A stretch of 64,000 nucleotides of DNA from the NCBI GenBank assembly GCA_015680685.1, contig MNCI01002560.1, forward strand, positions 100,354 through 164,353, in the 5' to 3' direction. The notes under the pieces are model-generated. The model did no database searches, was not told the DNA's origin, and was given only the letters and a program-made list of their open reading frames with translations. Every line of letters starts with the position of its first letter. Within the stretch, counting starts at the first letter, position 1. The stretch comes from Gnetum montanum. Lineage: Eukaryota; Plantae; Gnetophyta. Both the position numbers and the translations under genes were made by a program. Positions 1-64,000 of this stretch are shown here, piece after piece.

Positions 1-141
1 CCCTTACAACTCAGTCATGGGGGAGATGGCCACCTATGCTAACCATATGGGGCCCTCAGTTCTTTTAAGTTTTTGTTTTACATATTTTTGTTTTACAACG
101 TTTTTGTTTTACACATTTTTGTTTTACAAATTTTCCTAAGT

Positions 142-179
<38 letters not shown>

Positions 180-2433
180 CATCCACCATGTAAGTTCGTC
201 ACCCAATAAGTGTTCATACTGATGGGATGAACTATTTTCATATTGATTGCTAATGTTTGGTTTTTACCTTTAAGTTCCAATGTTGATACTAAGATATGTT
301 TCTTTTGATGTGGCAGGCAATGAGATCACTTCATCCATTCATCCATCAAAGTCTATGGTTTCCCTTGGCTTGGAAATATACAGTTCCCTTTTCTAATATG
401 AACTTTAACGAATCGGTGACTGGGCATTTCTCAAACTAAGGAAGGACTCAAGGATTGCAAAGGGTGTGACTTCAAGGGAACTTGATGCTCTTGTGTTGGT
501 CATTCACGTCGGTGCTTGGATGTTTTCTTCTTGAGTTTCCTTACCATTTCAATGTTACCCATTCTTTGGAAGCTGAGACAATAAAAATAAGAAGTCTTTG
601 CATGGTGTGGTCCCCACACATAAAAATACAAAACACAAAAAAAAAAACCAAAGTGAGGATTCAAAGCACACCCCTTAGACGAAATAAAATTTGGGTTGCA
701 AGCACTGGTTATGGAACCAAAGTGTTCCCTCTAACTAAGGCCCTTCTCGCTTCCCATTCTCTTCGTTGTTTCATCAGAATGGTGGTGGCTCTTCGAAGAT
801 GCATCCTTGTTATCCAAGTGGATGGTTTGACCAAATGCATTGATGCGAAGTCACTGGAAGTGGCTAGTCTGAGCCAGAGTTGGAATGAGATTCGCCAAGT
901 CACATTAATCATAAAACACACAAGGGGCTGTACACCACCTTGTTCTTGGGATTCCATTCCACTTCCCTTCTCTCCACCCTTCTCTCCACTATTCACCTCA
1001 TTGCCGGTTGTATCATTAGTGTATATATTTTGGTTGATGCCTTATTTTCTTTTTGGTAAATTCTTCCGGTCAAGACCTTAACTCTTGTTCCAAAGGACAT
1101 TCCCAGAGCCTACGGACTCTTTTGAATGTGGGTTTGTCAGGGCATTCAGGGCATGAGCCTGCTTTGGGGAGGACCCACTGAAATTCCTATTTGGAACATT
1201 AGTTACCTTCTTTTCCTTAACATTTTGCAATTAATTTTATTTTTGTTCATTTTCATCTTGACATCCATTTCACTGATGCCATTGTCGTCCCTTTTTACCT
1301 ATCTTTCTTACTCCTTTTCTTTCTCCATTCTAACGCTACCGGAGGTTCGCGATTAGTCATGGGGGTACGGGGCCTGATTTTTTGATTTTTCTCCTAAGCC
1401 CCGGATTTTTTCGTTTTTCTCCTTAACCCCTACACCTTCGGTAGTCATCATCTACATTTTCCCAGATCCATATCAGCCATACCACAACCTAGCCAATGAA
1501 CCTAAACTGAAGCAAGGTATTATTTACTTAATGATTTAATTAACCTTGCTAATATATGATTGTGTTGTATGTGCAGATGGTAATCATACAACAATGGAAT
1601 GGATCTGGAGCAAACACTTGGAATGGGCAGTGCTGAAGCAGCTATGCAAGGAGTAGAACGGATAATGCACTTACAGATGGACAACGGAAGGTGCAATCTA
1701 AGCGTTGGCAGCAGCAAGACTCTTCTCTCTTCTTCTCTTCTATTCTCTCTCCTCTTTTCTCTCAGCTGCCAAATGTGGCCTAATGTCATTGTAATAATGT
1801 GTTCACCCTTGTTATCATGAACACCAATTTTGTCAGGTCTTGTAATAATGATCCGTTCACATGTCACCCCATTAGTTCCATTCCCCTCAATAATCCCATA
1901 CCTACCTGATATCATTGTAAGAAACTCAAGGATGAGTTTTCATTCAGTCATGGGGGTATGATGAGACGTGATATGCACAAGCTGCGATATCGCATATGCG
2001 ATATCGTGTCCATCCCTGTGATATCGCATATGCGATATTGCGGTCCGCCACCATATCTATAAATAAGACGTGTCACTCACTTCATTTCCGAATCCTGGCT
2101 AGAAGTAGCGAAGCTCTGGTAGTTTGAACACTCCAGAGTTAGATTAATTTCCCATGTGCCCGCAGTAGGAGTCCTAGAGTGAATGACTCTTTATTCGAGC
2201 AACTTTGTAACCTGAACACAAGTTGTGTATGGCAATAAAGAAAAACTTGATTGGATAAACCTTGCAGTACAGGGTTTTATTTCGTTGTTATTTATTTCTT
2301 TCCTAGTGCGCACGAGTACGACTTAATTACGAGCATCTACGGATGTGTACAGCTAATCAAGGAATCGGCTGCTCATCGCAACGCGTGAGTACGACTTGAT
2401 TATGAGCATTGTGACTACTTGGTAACCCAGTAG
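1..2433 (+). mobile_element. 3' internal region and start of the 3' LTR of an LTR retrotransposon (Athila/SIRE-like architecture)
   Basis: PPT-like YAGTCATGGGGG occurs at 11, 1353 and 1944. The last copy is directly followed by TGATGAG (1959), a typical LTR start. TATA-like TATAAATA at ~2058. Ends at an assembly gap. Confidence 0.55.
153..179. repeat. (TG)n microsatellite
   Basis: About 13 TG units seen directly. Confidence 0.95.
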
Positions 2434-2792
2434 NNNNNNNNNNNNNNNNNNNNNNNNNNNNNNNNNNNNNNNNNNNNNNNNNNNNNNNNNNNNNNNNNNN
2501 NNNNNNNNNNNNNNNNNNNNNNNNNNNNNNNNNNNNNNNNNNNNNNNNNNNNNNNNNNNNNNNNNNNNNNNNNNNNNNNNNNNNNNNNNNNNNNNNNNNN
2601 NNNNNNNNNNNNNNNNNNNNNNNNNNNNNNNACCAAAAAAGTCATATACCTCAGACTTGCTTAACCATACACCATGACACATACAAGCAAGCCTAGGAAG
2701 ACAATGAACAATTAACCCCAAGTGTTTCTTGTGGTGTTAAGGCATTTAGTCTACAGAGTTCGACTGGATCGTGCGTACATGCTCATATTCGT

Positions 2793-3880
2793 ATGGTTGA
2801 GTTTAGGGGTACCTCACCACTCATCACCAAGGATCCATGGAAAAGTATGTCAATGAAGTTTGTGAGTGGGATTCTAAAGATCAGAACTAGAAATGATGCT
2901 ATCTTTGTGATGGTGCATAGATTCTCTAGGATGGCATACTTCCTTGCATGTAAAAGGATCAGTGATGCATCTCATGTTGTAATTTTTTTTTCTATCATAC
3001 TATGAAGGTGCATGGGATTCTTTTGAATATAGTTACTAATAGAGAATCCAAGTTAACTAGTTATTTTTAGAAGTTCCTTTGGAAGATTTTATGGACAAAG
3101 TTAAATTTTTCTAGTGCATATTGTTTACAATCTAATGGCCAAATGGAAGTGTTAAATAAATCTTTGCTAAATATTTTAAGATGTTTTTATGATGGATAGC
3201 CTAATAGATGGAAAAATTTGTTGTATCATGCTAAATTTTTCTACAGAAATTCCTATTGTGTTATTATTGTTAAAAGTCCAGTTAAGGTAAATTATGATTT
3301 TTTTAAAGATAATGAAGAATCTAAGAAGCTTTGATGGAGAAGCTCAACTAAGTGTTACTCTTGTATAAGAGATGAAGAATCTTCATATGAAAGTGGAGGC
3401 TAATATTGAAAAGAAGGCTAAAGAAAGGGTTCTTAAGAGGAATGAGAATAAGAAAAAGCTAAAATTTGATGTTGGTGTTCTAGTTTGGATGCCCTTGAAG
3501 AAGAAGATATTGAAAAGTATTAACTTCTCAAAGTTAAAAGCTAAGAAAATGGATCATTTGAGAATAAAGGCCAAAATTAATGATAATGCTTTTAAGATTA
3601 ACTTACCAAATAATGTGGATATGTCTTTTATGTTTAATTTTGTAGATATTATGCATTACCATGGACTAGTAGATGATGAAACCATGTAGGGTAGCATCAA
3701 TGAGTTGAAGGGGGACTATTAATCAATCCAATCCTTCAATGAAGAGGAATGTAATTGTACTTATGGAGAGAGAAGCTTCTAAAACTTGTGAAGTGAAGAG
3801 GCATTGGTACTTAAACTATTGGAAGGATCAAATGGCTAATGATGTTGTGTGGATCCATGAGACCAAACTTGTTGAATGAA
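2793..3880 (+). pseudogene. pol: Degenerate Ty3/Gypsy chromovirus integrase, GPY/F region and chromodomain
   Basis: PWKSMSMKFV..DAIFVMVHRFSRMAYF matches the integrase core start. SNGQMEVLNKSL follows, then FDVGVLVW..KINDNAFKINLP, then a chromo-like WYLNYWKDQ..VVWIHE. Many stops. Confidence 0.85.
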
Positions 3881-4238
3881 GGATCACTTCTACCACTACT
3901 ACACTGTTCACCTAATGTTACTTTTTAAAGGGTAAGAGAGTTGAAGTAATATCTTGGAGTTTAGAGAGACATCTTTAATTAGAGGTATGATGCATAGGAG
4001 AGGTTTCGTCCTATTAAGAGATGTATCTATATAATAGAAGACAACTTTGAGGAGATTTCTTTTTATAGAAGGAGATATCTCACCCCAATAGGAGATATCT
4101 ACCATCAACCAAAGACATCTTTCCTAAGTCTTCAACATTATAGAAAGACATCTTGAGAATCCTATAAACATCTTGTAAAGCTTGGAAAAGTTTCAAGTTT
4201 GGAAATATCTAAGAATATCTAAGTTAAGAATTGGAAAT

Positions 4239-4811
4239 TATGACATTCTATTCTTGGATGTCATGGTAAACATCAAATATACATTATATTAGACATTAGG
4301 CATAAAATGGTAACATAGCAAATATCAAATAAATGGAACATCTAACATTAAGAATAAAGAAAATAAAATGGAAAATGTAGAAGGAAAAAGGAAAGAATGA
4401 TTTATTGATGTGGAATACTGTATCTAGATCATGCTGTGAGAGTGTTCTGTGGGATTTTCTTACTTTAGCATCTATCCCTTAGAGGCAATCCAACATTGCT
4501 ACCATGGTTAAGCCTACAACTAGCTAGAAGGAATGGATAATCCTTGTCCTATCCTGCTTAACCCAATACCTATTACTTGTCTTTACTAGCTTCGTAGCTC
4601 CATGCTAATATGACCTCTATGCCTAGGTATAAATACCTTAGGTGAAACCTCCAAAGATCACCTCAAGGGACACATATATTATTACAACATGCACTTTTGG
4701 ATCTTAATTACAACTCCCTTTTTGGGCCTTATTACAATAATGATAATACTTGTTATGAAGTGGTTCCATCTTTATTATGTAGTAGCTCAATTTGGAGACA
4801 AGGACATTACA
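4239..4811 (-). repeat. 3' LTR of element E
   Basis: Homologous along its length to 16406-16969. Minus-strand start TGTAATG is preceded by the PPT AAGGGTGGGGGAAGGGTAGAT. Confidence 0.9.
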
Positions 4812-7314
4812 ATCTACCCTTCCCCCACCCTTAGGTTTTTTTCATCCCTAAACAAGTCCATATTTACTATCTTTCTCTAACTCCAATGCTTCTTTTATGA
4901 TTTTATGCTCCAATAATTTGATTTCTCCTTTGAACTTGAAGTTGTTTCTTAATGTTCTCTTACTTATTCTACAAAAAATATATATATGAGAAGAATATAT
5001 GGAAATTTAAATATTATTTTATTAATACTTAGCTCATTTTCTAAGATATTGACAATAGGGTAATTAATGGTCTACTAACCACCAATCACCAATCCTAACC
5101 AGTGTTACAAAAAGTGCAACTCATATCTGGTTATCCAAGTAAAGGTAGGGCAAATCCTTATTTCCAACTTGCATTATGCTAGATATTTTTATTATCTAAA
5201 TAAAATTTAAACTAAATAATAAAGAAAATTATGAAAATCATAAATAAAAGTTATGTTCAGATACTTCTTGATCTTAATCAACCTTATGAATTTATGGAAG
5301 TAATTGTAGTCTATCATAATTGATATATGATCAAATGGTCTTTTTTGGGATGGAAGAGCTTGATCTTGCTTCTTCTCAACTTCTTCATTTGAAATTAATT
5401 CTAGTAACCTACTAATTTGGAAGAATCAAACATCATAGCAAATATAATCTGGGGTCACAATGAAGAATGATGTTGACCTATCTTCATTAATCATGGCAAA
5501 GTAATTAGTAAACTATGATTCTTAATGAATAATTTCCATCAACATCATTTGTTCTTGAATTTTTGGATCTAATTTATCTATTGAAGATTTGAAGCAAGAA
5601 AAATATGCACTAGCCAATGGGATTTCATGAAAACATCTTCTTCAAATCAGGTTCATCTTCTAATGATTCTTTTACACATCCATAGTTTAAGAATTGATAA
5701 ACACCACTTCCAAAATTTGCATTGAAGTTTCCACAATGGAAAATTAGCATTGGACCAATATGTCTTATGAATAATTTATTCTTTAAACTTTCCTCTATTT
5801 TCTTAATCAAGTATGCTCCTTGGAAGAATCTAACATCTGTACATATCGATTTAGCAATTAAATGTGTTAACCATGCATACGCATCTTTCCAATGACTTGA
5901 TTTTTAGTATCACTATCAAATCTATGTGGCTTCTCTAGAACCTTGATCATTCTTTATTTCCCATGACTTGAAGTTCTGGAATTTTCAAAATCATATATTT
6001 CAAACTCCATTTAAATCTTTGTACTAACTCAAACTTGGCTTCTTTATAAAAGATTGCACAACCCTCCATGTTGTAATTTCTATAATAGGATAATTTTTAT
6101 GGCTCAAAAGAATATTTTTTCTTATAATTACCTCTATATCCCATATTTTCCAAGTTCGGTTGCAATTGGTATAGGAATTCCCATTGAAAGACTTTTTGTA
6201 GATATAAGACATTAGCATCCAATTGTTGTAACTTTGCTAACATGCATTCAGTATCGACACTCATGCCAATTCAAGGCCCAAGGAGGACATAGCAAATGTT
6301 TTCCTTCACTGGATAGGGATCTTATTGGCATATTATATGTTTCCACTTTCATTCTCATTCATGGATTCTCTCCTAGGTCATTTCTCCTCATGGGTATCAC
6401 ACATCTTATCCAAACAATATTATGACTCTCCATGTTGTTTTTCCATATGATTTGGTTGTAGGAAAAATTGATATACATATTCTTTATCATTATAGTTCAC
6501 CAACTAATTAACTAATTTCGGGTTGGTAACATTTAGCTACATTACCTAGATTCTTAACAATCTTTCTATCCCTCTTAAGAACATTGCAATATAACTAATG
6601 TTGCACTAGGGGTTAGTGATCTTAAGAACATATAAAAACATTAAGTACTTAATCTTAAGGCCCAAAATATTAATTTTATTAGTCCCAATAAATAAATTAT
6701 TATGGATGATTAATTAGTCTAAGTCATTCCCTTTTAAAATAGCATTTATGATATCATCGAATTATCAATATCCAAATGATAAATATGGCCTAACCATTGA
6801 GTTCAAAAGGGTGAGAAATGTTGGAAATGACTATTCATATGTTAGAAATAAACATTGTATGCCCAAGTTATGCTAAAATTAAGCTTTTTGAGGATCTTGA
6901 AGAACCATGTTTTTTTAGAGAGAGAGAGAGAATGTTCGGGTTTGTATTACTGAAAGTTATGGTACACGAGTATACAATTACAAAGGGGGGGACATCAAGG
7001 ATGGTCCACTTTGAGGGGGGCGGGGGGGGGCCTTGGGACCCCAGACAACCACAAAAATCAAAACTCGGAGGACTCTAAGCTGAACCACCGAACCTCAAAA
7101 CCTCCAAAACCTTGGGGTTGAACAATGAGGGCAAGAGGGGGGGGCAGCCCCCCAACAAGGGGGGGGGGGGGGGGNCAAAAAAGAGGGGGGGGGGAGGGGG
7201 GGCACACCCCTAACAAATAGACGAAACAAACAAAGGAGGGGGGGGGGCAGAGGCAGGGGGGGCCTTTAGGGACGAGTCGGCAGATGGCGACAGGCACACC
7301 GAGGCCGTTCCAGC

Positions 7315-8670
7315 TCATGAAGCAGGTCCAGTGTGGCACGATGCTCCTCGGTGTCCATGAAGTTCGTGGCTTGTTGGAGGCTCTACATAGTAGCCTCTCT
7401 CCTGCTCTGGTCGGCCGACGAGTCCCCCGCATCTAGGTGGAATCTTGCAGACGTGCGTCTGATGTGTCGTCTGAGCTCCCCCCCAGGAGCTCTCACAACT
7501 AACGGCCAAAATGCTATATGGGCAACGCCCTCCCTTGAGCCACTGATGGGCACTTTGTTCATGTGCCCAATCAAGTTTTCGTTGTCATTGCTCTTCTTCC
7601 TCCTCCAGGCGCTCCTGCTCTTCCTAGGCCACCGCCTCTTGGGCCTGACGAGCCGCCTCCTCCTAGTGCAGCTCCTCCCTGATTCGGTCCTGTATCTCAT
7701 TAATGAGCTGGGCCTGCGAGGTCTCCATCATGAGCATGTGCTACCGGCTCAACTGTTGCGCTTGTTCACGAAGCTGGGCTTCATGGTCGGCGCGCAACTG
7801 AGCCAAGGTCTCGGTCCACTTTACCTCTGAATTCCATGGCCTCCCGAGTAGCAGTAACCACCTGTTGCAATTTCGCTTCCCAATTTGGGGGGGCGCTAGG
7901 GGGGTCAGGCGAGGGGGGGGATTTCGACGGGAGCAACGTCCCCAGGTGAGGTTCAAAGCTGTCTGCCGTTGTTGAGTGGCCGAGGTGGGGGAAGTCGGGG
8001 TGGCGGGGGCGGCATCAGCAAGGTGACCCCCAGTGGGGGTAGAGGACGGGCCGGGAGCCCCCTGCCCCCCCACCCCCCGCCGCAAAGCTAAAATTAACCC
8101 TGAGTGATGACCTTGTCGTTTAAGGCGGAGGGTCTCAAGGAAGATCCGCGGCAGGTTAACCTGGGTGTCGACCTTCAAGCACTTGAAGAAAGTGAAATGA
8201 AACCCCTGGAGCTTGGACACGTTGCCCGACAGGATGAAAAAACATTCCACCAAGGCGGCGGCGCGAGCCTAGAGGCGCGGGAGAGAAGACCGAGGGACCT
8301 GGCGGCTCTGCGTTCTTGGGGTTGGCCCCTCGAAAAAGATCGTAGAGTTCTGGAGATCGCGGGACGTTGGCAGGATGACTTTGCCAGCGGCTGGGACCCC
8401 CAAATAGTTGGCAATGGTAGCTTCCGTGAGACAAATTTCACGGCCTTGAAAGTAGGTTTGATCATCATGCCAGTTAGTAAAGAACGTGGTGTCAGGAAGG
8501 TCAGGGTCCCTGACTAGCCTCTGCAGGAGGTCGGCCCAGCCACACTGGTAGACCATCCGCCAGAGCTCCTTGTCATCCTGGTAGATGGCGCAGTCAGGTT
8601 CATACATCGGCGTCGCTCCCATGTTGTCCGCAAGCTTGCGCCACACTCTACAGGTCCATAGGATAAGTCT
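7315..8670 (-). pseudogene. Extra LINE coding region: plant-transposon/PMD-like domain, Pro/Thr linker and coiled coil
   Basis: ORFs 8269-8646, 7741-8253 and 7315-7509 are in one frame, separated by point stops (mostly TAG). Motifs FFTNW..TYFQGREICLTEATIANYLGVP and CLKVDTQVNLPRIFL, followed by an E/Q/R-rich helix. Confidence 0.65.
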
Positions 8671-8689
8671 CTAGGGGGGGTTATAGCCT

Positions 8690-11600
8690 GTGCAAAGACT
8701 GTGCAATTCCGTGCCTTCTAGGTGTGCCATAATAGCAGTGCCGACCAGGAGTCACCATTAAATCACTGCGGGGGGGGGGGCATCTTGCATGCACGCCAAG
8801 TGGCGATCATGCAAGGGCATTCGTAAATGAAGTGGGTGAGCGTTTCAGGGCTAGTTCCGCAGTGCGGACATGTGGTGTCATGTGTGATGCTGCACTGCTG
8901 TAGTATGGCACGTACGGGGAGTGCTGCAGAATGTATCAACCAGAGAAACATTCTGACTTTCCCGGGGAGCTACCAGTGCCAGATCACCTGCCAGCCGTCT
9001 TCCGGGGGATATTTTTGTGTCAGGATGGCACGTGGCTCGAGGTGGATCCAGCCCAGGCATAGCATCTCTCACACATGCCGACAAATGGTCTGCCAAGGCC
9101 ACGAAGTGTGCAATCCAGTCTGCCAAGGAGTATATTTCTGGCGGACGATGCGGGCCCACTGGCTGTGCTCCCCCAGCGCACGTGTTAGCCGGTGGATGAG
9201 CCGTTGCTGATCCATCGTGCATTCATCTTCGAAAGATGTGACCCCCAAACCCCCTGCCATACGAGGACGGGCCANNNNNNNNNNNNNNNNNNNNNNNNNN
9301 NNNNNNNNNNNNNNNNNNNNNNNNNNCCAAATGAAGCAGCGGATCATGGCGTTGATCTGGTGAATGATGGCCGCGGGGGATGCGGCGACTGCCGCCACAA
9401 ACCGCGTAGTGGCCACGAGGATCCTAGTAGCCATGAGGAGGCGTTCCTTGCATGTAAGAAAACGATTTACCCAGTGGTTCATGCACTTCTCGAGCTTGGC
9501 CAGGAGGGGAGTCCAAGTATTGTTCCATCCCCATTGGAACAGCAGGATACCAAGGTAGGTATTGGTGATTTTTCCGGATTGAATGTTCAGGATTTGTGTA
9601 ACCTGGTGCTGCACCTGCAGGTCCACATTGATGAAGTATGGCACTGACTTTGTGTGGTTGATTTCCAAACCTAATTCGACCGCCAATCTGGTCAGGGCCA
9701 GGTTGATACACCATGCCTGTGGTGCCGCCGCCCAGCTGAGAAGCATGGTATCATCAGCGTAGTGTTCAACACGGCAAGCCACCCCCGCAATGTCCAGGCC
9801 TTCCACCCCCGAGGTGCTGCAGTAATATTGCATGAGGTCCATGGCAATGATGAAAAGAAAGGGGGACAGGGGATTGCCTTGTCTCAGACCTCTACTAGGG
9901 GAGGAAAAGCCCCACAACCGCCCACCCACGTCAAAGGAGAAACCTGCGGAGGACTGGATATGCAGACATAATTGGATAAAACCAGGGTCAAAGCCTTTCT
10001 TATGCATGATGTCCTGTAAGGCGTCCCAACTAAGCGTATCGTATGCCTTCGCTATGTCTAGCTTGAGACATAGGCCAGGAAACCCCGTAATACGGAGGGA
10101 ATGAAGGACCTCTTGCAAAAGAAGAACCTGATCCTGAAGGGTCCTACCATGAACGAAGCCCGCCTGATTGCGTCCAACCAACTTAGGCAAGATGGGTCCT
10201 AGATGATTGACCAGGAGTTTGGAGAAGACGCGAATGAGAACATTGCACACACCAATGGGACGGAAGTGCTTCAGGCGGTGTGCATTCAACTGTTTTGGGA
10301 TGCAAACGATGCGCAAGTAGTTGAGTTCGCGCCGTACTTGTCATCTGGCCAGCATGAGGATGAAAGCATCCAGAAGATTAGGCCCCACAATATCCAAGAA
10401 AGCTCTAAAGAACTCCAATGACCAGCCGTCCGGTCCAGGTGGTTTACCTCCTGGCATGTTGTTGATGGGGCCAGAAGATGTTGATTGTCCGCTACAGTGA
10501 GCACCTTTGCCACATGGACTGAGATGGGTTGGGTGGGGTGCTTGGTCCAAATGCACCCCCAATAATGTGAGAGCTCATTAGCGATCCCCTATGGATCATC
10601 AACCACCGCCCCAGCCTAAGTACGGAGGCCACGGATGTGATTTTTGCCACGCGTCTTAGCCATGGCGAAGAAGAATTTCGTATGTTGGTCCCCCTCGCGG
10701 AGCCATCTAATCTAGGATCGCTGCCACCAATAGGTCTCCTCCTCATGATCTAGACTCTAGAGTTGACGGAGAAGGTGCATCTCCTCCGAGTGCAGGTCCT
10801 CCCCATTCTCTTGTTGCGCTTGGATGTGTCCAAGCTGCTCCCAAACCATCTTGTGGCTAGCATGAAATGAAAACTTCTCCCCCACCGGGAGGGCCTGAAT
10901 GGCCCACTTGAGCCGAAGGAGAGCTTCTTTGAGGAAGCTTCGAGGATTCATCCGACCCAGCTGGTAATCGGCCCAGATGTCCTCCACCAGGGGCCGAAGC
11001 CATGGTTTGGGAAACCATGTGGTTTCGAATCAAAATGGGCATGGGGCCCAGGGTTGAGGTGGGCCAATGGACACAACCAATGAGCGGTGGTCAGAAGCAG
11101 CCTGCTCCTGCCCTGTCACATTGATGGTTGTGCCAAGGAGGAGAGCAGAGCTGACACAAACTCGATCAATGCGGGAGAGGACACGGTGCACCCCTTTCCG
11201 CTGGTTGCTCCATGTGAAACGGCATTTCGTAATGGGCAGGTCAACAAGAGAAGAGCGCTCAAGGAACTCCATGAAATCTGGCGTGCCCAGGGGGGCGCCC
11301 CCCCTAGATTTCTCCCAGGGGTACAGACGCTGGTTGAAGTCACCGACAACCACCCAGGAGCCGTGATCAGGCACCAGCAAGGCCACTTGATTCAACTCAT
11401 GAAGCCGTGATTCCCAAGCCTACGCCCCATAGAAGTTGGTCAGCCAAAAACCATGGGCTGGGACATGGACCGTGATGGTCCATGGGGATGCATCCACCAG
11501 AGTGGTGGTGGGTCATGCAAGAATAGCCAGGCCTCCGGCCCGGCCCTAGCTAGGGTGCATGTAGGTGGTCCAGCCCATCCACTGGAGGTGATCGGATTCC

Positions 11601-11725
11601 GTGGCTTGCAGCTTGGTTTCCTGAAGGTAGACCATATCACAATTCTCCTCTCTGACAACACGTCTCAGGGTATTTTGTTTATAGGGGATGCCCTTCCCCC
11701 TGCAATTCCAGCTGAAAATCTTCAT
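8690..11725 (-). pseudogene. LINE ORF2: APE endonuclease, reverse transcriptase, zf-RVT; frameshifted
   Basis: MKIFSWNCRG..YLQETK, VVGDFN, SRIDRV, SDHRSL; KPPGPDGW; FRPIGVCN, KLDIAKAYD, GLRQGNPLSPFLF, YADD; GGLG; CPHCGTSPETLTHFIYEC; LWHT*KARN. Confidence 0.95.
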
Positions 11726-13356
11726 GCGCAGCCAGAGGTGTGGCGCTGGTAGACCTCCTGTAAGGTCTGCTGTTGGCCCAAGTCGATGTGTCATTGGGCT
11801 TGTCGACTTCTGGATCAGGACTCGATCGGGCGACCTGGGCACCCCTCCCCCTCGCGGACCACAGGGGTGCAGCCGGCCTCCTCAGCTGGGGGCTGTGGCA
11901 CCTTGCGCTATCTGGTCCGGGTGCTCCTCCGGACGACGTTGACCCAGTCTCCCANNNNNNNNNNNNNNNNNNNNNNNNNNNNNNNNNNNNNNNNNNNNNN
12001 NNNNNNNNNNNNNNNNNNNNNNNNNNNNNNNNNNNNNNNNNNNNNNNNNNNNNNNNNNNNNNNNNNNNNNNNNNNNNNNNNNNNNNNNNNNNNNNNNNNN
12101 NNNNNNNNNNNNNNNNNNNNNNNNNNNNNNNNNNNNNNNNNNNNNNNNNNNNNNNNNNNNNNNNNNNNNNNNNNNNNNNNNNNNNNNNNNNNNNNNNNNN
12201 NNNNNNNNNNNNNNNNNNNNNNNNNNNNNNNNNNNNNNNNNNNNNNNNNNNNNNNNNNNNNNNNNNNNNNNNNNNNNNNNNNNNNNNNNNNNNNNNNNNN
12301 NNNNNNNNNNNNNNNNNNNNNNNNNNNNCCCAGTTGCCCTCCTCAAAAGGTTGGCGGGTTGGGTTATTCGATCGGCGCCTACGAAATCGACAATCTACCT
12401 CGCGATGGCCCGGCTTACCATAGCATCCGCATCCGTCTAGCAGGTCCATTTGGAGGGTCGTGCCATTCAGCGTATAGTCCCTAGTGTCCATGTTTTCATA
12501 GGTAATTTGGAGGGATTCCTCCACCCCTTGGAGTTCCAAGATGACCTCCCGGACAAGGTCGATCGCCGCCAGGTTTTGCCAGACACAGAAATGGGCAAAG
12601 CCCATCCGTTCGAGTGACCTCGTAACCTTGTCGGAAGCGATGAAATCATCGAAGTTCCCCACCACCTCTTACAAGAACTCAAGACTCCATAATTCCCATG
12701 GGATGCCGGCCACCCGGATCCAGATTGGGGCATGGGTAAACAGATTGGGTTCTCTGTGGGCGCTGGGGCGCCAGAGTCAATGCAAGACCATGGGTCCCAT
12801 AGAACCAAGGCCCGCCGAGAAGAATGGAATCGTGGGCCTGCAAAGAGGGGAGGACAAAGAGGAGCAGATCCTCTGAGAGGCTCCAAATAGTAACGTCCTT
12901 GATTTTCCACTACTCCTTGACCCAGCAGCGTATCAAGTCAAGCCGAGGATGGCTCCCCCAGGAGATGAAATGGCCCATGACGCTCCGTTCCATGGTACGA
13001 ACGCCTTCGGCAGGGGGGTGGCAGATGCGAAGGCGCAGGGTGTTGTTGGAATAGGAATGAGCCACGATGATTCCTCCAATTTCTGCTACCGCCATGGTTG
13101 CTGCTGCCGCCATGGCAGCCGTGGCCGGGGTCGCTGTCGCAGTGGTCGCTGCCGCCGTAGTCGTTGTCGCTGTAGTCGCTGCCGCCGCCATGGTTGCTGC
13201 CGCTGTAGTCGTTGTCCCAGTGGTCGCTACCGCCGTAGTCGCTGCTGTGGTTGTTGCAGCCATCGTGGTTGCTGCCGCCGTGGTTGTAGCTGCCATGGTT
13301 GCCGCCGCCATGGTGGTGGCTGCTGTGGTTGCTACTGCCGTAGTTGCTACGGCCAT
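11679..13356 (-). pseudogene. LINE ORF1 (DUF4283-like plus CCHC knuckle), disrupted
   Basis: LLGGPWFY, PIWIRVAGIPWELWS, ERMGFAHFCV, QITYE and CGCYGKPGHREVDC motifs. Contains stops, a frameshift and an N gap. Confidence 0.8.
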
Positions 13357-13390
13357 GGTTGCTACTGCCGTGGTTGCTGCTGCCGTGGTT
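13085..13390. repeat. 15-bp tandem array at the LINE 5' end (GCCGCCATGGTTGCT-like)
   Basis: About 20 degenerate units seen directly. Confidence 0.9.
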
Positions 13391-13779
13391 CGGCAAGGAG
13401 TAAAAACTAATTTTTAGGGTTTCATGGGATAAATCCAATCTCACCATTGCATCTGGAAGGTCGAAATATATAGGAAAAAATCTCCTTGTTTACCAAAAAT
13501 GACTTCCAAAATAAAAAATTATGGCTTCTAGAGTTGAAAATCGTAGGCACATAAAACGAGACTTCTCAAGAGGTCACCCATCCTAGTACTACTCCAAAGA
13601 AAGCATGCTTCCTTACAAATTTTTTATCTTACTTTCTACCAAGGTACCTGATTCTTTTTTTGGTAAATTTTTGACCATGTCTTAAATTTAAATTTTACCA
13701 TCTATTTTGCTAGTGTTTACAAATTTTCCATTAATTGATGTGAAATTTACAGTTGATGATATAGCCAGCTAGTGATGTC

Positions 13780-14270
13780 TATGGAGGTTTGTGCAAGGCA
13801 ACATTCCATGATGTCTGCAATGTTCATGGAGCTCCATGGAACATAGCATTCCATAGTGTTTGTGGTATCCTCAATGCTCTATGGAAGGCTACATTCCATA
13901 GTGTCTACAGTGTCCACCATGCTCTATGGAAGGCTACATTCCATAGTGTCTACAGTGTCCACCATGCTCTGTGGGAGGTAGCCTTCCATGATGTCCATGA
14001 TGTCCATGATGCTTCATGGAAGGCAACATTCCATGATGTTCATAGTGTCTATAGAGCTCCATAGAAGGTAATATTCCATGATGTCCATGATATCCATGAA
14101 GCTTCATGGAAGGTAGCATTCCATGATGTCCACAATATCCACAAAGCTTTGTGGCAGGTATCCTTCCATAGTGTCCATGGTGTCTATGGTGCTCCATGAA
14201 AAAGAGCATTCCATAGTGTCTATGGTGCTCCATGGAAGGTAGCATTCTACAATGACTACAATGCTCCTAA
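13780..14270. repeat. ~45-bp minisatellite inside element E
   Basis: Unit CTCTATGGAAGGCTACATTCCATAGTGTCTACAGTGTCCACCATG, about 10 copies. Confidence 0.9.
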
Positions 14271-16391
14271 ACACCATAAATTGCAAAACTTTTTGATAGG
14301 TTTTTCAAAAAAATAATGGCAAAGATAGGGGCAACATTGATGATGTAGCCAATGGTAGTAGTGCAAGCAATGATGATGGGAACTATAGTGATTAGTAGCA
14401 TTAGTAATGAGTGATGTGGATAGTAGTGGCATAGGTGATAATGGTGGCTATGGTGGCAATGATAGTGACAGCAATGGTGGTGAGTGAAGGATGCATTATG
14501 TGGCATGTGGCCAAAAATGCAATGTGATAGGAAAAGCATGCACAATTGTGGCAATGAAGTAAAGGATGTGCAATGGCAGTGGTAGAGCAAAGGATGCATG
14601 ATGGGATCAGCAGCAATGGCAAAATGACCTTGCTATGTTACACAATGGCTATTCCTACCATGGTGGGCTATCACATTATGGGGAATAGTCCCTTAGCAAC
14701 TATTGAAATGTCACTATCTCTTCCACCCACTCATACGCGAGGTCCACATCTATTGGATCAGTATCCATGAGCACTATGAAGTCATAGCCATGGCTATAGA
14801 AGTTAGTGTTGATGGTTGTGATACTGTTAACACCTTGACCATGGCTCCTCAGGATGACATCCTTTGTGTGGATGGCCTATACAATGGTCTAGCTTGCTAC
14901 CTTACACAATTCTTTGTAGGGCTTGTGTGGTCCTCTATGGAGCCCACGCAACCTTGGTGGGTCTACATGGTTGATGGAAAACAATAGGTGATGGAAAGAG
15001 GTGGAAGGCAAGGGTTCCTATGTAGTGGTGACAATGGTTAGTAGTTACATAGCTCTACGATCATCATGGCTCATAAAGAGCTACATGGCCCTATAATCAA
15101 TGGTATGGCCTCATGTAGGGCTCTGCAACCCTCAAAAGAAAATTTTAAAAAATATATTTTATATATGATTATTTTTAATTATTTTAATCATTTTTGGGAT
15201 TGGGGTTTGAATCCACAACCTTCTATTTTATTTATTTATTTAGTATTTTTTAATTATAATTTCTATTTTCAATATTTTTTAAAAAATTAACTTTTAAATT
15301 TATATAATATATATATTTATATCACCATGATTCCTATTCAAGTAGTTACCACAACAAGACCTAAGAGTTGGGTTTAATAATTTTGAGGTGACATGTTGAA
15401 TCCTAAGTCTTAAAATTATGGCATTAAGGTTTTTTTAGCTTTTTATTATAATTTTATTTTACCATAGAAAATGAGAAACTTTAAATATTGATATCTCTTA
15501 AATCATAAGTTCGATTGAGACACAATTTCTACTATTGGAATCATCTTGATGAGTACTACCAATTGGATATGATTTTAGCGTCTCAAAACTAATTTGAAAT
15601 TCTAAAATTTTAAACAACCAAGATAGCTTATTTTGCCAAATTAACAATCCTACTGTGACACATAGTAAAACTCATGACTTCTAGATAACTCCAATAATTA
15701 TAAATGATATCCCAACTCTTAAATAAAAATAAATAAAAATTTTACTTTATGATTTGTTAAGTATGATATTATCTTATCCTCTCACATCAAGATTATATCC
15801 TAGGTATTAAGGATAAGCAATACATCACAACATTACCTATCAAGTAGTAGTTGTTTGTATGAATCTCATGGTAATGAACCTATTGGTTGATTAGGAATGA
15901 GACACTCTTGTGACTAGGTTGAATCCCTTAGATTTACACATACATAGGTCATAGGTAATATGATTATTACCAATTTTATAGGGGTAAGGTATTTAGGATA
16001 GTAGTTTTCAAACAAGACCAAATCAACTCAGGTCATGGGTACTAACCTTCTAAAAGGAACTTAGTGATGACCTGAATCCATTACATTCTAATAATAACAT
16101 AAGATATGTAAGAGTAACCTGGATATGTGTTTTACCAATGTTTCTTGCAATTGATGTACCTTGGTGAGGCATAGTCAAAACTCTTGATCGTTGATATCCT
16201 TGATTGAATCTTGGTTTGTGAGATTCATGTTGAACATGATACACTTCATGGTACTTTTGTAGATATATAGATTATCTTTAACATATGATACATCTGGTGG
16301 TTTTCCATGGCTCTCCTTGGATCATGGCTCCATGGTTAATCATTAGGTTGTAGTTAGCCCAAGGTTCTAATTGGCCCTTGCATTGTGATTT

Positions 16392-16403
16392 GTTCTAATA
16401 CCA
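16392..16403 (-). promoter_or_regulatory. Primer binding site (tRNA-iMet type)
   Basis: Minus strand reads TGGTATTAGAAC versus canonical TGGTATCAGAGC, 2 nt after the LTR end. Confidence 0.85.
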
Positions 16404-16405
16404 AA

Positions 16406-16969
16406 TGTGACATCTCATTCCTAGATGTCAAAAAAAAACTTCAAATATGCATTATATTATACATTAGGCATAAGAAGATAATGTATCAAATATTAAATAT
16501 ATGTAATATTCAACATTAAGCACAAGGAAAATGCAAAAGGAAAAAGGAAAGAATGCTTTATTGATGTGGAATAATGTGTCTAGATTATGCCTTGGGAGTG
16601 TTCCTTGGGATTTTCTTCCTTCAACATCTCTTCCTTAGAGGTAATCCAACACTTTCACCATGGTTAGGCCTACAACTGGCCAAAAGGAATGGCTAATCCT
16701 CTTCCTATCCCACTTCACCTGACACTTGTTGTTCATCTTTACTGGCTCTACAACTCCATGTTTATACAACCTCTATGCTGAAGTATAAATACCTTAGGTG
16801 AAACCCCCAAAGGTCACCTTAAGAGACACATCAATTATTACAACATGCCCTTTTGGGTCGTAATTACAACTCCCTTTTTAAGTCTTGTTACAATAATGAT
16901 AATAGTTTTTATATGAAGAGGCTCCATCTTCATTATGTACCAACATCATTCACGAATGATAACATTACA
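16406..16969 (-). repeat. 5' LTR of element E
   Basis: TG...CA ends, followed on the minus strand by the PBS. Confidence 0.9.
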
Positions 16970-17429
16970 AAAAGAGTTTCCTAGGGTTCTTTTATTGAAT
17001 TTAATAAATATTTTTTGTGTTTCATGTTTTATCATGAGATGTGATAAGTTAATATAAAGAGTTGAACACATGAAATATTGTTATGAGAGATTGCATGTGT
17101 GTATGCATCTCTATGGTCAATTTTATATCTAACCCTTGTAGCTCATAGTATGTATATTATGTACGATCATAGTCCTATGTTGGTGGGAGAGATATCATTT
17201 GGTTGTGTCTTGCATTAAGAATAATTGTTGTATGGTTATAAAGCCTCATGCTCTGTAATGTCATTAAGTGTGTGAGTGTGTTTTTTTTGGTTGTAGAACC
17301 ATTTATTTGTAATCATCTATATATTAATTGAAGATAGCTAGTTTTTCTTGTTTTCTAGCAAATTAAATTATCTTCATATATTCTAGATTTGATGTGTGTT
17401 TGAATAATTAAGTAAATTAAGTGACCCAA

Positions 17430-17960
17430 CTTCATAGTCCAAATTACATGAGTAAGAACTCATAATATCCATAACATGTTCTAAAATAAATCTTAATCAT
17501 ATCCACTTCTCACACCCTAACTTGATGATAACCAAATTTCAAGTCAATATTAAAAAACATTTTTTCTTCTCTGAACTAGTCAAATAGATTATTAATCTTG
17601 GGTAATGAGTGCTAGTTCTTGACTATCACCTGATTTACCTACCTATAATCAATACACAACCTTAAACTATCATCCTTCTTCTTAGTAAATAGCAATCATG
17701 CACTCCAAGATGCAACATTTGGTTAGATCATATCTTTTTTCATTAACCCTTGGATGTACACCTTAAGTTCTTCTAGCTTCACTATAAACATCATATGATA
17801 TTCCTTGGAAATTGGTCAAGTTATAGGCTAAAGTATGATCTCAAACATAATCTCTATATGAGTACGCAATTTAGGAAGTTCTTTCTTCAATGCATCCAAG
17901 AACTCTTGAACCACAAGAATCTAATCTATCTTCTACTTAGTCATTTCATGAAATAAGACT
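17430..17960 (-). pseudogene. pol: Gypsy (Tekay/Del-like) RT N-terminal fragment
   Basis: Manual translation gives FTKKDDSLRLCIDYR*VN..LPKINNLFD..IDLKFGYHQVRV..FRTCYGYYEFLLM*FGL. Confidence 0.8.
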
Positions 17961-17989
17961 ATGAAGCAATTCTAACCTTGCTTGAGCAA

Positions 17990-19764
17990 CTATTGAAACT
18001 TCTTAGCTATCACAAATCAATCTTAATTTATCTCTCATTAGTTTTTATCGTAATGCCTCCTTCACTTATGGATATAAGTGTAAGAATCTTATTCTTAAAA
18101 TTCAAATTTCCTTCATATTTATCCAATAAATCTATCCTAAGAATTCAACATAATTCTTATAGCTTATCTAAAATAGAAGCCACTCCAAGTCTTTGTATGA
18201 TGTCTATATTATGTAGTTTACCTCTTCTAATAAAATTTAATATCTATTAAAGAATTCACATTTCTACCACATTGATTTATTATACATGCCTATTTTGTAC
18301 ATTCCAACATTTAGCATCATATAAGATAGCAAGTCTAATTATTGTCTTGTAAAATTTCTTCAATTTTATTGGTATTCTTTTATCACATATAATAATACTA
18401 CTCTATCTCTTTTTGACAATCCTATGTCAATTCTATTTCTTATATCTTTATTATTTCCACCATTTGATTGATATATTAATCCGAGGTAGTAGAATTTTTT
18501 ATAGTGAGGAACTTTTTTCCCTTGAATTATCAATTCTATTTTACCACTATTTATGTTATTATTAAAATTACATTCCATATATTCTTTCTTACTTATACTA
18601 ATGTTTAAGCCTTTTGATTCTAGGACATGTCCTTACTTCTCCATTTTAGATGAAATATTTTCTTGAGTTGTATCTATGAACATAATGTCATCTACAAATA
18701 GCATACACCAAAGGATTCCATCTTGTATTTCTTTTGTTAATTCATCTATAAAAATGGCAAATAAATACAAGCTAAGCACAAACCCTTGAAGCAAATCTAC
18801 TTTGACTAGAAAATTAGATGTTGTTCCATAAGCTATTCTAATTTTTGTTGTAGCTTTTTCATACATCTTAAATTACTTTAATATATTTATTAGGTATGTT
18901 TTTCTCTACAAATCCTTCCAAATAATATCTCTAGGTACTTAATCATATGATTTTTCCAAGTCAATAAACATCACATGTATATTTTTTCTATGTTTTCTAA
19001 ATTTCTCCATCAATTGTTCTATTAAGAAATAAGCCTCTATAGTATATATTCTTGGGAAAAATCCATATTGATTTTCTAATAGTGCTAATTTAAGTATAAC
19101 ACACTACTATGTAACTCTATCCGTAAGCTTCATAGTATGACTCATAAGCTTAATCCCTCTATAATTTGCACAATTTTATGTCTCTTCTATAATTGTAATT
19201 GTTTGACATTTCTACGTTCTTCAAAATCTTCTTACATAATTATACGAACCAAGAACCCTCTATATCTTCCATTACTTTCCAAGCTTCTATATAGGAATGT
19301 TATCTAGTTGCAGATTTTTTCTATTTTTCATCTTTGATAAGGTTTTCTTCACCTCAAAGAAGGAAAATTTATTAACCAAATCAAAATTTGGTTCTTCTCC
19401 TTAGATGTCTTTTTTTTCTAGTAATTTTTAATTTACTAATTCTTGAAAATAATTTTTCTACCTATCCAAAATTTCATTATCCTTTATCAAAATTCATTCA
19501 TTTACTTTCTTGATGCATTTGACATTATCAATGTCCTTAAAATTTCTTATTTTTAATTTTTACTAATTTATAAATATATTTTTCTTCTTTCTTTATTACT
19601 AATTTCTCATAAAGATATTCAATGACTCAGTTTTAGCTTTGGCTACTACTATGGTTGCCTCCTTCTTTGTCATTTTGTATATTAGCTTATTTTCTAAGCT
19701 ACCTCTCTATTTTTATTCCTTAAGGAATTTTTTCTTATTTTTGCGTACTACATTACTTCACCAT
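17990..19764 (-). mobile_element. Degenerate RTE-clade LINE (RT region), cut by element C
   Basis: MYEKATT..LLQGFVLSLYLFAIFIDELTKEIQDGILWCMLFVDDI and KFYYLGLIYQSNG match the typical plant RTE RT. Confidence 0.85.
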
Positions 19765-20158
19765 TGAAACACCACCAAATTTCAGCTACCACACCTTGAC
19801 TACAAATTTTCCTAAGTGTCAGCACAAGGTCACTTTCTAAAATTTTTTTCTAAGTGTTGGGACTATGCTATCCACTACCCCAGAGTGTAGTCAGCCCCAT
19901 GGAGAGCATAGTCAACTTCGAAAATTAATTCTTTGAAATTTTTCCCAAGTGTCATCATAGAGCAAGAAACTATAAATTTTAATAATTGTTGGGATACGCT
20001 CTCCACTACCCCAAGTGTAGTCAACTCAGTAGAGAGCGTAGTCAACACCAAAGGCTAGTTTTGTAGATTTTTCTAAGTGTCAAGCTAGTAGCCGCAAATT
20101 TTTCTAAGTGTCAGGACTACACTCTCCACTTCCCTAGAGCATAGTCAAGCTTAGTTAG

Positions 20159-23100
20159 TGTTGGCACATTTTGGCCATTTCATGGAACAGAGATATGAGA
20201 TGATTGAGACCTTCAAAATATTTCAATATAACTATTTCAAATGGCAAGATGTAGGTTGAACAGTTATTGATTCCATCATTTATTTCCATTAGCTAAAAAA
20301 ATATTGGATGAAAATATGGAATGAAAGAAAACAATAAATAAAATAGCTAGAAAATCTTTGGATACTGGTAAAGAATGAGCAGGAGCTATCCTTACGGAAA
20401 GGTGGTAGAAAATAGTGTTTCAGGTTGCTGATATTTGTTGAAGGTATTTGCACTCTGCCTAAAATAATTTGGAAAGAGTTTCAAAAGAAATACAAACTTG
20501 TCAAAGAATGGAAAAGCTTAGGCAATATGTTGATCAGTAAGCTGTTAAAGGAAAACAAATGGAAAATAAAATAGGTGATATCAATGGGGCCTGTCCCTAG
20601 GAGGAAATTATGGCAAATAATGCCTGGGATTCGAACCTTGGAGGCCTATTTTCACTGTTCCCAGGTACATCACGCATACTACTGTAGCCACCAGTATCAG
20701 CACCTTCACCAGGCTTCCAGACTAAGGTTCAAGTGCAAGCATATAGAGGCATGCCAAAGCCTCAACATCTGAACCCATCTCCTCCTCTAACATCTGGTGT
20801 TGCACCATCAACACATCCCAGAGTCAGAGCACGTCATGGTCAAGCCACTGACCCATACAACATCGCACAAAGGTTATGGTGGAAATAAAGATTGCAGAAC
20901 TAGGATTTGATGCAAGGTTTTGAAGTGTGGTTGTGGCCGTATTGATCATGTCATCAAGGAACTCAAGCTGGTACTACTACTAGTTTCATCGTTTGATCCA
21001 CGAGCCGCATGGCTGTAGCATGGACCAGCATTGCCCCTTCTGTAATGACACCATTTCTAGTTTCCTACATAGAAGATGCACAGGTAAATTTTCAGTAGTA
21101 GTAGGAAAATTACAGGCAATAACATTATCCCAGTATCGTAGTTTTTCACCCTGTGAAGCTTTTGCGCCTTGCAAAGGGCCGTATAGAGTTGGCCATTGTT
21201 GTTTGGGTCCATTCCTTGGCGTATCTTCCGTGTGCCACGTAGAGACAGCTTCAATGATGGAAAATTATTCTTTTCCTCGGTAGAGATTGCTGATACTGTA
21301 ATGGCACTAGTGATAGGGCTTCTACGACATACACATGTGTTGAGTTGGCAAGGTCTTTTCACCTCTGGCTGGCTTGGCTCTTTGCAGCTGCTCTGCCGCG
21401 GTATGCACCACTGCCGCGTCCTCATTGTCGACATCATCGAAATATCTGCGTTAGCCACAACATTTTATTTCTTCACTCTCTTACTAGAATTGGAAAGGAA
21501 GGCAGACGATAATTTTTGGGGTAGCTCATGTGTTTCCAGGACCCTACGCCAATGATAACACACTAGCCAAGAATGACGCAGCAGTCTGAATTTGTGGTGA
21601 GAAACTGTTCCAAGTTATCCGCAACGACCATCGAAGAAGAATAGCGATTTTTTCTACAACCAGTTCTATCATTGAGAGCATATCCCATGAGAGAAGTCAT
21701 GATTTAATCAACGTCATAATTAGGCAAAAAGAGTAGTGACACTATGGTTTCTGAAAGAGCATCCACCAGAGTTTTGGTTTAGCTGCAAAATTAGGCCTCG
21801 TAATTATTTGGATTTTTCATTAAGGATGGCATTCAAAATTCAACCTGCTAGAATTTCCCAGAATAAAAGAAAAAAAATTAGTAGCAATAAACGTGGCTGT
21901 ATTGAGTAGATGTTAATTTCTACAAGGCTGCATCAAGAATGATAAATATTGACTGCATGGCCTAGAACATGGAGCCGTTATTTGGTTCTGCACACCCTTG
22001 TCTCTTCACTGGATTTTGTACATGGCAAGGTTTCTGATGGATGGTTTTTCATAGTTAAAAAGTATTGTGATTTAAGAAAAAAGGGGACATTTGGCTATTA
22101 TCCCTTTTATTCCTATGGAAGTTGTAACTTCCTATGATAGTTACAACTATGATATTTGTAACTAATTTTAATTTTGATTACCATGAAGACACTTGGCAAC
22201 TAAAAAGGCCACTTGTCAACTACAGCTTTTTTGTCTCCATGGTGACCATTTGGCAATTGAATGGGCCACTTGGCAACTCAATGAGACACTTTTCAATTAT
22301 AGATTTTTTATCTCTATGGTGGTTATAACCACCCAAAATAGTTACAACCTTCTAACTTGTTGGGCATGTATTCTCCTAACTTGTTGAGCAAGTAAATAAC
22401 TTCCTTACTAAGATATTTTGAAAGATGTAACTACCTTTTGAACCCTATAAAAAGGCTTCAGGGGTAAGAAGAATATAACACACTTGACCACACTTGGGGG
22501 TCTCACTTATCACACACTTTGGAGACTACTAGCTCTCACTTGGAGACACACTTTGGGTCTTGGGAAGAGCATTGTAAAGAATAAATTGTGAAATATTTAT
22601 TGTAATATGGCTTGTTAAAGAAAATATTTCAGCCTCTTTGTCATACTCCTATGATTTATGCTTATTATTTTTTATTTTGTTTAAATTTTTTAGCTAGTGG
22701 TTTAGATAGTATCATCCTTGGCAAGTAATTTTGGGATTTTTAGATTGCTCTTATTGTTCTTGTTGCAAAATAGAAGATTTCTATTAAAATTTTGCCATAG
22801 AAGCGCTTGTTTTTAAAAGCCTTAAGAGCATTTTAGTAGTGAATTTGATTATTTGGCAACGTATAAGAACTGCTATTAGGATTGTTGTAAGAGAGCCTCT
22901 GCTTGTAGTCAAGCCATTGAATGATTCAATAGTCAATAGGGTTCACAAAATATTTGATATTTTGATGGCACCAGAATAGCTTCTTTTTATCTTTAAAGTG
23001 AATCTCTGTGGTATTTCAATCAGAAATTGTAAATTCTTTTGAAGGTTCTGTTGAATGCAATTGTTGACATCCATTATCTAGCCAAAATGGAGTCTCGTAC

Positions 23101-23712
23101 ATGATAGTTTACGCAGCATTTTTTTGGTAGCATAGTAGGATTGTCTAAAAAAATTGCTTATTTGAGCCTTGGAAGTTTGAAAAATTCATAGATATTGAAT
23201 TTGGGATAGCTTTATTGCGAAGTGTTTACTCATATCATTTTACCTTGTTTAAATATTTGAGGTCTTAACACAAATTTGCTTTCTTTCCTTTCTATTTCCA
23301 TTGAATCTTGCTCTATTTCTAGTTTTCTTGTGGAACTATCTCTTTCTCTAGGGAAAATTAGAAGTAAATTTGTAGAGTTGTGCTCAAAGGTTTTTGCAAA
23401 ATTTTATTTGTTACAAGTAGGTATTATAAGGACGGTGTATACTAGGCAATTGAACAAAATAGAAACTCTTAACAACTCACAGTACTTGGCAAAGTTGGTT
23501 GAATCTCTTTAAGATAAATCATTTGTAGATTACACACAATGCAATCGTTTCATTTTTCACAACCACACACCGCAACAGCACACACACATACTCACATTAA
23601 CTATTGAGCCTATTTGGAGGTATCTAGGCCTTGGTATTGCCAGAGACCAACAAGCACCTAAATCCTACTCGAGGACACTCGTTGGTGGTCGCGTCCCAAA
23701 CAGTCGCCAATA
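20159..23712 (+). mobile_element. 3.55-kb solo-LTR-like insertion
   Basis: Ends TGTTGGC...GCCAATA, perfect 5-bp TSD GTTAG (20154-20158 and 23713-23717), TATA at ~22446, no gag or pol. Confidence 0.8.
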
Positions 23713-25445
23713 GTTAGCATGGAAGACCCAGTTTGACAGAAATTTTCTAATTGTTGAGACTATGCTCTCCACCAAACTAGAGCGTAGTCAAGTGTAGTCA
23801 ACTAGGAGAGAGATTTTGCAAAAATTTTCCAAGTGCTAGAACTACACTTGACCCCAATTGGGAGCATAGTTAGCCTCCCATGGAGAGCATAGTTAGCACA
23901 AAGCCATGTTCTATAGAAATATTTTTTATAAGTGTTGGACTATGCTATCCTCTAGTCCAAAGTGTAGTCAAGTGTAGCCAAACAAAATAGCCTTGAAAGG
24001 CCTCTATAATGTAGCACTAGTATTCAGCTTAGCTCCAACACACCTCCAAGAAGTGTAGTTAGAAAAAATGCATCCTTATTATATTCCTTTCTATCCCCAA
24101 ATTGTAACTACACTTGACCTCGATCAAGATAGTGGACAACATAGTCCTAGAGCATAGTCTCCAAAGTTGTAGTTTTTCAGGTACATTGCAGTCCTCTCAG
24201 CACATGCACATGCAGTTGGTAGTGTAGTCACAGTCTTATAGTCTCATAGAGTTGAGTAGAATAGAGTAGAGCATAACATCACTTACCTTAGTGGAGATTG
24301 TAGTTGGGTGTAGTGTAGTCTTAACCATCCCACTGCCACATGGCAACCAATCCACATTTCATGCAAACCCTAAGCTTATAAATAACCTAGTCCTCTACAT
24401 TTTAGGGATTGGAAAAATTGAAGCAAGGCTAGAAAATTTGTAGCCCATTTGGCATTTTAGCAAGTCAAGGCATTGGAAAATTTTAGGTTAGCATTTGGCA
24501 AGGTTGCACACCATCGTAGCTCACCACAAGACATGACAAACCACCATAGTCCCCTACACACCACTATGGCCAACCTAACAAGCATAGACACCATAGCAGA
24601 ACAGTCTTTGTGGCCAAACACCCTAAGACTATGACTACAATATCTACTATTCCTATTGTACATTTCATACCTTATTATCCCTTCTAAAGTTAACTATGCT
24701 CAACCTAGTTTGGTGTGGTGTTCCATTCTCCCGCTCTCTTTCTATGAAATTTTAGCATTTTTACTTGCATTTTGGCATTTTATTAGCATTTTTTGTATTT
24801 TTTATGCCCGAGGCATTGAAACCTTTATTTTGCATTGAAATCATTAACTAAACTCACCCTCATTGACATCACTAACATCACGAAGCACCACTCCACACTT
24901 AGCATCATTTGGCATTGCATTTGGTAAGTCCCCATTTGATTGACAAGACCATTCTAGGCATCCCATATCTACCTCCAATAGGCCTCCATGCAAACTTGGT
25001 GTTCAAACTATGTGCCTATGGACCCTTTAATGTTTCAGCCACCAACATTTTTGGTCACCATAATTTTTTGGCACTTTGTAGGCCTCCATTCAAACTTGGG
25101 GTTTAAACTATGTTCCCATGGACCCTTCAATGTTTCAGCCACCAACATTTTTGGTCACCACAATTTTTTGTCACTAAAAGAAGGTCCAATCCATTTTCCT
25201 CTTTCAAACTTTGTTGATCATTGTCTTGCGTGTTCTCTACATCACCATTGCTAGCTCCAAGCTAACATAGATCCAACACCCCTATGGACTTGCCACGTGT
25301 GATAGTAGCTAGATCTTAGGTAAACATAGGCATTGTGTACCAACCTGTTTGCGTAGACTAGGCCCCATCATCAATTCCCCTAGAACCCTATGTAGCAACC
25401 CCAAAGCATCCATTCCTACACTTAGCTAAATTCTAAGCTCTCAAT

Positions 25446-25535
25446 AGAGAGCATAGTTAGCTCTTAGTGTAGAGAGCATAGTTAGCTTTTAGTGTAGAGA
25501 GCATAATTAGCTCTCAGTGTAGAGAGCATAGTCTC
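25446..25535. repeat. 25-bp tandem repeat, about 3.5 copies, in the leader of element C
   Basis: Unit AGAGAGCATAGTTAGCTCTYAGTGT. Confidence 0.9.
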
Positions 25536-28500
25536 TAGACTTAGTTTTTTTTCTACAATCTTCAAACTTAGCCATTTATCTACAATTTCTAAACTCAGCC
25601 ATTTTTTGGTAGTTTTTAAAGTTAGCCATTTTTTTCCAAATTTCAGTTAACACCATGAGTTCTAAAAAACTTTTGGCATTAGTCCTAAGCACACTCGCAA
25701 TCCTGTCTACATAACAAGAAAATAGGATTGACCTCCCTACTAGTCCTACCATGGAAAAGTAGAGGCAATCCCTCAAGCTATGATGCCAAGATCTTGAGTA
25801 TACTACATTCAATGAGGAGAAATATAATTTTATCTATGTAAAGATCTAGGTAGGTCTATTTGTAGAAAACCTAGAAATGGAAGTGTAGCAAGGTTACAAG
25901 CTTGTCCACTGAAATGGATGTGACTACAACCCCTCCTCCATTAACTTCATTCTACTCACCAAACCCTATTAGTGGATGCTTGCCTAACTCATCCAAATAA
26001 GTGAGTGTGAGGTAGGGATAGGTTATGAGGAGTGCACACAAGGGGAGGAGGATGAGTTCAAAGCTCATTCTAAGCATGAGGATTCCTTCCACACCTCCTT
26101 CAAGTAGATAATCCTTGGTTTGGTCCTTCCATAGTCCTATCCACCTATCTTCCTTGAGATTGTTATAGTCCCAATTTCATCTCCTAGGCCAATGCCTATT
26201 GTAGCAACATACCAAACTCAACACACATATCAATATGCACTACCTCCTATTAACTTGCCTTTTTTGGCATTTGCGCAACCAACCCAAACATCTCTACCAA
26301 CAACCATCATGCATGCCCAACCTTATGTGCACACCATGCATGCCTCCTAGGCTCAAATGACTCAAGCACTTTATATCCTACCTATTTTGTTTGTGCCTTC
26401 ATTAGTGGTTCCACACATGCACATGTGGCTAGCCTAGGTCACTCTACTCATAACCTAACCAATGTAGTAAGCATTTTGCATTGTCCCACAACCTGTAGCT
26501 AGGTCGTGGACCACACAGTTGGCACAACAGGTGGCACAATCAATGTAGCCCGTTGATACATCCCACAACCTAGATTAGGCATTCCAACTGATTTAGACCT
26601 TGATAGAAGAGGTCAAGTAACTCAAGACTACCTCTTCGAAAATAGCTCATATGGTGGACTTCTACCTAAAACACCACCAATTTTGGGCTTTTGCATCTCA
26701 ACAAAAAAAATTTCTAAATGTCAAAACTTGGAAAAGTTTTCTAGCTGTTGGTGCTATGCTCCCAAACATAGCTATTGTAGCACATACTTCCATGACTAGA
26801 TTGCCCAAGTTCCAAGCTAGAAGTTGTCAGGGTTTCTTGGGATGAATAAAATAGTTCAACAAGTTTTCTATCTCTTGGGTTGTCACACCGACTACACTTC
26901 TTAGCATAGTTAATGTAGCACCTATTCCAATGTCCAGTTCAACCATGTATCAAGGTAGAGGTTTTCATAACTACTTGGGATGGATGAAATAGTTTGGAAA
27001 ATTTTCTATCTCTTGGGTTGCTATGCTCCCTAGCATAGCAAGCGTAGCACAAGTTCCAGTACCTAGTTTTGCCTAAGTGTTGGACAAGAATCTTTCAAGC
27101 TAGCCTAACATGGAAGATACATTTGGCACGTTTGCTAACTTCTAAGGGTACGTCTCCTACTACACCCTAGAGTGTAGCCAACATACCATGAAGGAAGACT
27201 ATATATTTTGTCAAAACTTGGTTAAGTATCCCTACTACACTTCCTAGCGTAGCTAATGTAACCAATGTGAAAGATCAAAATTTTGCAAATTTTCACTAAA
27301 TGTTGTGTTACGCTCTAGAGCATAGCTAGCTTGACACTAGAGAAAAGCCTCTAACAGCATTTGAAAGCCTTCAAAACTCATCATTGATCTTTGTCTTAAC
27401 TTCAACATTTCTTTGGAAATCAAGATCAATAATTTGCAGCTCTTTTGCATTACCATTAGTCCCTAAAATTTTTCTTACGCTTGACCCTACTCAAAAGAGG
27501 GAAATACATAGTTCCACAGTGTAGCCTCCAACTTATATTGTTTTGCATTATTTGCAAGTACATTGAGTTCTTTCAAACTATAGCACATGCAATTTCAGTA
27601 GTGTAGTCGCAATTCAACAGTCTCTGGGAATCGGTTACATTTTCTTAGAGCATAACACTTTGCTACTCTCATGCGAGTGTAGCATGTTAGCATAATCCCA
27701 TTTACGCTCATGCCACATGGTGCTCAATATGCATCTCATGCTAACCCTAGCCCTATAAATACCTCTCTATTCAGCATTCTAGGGGTTGGCAACTCAAAAG
27801 AGCATTGGACATTTTAACTTTTTGAGCATCCATTGCATTCTCACACCTAAGTATCTGAGCTTTGCACCTTGGCACCTCCTAAAATGCAGTCCACCATTGC
27901 ATCCATAGAAGATAGCAACAACCAACCAAATAGGTTTAGTCTTTACTACAACTATTAGCTCCACTTCCCAGGAATCCCAGAGACTATGAATGCACTTCTA
28001 TGCTACCACTATGTCCACCTGTACGTTGTGTATCGCTCTTACCTCTTTTTCTATGATAGTTACACTTCCTTGTTAGGGGTGGTGCACTTTTGTTCTCAAG
28101 TTTCATTGCATTTCTCTTTATTATTGAATGTAATACTTGTATTTTCTCATTTTTTTATACATATTCACATATTTGCATTATTGTACTCAGGCTGAGATAC
28201 CTCGCTACACTTTGACTTAGCTAGTCCCAGTGTTTTCATGTAATGTAGTATAAACCCCTCTTGCACATGGTTGTTTTAACACCATGTAAGTCCTTGTCTG
28301 ATTGACAAGACCATTCAACACACCTTCTTCCTATTTCTCATCACGACCCTCACACAAATTCAAGATTAGGTTGTATGCCTACCAACCTCTCAGTGTTCCA
28401 ACTACCAACAGTTTTGGACATCATAGATTTTGGTTCTAGAAGGGGAACTTGCCATTCCTTTTGTGTTCATCAAGGGTAGTCCCACATGCTTTTTGTACCT

Positions 28501-31500
28501 TTGTTACTAGCTACAAGCTAGCATATATGTAACATCACTATGGACCTACCATAGTAGTAGCTAAACCATAATTTTGTATAGGAGTTGTCTCTATTTCAAT
28601 TGGTGTAGATTGGTCCCAATTTTCGGTTCCCCTAGAACCCCAGAGGATGAAAGCCCAACTATGTCCATTGTCTCAATCTCTAGGTGCTTTAGAGAGTGTA
28701 ACAACCCCTCAAATCATAACAATCATAATGCTAGAGTTAGTTACTTTTTATTAGTGTTTCTAGAGATAGTCTTTGTTTCCCTATTTTCATAGTTTTCATA
28801 CTTAGCTATTTTTTTCAATGTTTTCTGCACTTAATCATTTTTTCGTTTAGTGTCATTTTTTCTTATGTTTTTTTTACATAGTAACATTAATCTTGTGAAT
28901 CCTTCAACCTCTACACTAAGCATAGGGGTAGCTCATCCCATCCAATAGGTTATGGACATTGAGCCCCCACTCAATCCTATATAGCCACAATGGTAGACAC
29001 TCAAACTGCATAACCAATCACCTGAACACATGGTGTTGGATGATGAAAGATACAACCTCCTTTGTAAGAACCTTTAGGAAATTATATCCCTAGACTACCA
29101 AGTAATAGATGCCAAGTGAAGATATGAAATCATACACTGAAATAGTAAGGAGTTCCTTCCTACACTTGATGTGTTCCTCTTGCTCAGTAACACCTTTAGG
29201 TGGCTACAAGACCAACTCATTAGAGTAAGTGGGCTGCAAGAGCAAGATGCAACATCAGACTATGATAAGCCCCTATAGGATAGGTAAGAGGAGTTTGAGA
29301 CCTATTTAAAGAGAAATGTTTCATTCTATGCGTCTGCCTAATAGCCCATCCCCAACTTTGTCCCACACCAATCATAGTTCTCTATCTTCTTTGAGGTAAC
29401 AGTGTCATTTTTGCCACTAAGGTCAATGCCTATGATAGCTAGCAATCAAGTACTACATGCATAAAGTTGAAGATCCACTATCATTTTTTCCTTTTTTATC
29501 TCTTCCTAGTCTTTGTAGCCTTTCCTACTGACATCTGTGATGCCAACACAACCATATGTATACAGAATGCCTCTGTCTCAACCACAAACAAGTCAGGTGT
29601 CCTTCATCCCAACTATATCAGTAGCACCTCCAACAATAGCCCAAGCCACAATAGTGTGGTGGGTTATGGCCTTTGTGCCTATGGCACAGTAGTTACACAT
29701 TTAAAAATACATGTAACAATAAATGCAACAAGCATCCCATGTGGTCGCACATCCCATAGCAAGGTTGTGGGCTACTCAAATAGCACCACAGGTAGCACAA
29801 CCAGTGAAACCTAATGCATCATTCCTAAGTTTGGACCAAGTGTTTCAACTCATTCAAACACTCATGGAGGAAGTTACATAACTCAAAGAAACCAACTGAA
29901 AAATAGTCCATGTCATGGACTTCTACCAATATGACCCCAACAATCCTATGATCCTACCTCTAACTCTACCTCTTGGGGTCCAACTTCCTCAATTCATAAA
30001 ATACAATGGTGGGTGTAGCATTTGAAAGCATCAGTGGCTAAAACACCAAGATTTTTTTAAGTGCACAGCCTAACCCCAAGTCTATGGGAGGGTGACACTA
30101 AAGAAAATAGAAATGGGATGCCCTGAACGGTCTTGTCGATCAGACAGGGACTTATGTGGTGTTAAAACAACTATGTGTGAATAATGATTTTAGAGCATCA
30201 CACGTAGGAATTGGAATAAGTGGGAATACAATATGCATAATAGTGAGAGATTATCAACATGCATACATATAAAAATAGAAATAAATAGATATGCTAACAA
30301 TTTAAATACTATAGAAAAAAATGAAATGAGAGTGTGAGTAAAGAAATGCACCACCCAAGATTGGGGGACATGGATTTTGATTAAATGATGTGTATGATTG
30401 GTGTGTAGCATAGACAAAAATAGTTGGGCAACAAGGCAATATGGTCACACTCTCTAGAAGGCTACAGACATGGTGTTGGCAGACATAGAGGAGTTGATGC
30501 TTGCTAGTCTAAGGGTTGCTATGCTATGCAAGTGCAAGTGTCATGCTCAAGTGTGGGATTAGAACAAAGATTTAGAAGGCTCTAATGCCGAGATTTGCTG
30601 CTTATTCACCTTTTGTTCAACAATCTTCTACCAAAGATAACTAGCAAATGTCAACCTTTAGAATGTCATTTACTAGGGTATTTATAGAGCAAGGGTTGGG
30701 GAGAGATGTGGCTTGAATGCCATGTGTCCTAGGTCCCACGTAGCACAAACATCAATGTGTTACACTGATGTGCTACACTCAAAGTGTGGTGCTACGTTGG
30801 ATAGGACAAGAATAGGAACCAAAAATCTACCAAACTGTCACCATATTGCCTAGACTGCATGTGCCAAAATTTGAAGAACTACCATTTTTTTACAAGAACT
30901 TCTAGAAGAAATGCAAATTGGATCCTACGCTCCAAGACTATGTCTTCCCTCCTCTTCTAAGTAGGGTCAAGTGTAGGGACAACTTTGGGGATCAATCGGG
31001 GGTGTAAGAAAACAAAAAAACTACTAATCTTGGTTGTTGGAGATTCACTGGAGTAGGAATGAAGGTCAATGATGAGCTTTGGGAACTTTTGGGAGGCATT
31101 CAATGAAGTTTTTCAAGAGTTATGCTATCTATGCTACCTAGTGTAATGTAGCATAAACACTTGGAAAAAATGTGCAATTTTGGCTTGCTATGCTATGCTA
31201 CACTGCACAGTGTAGAACCCATTTTTCAATTAATTTCTTCAAAAACTAAAAACACCATTCTGAGATTCAACAAGACAAGCAACTTTAGCATTTGACAGCT
31301 ACACGTTTCATGTCGAAAGAGCCTAATGCCTCTTGGTTTTATTCTTGGGACACTTTTAACCCTAACATCTCTACTACACTATGCAAGGACACTTTTAACC
31401 CTGACACCTCTACTACGTTGTGCAGTGTAGCACAGTGTAGCATCTAGTTTTGCATAAATTTTAACCCAATCTACAATGCTTTTCCATGGGACCTTGATCA

Positions 31501-33584
31501 TGCTCTAAGGATGTAGTAGGATAGGTAGCCTTGGAGGTCGAAGACATGCCAAATGCATCTTCTGTGTTTGGTTCAACACTTAGAAAAATTTGAGTCCTAC
31601 ATGGCCTGCTATGCTATCTATGTTGTGTGGCATAGTGGAGTGTAACAGGTCTAAACATAGAAAATTTGCTAAACTGATTTGTCCATCTTGAACACTTTTA
31701 ACAACTCCTAGCCTAGCATCTAGGTGGACTAGCTACCATGACATGTTGTCAAGCTAGGCAAGCTAGAAAACATAGCAAGCTTGATGGCTCAAAAGATAAA
31801 AAATTTAGCGGGCTGTATACTTCACCTTCAGTGCCCCTTTTATGCAAACTAGCCTTGAAAATGGGTGCTATGCTAACTATGTCAAAGAGTATAGCAGACA
31901 AGCCCATAAAAAACCTTGTAGGAATTAGGACTTCCAGGGTGCCATGTTTTCTGGATGGCCCTACGTGAAACTAGATCGGGAGGAATTTTGTTTAGGTTCC
32001 AACGTTCGAACAAATCTGATGCTGAGTTACGAGAGCTCAAAATTGATGGTGTTTCACTGGCCCCTCTTTGTTGATGTCTAGAGGATTTTCCCAAGATATG
32101 TCAACAAATAATACGAAACACCATGATGAACATGACACCAACACCATTTGTTAGTGCCCACTTAGATGATGCTTTGCTATACTTGAGAGTGCTAGGAAAG
32201 TGAATTATGGAAGAGAACAAGGGATAGGTTTGAGGAGATGCAGTCAAGGGAAAATAGACAAAAAAGGAAAAATGTAGGATGCGATGCCATGAGAACCGCT
32301 ACCATAGTTTGATCCCTCATTGGAATGCTTGGGAGGGAGTCAACACGCATAGGTGTCTTTCCCCTTTGAACTTCAACTTCTCATCGGAGCACATAGAGAT
32401 GGTCGATTCAAGGTTGAGATGGTTGCAAAGTAGCAACTATGCCATTTGACTTGGGCACTTGTCTTATTTCATTTCGTTTTCCCCTTTTATTTTCTTCGCT
32501 CTCTCTTTTATTTATTTTTGTTATTATTATTCTTATTATTATTAGGGTGAATTACACATCCATATTTTCTTGAAGGCAACCATGTCATCACTGTAGGACA
32601 AGTGTTTCCTAATTAGGATGAGTTGTGTTACATCTGTATGGGGCTTTGACCAACCTATAGAGACTTCCCATGGGATGAGTTTCATTACATATATCATGGT
32701 TTTAGTAGTTAAGTGTGGGAAAAGGTTTCATTTTCATTGGGGAGGCTTGAGAGGGAATGCTAGAAATTGCAAAGGGAGAAGAAAGAGGTTAGGTTAGTTG
32801 AAAGGATATCAGGGTATGCACTCTCAAGTAGCTAGGCTAATCGAAGTCGGTACTTTGGAAGAATGTGATGTGTTTCTCTTATGGTGAAACACATTCTTGA
32901 TTGATGCCATCTTAGCGTTATCCTACAAATGCAACAGAGAGAAAACCAAAAAAAATGATTACTATGTGAAGTGAGGGCTAAGTCCTCTTTGCTCGAGACA
33001 TTGTAAGGGTTGCAAGTGTAGTGTCTGGTGTGTGCAATGTCTAAAGCAGGAAGGCCAGTGCAAGCATCAATGATGGTAGGCTGAAAAACTCTAGTAGCCA
33101 CACTAGAGGTGAGGACCCAAGAGACTAGGAGAAATGGTGATGCAAGTGCTTAGGAATCCTCACCAAAGGTAGGAGCTAGGAAATCCAACCATGAGGTGGG
33201 AAGCCAAGCTGCTAAATACTCTTCTAGAATTGGACAATGGTAAGGGCTGGAGGATGGAAAAAATGTGGCTAGGCCATAATAGTACTACAACTCTAGTAGG
33301 AGGTGCTGATAGTAGAAGCTATGGCTAAGATGACTGGCGATGGTGGCTATAGCTCCAGAAGGTCGACAAGATGTCAAATGACATCTTCAAAAGTTGAGCA
33401 AGATGCCAAGGATGGAGATGTTGCAAATTCCCCATAGGATTTTTTCTTAGTGGTACAAACTTCATTTTGGAATTGCAATGTCCCATCCCATCTTGCCCAA
33501 GAGGATTGGCAATGGAAGATTGAAAGTATGCTTGCTCACTTTTTCACAAGATGACATGTGTTGGATCAAAGATGTTGCCTTGCA

Positions 33585-34530
33585 AAGCTAGTTTTAGGTC
33601 TTGGAAGACCATTGGATGTGCTAATTTAAGGCCCTAGTAGATCATGATCCCAGTTTAAGGTCTGGGCAGACCATGTTGTGCTAGTTTAAGTTCCTAGTAG
33701 ACCATGATGTGCTAGTTTAAGGTTCCAACAGACCACTCTACTAGTTTAATAGCATAGAAGATGGGGGATGGCCAGTTTAAGGTCATAGTGGACCATGCTG
33801 TGGGTGCCAGTTTTGTGTCATGGCCCAAGGACATGGTGTGCTAGTTTAATGTTGTAGCAGATGATCTATGCTAGTTTAATGTCATAGTAGAAGATCTATG
33901 TCATTTTTATGTCATAGCAGTGATCTGTGCCAATTTAACATCATAGCAGATGATCTATGCAAGTTTTACATCATAACAGATGATCTGTGCCAATTTAACA
34001 TTGTAACAAATGATCTATGTCAATTTAACATCATAGAGGATGATTTGTACAAATTTTACATCATAGCAGATGATCTATGCTATTTTACCATCATAGTGGA
34101 TGATCTATGCCAGTTTTACATCATAGTGGATGATCTGTGCTAGTTTAATATCATTGCGAATGATCTATGCTAGTTTTACATCATAACAGATGATTTGTGC
34201 TAGTTTTACATCATAGAGGACGATCTGTGCTAGTTTTACATCATAGCAAATTATCTGTGCTAGTTTAATGTCATAGCAAATGATCTATGCTAGTTTTATG
34301 TCATAGTGGATGATCTATGCTAGTTTAACATCATAGTGGATGATCTGTGCCAATTTTACATCATAGTGGATGATCTATGCTAGTTTAACATTGTAGCAAA
34401 TGATCTATGCTAGTTTAACATCGTAGTGGATGATATATGCTAGTTTTACATCATACTAGATGATCTATGCTAGTTTTACGTCATAGTGGATGATCTGTCA
34501 TAGTTTAACATCGTAGCAAATGACCGTGCT
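33585..34530 (-). repeat. ~30-bp tandem array in the 3' UTR of B
   Basis: Unit GATGATCTATGCTAGTTTAACATCATAGCA, about 30 units. Left part heterogeneous, right part homogenised. Confidence 0.95.
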
Positions 34531-34574
34531 TACCCTACTTTATTATTAACATGATACTTCATGTTAAGTGTAAT

Positions 34575-36855
34575 ATGGTTTTAGGTACAGGTAGTTAACA
34601 GGATTAGTAAACTCGTTCGTCTAAGTCAGCAAGCTTGAATGCCCCATTTTCATATGCTTTTGTGACCAGAAAAGGTCCTTCCTAGTTAGCTGAGAATTTT
34701 TTCAGGTGTTCATGAATGGACTTGAAGACTAAATTCCCTTTTTTAATTGGCCATTGGTATAGATTGCAATGATGTTTGTGTCATTATTTCTCTTGATACC
34801 ACTTGATACGATTGAGTGTTTGGATGTGCTCCTTCTCCATAAAGTCAAGATCAATGGTTCTTGACTCATTGTTTTGAGCCTCATCCATAAAGCTTGAGAG
34901 GATCATTCGGAGCATCGGGACCTGCAATTCAAGAGGTAACACTACTTTAGATATGTATACTAGACTATGATATCTTACTTATGGCAGCTCTTCATGTTGT
35001 ACAATAGGCCCAAACCATGTAGACGAGTTGCTCATGTCATCATCGCTTGCTAATGCTAAGCATTTTCTTCAGAAGGTTGACAATGGCTTTATTAGTGGCT
35101 TCTGCTTGACTGTTTTCTTGAGGATAGTATAAAAATGATAAAGAGTGTTTAATACCAAGGTTTTTACAAAAGTCTTTAGTTTTTGCACTATTGAATTAGG
35201 GCCCATTATCTGTAATGATAGTCATAGCAAGGCTAAATTGAGTTACTATATTGTGCAAAATGAATTTACAAACCTATTGAGATGTGCTCTTCCTAAGGGG
35301 AATAGATTCTACCCACTTGGTGAAGTACTTAGCTATAGTAATAATGAAACTATGCCCTACAGAAGACTTGGGTGTTATGGGCCCTATGATGTCTAGTTGC
35401 CAACATTGAAAAGGCCACATGATTTTCGTGATATGTAACTCAGTAGGTGATGCATGTATCAGATTCCCATGATGTTGACATATATCACATGTCCTAACCT
35501 TAGAGAGGCAATGACACTCCATATAGGTCTAGTACTAGCCTAGGTTCCTAATTTTTGCTACCATAGCTCTGGGAGCTATGTGCCCTCCACACAGTCCCTC
35601 GTGGATGTGATCAACGATTCTTTGGGCTTCTTCGCCACTTACACAAGTTAGCAGTATCCCATCATAAGCTCTATGGCATAAATCACCATCACCTACAAGG
35701 ACATACTAGCATGCTCATTTTTGTACAGCATCTTTTTGAGTAGATGTTAAGCCTTGTGGAGGCTCAGCATGTTGGAGGTATGTTTTGACATTGTCATACC
35801 ACTCTTGAGTGTGGGTAGCACTAACAGACGCGATATTTGGTATGTGAACAATACGGTTAGTGCATTTCACTATTAAAGTGGGTAACGTAGCAAACATGTG
35901 TGGTGGCATGCATAAAGCTAACATGGCTAATGCATTGGCTATAGTGTTTTCATTGCGAGGTACATATTGAACATATAAGGTGGAAAATTGCTTTAGTAAG
36001 TACTTCACCAGATCACAGTAAGGTTGTAGGTGTTGTGCTTTATAGGCATAGATCTCTGTGACTTGGTTAATGACTAATTGTGAATCACCTCAAATTGCTA
36101 AATTCTGGATCATTAACTCTTGAGCTGCTAAAATGCCCCTAAGGAGACCCTCGTATTCTCCTATAGTATTCATGCAAAGAAATGTGAAGTGATATGAAAA
36201 AGGTTGGATCTCTTTGGAATGAAATGTGAGAATAGCTGCAGCACTACCACCTTGTGTGGTTGACTCACCATTGAAGTGTAGAACGGCTTCAAAGTCTATA
36301 GGTACTAGGCTTAGGCTACTAACATGCTCATCTGAAAATTTGGGTTCTATTATTACCTAGTCATTATTGGGTGAAGCCGTAAGTTGCATGGCTATTGCTT
36401 GACCCTTTGTAGATGACTGCGCTACATAGTGTGGGCAAATTCTATTATTATTTCTTTCCACCTGGCTATCCTACTACTTTCATATATATTGGTTGTAATG
36501 GACTTGAGTATGTTATAATGATATTGACCTGGCTATGAAACAAATAGTGTTTCCATTTTTTAAGTCCAAATACTAAGGCAAGGCAATTTTTTTGCACATC
36601 ATTATATTTGGCTTCATAGGCTATTAGTGCATGGCTCAGGTAGTAAACAAGAATCTTAGAGCCATCATCCATTTGTTGATAGAGTAAATTAGCAATGGAC
36701 ATCTCTAAAGTTGCGAGATAAATGTAAAAGGGGTTATTCTTTTATGAAGGGTAAATGATAGGAAGATGAACAAGCTCCTTTTTCAAGTTATCGAATGCTT
36801 CTTGGCATTGGTTCGTCCATTCCAAATTAGCTCTTTTTTTAAGTAAGTGTTGCAT
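34575..36855 (-). pseudogene. pol: RNase H, additional RNase H and integrase of B
   Basis: VYYLSHAL..KNCLALVF; YVPRNENTIANALA; WPFQCWQLDIIGP..YFTKWVE. Confidence 0.9.
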
Positions 36856-38300
36856 CACAGGTTATACTTGAAGTGAGTCACAAATTGGCTTAACAATTCT
36901 TCTAACGTTGAAATTGATGTGTAAGAAAGCATGCGATACCAGTCCAAAGCCTTACCAATCAATGATATGGAGAAAACATGAATGATTGCATACAACAATA
37001 GTTGTAATAATAGGGACTCGAATCTAAAATTAATGAGATGGATGTTTGGATCGCCCTCTCTATTGTATTTTGTGAATTGGAGGAGTTTTACCCCAAGAAG
37101 CAACGTAAGTGTAGGAATGACTAGGCTAACTGGATCATCCTAATAAATGTCCATAATTGTAACTATTTCAGAACTAGTGGCTTTAAGCCACTTGAATTCA
37201 TCAGTGAGGATCTGAATAAGCTAAAAGGCTTGGTCTAGACTCAGGGGTGTTACAATAGGTTGTGTAAGTTGAACTGCTGGTGGCATCACCAAAGTAGTCA
37301 TCATGGGTGGTATCATTGGTGGAACTGCAAGTCCCAGTGGAGGAGCTATTGGAGAAACTCCCACTAGTGGGGCCACTTGGGCAGCCCACAATCCTATGGG
37401 TCGTGCCACTAGAGCTACAACCATTTGTGGTGCCATGGGAATGGTCACCTGCCTCATTGCTAAAGTAGCCCATGGCCCCGTGGTTAGTTGTGCCATGTGC
37501 AAAGCTTGATACATCTAGGATTGCACATACTACAATGTCTATGATAGTTGGACAGTAGGGAACGATGTTAGTTCCCACCACGTGGTTGAGGTTGGGACTA
37601 CAGTTGGCGGTGGAATCAATGTAGAGGAAATAATGGAAGTAGGGCCCATTTTTGGTTGTGTCGTAGACATGGTATGTACATATGGTAATGTAGGCATCAT
37701 AGGTTGAGAAAACTATATAAACTACGAAGGAATACTAAAGGGAAAGAAAATTGAAGGCCCTACATGCTATTGAGTTAACAACATTTCATGACTTCCTACA
37801 ACCAAGGAAGGTTTGGGTTGTAAAAGGGTTGTCATTGTCACCAAAGGCAAAGGACTATAACTAGTATGGATATAACACATAAGTGGTCTATGAAGTTATT
37901 GGGTAAAGTGGGCCACCACTTTTAGAATGGAACTCAAATTCCTCTTGCCCATCATGAAGGGTTTCATCATAGTGAGATGCTGCATCTCACTCATTTGACC
38001 CACTCAATCGAATATGTTGATTCAATATCCATTAAAACATTTGAGTGAATGGTATAATGGCCCTATAAGTAGGAAGGAAATCCCTTCCATTCTAGTGAAT
38101 AATTTCAAAGTTATGCTTTTCTTCGTATTCCTAACGGTCTAGCAGGAGGCCCACTTGGATCCTTACACATAAGAAGTTATATAACTCTTCATCATGAGTC
38201 ATGTGTTTAGGCGATTGATGTTGCAATCGAAGAGACTGCCATGGAATCCACACTAGGCTAGGTGATTACATAGGATCCATCGCATGTTCCAAGGGATGGG
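36855..38300 (-). pseudogene. gag: gag N-terminal part of B
   Basis: LLQFTKYNREGDPNIHL..FSISLIGKALDWY..FVTHFKYN. Confidence 0.8.
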
Positions 38301-41300
38301 CTATCCCCAAGCTCAGGGTGATGACTAAGGTGCTAGGTGGGTTCATTTCTTTACTATACCAAAAAGAACGCAAGAAGTAAAGCAATAGGTAAGCTACATA
38401 GAAAGCAAGCCAAAAATAGAAAATTTTGGAAACATTGGAAAAGTAGTGGTTTACACTGCTATGCTTGCTACACTAGGTGGGACTGTCATGCTGATAGGTT
38501 TGTTATTCTACACTTGTTACACTATACATGTTATGCTACATAGAACACAGATAGTTTAATGCAATACATCATTTTTGGCTCTTTGTCCTACAGGGTTCCA
38601 AGGGAACTATCAATTGGAACCTGACTACACCAACTAAAACATAAACAACCCCTACACTAGCCTATGATCTAGCTACTGTTGTAGTAGGTCCATAGGGGTG
38701 TTACATTTTTGTTAGCAAGGAGGTACAAAAGGCACATAGGACTACTCGTGATGCATAAAAGGAACATGGAAGTTCATGCCCTCCTTCTAGTGCAAGAAAA
38801 CTATAGCATCCAAAAATGTTGGTGGCTAGAACACCAAGAGGTTATTAGGCACATAGCCTAACCCCGAGTACATGGGAGGGAAATGCTAGAGAAAACAAAA
38901 ATGGGATGCCCTGAATGATATTGTTGATCAAATAGGGACTTATGTGGTGTTAAAACAATCATGTGCGAATAATGATTTTAGAGCATCACACGTAGGAGTT
39001 GGAATAAGTGGGAATACAATACAAATAACAATGAGAGATTATCAATGTGCATATATATGGCAATAGAAAGAAATAGATATGCTAATAGTTTAAAATACTG
39101 TAGTGCAAGGAAAGAAATGCACCACCCCAAGATTTCGGGATGTGGCTTTTGATTGAATGATGTGTACAATTGGCATGCAAGATACACAAAAACAACTAGG
39201 CAGCAACGCAATATGGTCACACTCTCTAGAAGGTTGTAGATGTGGTGTTGGTAGAAACAAAGTTGACACTTGTTGGTCTAAGGGTTACTACACTATGCAT
39301 GTGTAGGTGTCATGCTCAGGTGTGGGAGTGGAACAAGGATTTGGAAGGCTCTAATGCTAATATTTGTTACTCATCCACCTTTTGTTCATCAATCTTCTTC
39401 CAAAGCTAACTGCCAAAAGCCAACCCTTAGAATGTCATTTACTGGGGTATTTATAGAGCCAGGGTTGGGGGAGAGATGTGGCTTGGACACCACTTGTCCT
39501 AGGTCCCACATAGCACAAACGTGGATGTGTTACGTTGATGTGCTACACTCAAAGTGTGGTGCTATGCTGGATAAGACAAGAATAGGAACCAAAAATCTAC
39601 CAAACTATGACCATATTACCTAGACTGCATGTGCCAAAATCTAAAGAACTACCATGTTTTTACAAGAATGTCTAGAAAAAATGCAAATCGGAGCCTATGC
39701 TCTAGGACTACATCTTCCCTCCTCTTCCAAGTAGGGTCAAGAACAGGGACAAATTTGGGGATCAATGGGGAGTGTAAGAAAATAAAGAAAACTACCGATC
39801 TTGGTTACCAGAGAGTTGCTGGAGTAGGAATGAAGGTTGATGACAAGCTCTGGGAACTTTTGGGAGGCATTCGATAAAGGTTTTCAAGTGATATGCTATC
39901 TACACTACCCAGCATAACATAGCATAAACACTTAGAAAAAATGTGTAATTTTGGCTTGTACGCTACACAACATAGCACAACAAAGCACTCATTTTTCAAT
40001 TAATTTCTTCAAAAACTAAAAACACCACTTTGAGACTCAGTAGGGCAAGCAACTTTAGCAATTGGAAACTACACTTTTCATGTTGAAAGAGCTTGATACC
40101 TTTTGGTTTCATTCTTGAGATACTTTTAACGCTGACACCTATGCTACGCTATGTAGCATAGCATCTAGTTTTGCACAAATTTTAACACAATCTGTAATTC
40201 TTTACTATGGGACCTTGATCATGCTCTAAGGACGTAGTAGGACAAGTAGCCTTGGAGGTTGAAGACCTACCAAATGCACCTTCTATGTCTAGTTCAACAC
40301 TTAGAACAATTTGCATCTTGCATGGCCTGCTACATTGTTTACGTTGTGCAACATAGCGAAGTGTAATAGGTCTGAACATAGAAAATTTTCCAAACTACTT
40401 TTTCCATCCTAAAAACTTTTAACAACTCCTAGCCTAGCATCTCGGTAGCTTGACTACTGAGACATGTGTCAAGTTAGGCAAGCTAGAGAGCATAGCAAGC
40501 TTGATGGCCCAGAAGTTAGAAAATTTTCCAAGTTGTATAGTTCACCTTTAGTGTTCCTTTTGTGCAAACTAGCCTTAAAATAGTTGCTACACTAACAATG
40601 CAAAAGAGAATAGCATATAATCCCAGAAACAACTTTGTAGGCATTAGGACTTCCAAGGTGCCATGTTTTCTGCATTGCCCCATGTGACACCAAACTCGGA
40701 GGAATTTTGTCTAGCTTCCAACGCTTGAACAAATTTGATGCTAAGTCACGAGAGCCCAAAATTGATGGTGTTTTAATGAGGGGGATCACAATGCCCACCT
40801 TGTAAATTTCCATTCTAAATGACTACTTCTACAAGCATGGTCCCATGTGATCATTTTCATCTTTGCCATGTCCCTAACTAGCAAAGCTCTTGACTAGTAC
40901 CATGCACTCCCTAAGGCTTCCATATCCACTTTGGAAGAATTTCTTAGACAATTTGTAACTTGCTTCAAGTTTAACTTGAAGCCCAAATCCACTCTAGACT
41001 AATTAATGAACATTAAGAAAGGGATGCTATAGCTAGTACAAATATTCATACAATGTTGGACTGCTTCCCTCAATGAAATTCATGGGCCAATAGCAAAAAG
41101 TTACCTTTTAGCTATCTTCAAAGGTGCAGTAAATGACTTTATCAAGTTAAAACTTTACTATTTAGCCCCACACTTTCTCAACCAAGAATTTTCTCAAATA
41201 AATAGCATACAAGATGCTACAAAGGCCAATAAGGACCTAGCCTATGTGGCCTATAAAAATGCACACATGAAAATGGACAAAGAAAAGGGGAAGATAACAA

Positions 41301-43439
41301 CAACCATTACAACTGTGGTTGACGAAGCCAAACCCAACAACACTAAACTAGCCTACACCATTAGTGACCATGGGACAAGCTCCACAAAGGCCAAAATTTT
41401 AGTGTAAGGATCGCTGAAAGTACACTCCATTGCCTATCAAGCTATTTAAGCTCTTAGACTAGTTTCTTTGTGCTAGGCGCATCCAACACAAGAAAATGTT
41501 TGAGGATACACATAAGCACCATGAGAGGTATTGAAAAGTTCTCAGAAATCCCTTTGTAGCTATGTCAAATGAGCCCTTGGTCCCTAAAAATTTTAGATTG
41601 GACCAATTTTGCAACTATCACCAGTTGCATGGCCATGACACAGACTACTGCTTGGCATTAAAAGATGACATTCAATACATGATTGATCAAGGCAAACTGA
41701 TCCTTGATGAGAGCAATACTGTGTGATCAAAAAATCAATCAATGAAATTCTACAAGGACCCCCTTAATGCTAATAGTGTAGGTTACATCATTAATGCTAT
41801 CAACATTGATGATAATTCACAACTAGCAAATGAACCATTTTTGGTTTGTGTGCCCTTTGGTGACATTGGATCATTAATGTCAACTAGACCACAACCTCCT
41901 TTTGTCATCAAATCATCACCTTAGGTGCCCACAACACCCTTTGTGGTTAGGGCCCCATAGCAGATTGTGGTGATGGCAACATAGACACCCTTTGTCATTA
42001 GGATGCAAAGACATGTGAATCCCTGATCCACTTGGGGTCCAGTGCTGGGAACTACATCACATCATAGCCATCCAAAGTCATACCCTAAAAAACTTGATGA
42101 GTGTCTAGCTAACAAAATGATTAGGGAATGGATCAAGTTAGGTCCTTCTAAGCCCATCCCCTTGTTAGCTATCCCCATGGCCTTATCATCTTAGACTACC
42201 AACACAAGCACAAACAACTAACAAACAAGCACTAAGGCTTGGAAGTTCATTGTACAAGCAAAGGTAAAATCTCCTCACCAAGAGATCCATTTCTTAGGTC
42301 ATATGAAGGAGGTGAAGGTTTCCAAAATAATGGATAGTGGAAAATATTTCTTGGACACACTGTCATAAGTTAAATAAACCCACAAACAAAAAAACACAAT
42401 GTTGAGCCTCTATGATCTAATAATGACCTCCTCTGCTCATGAGAGGTATTAGTTTTCATGTTCATATCTATTCCTATTAAGGAAGATATTCCAATAGACA
42501 AAAAATCCATTCACGCCATAATGCTTTCCCTCACAACCTAAGAATCAAGGTCAACACCCCTGAATTTTCATGATGAGGTGGTCAAGGTTGATCCTGAAAA
42601 GGGTCAGGTGACTAGTGCACCAATGTTTATAACAATTCACATAGGCCAATATAAACTTTGTAGAGTGCACATTGATTTTTGGGTGGCAATGAATGTCATC
42701 CCATTTCTTTTCATTGACAAACCTGGCCTAGTTGATTAGATCAGGCCAAAAAGGACAACATGCTTGATATCCTTCGATGGAGCACATGTTGTTGTAAAAG
42801 GAATGATCACAATAGCTTTCGTGGTAAGGGAGAAATTTTCCACTATTCTAGAGTTCATTTTTCTTGAATAAATTCCTAGATTTAACCTAATCCTGAGGAG
42901 GTCTTAGCTAGCCCAATTATGGATCGTTTCTCACCTATTCATCAAGAGATCCACTCGTCCTATAAGAGTGGAGAGGTGGTGATCTATGATGACAATGTGG
43001 CTCCCCTGACCATCAACAACATTGACATAAAATAAGGGTTGAAAGTAGAGTTCTCTAAAGACACACCACCCATTCAAGGTAAAATCCAATGTTTTCCAAC
43101 TAATCCACCTAAACAAGCAACCTCCCTAAGGGAGCTCTCTAGGAAAATTTACCTTTTGTGCAATAGTCAAAGGTCTAGGTGAATACTATATTTTGCCCTC
43201 CAAGACTTATGCACCTCCTAACCCACATCAAGTTAGAAAACACTTACATGACTAAGGCATGCCCTTAGTTTGTCTACATGTGTTGCTTACCTTTTGTTTT
43301 TCACTTGCACAATTACACTCACATTGTTATTTATATCTTGCATTAATTATTTCATTTCTTTAGTTCATGTGGTTCTATTTATCATTTTTTTTATAATATA
43401 TATATATATATATATTGTTAAAAATTAAAAGCAACAAAA

Positions 43440-43640
43440 AAGGGCATGCTAAGGCCTAAAAGTGGCAACTTGCTCCCTTCTACGCTACGGCCCAGAAAGG
43501 CCTTAAACTATCGCATGGCCTACTAAGGCCTGAAACTGGCAACTCACTTTCCTTTTCATGATGGCCCAAAATTCCCTTAACCTAGCGATGGCCCAAAATG
43601 GCCTTAAACTAGCTTCCACCATGGCCTTAAATTGGCATGG
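43440..43640 (+). repeat. Hairpin-AAACT motif array at the 5' end of the intron in A
   Basis: GGCC-N6-GGCC-TTAAACT units. Confidence 0.8.
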
Positions 43641-43859
43641 GGTCCACAAGGGGCCTAATTGCATAAATCAAATTGCAAGTTAAAACTAGAGCAACATTAC
43701 ATGAAATACAACAAAGTGATATGCAAATAACCATCATGTTTTCAAAAAAATATATAGTTTACATTTACATCAAAAATACAAAAAATGCCAAAAATACAAA
43801 ATTTCTCAACAACAAGGCTACACTTTGGGCCACTCAACCTACAGTGTTCAATGGGGGCT

Positions 43860-46800
43860 AGGGTTCTTCTTCCTTCTCTTCCTCTACTGCTTCACTAGGG
43901 CCTACTCCATCCCCCAAAATCTACATTAAATAAAAATAAAATAATAAATTAGCTAACAAATAAAGTGACATGTAGCATTATAATAAAGTAAATAAAAATA
44001 ATTTGAAATAGAACAACTTGAGAAGGACCTACATCCATGTTTGGGGGCATCCTATCAAGGACAACCTCCAAGTATCAGAGGATTTCATCCTTCAATAGCC
44101 ATATCCAATTCTCCTCATCAAGGTCAATACCTGCAAGGGTTTACCCTTTCTCTATAACTATCCATGAGGGCAGCCTTTATGAAAACCTAGTAGAAGTAAT
44201 TTCTCTTGAAGGTACAACGATGTTTCTCTTGGGAGTCCCACTCACCACTACATTGTTGGAAAATAGGTCATAAGCCTGTGTTGCACCAATTGCATCAAGA
44301 AATATCTCTCAGCAACGATGCTCCACAAACTCATCTTTGTACCTTTTAAGGTATGCCTCACATTCCTACTTATAATGGTGCCTATGATTCTTTTGAGTCT
44401 AGCCCCATTGATACACTTTTGCACTGTAATCCTTCTAGTTTTGATTCTTCCTTGCTAGTAGGTCCATTTGCAATCATTGTTTAATCACCTCAAAAGTGGC
44501 CTTATTATTGCCCCAAATGGCTGACCAATACCTAGCATAGGTAACTTTAGCTATGTGTTAGGAACCATTTTTTTTTTCACATGTCACCAAGAAGTCATAA
44601 TGGGACTGCAGGTCCTCCAATTTTTCATCCTAGCTTGCCCCCCCCCCCCCCCCCCCCCCTCTCCTGGAGTGTATGCACCCATTTTTATACGTTCTTGTTA
44701 ATGTGCCTACACTCTCAAAATACTCTCGTAGATGAGAGTGCACATTTACTTATCTCATCATATACATGGTGAGGCACTTGCTCCACCTCGAGGGGAAACT
44801 CAAGCATAGCATCAACTTGGGCCACCCTGTTTGGATCCCATAGAAGCTAAGAGCCTATTATCACATAATAGGGAAAGCAACGTTAGACATAAACCAAGTA
44901 GTAAATTAGTAGAGAAAAATAGATAAATAAATACATACCAATATTAGGGTCTATTTTTTGTATATGGTCCATCATGTCATCCACCAAGCCTTGCATAAAG
45001 GCAAACTTGTCAAGAGCCTCTATCCATGGGTACATATGGAAGGTGGATGTAGATGCTGGGCATTCAACAGAAACCTTGATGGCTATAACACAACACACTT
45101 AGTAATTATCAAAACATACAATAGCCAAGGGTGTAAGGTCTAAATAATAATAATAATAAATAAAGAGAAAAAAAGATGATGGTGCAACACTCCTACCAAA
45201 CAAGCCCTCAAATGTGAGAGCGGGGGGATCACTGATCTGCATGGCATTAAAGAAATTTTAAAACTCACCCCCTTCAAACTACAGTAACCCTTCTTCCTCA
45301 AGTTTTTGTAGCACTTCTATGGCTTCTCATTCCTCTTCATCTACTACTTGTTCCTCAATTTGAGGAGGGACATCATCCTCTATGGGCTCTGCTACCGTGG
45401 TAGGGATCTTGTTGCCTATAGCACATTAGTTAGGATTAGAATTTACAATAATTAGTATAGTAGATCATGGAACATTATAGTAGTATCCAATAATTCATAC
45501 TTACTTGCAATTCCTAAGCAAACATTGCAAAGCTTAAACTGAATCATTCTACCACTCTCCTCCACTTCATGCATGGGCTCCTCCATTGGGCGTGGTTTCT
45601 TAATCTTTGTTTTGGACAATCCCACTACCTTAACAATGATTTGTGCCCCTCTCACTACATTTCCAATGTTCACTGATGGGGCCTCACTTGCACTATCACA
45701 TGTGTGGAAGATCATCTCACATTACCTTTGGTTATAATAGAAAATGACTTGCTGATGGCCTCTAAAGAATCTTGTGACTACATGGTGTTGAACGGGTGTT
45801 GGATCTATGGCCTGGAAATTTGCCTACAATCTTGGATCACCCACTGCCCTTTCTTACAAACCACCAAAAACTCTACAAACCTTCATAGGCATGCTATGAA
45901 GAAGGTGAAGTGCATGTGCAATCTCGCTTGGATGTTGTGGCACAACCTAACAATTTCAGCACATAGTCTGCCGACAAGGTAAGAGGCCCAATTGTACTAT
46001 GTCCCCTCCTCTATTGCATCCTTCATCATCCAAGATTGTTTCACCCCAATAATATTTCATTAGGAGAGAAAATTTGGGAACATGCATGCATGAAAGATTG
46101 GATAGAGGTGGTGGACCATGGGGAACCTCACTTCTTTGACTTGAATTCCTTTACGAGACTTAGATGCACCTAGCCACTCCTCAATGTCCCCTTTTTGGTC
46201 TAAGTCTTTTTCAATATTTTTGATAATTGTTGGGACCTCAGAAGGGATTCTAAAGAGGTCTACAAAAAATTCATCTGTAATGTCAAAGGTCACCCACACA
46301 CCTAAAAGAGTCATGAAGCAATCAGTTCTCTTACTAAAATAGTCAATAATGGCAATCATCTCAGCCACTGGGATACTTGGGCTAATGGCCAAAAAAAGGT
46401 CCATTATTCCAACCTATTGGAGCTTCCTGGTTATCTCCACTAGAGCCTCATAGCACAACCAATGCTATGAACAATTTACCTCACTATATTTCATGATGAG
46501 GATGGCCTCAATATGGCCTATTACAACCACCATGACCTCTCCTAACTTAACCATTACTACAATAGGTAAAAGTAAAGTTAGTAACATGAGAAAAGCTGAG
46601 TAAAAAGTGCATAAGAAATCAATGATACATTACTCATGTGGCACAAATGGTATAAAAGATGGTGGTGGTGGGGCTAAAACCTCCTCCATGCTTGATATGC
46701 TAATCACCCACTCAAGATCCAACCAACCAAGAGCTAGACACCTCTCATAAGACCTAGAATATCAATGAGGGAGCTCTACTAGGTCTACCCCAATCTACTC

Positions 46801-48640
46801 AATCATCACTATGCAAAAATTTTCAAAAGATGATCATTCTTGTAGGGCAATGAGAGTCAAGTTCAATGCCCCAACCTCATTGTGAAGGCCATTTGGATCA
46901 ATAGTGAATCTAGCAATAGATGTAAGTGGTAAGAATCTTAACATGAGTCATAATCAAATGGATACAATGAAAAATTGTAAAAGGGCTCACCCTCTAGCAC
47001 AATAAACTATCCAAGGTGGGTTCTAGAAAATGGTATGTATGCATCAGGCAATGAACAATGTGTTGTTCTTATTGTAGCACTAAAATTCTAGCATCTGCCA
47101 GATCGTAGACAAAAGTCTAAGGGCCCTATGGCCTTGACCTAAACTTCCTACTCTTTCATCACCAGAAAGCTCATCAAATATGAACCTTAGGATGCCTCAA
47201 TTCATCCCAAGCAACATTGTTTCCATTATGACATTGGCTACTTCTGCTACCAAGTGTGACCATATCATCACACTAAAGTGACAGAGTAGAAACTCCAAGA
47301 ACCTTTATGCTCCTGACTAGAACCATACCACCTAGTGATCCACAGGTCTATCTAGGGAAAGTATGTTTGGCATAGGCTCACTTATGCAACACAAGATACC
47401 CACCAATTCAACCATAACAAGGATGGATTTCAATAATACTTTGTAGCTATAGTAGTAACAAGAGGAGAATGTTAGCATTGGATACAAAAAATAAAAAAAT
47501 GCATAAAAATTAGACTTAATATATTAGTAAAAATCTTAACTTTTCCACCAAGCCCCATGGGAAAGGGACTTTAGCATACTCATCTAACATGCCTAGTCCC
47601 TAATGGGGCATAGCACTAATATCTATGTTTCACGTTCATGAATGTTACAGCTTTGAAAACATCAAAAAAATTGTTAACTATCAATTACGCTCCCCATAGG
47701 GCATAACTCAAAAATTTTCAAAATCTTCTAAGTGTTGGCTACACTCCCTACAAAGCATAACCTTCAAAAAACTATAAAAGCACTATTTGTAGAGCGTAAC
47801 AACTACAAAACTTTCTAAAATAGCAAAAAATTTCCAATTGTTGGTTACACTCACTATAAAGTGTAACCTTCAAAACTACAAAAAATTTCTAATTGTTGAC
47901 TATGCTACGTATAGAGCATAATGCTAGAAAATTTTTAATTGTTCTATTACACTCTCAAGAGCATACCTTGGTGAGATAGTCGTGACACTCACACTCACCC
48001 TATCTAGACTGTTACACTCTGTGTTCACACAAAACATTCTAGCTCTATCCCATGTCATGTGTGGAATGTCAAAAACCCTTGTTCTACATCACATGAAATA
48101 CACTAAAAATCCTTATTCTACATCATGCATTGTATGCTAAAAACCCTTGTTCCATTTCACACACAATATGCCAAAAACCCTTGTTCTACATCACACATGG
48201 TATGCCGAAAACCCTCCCAACAAAAAAAAACCCTTGCAACAAAGAAATAATAAACCCACAAGAATCCACCACATGCACTTCCTCTCCTAGTTGTGACTCA
48301 TGGCAACCACAGTGGTGGTGCTGGTCCCTACCCAAGGCAAGCCATCCTCAAAATCCCAAAACCCTAAAGTGAATAGGAAGAAAGGAAAGAAATCACAAGG
48401 AAATATTGTACGCCTTACCTTACTAATGGCATTTCCCTCTAGTCCTGTATGCATGACCTAGGAAGTCACTTCAGTGCATGTTCTCCTTTGTCCACATTGG
48501 TGAGCTTGGGATGTTGATATTCACTATGGTGCATCATGGTTGAATGGTTATGTTGTTATTTTCTTCTTCCTCTTTGCTACACTCTAGCTTCCTCTCTTTC
48601 GTTGCTACACTCTGACTCCCTTTACCTTGGTTGTGATATG
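43860..48640 (-). pseudogene. Antisense multi-exon accessory gene of A: NIF/FCP1-like pseudophosphatase plus PMD-like region
   Basis: Exons ~48419-48640, 46991-47446 (LVMVELVGIL..RFLEFLLCHFSVMIWS..KNNTLFI..NPP), 46634-46909 and ~45450-46556 (FDITDEFFVDLFRIP..YNWASYL), with further exons to ~43860. GT-AG boundaries. Homologous to 62197-64000. Confidence 0.75.
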
Positions 48641-49148
48641 CTCAGTGACTATTTGTTTCAACTTTAAAAATGACAAGTTGACTATGGTAAAAATTTTATT
48701 TATACTCTTCTAGGGTGAAGGGCATGTCACCCTCCTAGGTACTATCCTATGTCCCACACATAACACGGGACTATTCCTTGTCCTGCACTTAACACAAGAC
48801 GAACGTAGCACCTAGAGTTAGAAAATTTTTTCAAATTTTTTCCAGCATTCCATACATAGAAAATTTTTGCATTCTTTTTGATTACCCAATAAATGTGTAG
48901 CCTAGTCCCATATTTAAAACTTTCCAAGCCTTGCCTAAATTTATGCATCCTATGCAAACCATGGTCTGTTACAACCTTAAACTGCAAACCGTAGGGCTAA
49001 TCAAAGCACTAAAATGAATTTGCATACTTGTTTATCTAATCCCACAACTACATAATTAGGAAAATTTTCATAGCTTTTTCTTACTTATTTTATGCATTTC
49101 ACCTTATTAAGATAGGTGACACTTGACATATTTTTGGTTGTTTTATAG

Positions 49149-52100
49149 GATTTTTGGCAAGATTGCAGAAAGAATGCATATGAGAATCTTCATTTTCCCT
49201 TGGTCTTAACTAGACCTTATGGCAATTCCATGAGATGCATAAACACTGAACTCCTAGAATTTAAGTCTGTGACTTATGACACAAATGTAGCATCCCTAGA
49301 GACATCTCTAAATTAGCCAAACCATCTAGTTAGAGCCCTAGACCTAGAAGTAGGTGACATAACTAAGGATCCTATCATTGAAAGAGGTAAAGATGTTAAA
49401 AATTAGTTCCTTGTTAGAGCCTCACATCAAAAAAAGCATCTCAAAATTTCTCAATGATAATGTTAAAGCATTCACATGGTCCTAAAAGGACATGCCAGGC
49501 TTGGACCCTTACATAATACAACACAACATTATTCTTAATTCTCACATAAAACTAGTTAAATAGAAAGCTCGTAAGGTCAAACCTAAGGTGGCATTGGTAG
49601 TTCACAATCAAATCACTAAGATTTAAAAAGCTAGTTTTATTTGGGTATTTGACTACATTGATTGGGTTTCAAACATCATAGTTGTTCCTAAGAAAAATGG
49701 AAGTATATGCACTTGCATAGCCTTCTAGGACCTGAACAAGGAAAACATTAAATATGACTTCCCATTGCCTAGTATTAATTAACTCATCAATACTACAGTT
49801 GGTCATGCCTTATTATCCTTCATGGATAGGTTATTAGGGTACAACCAAATTCAAATCAATCCAAAGCACCAACTCAACTCCACCTTCACGACCCCTTGGG
49901 ATACATTTTACTATACCATGATGCCTTTCAGAAAAAAGAATGTAGGAGCAACCTATCAACATGCAATGACATATAGTTTTAGTAATTATATTCTAGACTT
50001 TCTCAATGACTACATTGATGACATAGCAGTTAAGTCCAGGGTAGTGCACAACCATGTAGATGACTTAGACTATGTCCTCAAACATTGCCTTAGACATGAT
50101 CTTACATTAAACCCCAAGAAGTGTGTCTTCGGCGTCAAGATTGGTCACATGCTAGGCTTTGTAGTATCAAAATTAGGTATACATGTAGACCCTAATAATG
50201 TTAAGGGTATCATGAACCTAGCACCACTGGTAAACCTTAAAGATCTATGTAGGTTACAAGGTAGATTGCAATTCATATGAAGATTTATCACAAGGTTAAT
50301 TAATAAGTTGTTGTCAATGCAGCATTTTCTTAAAAAGGGATCCAATTTGAGTGGATAGCACAATGCCAAAAGGCATTTGACAACCTCAAAAAGAAGCTAG
50401 CTCAACTTCCAATAGTCTAACCTCCACAAAGAGATAAGCCATTATACATTTACCTTGCAACCTCAGATATGTTCATTACTTCTCTGCTTTACCAAAAGTG
50501 AGAAAATGGCTCAAAGGTCCCTATTTATTACTTAATCCATGTACTAGTGGCCCATGAGGTGAAATACAATGATGTAGAGAAGAATTAAATCACATTAGTC
50601 TTTGCACTCAAGAAATGAAGGCATTATATTCTCTGCAGTTAGGTTAATGTTATCTATAAAAGCAATGTACTCTGGGTGATTGCTATAAACATCTACAAAA
50701 GTGGTTGACTTGCATGGTGGAAGGTTATAACTATGGAGTTTGACCTACACTAGATAGCATAAACATCCACAAAGGGTCAAGCAATAGCTGCACAAGTCAC
50801 AGCTTCACCCATAAATAATCAAGCAACAATAGATCTAGAATTTTTGGATGAGTATGTCAATAGCATAAGTAAAGTGCCTACAAACTTTGAGGTAGATTTA
50901 CACTTTGATGCTACTTCAACTACATAAGGTAGTAGTGCTACTATCATCATCATGTTTCCCTCTAGGAAGATCTAACCCTTCACATATCACTTTGCATTTC
51001 CTTGCACAAATAACATGGTGGAGTATGAAGGTCTCCTTAGTGGTGTCTTAGCAACTCATGATCTAGGAATCCAAAACATAGGAATCTAAGGTGATTCATA
51101 GCTTGTTATCAGCCAAGTTATAGAGGTTTATGCTTGTAAGGCATAACATTTAGAACCTTACTCTGATTTAGCAAAACACTTGCTCAAACAATTTGCAACT
51201 ATAGATGTCCAACTCATTCCCTATAATGAAAATTCCATTGCTAATGCATTAGATACTTTAGCCTTAAGCATAGCACCCAACATGTTTTCTACATTACCCA
51301 CTTTGATAATGGATTGCACTGAACCTATTACTCAAACAACAAGCATTTCATTCATAGCCATGATAAGCACAGTTCACACCTAGTAGTCGTATGATGATAC
51401 TAAGATGTACCTCCAATAGGGTGAACCTCTACAAAATCTAACCTCTAACCAAAAAAATGTAGTGCAAAAATGATTGTACCAATACATCCTAGTATGTGAT
51501 AATACTTTGTGTCATAGATCCTATGATGGAGTTCTATTAACTTGCGTTAGTGGTAGTAAAGCATAAAAGGTCGTTGATCAAGTCCATGAGGGGACTATGC
51601 AGAGGCCACATAGCATGTAGGGAAATGGTAGTAAAAATCAAACGCCTAGGCTACTATTGGCCTTACATGAAGCATGATTTCATTTTCAAGATCAAAACAT
51701 GTGATGTGTATTAGCGACATAATAACCTAATGCACGTGCCACCCACTGAACTACATACTATGTGGATTGCATGGTTGTTCTAATATTGGGGGTTGGATAT
51801 CATAGGACCTATAATGCCTAAGTCTTCTATAGGATATAGCTTCATCATAACCACAACTGAATACTTTACTAAGTGAATTCAATCCATTCCCCTTAGGAAG
51901 ATAAAATCACAATAGTTTTTGCAAATTTATTCTAGACAACATAGTGACTCGATTTGATCTACCCATGATTATAGTCATAGACAATGGGCCACAATTTAGT
52001 AGCATAGAAACTAAAGCCTTTTGTTGACACCTTGGCATTAAACATTCTTTTTCGTCACCATACTACCCACAAAAAATGGCCAAGTGAAGGTTATGAATAG

Positions 52101-52629
52101 ATTCATCATCAAACTTCTGAAGAGGATGCTTAGCAACAACAAATAATAATGGCATCAATAGCTAGTCTACGCACTATGGGCCTACCACATAACATGTAGA
52201 ATAGAAACAAGTAAGATGCCATATAGTCTTTTGTATAGATCTAAAGTAATGTTTCCTTTTGAATTGCAAGTTCCATCACTCTACATGATCCTCTCAAGCC
52301 TCATTGATGAGGTTTAGAATAATGAGTTGAGAACCATTGACCTTGACTCTATAGAGGAGGAGCACATGCAAACAGTTGATTGAATTAGATTGTACCAAGA
52401 AAAGCAATGGCAAAGGCACCATAATAATCAGCATCAATGCCTGATCAAGAAGGGGGACCTAGTTCTCAAGATCATTCGTGAGTCCATAAACAGATTTTTA
52501 GCTAACTAGAAAGGGCCTTTCTTGGTCATAAAGGCCTATGATAATAGAGCATTCAAGCTTGTTGATCTAGATGATAATAAGTTTATCAATCCAATCAACC
52601 ACTCATACCTAAAGTCATACTATGCCTAG
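49149..52629 (+). pseudogene. pol: pol of A: RT, RNase H, additional RNase H, integrase
   Basis: GYNQI..FTTPW..MPF..YIDDI..LNPKKCVFG; CTNNMVEYEGLL; GLDIIGP; DNGPQF. Many stops. Confidence 0.95.
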
Positions 52630-52669
52630 TACGCAATGCCATGCCAATGACAAAGTAAGGTAAGAGAAC

Positions 52670-52960
52670 ACCCACTACAATATTAAACTAGCATAGAACA
52701 TCTACTATGACATTAAACTAGCATAGAACATCTGCTATGATGTTAAACTAGCATAGAATGTTCTTGGGCTATGAAATTAAATTGGAACCCATATCATGGT
52801 CTGCCATGACCTTAAACTAACCATCCACTATCCATTATGTTGATAAACTAGCACAAAGGTCTACTAGGACCTTAAACTAGCACATCACAATTTGCCAAGG
52901 CTTTAGACTAGGTTAACGATTTAGTAGGACCTTAAACTAGCATAACATGTAGTCTACCAA
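52670..52960 (+). repeat. Hairpin-AAACT array in the 3' UTR of A
   Basis: Units such as GGTC-N6-GACC-TTAAACTAG and CATC-N6-GATG-TTAAACTAG, about 9 copies. Confidence 0.85.
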
Positions 52961-54639
52961 GATCTAGAATGGGGTTCATAGTTCAACATCCACAATTCAA
53001 CAAACATAGTCCAATGGACAAGAAAACATAAATACTTTTAACCATTCATTTCTTTCCCACACCTCTTAAGTAGGATGGGGTGGGTTGTTGTAGTTCTAGT
53101 ATGAAGTTCACATCATCAAGAAAAAACCCTTTGGAACACTTGTAATGTCACCATCCTTGACATCTTGTTGATCTTTCAAAGATGCCTTCAGGCATCTTAC
53201 TGACCTTTTGGAGCTGCTACCACCATCGTCAGTCATTTTGGTTAGAGCTTTCAACATCAGCATCATCCACTAGAGAACTAGTAGTACTATGGTCCAACCA
53301 TAGCACTACCATCCTCCAACCCTCACCATTTCCTACGCTTAGAAGAGCATCCAATAGTGTGACTTTTCATCATGTTTTTGGGTTTTCTAGCTCCTATCTT
53401 TGGTGAGAAATCCCAAGCACTTGCATCATTGATGCCTCAAGTCACTTGGGTGCTCACTTCTAGTGTGGCCACTAGAGCATTTTCAACCACCTCGACTACC
53501 ATTCACACTAGCCTTCCTACTTTGGACAATGCATGTACCTACAACTAACATAGCACTTGCAATGCCCTTGTAAATAGGAGTTCACCTTCATCTCACATGA
53601 TGTGGTTGTTTTCTTGTTTTCTTTGTGTTGCATTTGTAGGATGAAGCCTCAGTGACATTTCTCAAGGACGTGTTTCATCATGGTGGCAAGACACCACACT
53701 ACTCTAACATGTCTTCTCTGACTCAACAAGCTACTCAAGAGTGCACATCCTTATTATCCCACTATAGCCTATTCATATTGACTCCTTTACCTTATATTTT
53801 TCCACATCCCTTTCAAGATTCTTTGATGCACATAGTACCCTTCTTTAAGCCAACGTTAGAATCCATGATAGACATAACACAACTTGTTCCATGGAAATCC
53901 TTTTAGGGTTGGTCAAAACCCTAAGTAGATGTAACAAAACTCATTCCAGGGAGGAAGCACTTGTCCTATAGGTGTGACACGGTTGCCTCTAAGAAAATCT
54001 TGTTGAGCAACATGTATTCTACCTAGTAAAAAACATCTTTTAGTTCCAAAAGTAAGACAAAAGAAAAAAAACCAAAAAGAAAAGAAAAATGGAACAAAAA
54101 AAGTGTCTAAGAAAAAAATAGCAAAGTTTCTATTTCACAACCGATCTAACCCCAAATCCACCATCTTACAAGCACTCTGACGAGAGGTCAAAATCCTAGA
54201 GGTAGGCCATATCCACATGTTGACTCCCTCATAAGTACTTTGATGAGAGATCATGCTTTGGCAACAAGACATCATTGTGCCAAATCCTACAATTACATGC
54301 ACAATGAACATCCTTTCCACTTATTATCCCTTGACCCATTTCCCTAACCTATTCCCTATCATACTTTATTTACTTAGCACACTCATGCATAGTGAAGCAT
54401 TGTCTAATCAAGCACTGAGGTGTTTCATATTCTTTATCAACATTTCTCAAGACACTCTTCCAAATATCAACAAAGAGGAGCCAATGAAACACCATCAATT
54501 TCAAGATTCTGCATCTTAACAACAAATTTGTCTAAGTGTCAAAACATGGTACACATTTCTAAGTGGTGGTGCTATGCCCCCTAGCATAGCCAGCATAGCA
54601 CACACTTCCATGGCCGTCTAGGGCCATCTAGAGCCCATG

Positions 54640-55254
54640 TAATCATCACTTGGCCATCTTCAAGGATACAGTTAATGACTTTATCAAGTCAAAATTGTAC
54701 TACTTAGACTCACAATCCCTAAGCTAGTCCTTTGCCCAAACATAGAGCATACAGGATTTGGCAGAAGCTAGGAAAGACCTGGCCTATGTGGCCTATAAGA
54801 ACTTACATGCCAAGAAGGACAAAGACAAGGGAAAGCAAACCACAACCATGGCAACTATGGCCAATGAGGCTAAAACAACTAATCCAAAGCCAACGCCTAG
54901 GCCACCCAAGGCCCTGATCAAAAACAAAATTTCCAACACTAGTGCAGCAAATAACCAACCTACATCATCAGTGACCATGGTGTAGGTGACTCTAAGACCT
55001 AACTTTAAGTGCAAGGATCACTTAAGGTATACCTCGTTGCCTCTTAAACCTTCAAAACTACTAAAGGTTGGATGCATCTAGTATAAGTAGATGTTTGAGG
55101 ACACTACCAAAAGAAATGATAGATACTACAAGCTTTGAAGGAATCCTACATCAACAACCCAAAATGAGCCACTAGTATCAAAAAACTTTAGGTTGGATAG
55201 GTTTTGTCACTATTACCAACTTTTTGGGCACAAAGTTGAGTTTTTCATAGCCTT
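54640..55254 (+). pseudogene. gag: Second gag fragment joined to the truncated 3' LTR of A
   Basis: Homologous to 41100-41660 (KDLAYVAYKN..KDKGK; FCHYYQLFGH). Confidence 0.8.
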
Positions 55255-55269
55255 GGTTTTAGGCAGAGG

Positions 55270-55286
55270 CCCTCCTTCTAGCGCCA
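55270..55286 (-). promoter_or_regulatory. PBS TGGCGCTAGAAGGAGGG
   Basis: Lies 5 nt after the LTR end at 55292. The same motif in decayed form follows the 5' LTRs of A, B and C. Confidence 0.85.
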
Positions 55287-55291
55287 ATTTC

Positions 55292-56573
55292 TGTATCGCC
55301 TGAAATCTTTGGTCCCCAGCTGGAAGGAAACAGAGACCATGGGATCGCAGGGCATGCACAGAAGANCGGTCCCCAGCTGGAAGGAAACAGAGACCGTGGG
55401 ATCGCAGGGCATGCACAGAAGATCCTACCTTTGCCTGAGGGCGAGCTGGAATGCACGAAGGTAGAGTACCTTGGGTGGTCTGCACGCAGATCAGACAAGG
55501 ATTTCCCCGAACGTATACCGAAGTGCTACATGCTGGGTTATGCGTAAACGACGTAACGGGCGTAAATGAGAGCGTAAAAAGTGTAACAGATGTGGATAGG
55601 GCGTAAATGTAAACGAGCATAAACAAAAACACATGTAAGAAATTAGCATAAACTGCAAACAATGGTATTATAGAGTCAAAGTACAGTGCACCGGTCTAAC
55701 GCAGTTGTGATGGAGCACAAGGCGGACGAAAAGCCCTGGTGGATGCAGGGATGACTCGGCCAGTTTGCACGGTCGGCGGAGTGTAGAAACTGCGTGCACG
55801 GCATACAGGGCTTCCCAGCGTAAGAGGGTTTTTGGCTTTGATGCACAGTGTAATTGCTCCTGGGTATGCTCTAGGATTTTTGCAAACTAACCTTGACCAA
55901 ATGGAAAATCAGGGCTTTTATACCGGTTGTTATGCTAGACTCGAGTTAGGAGACACGTGGCGCATTGACCGGGTGCATACAATTTACAAATATATAACAT
56001 ATTACATCTACTGGGCATATACGCGGGGCGTATATGCTACATCAGGATGGCATATATGCTAGGCCTATATGCTGAACGTGTTGGGCGTGTGTGAACTTGG
56101 GTGGAGATACTATGGACGTTGGCCAGCGTATACGCCGATGGATGCTGGGCATATACGCTGGGGCATATACACTAACGGTTGCCAACTTACTTCAATTCTT
56201 TCTCTTCGGTGCTGTCTTCATGCTGTCTTTGGAGATTTTTTCGTCGGGCGTATGCATCTGTTGTACCTATCGAGCATACATGTGAGGCGTGTATGCTAGG
56301 CATGTACGTTGGGCGTGTACGTTGGAGAATGCAGGGCGTATACGCTGGAGAATGCCGGGCGTATACGCTAGAGAATGTCGGGCGTATACGCTGTGGGTGC
56401 AAAATTGGGCATATATGCTGGGCGTATACGCTGGCACAGTATACTTAGTGAAAACTAAGTATTTCGATCCCCAAAGTTGCCATGTGTGATACCAAATGTA
56501 GCCGTTGTTGTCCATGGGTCCCAGGGACCTGCTCTTTTCTGGAGAACCAAGTTCAAAATTTTGTGGTGTTTCA
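55292..56573 (-). repeat. LTR of element D
   Basis: Minus strand runs TGAAACACC...TACA, preceded by PPT CAAAGAGGGGTCAA (56574-56587). Rich in GCGTATACGC. Confidence 0.88.
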
Positions 56574-57607
56574 TTGACCCCTCTTTGTTAATGCTTGGAG
56601 GAATCAACCCGAGAAGCGTCGACAAAGAAGTGAAAAACACCACAAGCAACTTGATATAGAATTTGTTCTTTGCCACTTGACTAGATGTCATCGCACCATG
56701 CTCAGTAGTACATGGAATCGAAAAAGTGAAATTTGCAGTTGGTAGGAGGGAAGGGATTGTGGGGATTGGTGATTCCCCAAGGAATTATGCTGGGAGATGG
56801 GATGCTCAGGTGTGCGGCATGCTGGTCCTTGTCAATAGCCATTGTTTAGCAGACTCGGAATTCAGACATGCGATGTGCGTCCTTTGGCAGAACAAGGCTC
56901 TTGATTAGTATTCAAGAGAACTTGTTGGCAAGACCAAAGCCATGGGAGGATTTGTTACATTCTTTGGAGGAACAGGGCTCATGTTTAATGTTTAGAGGGG
57001 GCCTGTTGGCAGATAGCCAAATCCATGCAACTGGATGCTTCTTGACCATTTTGGACATGAGTACTTGTCTTTAAGACCACTGCCTTCCTGCCTAAGGCTT
57101 ATATGGGAAGTGCCAAGGGTCTCGCTTTTTTTTTTTGGAGGTTTGCGTTGATCTTGTACTCATGCTCAGGTGTCAAGCCGTGTATTGCAACTGCTGTAAT
57201 GTATTGTAGTATGCAACAGTGTGCTCAAAGTTTTGAATGTATTCGATGTATCGGAGGTTGGTAAACAAATAATGAATATACTGGGAATGGAAATGTACTA
57301 GTGAACAGTTTGATTTAGTCTCACCATGTGTGCTGTGAACATTGTCCCATCTTGCTGCTTGCGATGAGATGCATTCTTGTGCGAACACCTTGGGGTGTCA
57401 TCCTGCAAACACAACTCCAAGGAGATAAGAAAATCATGGGTGAATAAGTGAGCTCAGATTTGAACGGCTGCAGATGGAACAAAAATACTGGAGGAGATTC
57501 TAAGCACTGTGTATGCATGTCGACGACGTTGATGAGATTGTGTGCTGGTGAGCGATGCAGTGATTCTGATGAATGAGTGTGGCTGTGGAGTGAAGAGCTT
57601 GAGATAA

Positions 57608-57980
57608 ACGTGCCAGTTTATAGTCTTAGCGGACTATCATGGGTTAGTTTTATGTCGTAACCCATTGGACATTGCCCGTTTAGCGTTGTGGCGGATGTTA
57701 CGTTGCCAGTTTCAAGTCTTAGTGGACCATGTAGACGCAAGCTAGTTTATAGTCTTAGCAGACTCTTATGATTGTGACAGTGGCAGTTTACTATCATGTC
57801 GGACGGGTGTTAGTTTATCGTCATTGCGGACACTGTGGGGTATCAGTTTATTGTCATGATGCCATGACAATTGTGGTGTCAGTTTTAAGTCATAACCCAG
57901 GACTGTTCTATGGTATCATTTTACCATCATGATTCCAGGATGAGCTGTGGTATCAGTTTATAGTTGTGATTCCAGGACTT
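57608..57980 (-). repeat. Hairpin-AAACT array in the 3' UTR of D
   Basis: About 11 units of ~30-35 bp, e.g. minus-strand AGTC-N6-GACT-ATAAACTGGC, with variable linkers. Confidence 0.8.
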
Positions 57981-58004
57981 GCACGTACCTGAGCTTGCAC
58001 TCAA

Positions 58005-61000
58005 ACGTAAAACGGCTTTAGGTACAAGTGATTGGTTGGATTGGAAAGCTCGTTTCCTTCCACGTCAGCTAGCTTGAATGCTCCATTGTCAAATGCTTTA
58101 GTGACCAAGTAAGGCCCTTCCCAGTTAGCTAAGAATTTGTCCGAGTGTTCCCGAACAGCTTTAAGCACAAGGTCACCTTCTTTGATAGGGCACTTGTTGA
58201 TGTTATGTCGATGTCATTGCCATTGTTGTTTTTGGTACCATTCGATTTGGTCGAGTGCGCGTATGCGTTCCTCTTCCACCGAGTCCAGGTCGATGATACA
58301 CAGATCATTATTCTGCCCGTCATTGAGAAGTCCAAAGAGTGTGATCCTTAAAGATGGTACCTGTAATTCCAAAGGTAAAACAGCTTCTGAACCGTAACCT
58401 AGACTATATGGTATTTTACTTGTTGACGTTCAGTGCGTAGTACGGTATGCCCACAATGCGTACACCAATTGTTCGTGCCACTTCCTCTTGCTTTGGGTAA
58501 GCATTTTCTTAAGTATTGTAATAATCGTCTTGTTTGTTGCTTCCGCTTGTCCATTGCTTTGAGGATAGTAAGGGGATGAAAACGAATGTTTGATCCCTAG
58601 GCTTTTGTAAAAGGTTTGGGTTTTGGCATTGCTAAATTGTGGCCCGTTATCAGTGATGATTGTTATGGGAATGCCAAAACGGGTTACAATGTTTTCGAGG
58701 ATGAAATTGCATACATGTTTAGATGTAGTTTTGCGAAGGGGAGCAACTTCTACCCACTTCGTAAAATATTTGGTTGCGGTTATGATGAAACTATGCCCTA
58801 CAAAAGATGAGGGTGTTATCGGGCTGATAAGGTCCAATCCCCACTTTTGAAAGGGCCATGTGATTTGTGTTGTATGCAACTCATTTGGCGGGACATGTAT
58901 TAGATTACTATGTTTTTGGCAAGTGCTACATGTTTTAACCTTGGAGAAACATTCATACTCCATGTGCGTCCAATAGTAGCCTAAGCGTCTGATTTTCGTT
59001 GCCATGGCTTTTGGCGCTATGTGTCCTCGACATAGTCCCTCACGTACCTGATCAACAATAGTTCAGGCATCGGTACTACTAATGCACGTTAGCAATATGC
59101 CTTCGTAGGATCGACGACACAATGTGTCCCCTACCAGGGTATACTACTTAGAACATTTGCGCACTGCGTCTTTCTATGCATTTGTTAGATGTCGTGGTGT
59201 TTCACCATGTAGAAGGTATTCTTTTATGTTGTCATACCATTCTACCGCATGTGTTGTACTAACAGATGCAATTGGCAACGTATCGGGAGTATCGATTATC
59301 GGTTTGGCACAATTGACTATGGAGCTTGGTAGTGCGTGAAACATGTCTGGCGATATGTTTAATGCTAATGTGGCTAACGCGTCTGCAATGGTGTTATCAT
59401 TTCTAGAAACGTGTTGCACATTGATGTTTTCAAATCGCCTCATTAGGTGTTTTGCCAAGTCATAGTATGATTGTAAGTGTTGGGCTTTGCATGTATAGAC
59501 GTCTGTGACCTGGTTTAGGACTAGTTGCGAGTCTCCCCTGACTACAAGCCATGTGATGTCTGAAGCTAGTGCTGCCACAAGGCCTCTAAGGAGACCTTCA
59601 TACTCCGCTATGTTGTTCGTACAGTGAAAGTCGAAATGATAAGCAAAGGGTTGGATCTCCCCAGAGGGATAGGTGATGACAGCAGCTGCACTTCCTCCTC
59701 GAGAGGTGGATGCTCTGTCAAAGTTTAGGATGGCATCGTAGTCATTGGGCACTGTGTCTATGGCGCTTATACTCTCATCCGGGAACTCTGGCTCTATAGT
59801 CGCTTGATCGCGTGTTGGTGATGTGGCCATTTGGTTTGCTATGGCTTGACCCTTGACTGATGATTGTGCTACGTAGTACAGGTCAAACTCGGCTATCATG
59901 GCTTTCCACCGGGCTATTCGACTTGTTTCATAAGTGTTCCCTGTTATGGCTCTTAATACATTGTCCTTGCAAATTATGTACACCTGGTTATAGAAGAGGT
60001 AATGTCGCCATTTTCTTAAGGAAAAGACCAAAGCTAAACATGACTTCTCTACATCGTTGTACCTTTTCTCGTGGGCAACTAATGCATGGCTCAAGTAATA
60101 TACAGGGACTTCAGTTCCGTCATCTTATTTCTGGCAAAGCATAGACGCGATTGACGATTCCGAAGTGGCGAGGTAAATGTAAAACGGTTTATCGTTTTTG
60201 GGCAGGTAAACCATAGGTAGTCGGGCAAGTGCTGTTTTGATGTTCTCGAATGCTTCTTAGCACTACAGAGTCCATTCAAAATAGACGTTTTTGTGTAATA
60301 GGTGGTTCATAGGTTTTAGTTTGTCCGTCAGTTTTTCTATGAAGCACCTGATAAAGTGCAATCTACCTTGTAGACCTCGAAGTTCGGTAAGGTTGCCTGG
60401 TAGTTTTAGGTTTGTTATGGCCTTAACATTATCGGGGTCCACCCGTATTCCTGCTTCTGAGGCTATAAATCTGAGCATTTTTCCTGTTTTGATGCCGAAG
60501 ACACATTTTTTTGGATTAAGTCTTAGTTCATACTTCAAACAACGTTTCAATACTAAGTTGAGATCTTGTACATGTTGTTCTTCAGTTTTTGATTTAACTA
60601 CAATGTCATCCACATAATCGTTGAGCGATCGTAGCATGTAATCACTAAAGATAAATGTCATCGCTTTTTGATACGTAGCTCCTACGTTCTTGAGACCAAA
60701 GGACATCATTGTATAGCAAAAGGTTCCCCATGGTGTCATAAAGGTTGTCCTAATTGATGTTCCAGGTTGATACGTATTTGATTGTATCCTGAGAAGCCAT
60801 CCATAAAAGACAATAAGGCATGCCCAGCAGTTGATTCAACAAGTTGATCGATGCTGGGTAGAGGAAAATCATCTTTTATGGTTGCAACATTTAGATCTCG
60901 GAAGTCAATGCATAAGCGAATGCTTCCATTTTTCTTTGGGATAATGACCATGTTGGACACCCACTCGGCGTAACCAATAGTCCGAATGAAACTGGCTTGA

Positions 61001-61500
61001 TAAAGCTTGGTGATCTCATTGCAAACTGCCAATGCCACCTCGGGTCTAACCTTTCATGCCTTTTATTTTACTGGTCTCAATTTTGGGTCAAGAATGATGT
61101 TGTGTTGGACAATTCTAGGGTCTAACCCGGGCATGTCCGTATAGGACCAAGTGAAGGCTTTCATATTTTCCCTAAGCACATTCTTGATGTCTTTGGCCAA
61201 GTGCGGTTGTAATAGCATGCTTAATTTTAATACTTTAATTTCCCCATCAGGCATGGTAATGGGGGTTTCCACCAATGGGTCTTCGGTGATATTTTCGGCT
61301 TCTATGTCTAGGAATTTTGTCATGCCTTCGTAATCGTCTGTTGTTTGCTGTGTTGAGGATATGACTACGTCGTCTGTTGGTGAACTCAAGTTGATGAGAT
61401 TTATGTTAATGTCTCGTGCAATTTTGTCATACAGTCCGTCAATGATTAACGGTGCGGTTAAATGCTGGCAGTCCATTGAGCTTGCTCCTGCCAATAAACA
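58005..61500 (-). pseudogene. pol: pol of D: RT, RNase H, additional RNase H, integrase (few frameshifts)
   Basis: AFTWSYTDMPG, LCIDFRDLN, FMDGFSGYNQI, YVDD, LNFD..CTNNIAEYEGL, WGLDLI..TDNGPQF..SNGQAEATNK. Confidence 0.97.
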
Positions 61501-61597
61501 GAGAGCTGAATAAGAGAAAGGGGAAATGTTCTATGCCTTTTGGTAATTTTAAACTATGTGTACATGCATAATAGTGGATTATCATCACACCGGGACA

Positions 61598-61740
61598 TAC
61601 GGCAGTTTAAGGCCTTACCGGGCCACAAGTGGCAGTTTAAGGCCATACCGGGTTGTAAGTAGCAGTTTAGGGCCATACCGGGCTGTCACTGGGTTGGGAA
61701 ATGGCAGTTTAAGGCTGTACCAGGCCTTAAGTGGCTTTAC
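61598..61740 (-). repeat. Hairpin-AAACT array upstream of RT in D
   Basis: Four units of ~30 bp, minus-strand GGCC-CGGTAW-GGCC-TTAAACTGCC. Confidence 0.85.
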
Positions 61741-61924
61741 ACTAGAATGTTCAGCATCAACATGTGAAATGGGGTACACGGGGGAACCAGGACGTAATAA
61801 TCTCTATTTTTAATAATTTTTACATTATTTTCGGGCAAATTTTAGTGAAAAATAAGTAAAAAAGGCACAAAATGGCAAAAAAGGAGGAATGGCAGCATAA
61901 ACGGCGGCGTCAACGTCAGCGGAG

Positions 61925-61936
61925 CACTATATAAAG
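61925..61936 (+). promoter_or_regulatory. TATA box of the antisense accessory gene
   Basis: CACTATATAAAG about 270 bp upstream of ATG 62197. Confidence 0.5.
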
Positions 61937-62196
61937 AAGGGGGGGTTTCATTTGTTTCTTACTTTGAATCGTGAGCATAAGCGACAGAGCGTAAACTGTT
62001 AAAGCATAAGCGTAGACAATCGTGCCCTGGCGTAAGCGTAAATTTACTCATGAGCGTAAACGCTGAAGAGTAACCCTTAGCATAGATGCCTAACAATAAA
62101 CCCCAGCGTAGACACAAAGTGTAGGGTTTCAGGTGCCGGCGTAGACAGTCCTTCTCCACAGCGTAAACTTGTGCGATCAGTGTAAAGGAGGCCGAG

Positions 62197-64000
62197 ATGG
62201 GCAAAGGAAAAGAAGTGGAAGGCCAGGGGAGGAAGGGTCCCAACTTGACCTTTGCGGAGGAGACTAAAGCCATGTTGCAGGGCCTACCTATGCCAAGGAT
62301 CTCTTCATGGCCTGTGACATCCCATAGGTAGGCTCTGATCCTTGCCTCTGTTATTATTTTTTTGCTTTCCTTTTTCAGCGTAGACAGTCTCGGCGTATAC
62401 GCTGAGCGTAGGGGGTTTTCAGCATAAGGGGTTTTCGGCGTATACACCAAGCATGACTTCATAGCGTAGGCTATTGGGTTAGCATAGATTGTCAGGGCAT
62501 AATCAGACTTATCAGCGTAAGCAATTTTCCTGCACTATTATGTTAGCGTAAGCCACGGCATCATGAGTTCTCTATGCACGAAATTGTCAGCGTGATTTGT
62601 TTGTTTTATCAGCGTAGATTTTGTTTACTGTGACGGCGTATACGCCGAGGGTTTTTTTAGTGTATACGCTGTGCGTGCATAGTTGTTTTTACGGCATAGA
62701 CTTGCTTTTCATGTTTCTGGCATAAACTTGTTTGTTGCCGGCGTAGACTGTTTACGCTGAAAGCGAACTTGGGTGTATACGCTAAGGGTTTCTTCGGCGT
62801 ATATGCTAAGCATAAAATAGTTCATTGTCGGCGTATACGCTGAGTTAAGCAGCGTGTTACGCTAAGCGTAACAGTTTTGCCAGCGTATACACTGGTTTAC
62901 GCGGCGTATACGCTGAGTGTGAACAGTTAGTAAAATTTTTAGATTTTAAGTGCCGATTCATGATGTGAACTTTTGCTTTTCGGGCTGTTTTGAAGCATGG
63001 CTAATTAATGGTGGCGTCGTGATTGGTTACAGGGACAGTAAGCGCTTCCTCCTTGTTGTTGAGCTTGTTGGGATCTTAACATGGGTTGACCCCATTGAGG
63101 CTGGGGAGACTCCCCCGGATCTAACCGTGGATGATGACGAGGTTTGGTTCAGGGAAGGCGCATGTGAATTTCTGGCCTTCCTATTAGACAATTTCGAGGT
63201 GGCTATCTGGTCGAACTTTAGCGAGGTGATCGCACGGAGCGTGCTTGAGGCAATGCTTCCGGGAGCTGCAGAGGGTGTCATGGTCTTCATAGAAGACATT
63301 GACAAGGGGCCATTTGTTAACAAGGATGGTTCTACTCGTGGGCCCAGGTCAAAAAGCCCATTAACGTGTGTGTGGGCACTATTGCCATAACGGTTAGACT
63401 ACCTCAACAACACTCTGTTCATAGCTACCCACGCGCACACATTGTTCCAGAATCCTCCTGGCACAGTGTACCGAGTGGATAGGTAGGACTCTTTAAGTTT
63501 ATTGTTTCCTTCTGCCGTTTTGTGTTTGTTTCTTGTTTTGACATTTAGTTGTTTATAGACCGAAGACCAACCCGGACGGGACATGCATTGAGGATGAAGG
63601 ACTAGCTCTTGCTCGCACTTCCTTGGAGGCATTCATGACGGGCCCCACCCTTCGTGGAATTGTACTGGGTCAAACGAAGGGAGCGATCGTCCATTTTCAC
63701 AAGCAGTTCTCCAGAGTGTTCGCGATGTGCAAAGCTCGTGGGTGGCTTCATGAAGACTGGTCGGACAATGGGCCAATCTTTCCTCGTGACTTTGGCAGCA
63801 CATCTAAATCCGCCACTAACGGTAAATGATAACATTTCCTAGATATGTTAGTGAGTTGGTCCAACTGTTTGGATTTACGCTGATATGACCATTTTAAATT
63901 GCTTTTACAGTTGATGTACCTTCTGGTGGGGATCCGGTGACAACTGGATGAACTGAGACTACCTTGTCGAAGAAGTTCGGGGAGGTGACTAAGGCCCAAA
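62197..64000 (+). CDS. Antisense spliced accessory gene of D: NIF/FCP1-like (HAD) pseudophosphatase; continues beyond the window; two point stops
   Basis: Exons 62197-62327, 63033-63482, 63559-63821 and 63911-end splice in frame at GT-AG. Motifs KRFLLVVELVGIL..VWFREGACEFLAFLLDNFEVAIWS..LNNTLFI..QNPPGT. Stops TAA at 63388 and TGA at ~63949 look like C->T changes. Confidence 0.8.

What the first reader, a model, noticed from the sequence alone, without database searches (positions are those of the whole stretch)
7315..8690. L1 LINE with an extra ~450-codon plant-transposon-like domain and coiled coil after zf-RVT
Seen: where many plant L1 elements end or have RNase H, this LINE continues with one long frame (broken only by point stops) before its 3' UTR and tail. 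One indel in the C7 run at ~8675 plus TAG->CAG would fuse it to ORF2 (VFAQAITPPQRLILWTCRVWRKL). Its motifs (GW..LL, FFTNW, GREICLTEATIANYLGVP, VNLPRIF) resemble accessory ORFs of LTR elements. Inference: capture of an accessory or anti-silencing domain across retroelement classes.
Basis: partly seen in the sequence, partly recalled or inferred. Interest (0 to 1): 0.8.

Follow-up and report, generated by a model that had tools for sequence, protein, structure and literature searches.

The report
Plant LINE with VANC-like J-domain ORF
A many-copy plant LINE jumping gene carries, after its normal copying enzyme, an extra coding region shared by its sibling copies, made of a domain related to accessory proteins of LTR retrotransposons, a long helix and a weakly matching J-domain (chaperone adaptor); it likely binds the element's own DNA and recruits the Hsp70 chaperone to counter silencing, which is untested.

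Summary
An L1 (DUF4283, endonuclease, RT, zf-RVT; minus strand) continues into about 450 extra codons. Sibling contigs cover this region in four runs with four organism labels, and six non-self contigs bridge it to the ORF2 tail. It is therefore not a one-off chimera. Residues from Met 8622 match a Transposase_32/Athila-type accessory-ORF family (profile 41.8 bits); one homolog lies 3' of a gypsy integrase. A confident model of a homolog matches only the anti-silencing factor VANC21 (Z 7.0, 191 residues, next hit 2.2); the window's own weak model did not. The frame is not broken by point stops alone. Siblings lack one base at 7478, and reading through there with X gives a J-domain (Pfam E 8e-4, below cutoff) and a stop at 7266-7268. 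Fusion to ORF2 is unresolved: 2 of 6 bridging contigs are in the fusion phase (about 55%). Most likely it is an oligomeric DNA-binding, Hsp70-recruiting anti-silencing factor (inferred). Ten literature searches showed no such plant LINE, but none used J-domain terms.

The parts
13102..13390 (-). 15-bp tandem array (19 copies) upstream of ORF1; possibly LINE 5' region; candidate cis target only, family membership untested
12345..12971 (-). ORF1 remnant with DUF4283, broken by stops; N gap 11955-12328 follows
   Evidence: E 2.6e-11
11033..11722 (-). ORF2 endonuclease domain, broken by stops
   Evidence: Exo_endo_phos E 2e-4 on 11033-11419
9072..10340 (-). ORF2 reverse transcriptase
   Evidence: RVT_1 E 3.6e-25
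8796..9023 (-). ORF2 zf-RVT
   Evidence: E 3.2e-14
8674..8720 (-). ORF2 tail (W-K-A-R-N motif; the stop at 8720 reads Trp in 90-96% of sibling depth) and the length-variable C run at 8674-8680
8623..8670 (-). 16 codons before Met 8622, open in the extra frame; W-x-[ED]-[IL] kept in 5 divergent sibling readings
   Evidence: table 7, read by hand
8080..8622 (-). Transposase_32/Athila-accessory-ORF-like domain starting at the Met where homologs start; homolog's predicted fold resembles VANC21
7831..8079 (-). Pro/Ser/Thr-rich, indel-rich linker; likely two compensating frameshifts in this copy
7570..7830 (-). Coiled-coil-like helix with 4 private-looking stops
   Evidence: composition only
7326..7521 (-). 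J-domain (DnaJ), split by a one-base frameshift at 7478; H-L-D at the HPD site in this copy
7266..7268 (-). Family stop codon; sibling similarity ends here
   Evidence: tables 2 and 7
6910..7265 (-). C-rich 3' UTR and (CT)7-A7 tail; no target-site duplication found

Best explanation
This high-copy plant L1 family carries a conserved 3' coding unit (Transposase_32/Athila-type domain, linker, coiled coil, weakly matching J-domain) that was likely taken long ago from an LTR-retrotransposon accessory ORF and likely acts as an oligomeric, DNA-binding, Hsp70-recruiting factor that would keep the element's own copies from being silenced. Shown: family-wide presence, linkage to the ORF2 tail, homology of the N-terminal domain, and a sub-cutoff J-domain match. 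Predicted: a VANC/PMD-like fold (from a homolog's model). Inferred: DNA binding, oligomerisation through the coil, Hsp70 recruitment and anti-silencing (about 45%). Also inferred: active copies read ORF2 straight into this unit (about 55%), possibly with a second start at Met 8622. The copy in the window is dead.
For:: 5097, 4463, 4456 and 1789 contigs laid on 7180-9270 in 4 of 4 runs (4 organism labels, 3 studies), with depth in 30, 30, 30 and 29 of 30 bins. The stop at 8271 reads Trp in 94-97% of depth, the residue homologs have there; the stop at 7385 is absent in 90-99%; 6 non-self contigs bridge the junction with 31+ letters on each side. 10 of 11 listed records in the domain, coil and J-domain parts have no net indel, against 1 of 7 in the linker. 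By hand, 25 of 61 differing codons in the 14 in-ORF loose ends are synonymous (neutral share 0.24-0.30; p 0.004-0.044); a profile of 44 homolog domains without the window sequence scores 41.8 bits at 8610-8125; the next hit in the window scores 1.0; a homolog lies in sense behind a gypsy integrase; the homolog model (153 residues at pLDDT 90 or more) has VANC21-DNA as its only Z>=5 hit among 48,161 chains (Z 7.0, rmsd 4.6, 191 aligned; next 2.2).
Against: No functional data exist. Z 7.0 is under the tool's caution level of 8, and Foldseek gives E 1.4. The window's own model (pLDDT 62) did not retrieve VANC21, and the homolog is only 25-27% identical. The direct Pfam hit is E 0.071, far below cutoff. 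The J-domain scores 19.9 bits against a cutoff of 27.8, its PDB matches are E 0.06-0.31, and this copy has H-L-D; the siblings' motif was not among the listed rows. Only 2 of 6 strict (4 of 9 loose) bridging contigs are in the fusion phase, and 3 of 6 (4 of 9) share the window's unfused phase. The loose-end tally used 14 of the 24 rows shown, out of 1,241; these rows overlap and are not independent. One donor-context locus only; the direction of transfer is not shown.
Confidence: 0.5

Rival explanations
1. The same unit, but as a separate ORF3 starting at Met 8622 and made by re-initiation or from its own transcript, like LTR accessory ORFs; ORF2 ends near the C run.
For: The Met coincides with the homologs' start: 29 of 44 homolog domains begin with M-G-G at residue 1, many being near-duplicates. 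The Met is kept in the sibling readings with a purine at -3 (by hand). 3 of 6 strictly bridging contigs share the unfused phase. The donor-type ORF in L002 is separate from pol.
Against: The codons upstream of the Met vary mostly at third positions of the extra frame and keep W-x-[ED]-[IL], with no stop, in 5 divergent readings (by hand; 7 codons, suggestive only). +4 is the commonest non-zero offset. Homopolymer runs elsewhere in this copy also slipped (7478). Nine poly(A) RNA reads of a divergent relative run upstream of the Met.
Confidence: 0.35
2. The unit serves retrotransposition directly rather than anti-silencing: the J-domain brings Hsp70 to fold or disassemble the ORF2 ribonucleoprotein, and the VANC-like domain steers insertion to chosen DNA or chromatin.
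For: It sits where other plant L1s carry RNase H, on the ORF2 tail (tails; PMC5203782 passages). A fusion would act in cis on the RNP. A shared fold shows no function (note). The host J-protein SILENZIO promotes silencing, so a J-domain does not imply activation (PMC8616336 passage).
Against: The only structural neighbour is an anti-silencing factor bound to its target DNA. The domain family also occurs in LTR elements with a different insertion chemistry.
Confidence: 0.3
3. A passenger: an LTR fragment was transduced once by the family's ancestor and has hitch-hiked without function.
For: This copy has stops and frameshifts; the linker is full of indels; some loose ends carry stops.
Against: The domain is 19-27% identical to any homolog yet aligns end to end. 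Stops at 8271 and 7385 are private to this copy. Synonymous excess, codon-position GC like RT (0.56/0.43/0.68 vs 0.55/0.39/0.62), and similarity that ends exactly at the stop codon all point to coding constraint.
Confidence: 0.07
4. A one-off chimera or nested LTR insertion in this copy.
For: No second copy in the window; no ORF2 protein with the domain among 48 L1 relatives and no RT-bearing protein among 71 domain homologs.
Against: Thousands of sibling contigs in 4 runs, and 6 non-self contigs with 17-36 mismatches that bridge the junction.
Confidence: 0.02

Closest known systems
Plant L1 LINEs (DUF4283 ORF1; EN-RT-zf-RVT ORF2, some with RNase H), e.g. Celine (PMC11288735) and the survey PMC5203782
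   Same: Same domains, same order, poly(A)-type tail.
   Different: About 1.36 kb of extra coding sequence where RNase H or the 3' UTR would be. RT is at most 35% identical to full-coverage database relatives; 0 of 48 of them carry the domain.
Sense 3' accessory ORFs of Athila-type Ty3/gypsy elements (Transposase_32 PF20167 / ATHILA PF03078; sunflower Athila 14 ORF(+), PMC11728184; review PMC7264820)
   Same: Homologous N-terminal domain, then a low-complexity linker. The Athila domain is modelled to oligomerise through coiled coils (PMC13547354 passage).
   Different: Here it lies in a non-LTR element, possibly fused to ORF2, and ends in a J-domain; 0 of 47 alignment members hit DnaJ at E 0.01. 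No strongly hydrophobic stretch (max hydropathy 1.42 over 8670-7480).
VANC21 anti-silencing protein of VANDAL DNA transposons (PDB 9lnk, 9lnj) and PMD proteins MAIN/MAIL1
   Same: Predicted fold of a homolog aligns over 189-191 residues at Z 7.0. PMD and VANC are reported as structurally alike (PMC13547354 section 10; bioRxiv 2024.09.27.615353 passages).
   Different: 9-10% identity; DNA binding and demethylation untested here; VANC is not described with a J-domain in the passages read.
Host chromatin J-domain proteins: SILENZIO with MBD5/6 (PMC8616336 passage); DNAJ1/2 with SUVH1/3 (recalled, paper not held)
   Same: A DNA-targeting module coupled to an Hsp70-recruiting J-domain.
   Different: Here both are in one transposon-encoded polypeptide; direction of the effect unknown.
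Accessory domains on LINE ORF2 or shared across retroelement classes: insect R1 LINEs with a viral helicase (PMC4686597, listing; PMC6338049, passages); bdelloid ORF3s (PMC5408684, abstract)
   Same: Precedent for C-terminal capture and cross-class sharing.
   Different: Animal elements and different domains.

Membership tests
Plant L1 LINE | ORF1 with DUF4283 | tested here: met
   E 2.6e-11
Plant L1 LINE | ORF2 with AP endonuclease, RT and zf-RVT in order | tested here: met
   all 48 RT relatives carry RVT_1, and those with a species name are plant proteins
Plant L1 LINE | 3' poly(A) or simple-repeat tail | tested here: met
   (CT)7-A7 at 6930-6910
Plant L1 LINE | Target-site duplication | tested here: inconclusive
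   No match over 10 bases between the flanks searched; 5' end not defined
Transposase_32 (PF20167) / ATHILA accessory-ORF family | Score above the Pfam curated cutoff | tested here: not met
   13.4 bits vs 45; homologs also fall below it (P0005 14.3; L002 ORF 20.9), so this is a distant relative, not a curated member
Transposase_32 (PF20167) / ATHILA accessory-ORF family | Significant full-length homology to proteins linked to the family | tested here: met
   phmmer E 4.7e-7 and 4.4e-4; profile 41.8 bits over positions 6-167 of 172; 6 of 47 members hit PF20167; Atlas 23 of 30 hits PF20167 for homolog P0005
Transposase_32 (PF20167) / ATHILA accessory-ORF family | Homologs lie 3' of pol in LTR elements | tested here: met
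   1 of 5 loci fetched (L002) had enough upstream DNA; it shows an rve integrase then the ORF in sense
VANC/PMD anti-silencing proteins | Shared fold | tested here: inconclusive
   Homolog model Z 7.0, rmsd 4.5-4.6, 189-191 aligned, next Z 2.2; window's own low-confidence model gave no such row
VANC/PMD anti-silencing proteins | Sequence-specific binding to own element and loss of methylation | not testable with these tools
   Needs ChIP/DAP-seq and methylome data
J-domain (Hsp40) proteins | Full-length DnaJ profile match | tested here: inconclusive
   E 8.3e-4, positions 2-63 of 63, but 19.9 bits vs cutoff 27.8, on a decayed copy read with X at two breaks
J-domain (Hsp40) proteins | HPD motif (motif name recalled; seen in the PDB alignments) | tested here: inconclusive
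   H-L-D in this decayed copy, so not met here; sibling letters at 7436-7434 were not among the 40 of 360 rows shown
ORF2 fusion | One reading frame from zf-RVT into the domain in family members | tested here: inconclusive
   2 of 6 strict, 4 of 9 loose bridging contigs in phase; tail-scoring test did not discriminate

The most novel reading that the evidence does not exclude
A LINE family encodes its own sequence-specific anti-silencing machine: a VANC-fold DNA-binding domain taken from Athila-type LTR elements, oligomerised by a coiled coil and wired to Hsp70 by a J-domain, fused to the reverse-transcriptase protein. Athila accessory ('env-like') ORFs, PMD and VANC would then be one anti-silencing superfamily spread over LINEs, LTR elements and DNA transposons.
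Probability: 0.3. Interest if true: 0.9.

Novelty: new variant of a known kind. Interest (0 to 1): 0.75.

Why it matters
In the papers read here, transposon-encoded anti-silencing in plants is demonstrated for VANDAL DNA transposons, and the role of LTR accessory ORFs is left open (PMC7264820, PMC12844716). A successful LINE family that keeps such an ORF under coding constraint shows the module is useful across retroelement classes. That argues against an envelope role, since LINEs make no particles (established knowledge). The fold link to VANC21 and the attached J-domain give concrete tests: DNA binding, Hsp70 dependence and methylation change at family copies.

Tried and rejected
No whole genome is held, so no full-length sibling, copy number or dN/dS was obtained. 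No second copy in the window. The word-indexed protein search with the window domain alone found none among 1,905 candidates. Two of the four phmmer hits (P0002, P0004) are repeat proteins matching a 22-29-residue stretch and were dropped. The metagenome scan with the domain alignment found no relative. Scoring the three possible ORF2 tail phases against 24 of 48 L1 tails did not separate them (shuffle p 0.58-0.85). The window's own model gave no significant match in PDB, BFVD or VIA searches, and the profile found no PDB sequence. Linker and coil did not match the homolog profile beyond the last domain motif. The tree cannot name a donor: long branch 1.89, midpoint root, 17 near-duplicate rows left out. 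No RNA holder was listed for the stretch. Sixteen poly(A) reads on 206 bases, all under 90% alike, show only that a divergent relative is in RNA. An env-like membrane role found no support. The Atlas was not searched with the window's protein. Three paper look-ups were not held. Look-ups of earlier findings by sequence or place found nothing. No supplements were opened; tables S10-S11 of PMC5203782 list L1 domain combinations and may bear on novelty.
Full report
1. The observation. The minus strand from about 13000 to 6910 is a decayed plant L1. It has DUF4283, endonuclease and RT, zf-RVT and a (CT)7-A7 tail. After zf-RVT, the frame 8670-7315 has 452 codons and 5 internal stops. Over 8670-7480, 5 stops in 397 codons is fewer than shuffles give (best-of-three-frames mean 10.5, p 0.016). 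GC by codon position in the N-terminal part resembles RT. No genome is held and the window has no second copy, so siblings came from public assembly contigs.

2. It is a family feature. Laying four runs (4 organism labels, 3 studies) on 7180-9270 placed 5097, 4463, 4456 and 1789 contigs, with depth in 30, 30, 30 and 29 of 30 bins. These counts are not copy numbers, and run X1 may be the window's own sample. In the zoomed lay, 24 of 1,101 records are listed. Ten cross the C run; one is identical to the window, and six others bridge with 31 or more letters on each side. A one-off chimera is excluded. The stop at 8271 reads Trp in 94-97% of sibling depth, and homologs have Trp there. The stop at 8720 in the ORF2 tail reads Trp in 90-96%. 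Of 18 listed records that I tallied within the ORF, 10 of 11 outside the linker have no net indel, against 1 of 7 inside it. By hand, 25 of 61 differing codons in the 14 in-ORF loose ends shown are synonymous, against a neutral share of 0.24-0.30 (p 0.004-0.044). Those rows overlap and are 14 of 24 shown out of 1,241, so this is suggestive only.

3. Corrected anatomy. Siblings lack one base in the G run at 7478 (13, 69, 64 and 61% of depth). In the shifted frame, the stop at 7385 is absent in 90-99% of depth, one loose end differs only at synonymous sites (4 of 4, by hand), and the frame ends at 7268-7266. Depth collapses there, and 15 and 13 contigs run on as loose ends at 7267. Indels in the linker suggest two compensating shifts between about 7950 and 7830; this is less certain.

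4. The N-terminal domain. Pfam gives only Transposase_32 at E 0.071. A search of 1.84 billion representatives gave four hits; two are repeat artefacts and two are real (Ginkgo Gb_11572, E 4.7e-7; P0005, E 4.4e-4). An alignment search added 71 proteins, none with an RT domain on record. A profile of 44 homolog domains, built without the window sequence but seeded from a hit found with it, matches 8610-8125 at 41.8 bits. In 29 of the 44, the protein begins M-G-G at the position of Met 8622. Six of 47 alignment members hit PF20167, and the Atlas places P0005 among PF20167 (23 of 30 hits) and ATHILA (4) clusters. One of five fetched loci had upstream DNA: a gypsy integrase followed 1.2 kb later by the ORF in sense. 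The window's domain is 19-27% identical to the 27 homologs kept and forms a long branch outside both groups. The capture is therefore old or the donor is not held; direction is inferred.

5. Fold. The window's model is weak (pLDDT 62) and matched nothing. The model of homolog P0005, from an alignment that includes the window, is confident (153 residues at 90 or more) and has a similar helix-strand order. Among 48,161 chains its only Z>=5 match is VANC21 bound to target DNA (Z 7.0, rmsd 4.6, 191 residues; next 2.2). The second VANC21 entry gave the same. Foldseek ranks it second by E-value (1.4), with TM 0.33 against 0.14 or less for the other rows listed. This is a stand-out but middling match, and a fold shows no function.

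6. J-domain. I tested that here. The first six of nine PDB matches are J-proteins (E 0.06-0.31). This copy has H-L-D at the HPD site, and sibling letters there were not displayed. None of 47 alignment members hit DnaJ, so the J-domain looks like a separate addition. Another unchecked note (e1-8583418) reports a J-domain in the env slot of a flatworm gypsy element; I did not test it.

7. Fused or separate. Fusion needs a net +1 (mod 3) against the window. Strict bridges read +4, +4, 0, 0, +3 and -1; the three looser ones read +4, +4 and 0. For fusion: five divergent loose-end readings keep W-x-[ED]-[IL] with no stop upstream of the Met and vary mostly at third positions of the extra frame (by hand, 7 codons), and homopolymers slip elsewhere in this copy. 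For a separate ORF: the donor's start Met is kept with a purine at -3, and half the bridges are unfused. A tail-similarity test did not discriminate. I put fusion at about 55% and a separate ORF3 at about 35%; both products are possible.

8. Mechanism. The most likely reading (inferred) is that the VANC-like domain binds DNA of the family, the coil oligomerises it, and the J-domain brings Hsp70 to remodel silencing complexes. VANC21 binds motifs in its own element and causes methylation loss (PMC12844716, passages). VANC and PMD share structure, and VANC and the Athila domain are modelled as coiled-coil pentamers (PMC13547354, section 10 and passages; bioRxiv 2024.09.27.615353, passages). Host chromatin regulation uses J-proteins with Hsp70 (SILENZIO; PMC8616336, passage). 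The activating SUVH1/3-DNAJ1/2 complex is recalled only. The main rival is a role in RNP folding or target choice.

9. Novelty. L1 with RNase H is known (PMC5203782, passages). Transposase_32 accessory ORFs are known in Athila (PMC11728184, section 9; PMC7264820, parts 1-2 of 3). Cross-class sharing is known in animals (PMC5408684, abstract; PMC4686597, listing; PMC6338049, passages). Celine has two ordinary ORFs (PMC11288735, passages). Ten full-text searches listed no plant LINE with this domain and no report of a PF20167-VANC fold link. I read only listings for most hits, none of the searches used J-domain terms, subscription papers such as Heitkam 2014 and the VANC21 structure paper are not held, and repeat libraries were not searched. 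Verdict: a new variant of a known kind, real and conserved, with function and fusion open.

Noticed in passing
window 58430-61530 (minus strand): Ty3/gypsy pol remnant with RT, RT-RNase H, a second RNase H (RVT_3) and integrase; the layout recalls Tat/Ogre elements (label recalled). No copy of the extra domain elsewhere in the window.
   Followed up: partly
window 13795-14222: Degenerate 45-bp tandem array (8.5 copies, with 90- and 135-bp higher periods) upstream of the LINE; unexplained.
   Followed up: no
window 13102-13390: GC-rich 15-bp array of 19 copies directly upstream of ORF1; open in several frames.
   Followed up: partly
window 49783-50280 (plus strand): Another RT-like fragment of LTR type by motif; not scanned.
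   Followed up: no
window 2697-3689 (plus strand): Decayed integrase-like remnant by motif; not scanned.
   Followed up: no
L001:3-3116 and L002:2727-4202: Donor-type accessory ORFs of about 1,050-1,100 aa with long ETQ-rich repeats and a C-terminal region without Pfam match.
   Followed up: partly
P0003, P0055-P0124: Many Ginkgo gene models (Gb_ ids) are copies of this accessory domain, some joined to host domains such as PPR repeats (P0092); they may be misannotated transposon ORFs.
   Followed up: no
window 8560-8630, run X12: Poly(A) RNA reads come from a divergent relative (under 90% alike) that keeps the protein motifs, a lead to an expressed subfamily.
   Followed up: partly

What the first reader, a model, noticed from the sequence alone, without database searches (positions are those of the whole stretch)
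62330..62930. Element-specific CGTA motif clusters shared by the LTR and intron 1 of the accessory gene
Seen: palindromic GCGTATACGC and GCGTA half-sites are densely repeated in the LTR of D (55500-56450) and in intron 1 of its antisense gene, but not in pol. In A, B and C the LTRs, and in A intron 1 (47600-48000), carry a different, decayed variant (GAGCGTAG/CTACGCTC, GAGCGTAAC). Known: VANDAL transposons encode VANC anti-silencing proteins that bind short motifs clustered in their own non-coding regions. Inference: co-evolving binding sites for the accessory protein at both promoters.
Basis: partly seen in the sequence, partly recalled or inferred. Interest (0 to 1): 0.75.

Follow-up and report, generated by a model that had tools for sequence, protein, structure and literature searches.

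The report
Retrotransposon promoters share a private palindrome
A plant jumping-gene family packs the same short palindromic DNA word next to both of its predicted promoters, and its older relatives use the same core word with different spacing, which likely marks docking sites for a DNA-binding protein that may be the element's own extra gene product, though no binding or methylation effect has been tested.

Summary
All 20 decay-aware GCGTATACGC palindromes in the 64 kb lie in element D's LTR U3 (11) or accessory-gene intron 1 (9); pol has none. A third cluster lies in that gene's 5' leader. D is a young Tat/Ogre-type Ty3 element with an antisense gene upstream of pol. Older elements A, B and C share the core [AG]GCGTA but pair it tail-to-tail at 6, 10 or 16 bp. 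So the geometry is element-specific, not the core word. LTR and intron motifs co-vary in the only two testable elements, imperfectly in A. In four DNA runs the palindromes are intact in most family copies. The accessory protein starts with an FCP1/SCP-fold domain lacking its catalytic aspartates in both A and D; no DNA-binding or VANC domain could be shown. There is no sign of motif-specific CpG protection. Best reading: protein-docking sites, likely for the element's own accessory protein (0.4); rivals are host-factor sites or neutral repeat homogenisation. It is not a VANC member. The scan earlier noted this gene layout in the same genome and similar motif-plus-gene designs in fungal retrotransposons (unchecked notes).

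The parts
55292..56573 (-). LTR of element D (starts TGAAACACC, ends ..CA); PPT just before it and PBS just after it, so it is shared with a truncated tandem unit
   Evidence: landmarks, sequence
55926..56573 (-). U3: 11 decay-aware GCGTATACGC palindromes (56015-56431), upstream of a TATA-like box near 55925; includes a 23-bp tandem array at 56311-56393
   Evidence: TATA-like box read
55292..55925 (-). R/U5: single half-sites, mostly GCGTAA on the + strand (5 exact GCGTA; 13 decay-aware)
55268..55286 (-). primer-binding-site-like TGGCGCTAGAAGGAGGG after the LTR (tRNA type not tested)
   Evidence: decayed equivalents follow the 5' LTRs of A, B and C
58001..61170 (-). pol of D: RT, RH, aRH, INT, broken by stops and frameshifts; no palindromes; CpG o/e 0.77
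61505..61530 (-). polypyrimidine tract + AG just upstream of the pol reading frame (predicted Ogre-like splice acceptor)
   Evidence: A has an equivalent near 49211
61927..62196 (+). TATA box and 5' leader of the antisense accessory gene; 13 same-orientation half-sites GCGTA(A/G) (8 exact)
62197..62327 (+). predicted exon 1 of the accessory gene
62328..63032 (+). predicted intron 1: 24 exact GCGTA, 37 decay-aware half-sites, 9 decay-aware palindromes (62393-62913)
63033..63483 (+). exon 2: NIF/FCP1-SCP-fold domain without catalytic aspartates; in-frame stop near 63390 in this copy; the gene runs on past the window end
26667..28421 (+). 5' LTR of element A; TACGC-6-GCGTA pairs (5), flank mostly AGCGTAG
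47448..48418 (-). predicted intron 1 of A's accessory gene; TACGC-10-GCGTA pairs (4) plus one at 8 bp, flank most often AGCGTAA
43900..48536 (-). A's decayed multi-exon antisense accessory gene between gag-PR and RT: NIF-like exon 2, then an unassigned domain at 46560-45886
   Evidence: 3' end approximate
49456..52614 (+). pol of A (65% nucleotide identity to D pol; CpG o/e 0.13)
30013..40775 (-). element B nested in A's gag; two LTRs 83.5% identical; motifs in U3 (6-bp pairs); no accessory gene found
23690..25158 (+). 5' LTR of element C (start approximate); TACGC-16-GCGTA pairs (3), flank AGCGTAGT

Best explanation
The clusters are real arrays of one core word, [AG]GCGTA, next to both predicted promoters of a Tat/Ogre-type retrotransposon family, and they likely serve as double-stranded-DNA docking sites for a multimeric protein, most likely the element's own antisense accessory protein, which would keep the two promoters active against silencing. 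Shown: the clusters, their confinement to non-coding DNA, subfamily-specific half-site geometry, its match between LTR and intron in D, intact palindromes in most family copies, and an FCP1/SCP-fold domain lacking catalytic aspartates in both A and D. Inferred: that a protein binds; that the binder is element-encoded; that the unassigned second domain (PMD/DUF1985-like by eye only, from recalled patterns) reads the DNA; that the dead phosphatase domain recruits or shields a phosphorylated partner such as Pol II; and that the outcome is activation or anti-silencing.
For: Enrichment 5- to 9-fold, 0 of 200 shuffles, in U3, R/U5, leader and intron 1, but not in pol, the 3' region or exon 2 onward. 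20 of 20 palindromes fall in two regions 6 kb apart that are not colinear (83 of 200 block shuffles score as high) and share a 21-24 bp spacing. Between A and D, exon 2 aligns at 64% over 396 nt while intron 1 gives only a 44-nt local match, so each lineage rebuilt its clusters. Own-element flank distance is 0.08 in both elements against 0.27-0.30 across. Half-sites downstream of the two TATA boxes face opposite ways relative to transcription, which fits a DNA rather than an RNA site. In 4 DNA runs of 3 studies, the 4 decayed palindrome sites of this copy read intact in 70-96% of depth, and 0 of 42 non-CpG palindrome positions vary at 25% or more against 19 of 185 spacer positions (p=0.03). 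Precedent: VANC21 binds a 9-bp motif in introns and other non-coding VANDAL regions (PMC5735166, passages). Tat elements carry PMD extra ORFs (PMC4408406, PMC6317226, passages), and PMD resembles VANC structurally (bioRxiv 2024.09.27.615353 and PMC13547354, passages).
Against: Only 2 elements carry both regions, and sites within an element are not independent. A's LTR and intron differ in spacing (6 vs 10 bp) and +1 base (G in 14 of 19 vs A in 9 of 19), and A's intron is as close to D's R/U5 (0.08) as to its own U3. The shared core across four elements fits one conserved host factor equally well. No Pfam, PDB or homologue hit for the second domain; its model is unusable (pLDDT 39). B has the motifs but no accessory gene was found in it. 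14 of 40 palindrome CpGs have deaminated in D, and non-motif CpG positions are also mostly kept (3 of 19 listed as variable), so there is no motif-specific protection. Counting only positions polymorphic among copies, the constraint signal is not significant (0 of 42 vs 13 of 185, p=0.13), and both motif ascertainment and mapping favour motif-bearing pieces. In 3 RNA runs, exon 1 and intron 1 had depth 0-0.6 and no intron-1 joint appeared among the 15 of 172 joints listed.
Confidence: 0.4

Rival explanations
1. The arrays are enhancer-like sites for a host transcription factor that recognises a CGTA core (NAC-family core, recalled and from no call). The element amplified them at both promoters to catch developmental or stress signals, and the accessory protein is not the binder.
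For: The core [AG]GCGTA is the same in all four elements despite 35% pol divergence between A and D. B carries the motifs with no accessory gene found. The only identified accessory domain is not a DNA-binding fold.
Against: A single host factor gives no reason for each subfamily to change half-site orientation and spacing (0, 6, 10, 16 bp) and to apply the new geometry at two distant sites, as D does. The base before the core is mostly A or G rather than the TT recalled for NAC sites.
Confidence: 0.27
2. No protein selection: short units expand by slippage in AT-rich non-coding parts of Tat elements, and template switching or gene conversion inside one element copies the current unit between LTR and intron, so the motifs co-vary for mechanical reasons.
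For: Tandem arrays are common in these elements: a 23-bp array in D U3, a 25-bp motif-bearing array after C's PBS, and 30-34 bp arrays in A and B. Family-specific arrays of unknown function are typical of Retand (PMC11963269, passages). Contigs show many deletions and jumps between motif copies. The polymorphism-only constraint test is not significant.
Against: Intron 1 has no Tandem Repeats Finder array and no colinearity with U3. Spacers differ while the 10-mer is fixed. The same core persists in four elements whose surrounding non-coding DNA no longer aligns between A and D. The clusters sit next to both TATA boxes.
Confidence: 0.2
3. The intron-1 plus leader cluster does not serve the accessory gene. 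It is the upstream part of an internal, LTR-like promoter for pol, or a hairpin-forming signal within the long PR-RT intron.
For: On the element's sense strand both regions show the same order, palindromes then single half-sites. Pol has its own acceptor-like signal about 800 bp downstream of intron 1. The intron folds better than shuffles as single-stranded DNA (z=-4.7, 20 shuffles).
Against: No sense-strand TATA lies between the two clusters in D; the only match is the reverse of the accessory TATA. Folding is expected from any palindrome-rich tract. This reading does not say who binds and is compatible with the first two.
Confidence: 0.13

Closest known systems
VANC anti-silencing proteins and their motifs in Arabidopsis VANDAL (Mutator-like) DNA transposons (PMC5735166; passages read)
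   Same: Short motifs piled up in non-coding parts including introns, partly as tandem repeats, differing between related families, in an element with an accessory gene.
   Different: The host element here is a Ty3/gypsy LTR retrotransposon. The motif is palindromic or paired and contains CpG; families differ in half-site geometry rather than core word. No DUF1985 was detected. Binding and hypomethylation are untested.
Ogre / Tat lineage IV-V elements with PMD extra ORFs (PMC4408406, PMC6317226; passages read)
   Same: aRH between RH and INT, gag-PR separated from pol with an acceptor-like signal before pol, long LTRs, tandem arrays, an extra gene.
   Different: The extra gene is antisense, multi-exon and lies between PR and RT rather than 5' of gag or 3' of pol. 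It begins with a phosphatase-fold domain.
Retand elements with antisense TRP28 ORFs and family-specific tandem arrays (PMC11963269; passages read)
   Same: Antisense accessory gene proposed to be a DNA-binding regulator; family-specific repeats.
   Different: The Retand gene lies between pol and the 3' LTR; no TRP28 hit here; no target motif described in the passages read.
FCP1/SCP/CTDNEP1/TIM50-type HAD phosphatases (Pfam NIF, PF03031)
   Same: Pfam E=2e-4, 21.5 bits (cut-off 21.8); 42 of 44 HMMER hits align over this domain, 8 of 8 scanned are NIF; Foldseek top hits CTDNEP1, SCP1 and TIM50 at E 1e-5 to 1e-4.
   Different: DxNG is replaced by ELVG and the C-terminal acidic pair is lost in both A and D: a predicted pseudophosphatase carried by a retrotransposon.

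Membership tests
VANC/VANDAL anti-silencing system | Carried by a Mutator-like DNA transposon | tested here: not met
   RT, RH, aRH, INT, LTR, PPT and PBS
VANC/VANDAL anti-silencing system | Accessory protein with a DUF1985/PMD-like domain | tested here: inconclusive
   No Pfam hit at E<=1 to 10 on A's decayed exons; model pLDDT 39 and no fold match; D's equivalent exons lie outside the window
VANC/VANDAL anti-silencing system | Short motifs clustered in the element's own non-coding regions, including introns | tested here: met
VANC/VANDAL anti-silencing system | Motifs accumulated as tandem repeats | tested here: inconclusive
   23-bp array of 3.6 copies in D U3 and a 25-bp array in C; none called in D intron 1
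VANC/VANDAL anti-silencing system | Motif and protein co-diversify among families | tested here: inconclusive
   LTR-intron co-variation in 2 of 2 elements, imperfect in A; no protein tree possible; no further loci found
VANC/VANDAL anti-silencing system | Sequence-specific binding of the protein to the motif | not testable with these tools
   needs EMSA, DAP-seq or ChIP
VANC/VANDAL anti-silencing system | Protein-induced local hypomethylation | not testable with these tools
   no bisulfite run among the 22 listed; the indirect CpG-decay check shows no motif-specific protection
Tat/Ogre Ty3 retrotransposons | aRH between RH and INT | tested here: met
   RT_RNaseH then RVT_3 in one ORF, then rve; criterion from PMC6317226
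Tat/Ogre Ty3 retrotransposons | gag-PR separated from pol by a spliced intron | tested here: inconclusive
   acceptor-like signals before pol in A and D; PR in A recognised by eye only (print-out); no RNA joint seen
Tat/Ogre Ty3 retrotransposons | Extra ORF 5' of gag (sense) or 3' of pol (antisense) | tested here: not met
   the extra gene is antisense and upstream of RT in A and D, and downstream of gag in A
FCP1/SCP (NIF) phosphatases | HAD Rossmann-like FCP1/SCP fold | tested here: met
   (pLDDT 73.9; built with NIF homologues, so partly circular)
FCP1/SCP (NIF) phosphatases | Catalytic aspartates (N-terminal Dx motif, C-terminal DD) | tested here: not met
   ELVG and ATH/AxC in D and A against DLNG/DVNG and DD in 8 of 8 aligned homologues

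The most novel reading that the evidence does not exclude
A plant LTR retrotransposon clade encodes its own sequence-specific activator or anti-silencer: an antisense gene hidden in the PR-RT intron, made of a catalytically dead Pol II CTD-phosphatase-fold domain plus a DNA-reading domain. It binds arrays at the LTR and at its own gene in a positive-feedback loop, and subfamilies gain private specificity by changing the orientation and spacing of one constant half-site.
Probability: 0.25. Interest if true: 0.85.

Novelty: new variant of a known kind. Interest (0 to 1): 0.55.

Why it matters
In the papers I searched and read, self-encoded sequence-specific anti-silencing is shown for DNA transposons (VANC, TnpA, some transposases). 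For LTR retrotransposons the role of extra ORFs is still described as open (PMC12844716, PMC11963269, PMC4408406; passages). This locus supplies a concrete candidate pair: a precise motif with subfamily-specific geometry, and an accessory gene with an unusual pseudophosphatase domain, in a young family with many copies. That makes the question directly testable by DAP-seq and methylome analysis. If true, it would help explain how such families amplified in heavily methylated plant genomes.

Tried and rejected
No whole genome is held, so no genome-wide subfamily survey was possible. Related loci: viral contigs gave none by protein or paired-motif pattern; the PPT+LTR-start pattern in metagenome contigs gave 1 locus, unrelated on reading. 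Word-based protein searches found nothing for exon 2 or A's second domain; these are weak negatives. The HMMER profile kept only the 151 NIF columns, so the second domain was not searched; its two top hits are spurious bacterial repeat proteins. The second domain gave no Pfam, PDB-sequence or fold match, and its model was too poor to use. No RNA holder was listed (not evidence). Contig depth was not used as copy number. Rejected: intron 1 as a recent copy of U3; the A/B/C variant as mere decay of D's palindrome (0 decay-aware palindromes outside D); a motif-specific CpG shelter; tRNA genes (0). Single-strand folding was judged a by-product of palindromes. Eight literature searches showed, in listings and abstracts, no paper on this motif in a retrotransposon, on a NIF domain in an LTR element, or on this gene layout; most subscription papers are not held, PMC9016345 was not available, and no supplements were opened (the extra-ORF domain tables of PMC6317226 could bear on novelty).

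Full report
Setting. No whole genome is held, so the work rests on the window, public runs and protein libraries. Self-alignment and landmark searches show nested Ty3/gypsy elements of one clade, whose LTRs start T(G/A)AAACACCA and share a PBS type. C (+, LTR about 23690-25158) holds A (+, 5' LTR 26667-28421, pol 49456-52614, truncated 3' LTR from 54485). A holds B (-, 40775-30013, LTRs 83.5% identical). D (-) runs from beyond the window end to 55292. The A/B/C mapping is mine. D's pol has RT, RH, aRH and INT in the Ogre/Retand order (PMC6317226 passages). In A and D an antisense multi-exon gene lies upstream of RT; in A it sits between gag-PR and RT.

Observation. Exact GCGTA counts against 200 dinucleotide shuffles: D U3 14 vs 2.2, R/U5 5 vs 1.0, accessory leader 8 vs 0.9, intron 1 24 vs 2.9 (none of 200 shuffles reach any of these); pol 4 vs 3.2 (82 of 200); 3' region 0; spacer 0; exon 2 onward 1. 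The palindrome counts are doubled by strand. The true decay-aware count is 20 in the whole window, 11 in U3 and 9 in intron 1; 9 are exact. Intron 1 (62328-63032) has GT..AG ends and keeps the frame into exon 2.

What is element-specific. D is much less decayed than the others (pol CpG o/e 0.77 vs 0.13 in A and 0.28 in B), so I allowed CG to read TG or CA. The core is then enriched in the U3 of all four elements (C 16 vs 4.0, A 20 vs 5.5, B 24 vs 6.2 and 19 vs 6.1, D 31 vs 8.4) and in A's intron 1 (20 vs 4.5); none of 200 shuffles reach these. What differs is geometry: D head-to-head with no gap (11 in U3, 9 in intron); A LTR tail-to-tail at 6 bp (5); A intron at 10 bp (4) and 8 bp (1); C at 16 bp (3); B at 6 bp (2 per LTR). 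Flank-profile distances are 0.08 for D U3-D intron and A U3-A intron, against 0.30 and 0.27 across elements; 0 of 5000 site permutations reach the contrast. Sites are not independent and n is 2 elements. A's intron is also 0.08 from D's R/U5, A's two regions differ at the +1 base, and D's intron holds one A-type pair. So co-variation is seen but is thin.

Origin of the shared motif. D's intron does not align colinearly to U3 beyond the motifs (83 of 200 motif-preserving block shuffles score as high). A and D introns share only a 44-nt local match, while exon 2 aligns at 64% over 396 nt. Each lineage therefore rebuilt its arrays at two distant sites. Spacings of 21-24 bp recur in both D regions (7 of 18 within-region intervals). 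Tandem Repeats Finder calls a 23-bp array in U3 but none in intron 1.

Other copies. Nine of 22 listed runs hold part of the stretch. I laid 4 DNA runs (X1, X5, X6, X8; 3 studies, 4 organism labels; X1 may be the window's source) on 62600-62950, with 1128-1663 contig records each. All 35 positions varying at 25% or more were listed; I classified positions 62612-62935, dropping thin edges. The 4 CpG-decayed palindrome sites of this copy read intact in 70-96% of summed depth. No non-CpG palindrome position of 42 varies, against 19 of 185 non-CpG spacer positions (Fisher p=0.03). With lone half-sites included it is 2 of 72 (p=0.07), and for positions polymorphic among copies 0 of 42 vs 13 of 185 (p=0.13). 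Motifs were defined on this copy and mapping favours motif-bearing contigs, so this is suggestive only. Non-motif CpG positions are also mostly kept (3 of 19 listed), and 14 of 40 palindrome CpGs have deaminated in this copy. There is no sign of motif-specific shelter from methylation, though a dead copy is a poor test.

Expression. Three RNA runs (2-26% of each read) gave reads over LTR, 3' region and pol, but depth of 0-0.6 over exon 1 and intron 1, and no intron-1 joint among the 15 of 172 joints shown. Expression of the accessory gene is not shown in these samples.

The accessory protein. Exon 2 hits Pfam NIF (E=2e-4, just under the cut-off) and is 42% identical to A's exon 2. HMMER against 1.84 billion representatives gave 44 hits; the top 2 are spurious repeats, and the 8 others scanned are all NIF proteins. 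A model (pLDDT 73.9, built with those homologues) matches CTDNEP1, SCP1 and TIM50. In both A and D the DxNG motif reads ELVG and the C-terminal acidic pair is gone, unlike 8 of 8 aligned homologues, so this is a predicted pseudophosphatase conserved across divergent subfamilies. D's copy has an in-frame stop near 63390. A's downstream domain (46560-45886) looks PMD/DUF1985-like by eye against recalled patterns only; Pfam, PDB, two homologue searches and a pLDDT-39 model gave nothing.

Mechanism. The palindromic or paired sites, their opposite orientation to transcription at the two promoters, their recurring two-turn spacing and their lineage-specific rebuilding point to a multimeric DNA-binding protein. 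I put the element's own accessory protein first (0.4) because geometry changes with the subfamily at two sites at once, and because Tat extra ORFs often carry PMD (PMC4408406, PMC6317226, PMC5418596; passages), which resembles VANC structurally (bioRxiv 2024.09.27.615353 and PMC13547354; passages). Host-factor sites (0.27), neutral expansion with intra-element homogenisation (0.2) and an internal pol promoter or structure (0.13) remain open. B's motifs without an accessory gene fit either trans-activation or simple descent; an unchecked note on a fungal element (e1-7572074) raises the same doubt.

Comparison and novelty. It works like VANC at best by analogy and is not a member: wrong transposon class, no DUF1985 shown, binding and hypomethylation untested (PMC5735166 passages). 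Passages of PMC12844716, PMC11963269, PMC11728184 and bioRxiv 10.64898/2026.08.24.746577 treat regulatory roles of LTR extra ORFs as open or do not cover them. Eight searches showed nothing on this motif, on a NIF domain in an LTR element or on this layout; supplements were not opened and PMC9016345 was not held. The scan has noted similar motif-plus-accessory-gene designs in fungal LTR elements (e1-7136915, e1-7136705, e1-7572074), which are leads, not support.

Verdict. A real, non-random feature; a new variant of a known kind of candidate self-recognition design, with an unusual pseudophosphatase accessory gene. The mechanism is plausible but unproven. Interest 0.55.

Noticed in passing
window 55255-55292 and 56573-56590: D's LTR has a PPT before and a PBS after it; the following internal part breaks off after about 30 bp into C's gag, so this is a tandem or recombined remnant. 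A 57-bp duplication lies in U5 (55311-55422).
   Followed up: partly
window 57590-58000, 61510-61927, 52615-53100, 33550-34560: A second motif family, [AT]AAACT[AG], forms arrays almost only on the element's sense strand after INT (A 7/0, B 22/0, D 8/0 sense/antisense) and before pol in D (4/1). It is strand-specific, so possibly an RNA signal.
   Followed up: partly
window 61505-61530 (-) and about 49190-49212 (+): Polypyrimidine + AG acceptor-like signals just upstream of pol in D and A, suggesting the whole accessory gene sits inside an Ogre-like PR-RT intron.
   Followed up: partly
window 19765-20160: Isolated LTR start fragment of the same clade with C-type 15-16 bp motif pairs.
   Followed up: partly
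window 25445-25532 and 48046-48215: 25-bp motif-bearing tandem array after C's PBS; 34-bp tandem array in the 5' part of A's intron 1.
   Followed up: no
window about 7000-13500 (-): GC-rich LINE-like element with endonuclease and RT hits, followed by 15/48-bp and 45-bp tandem arrays at 13100-14270.
   Followed up: no
window 4241-4781 and 16408-16939: 79% identical direct repeat pair, possibly LTRs of another old element enclosing the LINE; chromovirus-type SH3 and weak integrase remnants at 2700-3700.
   Followed up: no
window 17500-18900 (-): Further decayed RT remnants.
   Followed up: no
window 30008-30013 and 40776-40780: B's flanks read GTGGG and ATGAG, a likely 5-bp target duplication altered by two G/A changes.
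   Followed up: yes

What the first reader, a model, noticed from the sequence alone, without database searches (positions are those of the whole stretch)
62197..64000. Retrotransposon-encoded spliced antisense gene for an FCP1/NIF-type pseudophosphatase, upstream of RT
Seen: four exons splice in frame on the strand opposite pol, with their own TATA box. Exon 2 follows the NIF/FCP1 phosphatase pattern (LLVLDLDGTL..RPG..EFL..FEVAIWS..NTLLIDD..NP). Both catalytic motifs are lost: DLDGT reads ELVGI and IDD reads IAT. The strongly diverged copy in element A has the same VELVGIL and NNTLFIA, and its first two introns are at the same positions and in the same phase. This suggests the dead active site is a conserved lineage feature rather than decay. 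Known: FCP1/SCP/CPL enzymes act on the RNA polymerase II CTD and need DxDxT. Inference: a TE-borne decoy or phospho-reader that could influence transcription or silencing of the element.
Basis: partly seen in the sequence, partly recalled or inferred. Interest (0 to 1): 0.92.

Follow-up and report, generated by a model that had tools for sequence, protein, structure and literature searches.

The report
Dead-phosphatase accessory gene in a retrotransposon
A plant Ogre/Tat-type retrotransposon carries, on the strand opposite its own genes and in the gap between protease and reverse transcriptase, an intron-bearing extra gene whose first domain is a phosphatase fold that lost its catalytic residues long ago; the copy at this locus is itself broken by stop codons.

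Summary
Exon 2 is a real NIF-type HAD domain: hhalign E 1.2e-12 against a 23-member NIF subfamily, and the fold is closest to SCP/CTDNEP1. Motif I reads ELVG and motif IV reads AT, both in this copy (B) and in the diverged copy A. The loss of catalysis therefore predates their split.

Three points need correcting:
1. Neither copy is intact. B has in-frame stops at 63388-63390 (exon 2) and 63949-63951 (exon 4). A has 7 stops in exon 2 alone.
2. The nearest relatives are not FCP1/SCP/CPL. They are an uncharacterised 'LDLNG' NIF subfamily, auto-named TIM50-like, so the link to the Pol II CTD is unsupported.
3. Pfam NIF alone is marginal (21.5 bits against a 21.8 cut-off).

The gene lies antisense between gag-protease and RT of an element with RT-RNH-aRNH-INT order, inside what looks like an Ogre-style sense-strand intron of about 6 kb in A. 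The extra ORFs I found described for Tat elements sit 5' of gag or 3' of pol, are unspliced, and carry PMD or Tr28.

First-reader notes report the same gene on at least 8 other pieces of this genome; I could not check them. RNA evidence could not be obtained, and the function remains inferred.

The parts
61928..61935 (+). TATA-like box (TATATAAA) about 260 nt upstream of the ATG of the antisense gene. Copy A has GTATAAATA at about 48705-48697 on the minus strand, in the equivalent place.
   Evidence: Read directly from the sequence. Promoter activity was not tested.
62197..62327 (+). Exon 1: ATG plus 43 codons and 2 nt, with a GT donor at 62328.
   Evidence: No Pfam match. Only weak similarity to copy A's exon 1.
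62328..63032 (+). Intron 1 (705 nt, phase 2), full of short CGTA-rich repeats.
   Evidence: Not alignable to intron 1 of copy A.
63033..63482 (+). Exon 2: NIF-type HAD domain without catalytic residues. Motif I is ELVGI (63061-63075) and motif IV is IAT (63421-63429). It is broken by an in-frame TAA at 63388-63390.
   Evidence: Pfam NIF 21.5 bits. hhalign E 1.2e-12 and a collinear E 2e-3 for the second piece. AlphaFold2 pLDDT 77. Foldseek and VIA-align top hits are SCP1, SCP3 and CTDNEP1, Z 7.3-6.7.
63559..63821 (+). Exon 3 (open, 87 codons). It is homologous to copy A's exon 3 (DPNG.., GWL..W motifs) but has no match to any family.
63911..63984 (+). Exon 4 (74 nt), with an in-frame TGA at 63949-63951 and a GT donor at 63985. 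The gene runs off the window after this.
   Evidence: Aligned by eye to copy A's exon 4 as translated.
58016..61494 (-). pol of element B in the order RT, gRNH, aRNH, INT. It is split into five ORFs by stops or frameshifts.
   Evidence: Pfam RVT_1, RT_RNaseH, RVT_3 and rve. Homology to copy A's pol.
61488..61507 (-). Candidate 3' splice site of a sense-strand (Ogre-like) intron just upstream of the RT frame. A polypyrimidine tract is followed by AG at 61507-61506, with a second AG at 61489-61488.
   Evidence: Copy A has TTGTTTTATAG at 49137-49147 in the equivalent place. Splicing is inferred, not shown.
43860..48712 (-). Copy A of the same antisense gene. Exon 2 is 47446-46991 and further exons run down to about 43860. 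It is heavily decayed, with 7 stops in exon 2.
40778..43079 (+). gag (40778 to about 41700, CCHC-like knuckle near 41610) and protease (about 42500-42950) of element A. A candidate donor CAAG|GTAAAA lies at about 43079. The antisense gene lies between this point and RT (acceptor at about 49147).
   Evidence: Translations, tblastx gag matches, splice-like sites.

Best explanation
This is an accessory gene of an Ogre/Tat-lineage Ty3/gypsy retrotransposon family of a plant genome.

Position: it sits on the strand opposite gag-pol, in the roughly 6-kb gap between gag-protease and RT. By analogy with Ogre, that gap is probably an intron of the element's own transcript. Because the gene is antisense, its introns are not removed from the genomic RNA and are copied at each retrotransposition.

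Structure: it has its own TATA-type promoter and at least four exons inside the window. More exons are visible in copy A.

Origin: its first domain descends from a host NIF-family HAD gene of the 'LDLNG' subgroup. Before elements A and B diverged, the nucleophile Asp became Glu, the next motif-I residue became Val, and the Mg-binding DD became AT. After that the domain was kept under purifying selection as a non-catalytic fold.

Likely action (inferred): a binding module, as in the NIF-fold pseudo-phosphatase TIM50, working with the C-terminal part of the protein as a regulator of the element or of host silencing.

At this locus the gene, like the rest of element B, is a dead copy with two in-frame stops.
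For: - NIF homology.
- Fold.
- Shared dead motifs, with 43% amino-acid identity over 138 codons between A and B, pN 0.43 against pS 0.83. For pol, pN is 0.26 and pS 0.78.
- Same place and orientation in two elements whose pol genes are about 65% identical in DNA.
- Introns are unalignable while exons are conserved.
- Element type RT-gRNH-aRNH-INT: with the lineage definitions in PMC6317226.
- gag-PR lies upstream of the gene in A, and splice-like sites bracket the gap.
- No inverted repeats flank the gene in A.
- At least 8 first-reader notes report the same gene on other pieces of this genome. These are unchecked leads only.
Against: - Both copies in the window are pseudogenes, so no intact frame was seen.
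- Only two copies could be compared. Synonymous sites are saturated, so dN/dS cannot be computed, and aligning on protein biases pN downwards.
- Pfam NIF is just below its cut-off.
- The structure model covers only 118 residues and used NIF proteins as its alignment.
- No relative of the transposon-borne gene was found in 1.84 billion protein representatives, so its spread beyond this genome is unknown.
Confidence: 0.72

Rival explanations
1. Non-functional passenger. A host NIF-family gene fragment was captured once by an ancestral element and has been carried along without ever serving the element. The dead motifs simply reflect that it was never needed.
For: Both copies are broken. All catalytic motifs are gone. 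Exon 3 is only 19% identical between copies. There is no expression evidence.
Against: Exon 2 keeps 43% identity and the fold-defining hydrophobic pattern, while synonymous sites are saturated and introns are unalignable. Intron phases, splice sites and a TATA box are kept in both copies. Its conservation equals that of the pre-RT part of pol.
Confidence: 0.15
2. The product that matters is the antisense RNA, not the protein. Transcription from the internal TATA promoter yields RNA complementary to the element's genomic RNA. This would feed or modulate small-RNA silencing, and the coding capacity would be secondary.
For: Antisense transcripts of plant LTR retrotransposons have been proposed to act this way (PMC7264820). 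A TATA-like box is conserved in both copies.
Against: The pattern pN < pS in the antisense frame and the conserved splice phases point to constraint at the protein level. This reading is not exclusive with the best explanation.
Confidence: 0.07
3. An independent host gene or a nested different transposon that merely lies next to the pol fragment at this locus.
For: The window ends at 64000, so gag-PR of element B and the 3' end of the gene are not visible there.
Against: The same gene lies in the same orientation and distance from RT in element A. There gag-PR is seen on the other side. No flanking inverted repeats were found.
Confidence: 0.03

Closest known systems
Extra ORFs (eORF/aORF) of plant Tat-lineage Ty3/gypsy elements: PMD-coiled-coil ORF1 of Ogre, antisense PMD or Transposase_28 ORFs of Retand, Grande and RIRE2 (PMC4408406, PMC6317226, PMC7264820, PMC11963269)
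   Same: An accessory gene of unknown role carried by most copies of a Tat-lineage element. It can be antisense with its own promoter, and it is thought to be regulatory.
   Different: The described ones lie 5' of gag or between pol and the 3' LTR. They were found as unspliced ORFs (at least 250 codons in the Neumann et al. survey, PMC6317226) and carry PMD or Tr28. This one lies between protease and RT, has several introns, and begins with a NIF-type HAD domain.
Ogre gag-pro / RT-RH-INT intron (Neumann et al. 2003 and Steinbauerova et al. 2008, as cited in PMC6317226)
   Same: gag-protease is separated from RT-RNH-INT by a non-coding gap with splice-like ends. The domain order is RT-gRNH-aRNH-INT.
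   Different: The Ogre gap averages 274 bp. Here it is about 6 kb and holds a whole gene on the other strand. Splicing was not shown here.
NIF/FCP1-like HAD phosphatases (Pfam PF03031), specifically the uncharacterised 'LDLNG' subgroup found here (P0001-P0024, including tomato, Spirodela and Riccia proteins auto-named TIM50-like)
   Same: Collinear sequence blocks (LLVLDLNG, RP..EFL.F....F.V.VWSS, FVWDQ, L..VW, NTLLIDD...K...NPPNT) and an SCP-like fold.
   Different: The motif I nucleophile Asp is Glu, the next conserved residue is Val, DD is AT, WSSA is WSNF, and the motif III Lys is out of register. The gene is carried by a transposon.
TIM50, a NIF-fold protein without phosphatase residues that acts as a presequence receptor (PDB 3QLE and 4QQF appear among the fold matches)
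   Same: A NIF fold kept without catalytic residues. This is a precedent for a binding role.
   Different: There is no specific sequence relationship. TIM50 ranks below SCP/CTDNEP1 in the fold search. TIM50 is a host mitochondrial protein.
PMD plus PP7/PP7L phosphatase module of Arabidopsis (MAIN/MAIL1-PP7L, MAIL3; PMC7156037)
   Same: A transposon-related domain paired with a phosphatase-like partner and acting in TE silencing. First-reader notes say this gene continues into a PMD-like region.
   Different: PP7 is a PPP-family metallophosphatase, which is unrelated to HAD/NIF. The PMD part was not confirmed here.

Membership tests
NIF / FCP1-like HAD phosphatase family (PF03031) | Sequence match to the family model at or above the curated cut-off | tested here: inconclusive
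   Pfam gives 21.5 bits against a cut-off of 21.8, E 2e-4, covering only profile positions 35-76. Against a 23-member NIF subfamily profile the match is strong: probability 97.8, E 1.2e-12, 112 columns. All members of that profile pass PF03031.
NIF / FCP1-like HAD phosphatase family (PF03031) | HAD Rossmann-like core with the SCP/FCP-type insertion | tested here: met
   The AlphaFold2 model of residues 1-118 of exon 2 has pLDDT 77. The 12 best structures are SCP1/2/3 and CTDNEP1, Z 7.3-6.7 with about 103 residues aligned, then a step down to Z 5.9 for other HADs. Foldseek gives probability 0.99-1.00 and E 9e-3. Caveat: this is a partial domain, and the input alignment consisted of NIF proteins.
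NIF / FCP1-like HAD phosphatase family (PF03031) | Motif I DxDx(T/V) with the nucleophilic Asp | tested here: not met
   It reads ELVGI at 63061-63075, and copy A reads the same. The aligned family column is D-L-N-G, conserved in at least 90% of members.
NIF / FCP1-like HAD phosphatase family (PF03031) | Motif IV acidic pair (DD) that binds Mg2+ | tested here: not met
   It reads IAT at 63421-63429, and copy A reads 'IA' followed by a stop. DD is invariant in the 23 relatives.
NIF / FCP1-like HAD phosphatase family (PF03031) | Phosphatase activity on phospho-Ser/Thr substrates such as the Pol II CTD | not testable with these tools
   No assay was possible. From the motif losses, activity is not expected (inference from established HAD enzymology).
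Ogre/Retand-type Tat lineage of Ty3/gypsy retrotransposons | An aRNH domain between gRNH and INT | tested here: met
   Element B shows RVT_1, then RT_RNaseH and RVT_3 in one ORF, then rve. The criterion comes from PMC6317226.
Ogre/Retand-type Tat lineage of Ty3/gypsy retrotransposons | Protease encoded with gag and separated from RT-RNH-INT (in Ogre, by a spliced intron) | tested here: inconclusive
   In A, gag and protease lie at 40778 to about 42950 and RT starts after about 49148. GT and AG sites sit at the ends of the gap. Splicing itself could not be tested.
Described antisense extra ORFs of plant LTR retrotransposons (aORF-3R) | Located between pol and the 3' LTR | tested here: not met
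   The gene lies between protease and RT in A and directly upstream of RT in B.
Plant mobile domain (PF10536) proteins | Match to the PMD model in the C-terminal part of the gene | tested here: inconclusive
   Only the decayed copy A covers that part. Seven of its stop-free pieces (54-117 aa) gave no Pfam match at E up to 10. The Atlas gave only weak leads (score 0.87) to Transposase_32 and ATHILA ORF-1.

The most novel reading that the evidence does not exclude
A lineage of Ogre-like retrotransposons has turned a host NIF-type phosphatase into a catalytically dead accessory protein. The protein is expressed from an internal antisense promoter inside the element's own intron and spliced like a host gene. 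It binds a phosphorylated host or element target, for example part of the transcription or silencing machinery, to favour the element. This would be a retrovirus-style accessory gene in a plant retrotransposon, with a recognisable fold.
Probability: 0.2. Interest if true: 0.8.

Novelty: new variant of a known kind. Interest (0 to 1): 0.55.

Why it matters
Extra genes of plant retrotransposons are common, but almost none has a recognisable fold or a testable function. Published surveys look only for long unspliced ORFs outside the gag-pol region (at least 250 codons in PMC6317226).

A multi-exon antisense gene hidden in the protease-RT gap would be missed by such surveys. This one has a fold with well-understood chemistry and a clear ancestral loss of catalysis. 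That gives a concrete handle on what accessory proteins do for a plant retroelement: test whether it binds phosphopeptides, and to what.

It also shows how antisense orientation lets a retroelement carry introns. The caveat is that the two copies seen here are dead, and nothing about expression or function could be tested.

Tried and rejected
I did not try another route.
- phmmer of exon 2 against PDB sequences found nothing.
- HMMER of exon 2 against 1.84 billion representatives gave only four weak hits, E 2e-4 to 8e-4. All are host-type NIF proteins, and none is a transposon-borne relative.
- Exons 1 and 3 had no Pfam match, and exon 3 had no match to the NIF subfamily profile.
- PMD in copy A's downstream exons was not confirmed.
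- dN/dS could not be computed because synonymous sites are saturated (pS 0.78-0.83). Only pN against pS is reported.
- Organism: the RNH-aRNH ORF finds only 34-40% identical proteins, from angiosperm TEs and metagenomes. The source species stays unknown.
- Inverted repeats around the gene in A: none is convincing.
- The pair 41108/54650 that I first took for LTRs of A turned out to be gag against gag of another fragment.
No full-length model was searched or folded.

Full report
WHAT IS THERE

The last 1.8 kb of the window holds, on the plus strand, the 5' part of a multi-exon gene.
- TATATAAA lies at 61928-61935 and the ATG at 62197.
- Exon 1 is 62197-62327, exon 2 is 63033-63482, exon 3 is 63559-63821 and exon 4 is 63911-63984.
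- Every intron is GT..AG with a pyrimidine-rich 3' end, and the frames join across the junctions.
- Immediately to the left, on the minus strand, lies the pol of a Ty3/gypsy element (element B, 58016-61494). Pfam gives RVT_1, RT_RNaseH plus RVT_3 (the extra 'archaeal' RNase H), and rve, in that order.
- In the classification of Neumann et al. 2019, an aRNH between gRNH and INT marks the Ogre/Retand branch of the Tat lineage (PMC6317226).

THE COPIES ARE BROKEN

- A TGA at 63949-63951 sits in exon 4.
- B's pol is also split into five ORFs.
- A second copy of the gene (element A, minus strand, exon 2 = 47446-46991) was found by tblastn. It has seven stops in exon 2 alone and many more downstream.

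So 'splice in frame' is correct as to phase, but no open frame exists at either locus.

IS EXON 2 A NIF/FCP1-TYPE DOMAIN?

Yes, but the evidence needed more than Pfam.
- Pfam NIF scores 21.5 bits (cut-off 21.8, E 2e-4) over 42 residues only.
- phmmer against PDB sequences finds nothing.
- HMMER against 1.84 billion representatives finds four proteins at E 2e-4 to 8e-4. All four are clear PF03031 members.
- One of them served as a seed to collect 21 relatives, including proteins of tomato, Solanum pennellii, Spirodela and Riccia. UniRef auto-names these TIM50-like.
- Against the profile of 23 such proteins, the first 118 residues of exon 2 score probability 97.8, E 1.2e-12 over 112 columns. The 30 residues after the stop align to the very next block, NTLLIDD...NPPNT (E 2e-3).
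- An AlphaFold2 model of the 118-residue piece, with these relatives as the alignment, has mean pLDDT 77.
- Its 13 best Foldseek matches are CTDNEP1, SCP1 and SCP3, at probability 0.92-1.00 and best E 9e-3.
- VIA-align gives Z 7.3-6.7 with about 103 residues aligned for these, then a step down to Z 5.9 for other HAD enzymes.

Caveats: the piece is a partial domain, the Z values are middling, and the input alignment consisted of NIF proteins.

THE ACTIVE SITE

In the 23 relatives, motif I is D-L-N-G (at least 90% conserved) and the motif IV pair DD is invariant.
- B reads E-L-V-G and A-T.
- A reads E-L-V-G and A followed by a stop.
- WSSA has become WSNF in B, and the invariant lysine before L..VW is out of register.
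- The two copies share the heptamers VELVGIL and NNTLFIA although they are only 43% identical overall. The substitutions therefore predate their split.
- The closest relatives already carry Asn, not Asp, at the second motif-I position, and they are not FCP1, SCP or CPL proteins. Nothing here ties the domain to the Pol II CTD.

IS IT PART OF THE RETROTRANSPOSON, AND WHERE?

A and B are distinct families; their pol genes are about 65% identical in DNA. In both, the gene lies antisense directly upstream of RT.

Element A shows the other side of the gene.
- gag runs from 40778 to about 41700, with a C..H....C knuckle.
- Protease lies at about 42500-42950.
- Both are on the plus strand, upstream of the gene.

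So the order is gag-PR, then about 6 kb holding the antisense gene, then RT-gRNH-aRNH-INT.

The ends of this gap carry a good donor in A (CAAG|GTAAAA at about 43079). Pyrimidine-rich acceptors lie just before the RT frame in both elements (A: AG at 49146-49147; B: AG at 61507-61506). This is the Ogre arrangement, in which the gag-pro and RT-RH-INT frames are separated by an intron spliced from part of the transcripts (PMC6317226, PMC4408406). In Ogre the gap averages 274 bp and holds no gene. Splicing here is inferred only.

No inverted repeats flank the gene in A, so there is no sign of a nested DNA transposon.

A third element (C, 30034-40773, with 2-kb LTRs about 81% identical) is inserted into A's gag. 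It is itself an internal-deletion derivative lacking the gene.

WAS THE DEAD DOMAIN KEPT BY SELECTION?

Between A and B, with codons holding stops left out, the figures are as follows.

| Region | Amino-acid identity | pN | pS |
|---|---|---|---|
| Exon 2 (138 codons) | 43% | 0.43 | 0.83 |
| Exon 3 | 19% | 0.52 | 0.78 |
| Least conserved pol stretch (before RT) | not reported | 0.36 | not reported |
| pol overall | not reported | 0.26 | 0.78 |

- The introns are not alignable at all.
- Synonymous sites are saturated, so no dN/dS can be given. Aligning on protein also biases pN downward.
- Still, a 138-codon, nearly gap-free alignment at 43% identity across saturated synonymous divergence points to purifying selection on the protein in the past, after catalysis was lost. 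Conserved intron phases and a TATA-like box in both copies point the same way.

COMPARISON WITH WHAT IS KNOWN

Extra ORFs are a hallmark of Tat elements.
- Ogre has a PMD-coiled-coil ORF 5' of gag in sense.
- Gymnosperm TatIII and TatV have an antisense PMD ORF 3' of pol.
- Retand, Grande and RIRE2 have an antisense Transposase_28 ORF 3' of pol (PMC4408406, PMC6317226, PMC7264820, PMC11963269).

I found no report of an extra gene between protease and RT, of a multi-exon one, or of a NIF/HAD domain. The systematic survey of Neumann et al. required unspliced ORFs of at least 250 codons lying outside the polyprotein region, which would miss this gene.

Within this scan, first-reader notes describe the same antisense NIF gene, often called 8-exon and PMD-fused, on at least eight other pieces of this genome. 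These are unchecked notes, but they agree with a family-wide feature.

The PMD-like continuation could be looked at only in the decayed copy A and was not confirmed.

HOW IT MOST LIKELY WORKS

Shown:
- An antisense, intron-bearing gene carried by two diverged Tat-type elements.
- A NIF fold.
- Ancestral loss of catalytic residues.
- Past constraint on the protein.
- Both present copies dead.

Inferred:
- It is transcribed from its own promoter.
- Its introns survive retrotransposition because the genomic RNA is the opposite strand.
- It lies in an intron of the sense transcript.
- The dead HAD fold serves as a binding module, as TIM50's does, within a larger accessory protein that helps or regulates the element.

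The specific 'CTD decoy' idea has no support beyond fold family.

LIMITS

- The source organism is unknown; the best pol relatives are only 34-40% identical.
- Only two copies could be compared.

Noticed in passing
window 30034-40773 (LTRs 30034-32054 and 38822-40773): A third related element (C, minus strand) with 2-kb LTRs about 81% identical is inserted into the gag of element A. Internally, a gag N-terminal piece (about 36858-37058) is joined directly to RNH-INT, so it is a deletion derivative lacking protease, the antisense gene and RT.
   Followed up: partly
window 33587-34530 and 52665-52895: Arrays of a 30-nt tandem repeat sit in the spacer between INT and the 3' LTR of elements C and A. 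Such arrays are typical of Tat/Retand elements.
   Followed up: no
window 61590-61720, 48975-48995 and 43440-43640: Short GGCC..AAACTGCC units recur on both sides of the antisense gene, between it and RT and near its 3' end in A. They resemble the units of the 30-nt arrays. Their role is unknown; they might mark the ends of the gene's transcription unit.
   Followed up: no
window 62330-62930 and 47560-48260 (minus strand): Intron 1 of the antisense gene is filled with short repeats in both copies, but with different units: CGTA-rich 'GGCGTATACGCTGAG / CAGCGTAGAC' units in B, and repeats of about 50 nt, 'GGGTTTTTGGCATA..GATGTAGAACAA', in A.
   Followed up: no
window 54650-55255: A gag fragment 55-62% identical in protein to A's gag follows directly after A's internal 3' region, where A's 3' LTR is expected. 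This points to a rearranged or recombined junction.
   Followed up: partly
window 9069-10316 (minus strand): A 414-codon open frame with an RVT_1 domain (E 3e-25) lies in a GC-rich stretch (54% GC, against about 38% around it).
   Followed up: no
proteins P0001-P0024 (host NIF 'LDLNG' subfamily): The host relatives form a NIF subfamily spread over plants and protists. Motif I is DLNG instead of DxDxT, with Asn at the general acid/base position, while DD is kept. They appear uncharacterised and are auto-named TIM50-like.
   Followed up: partly
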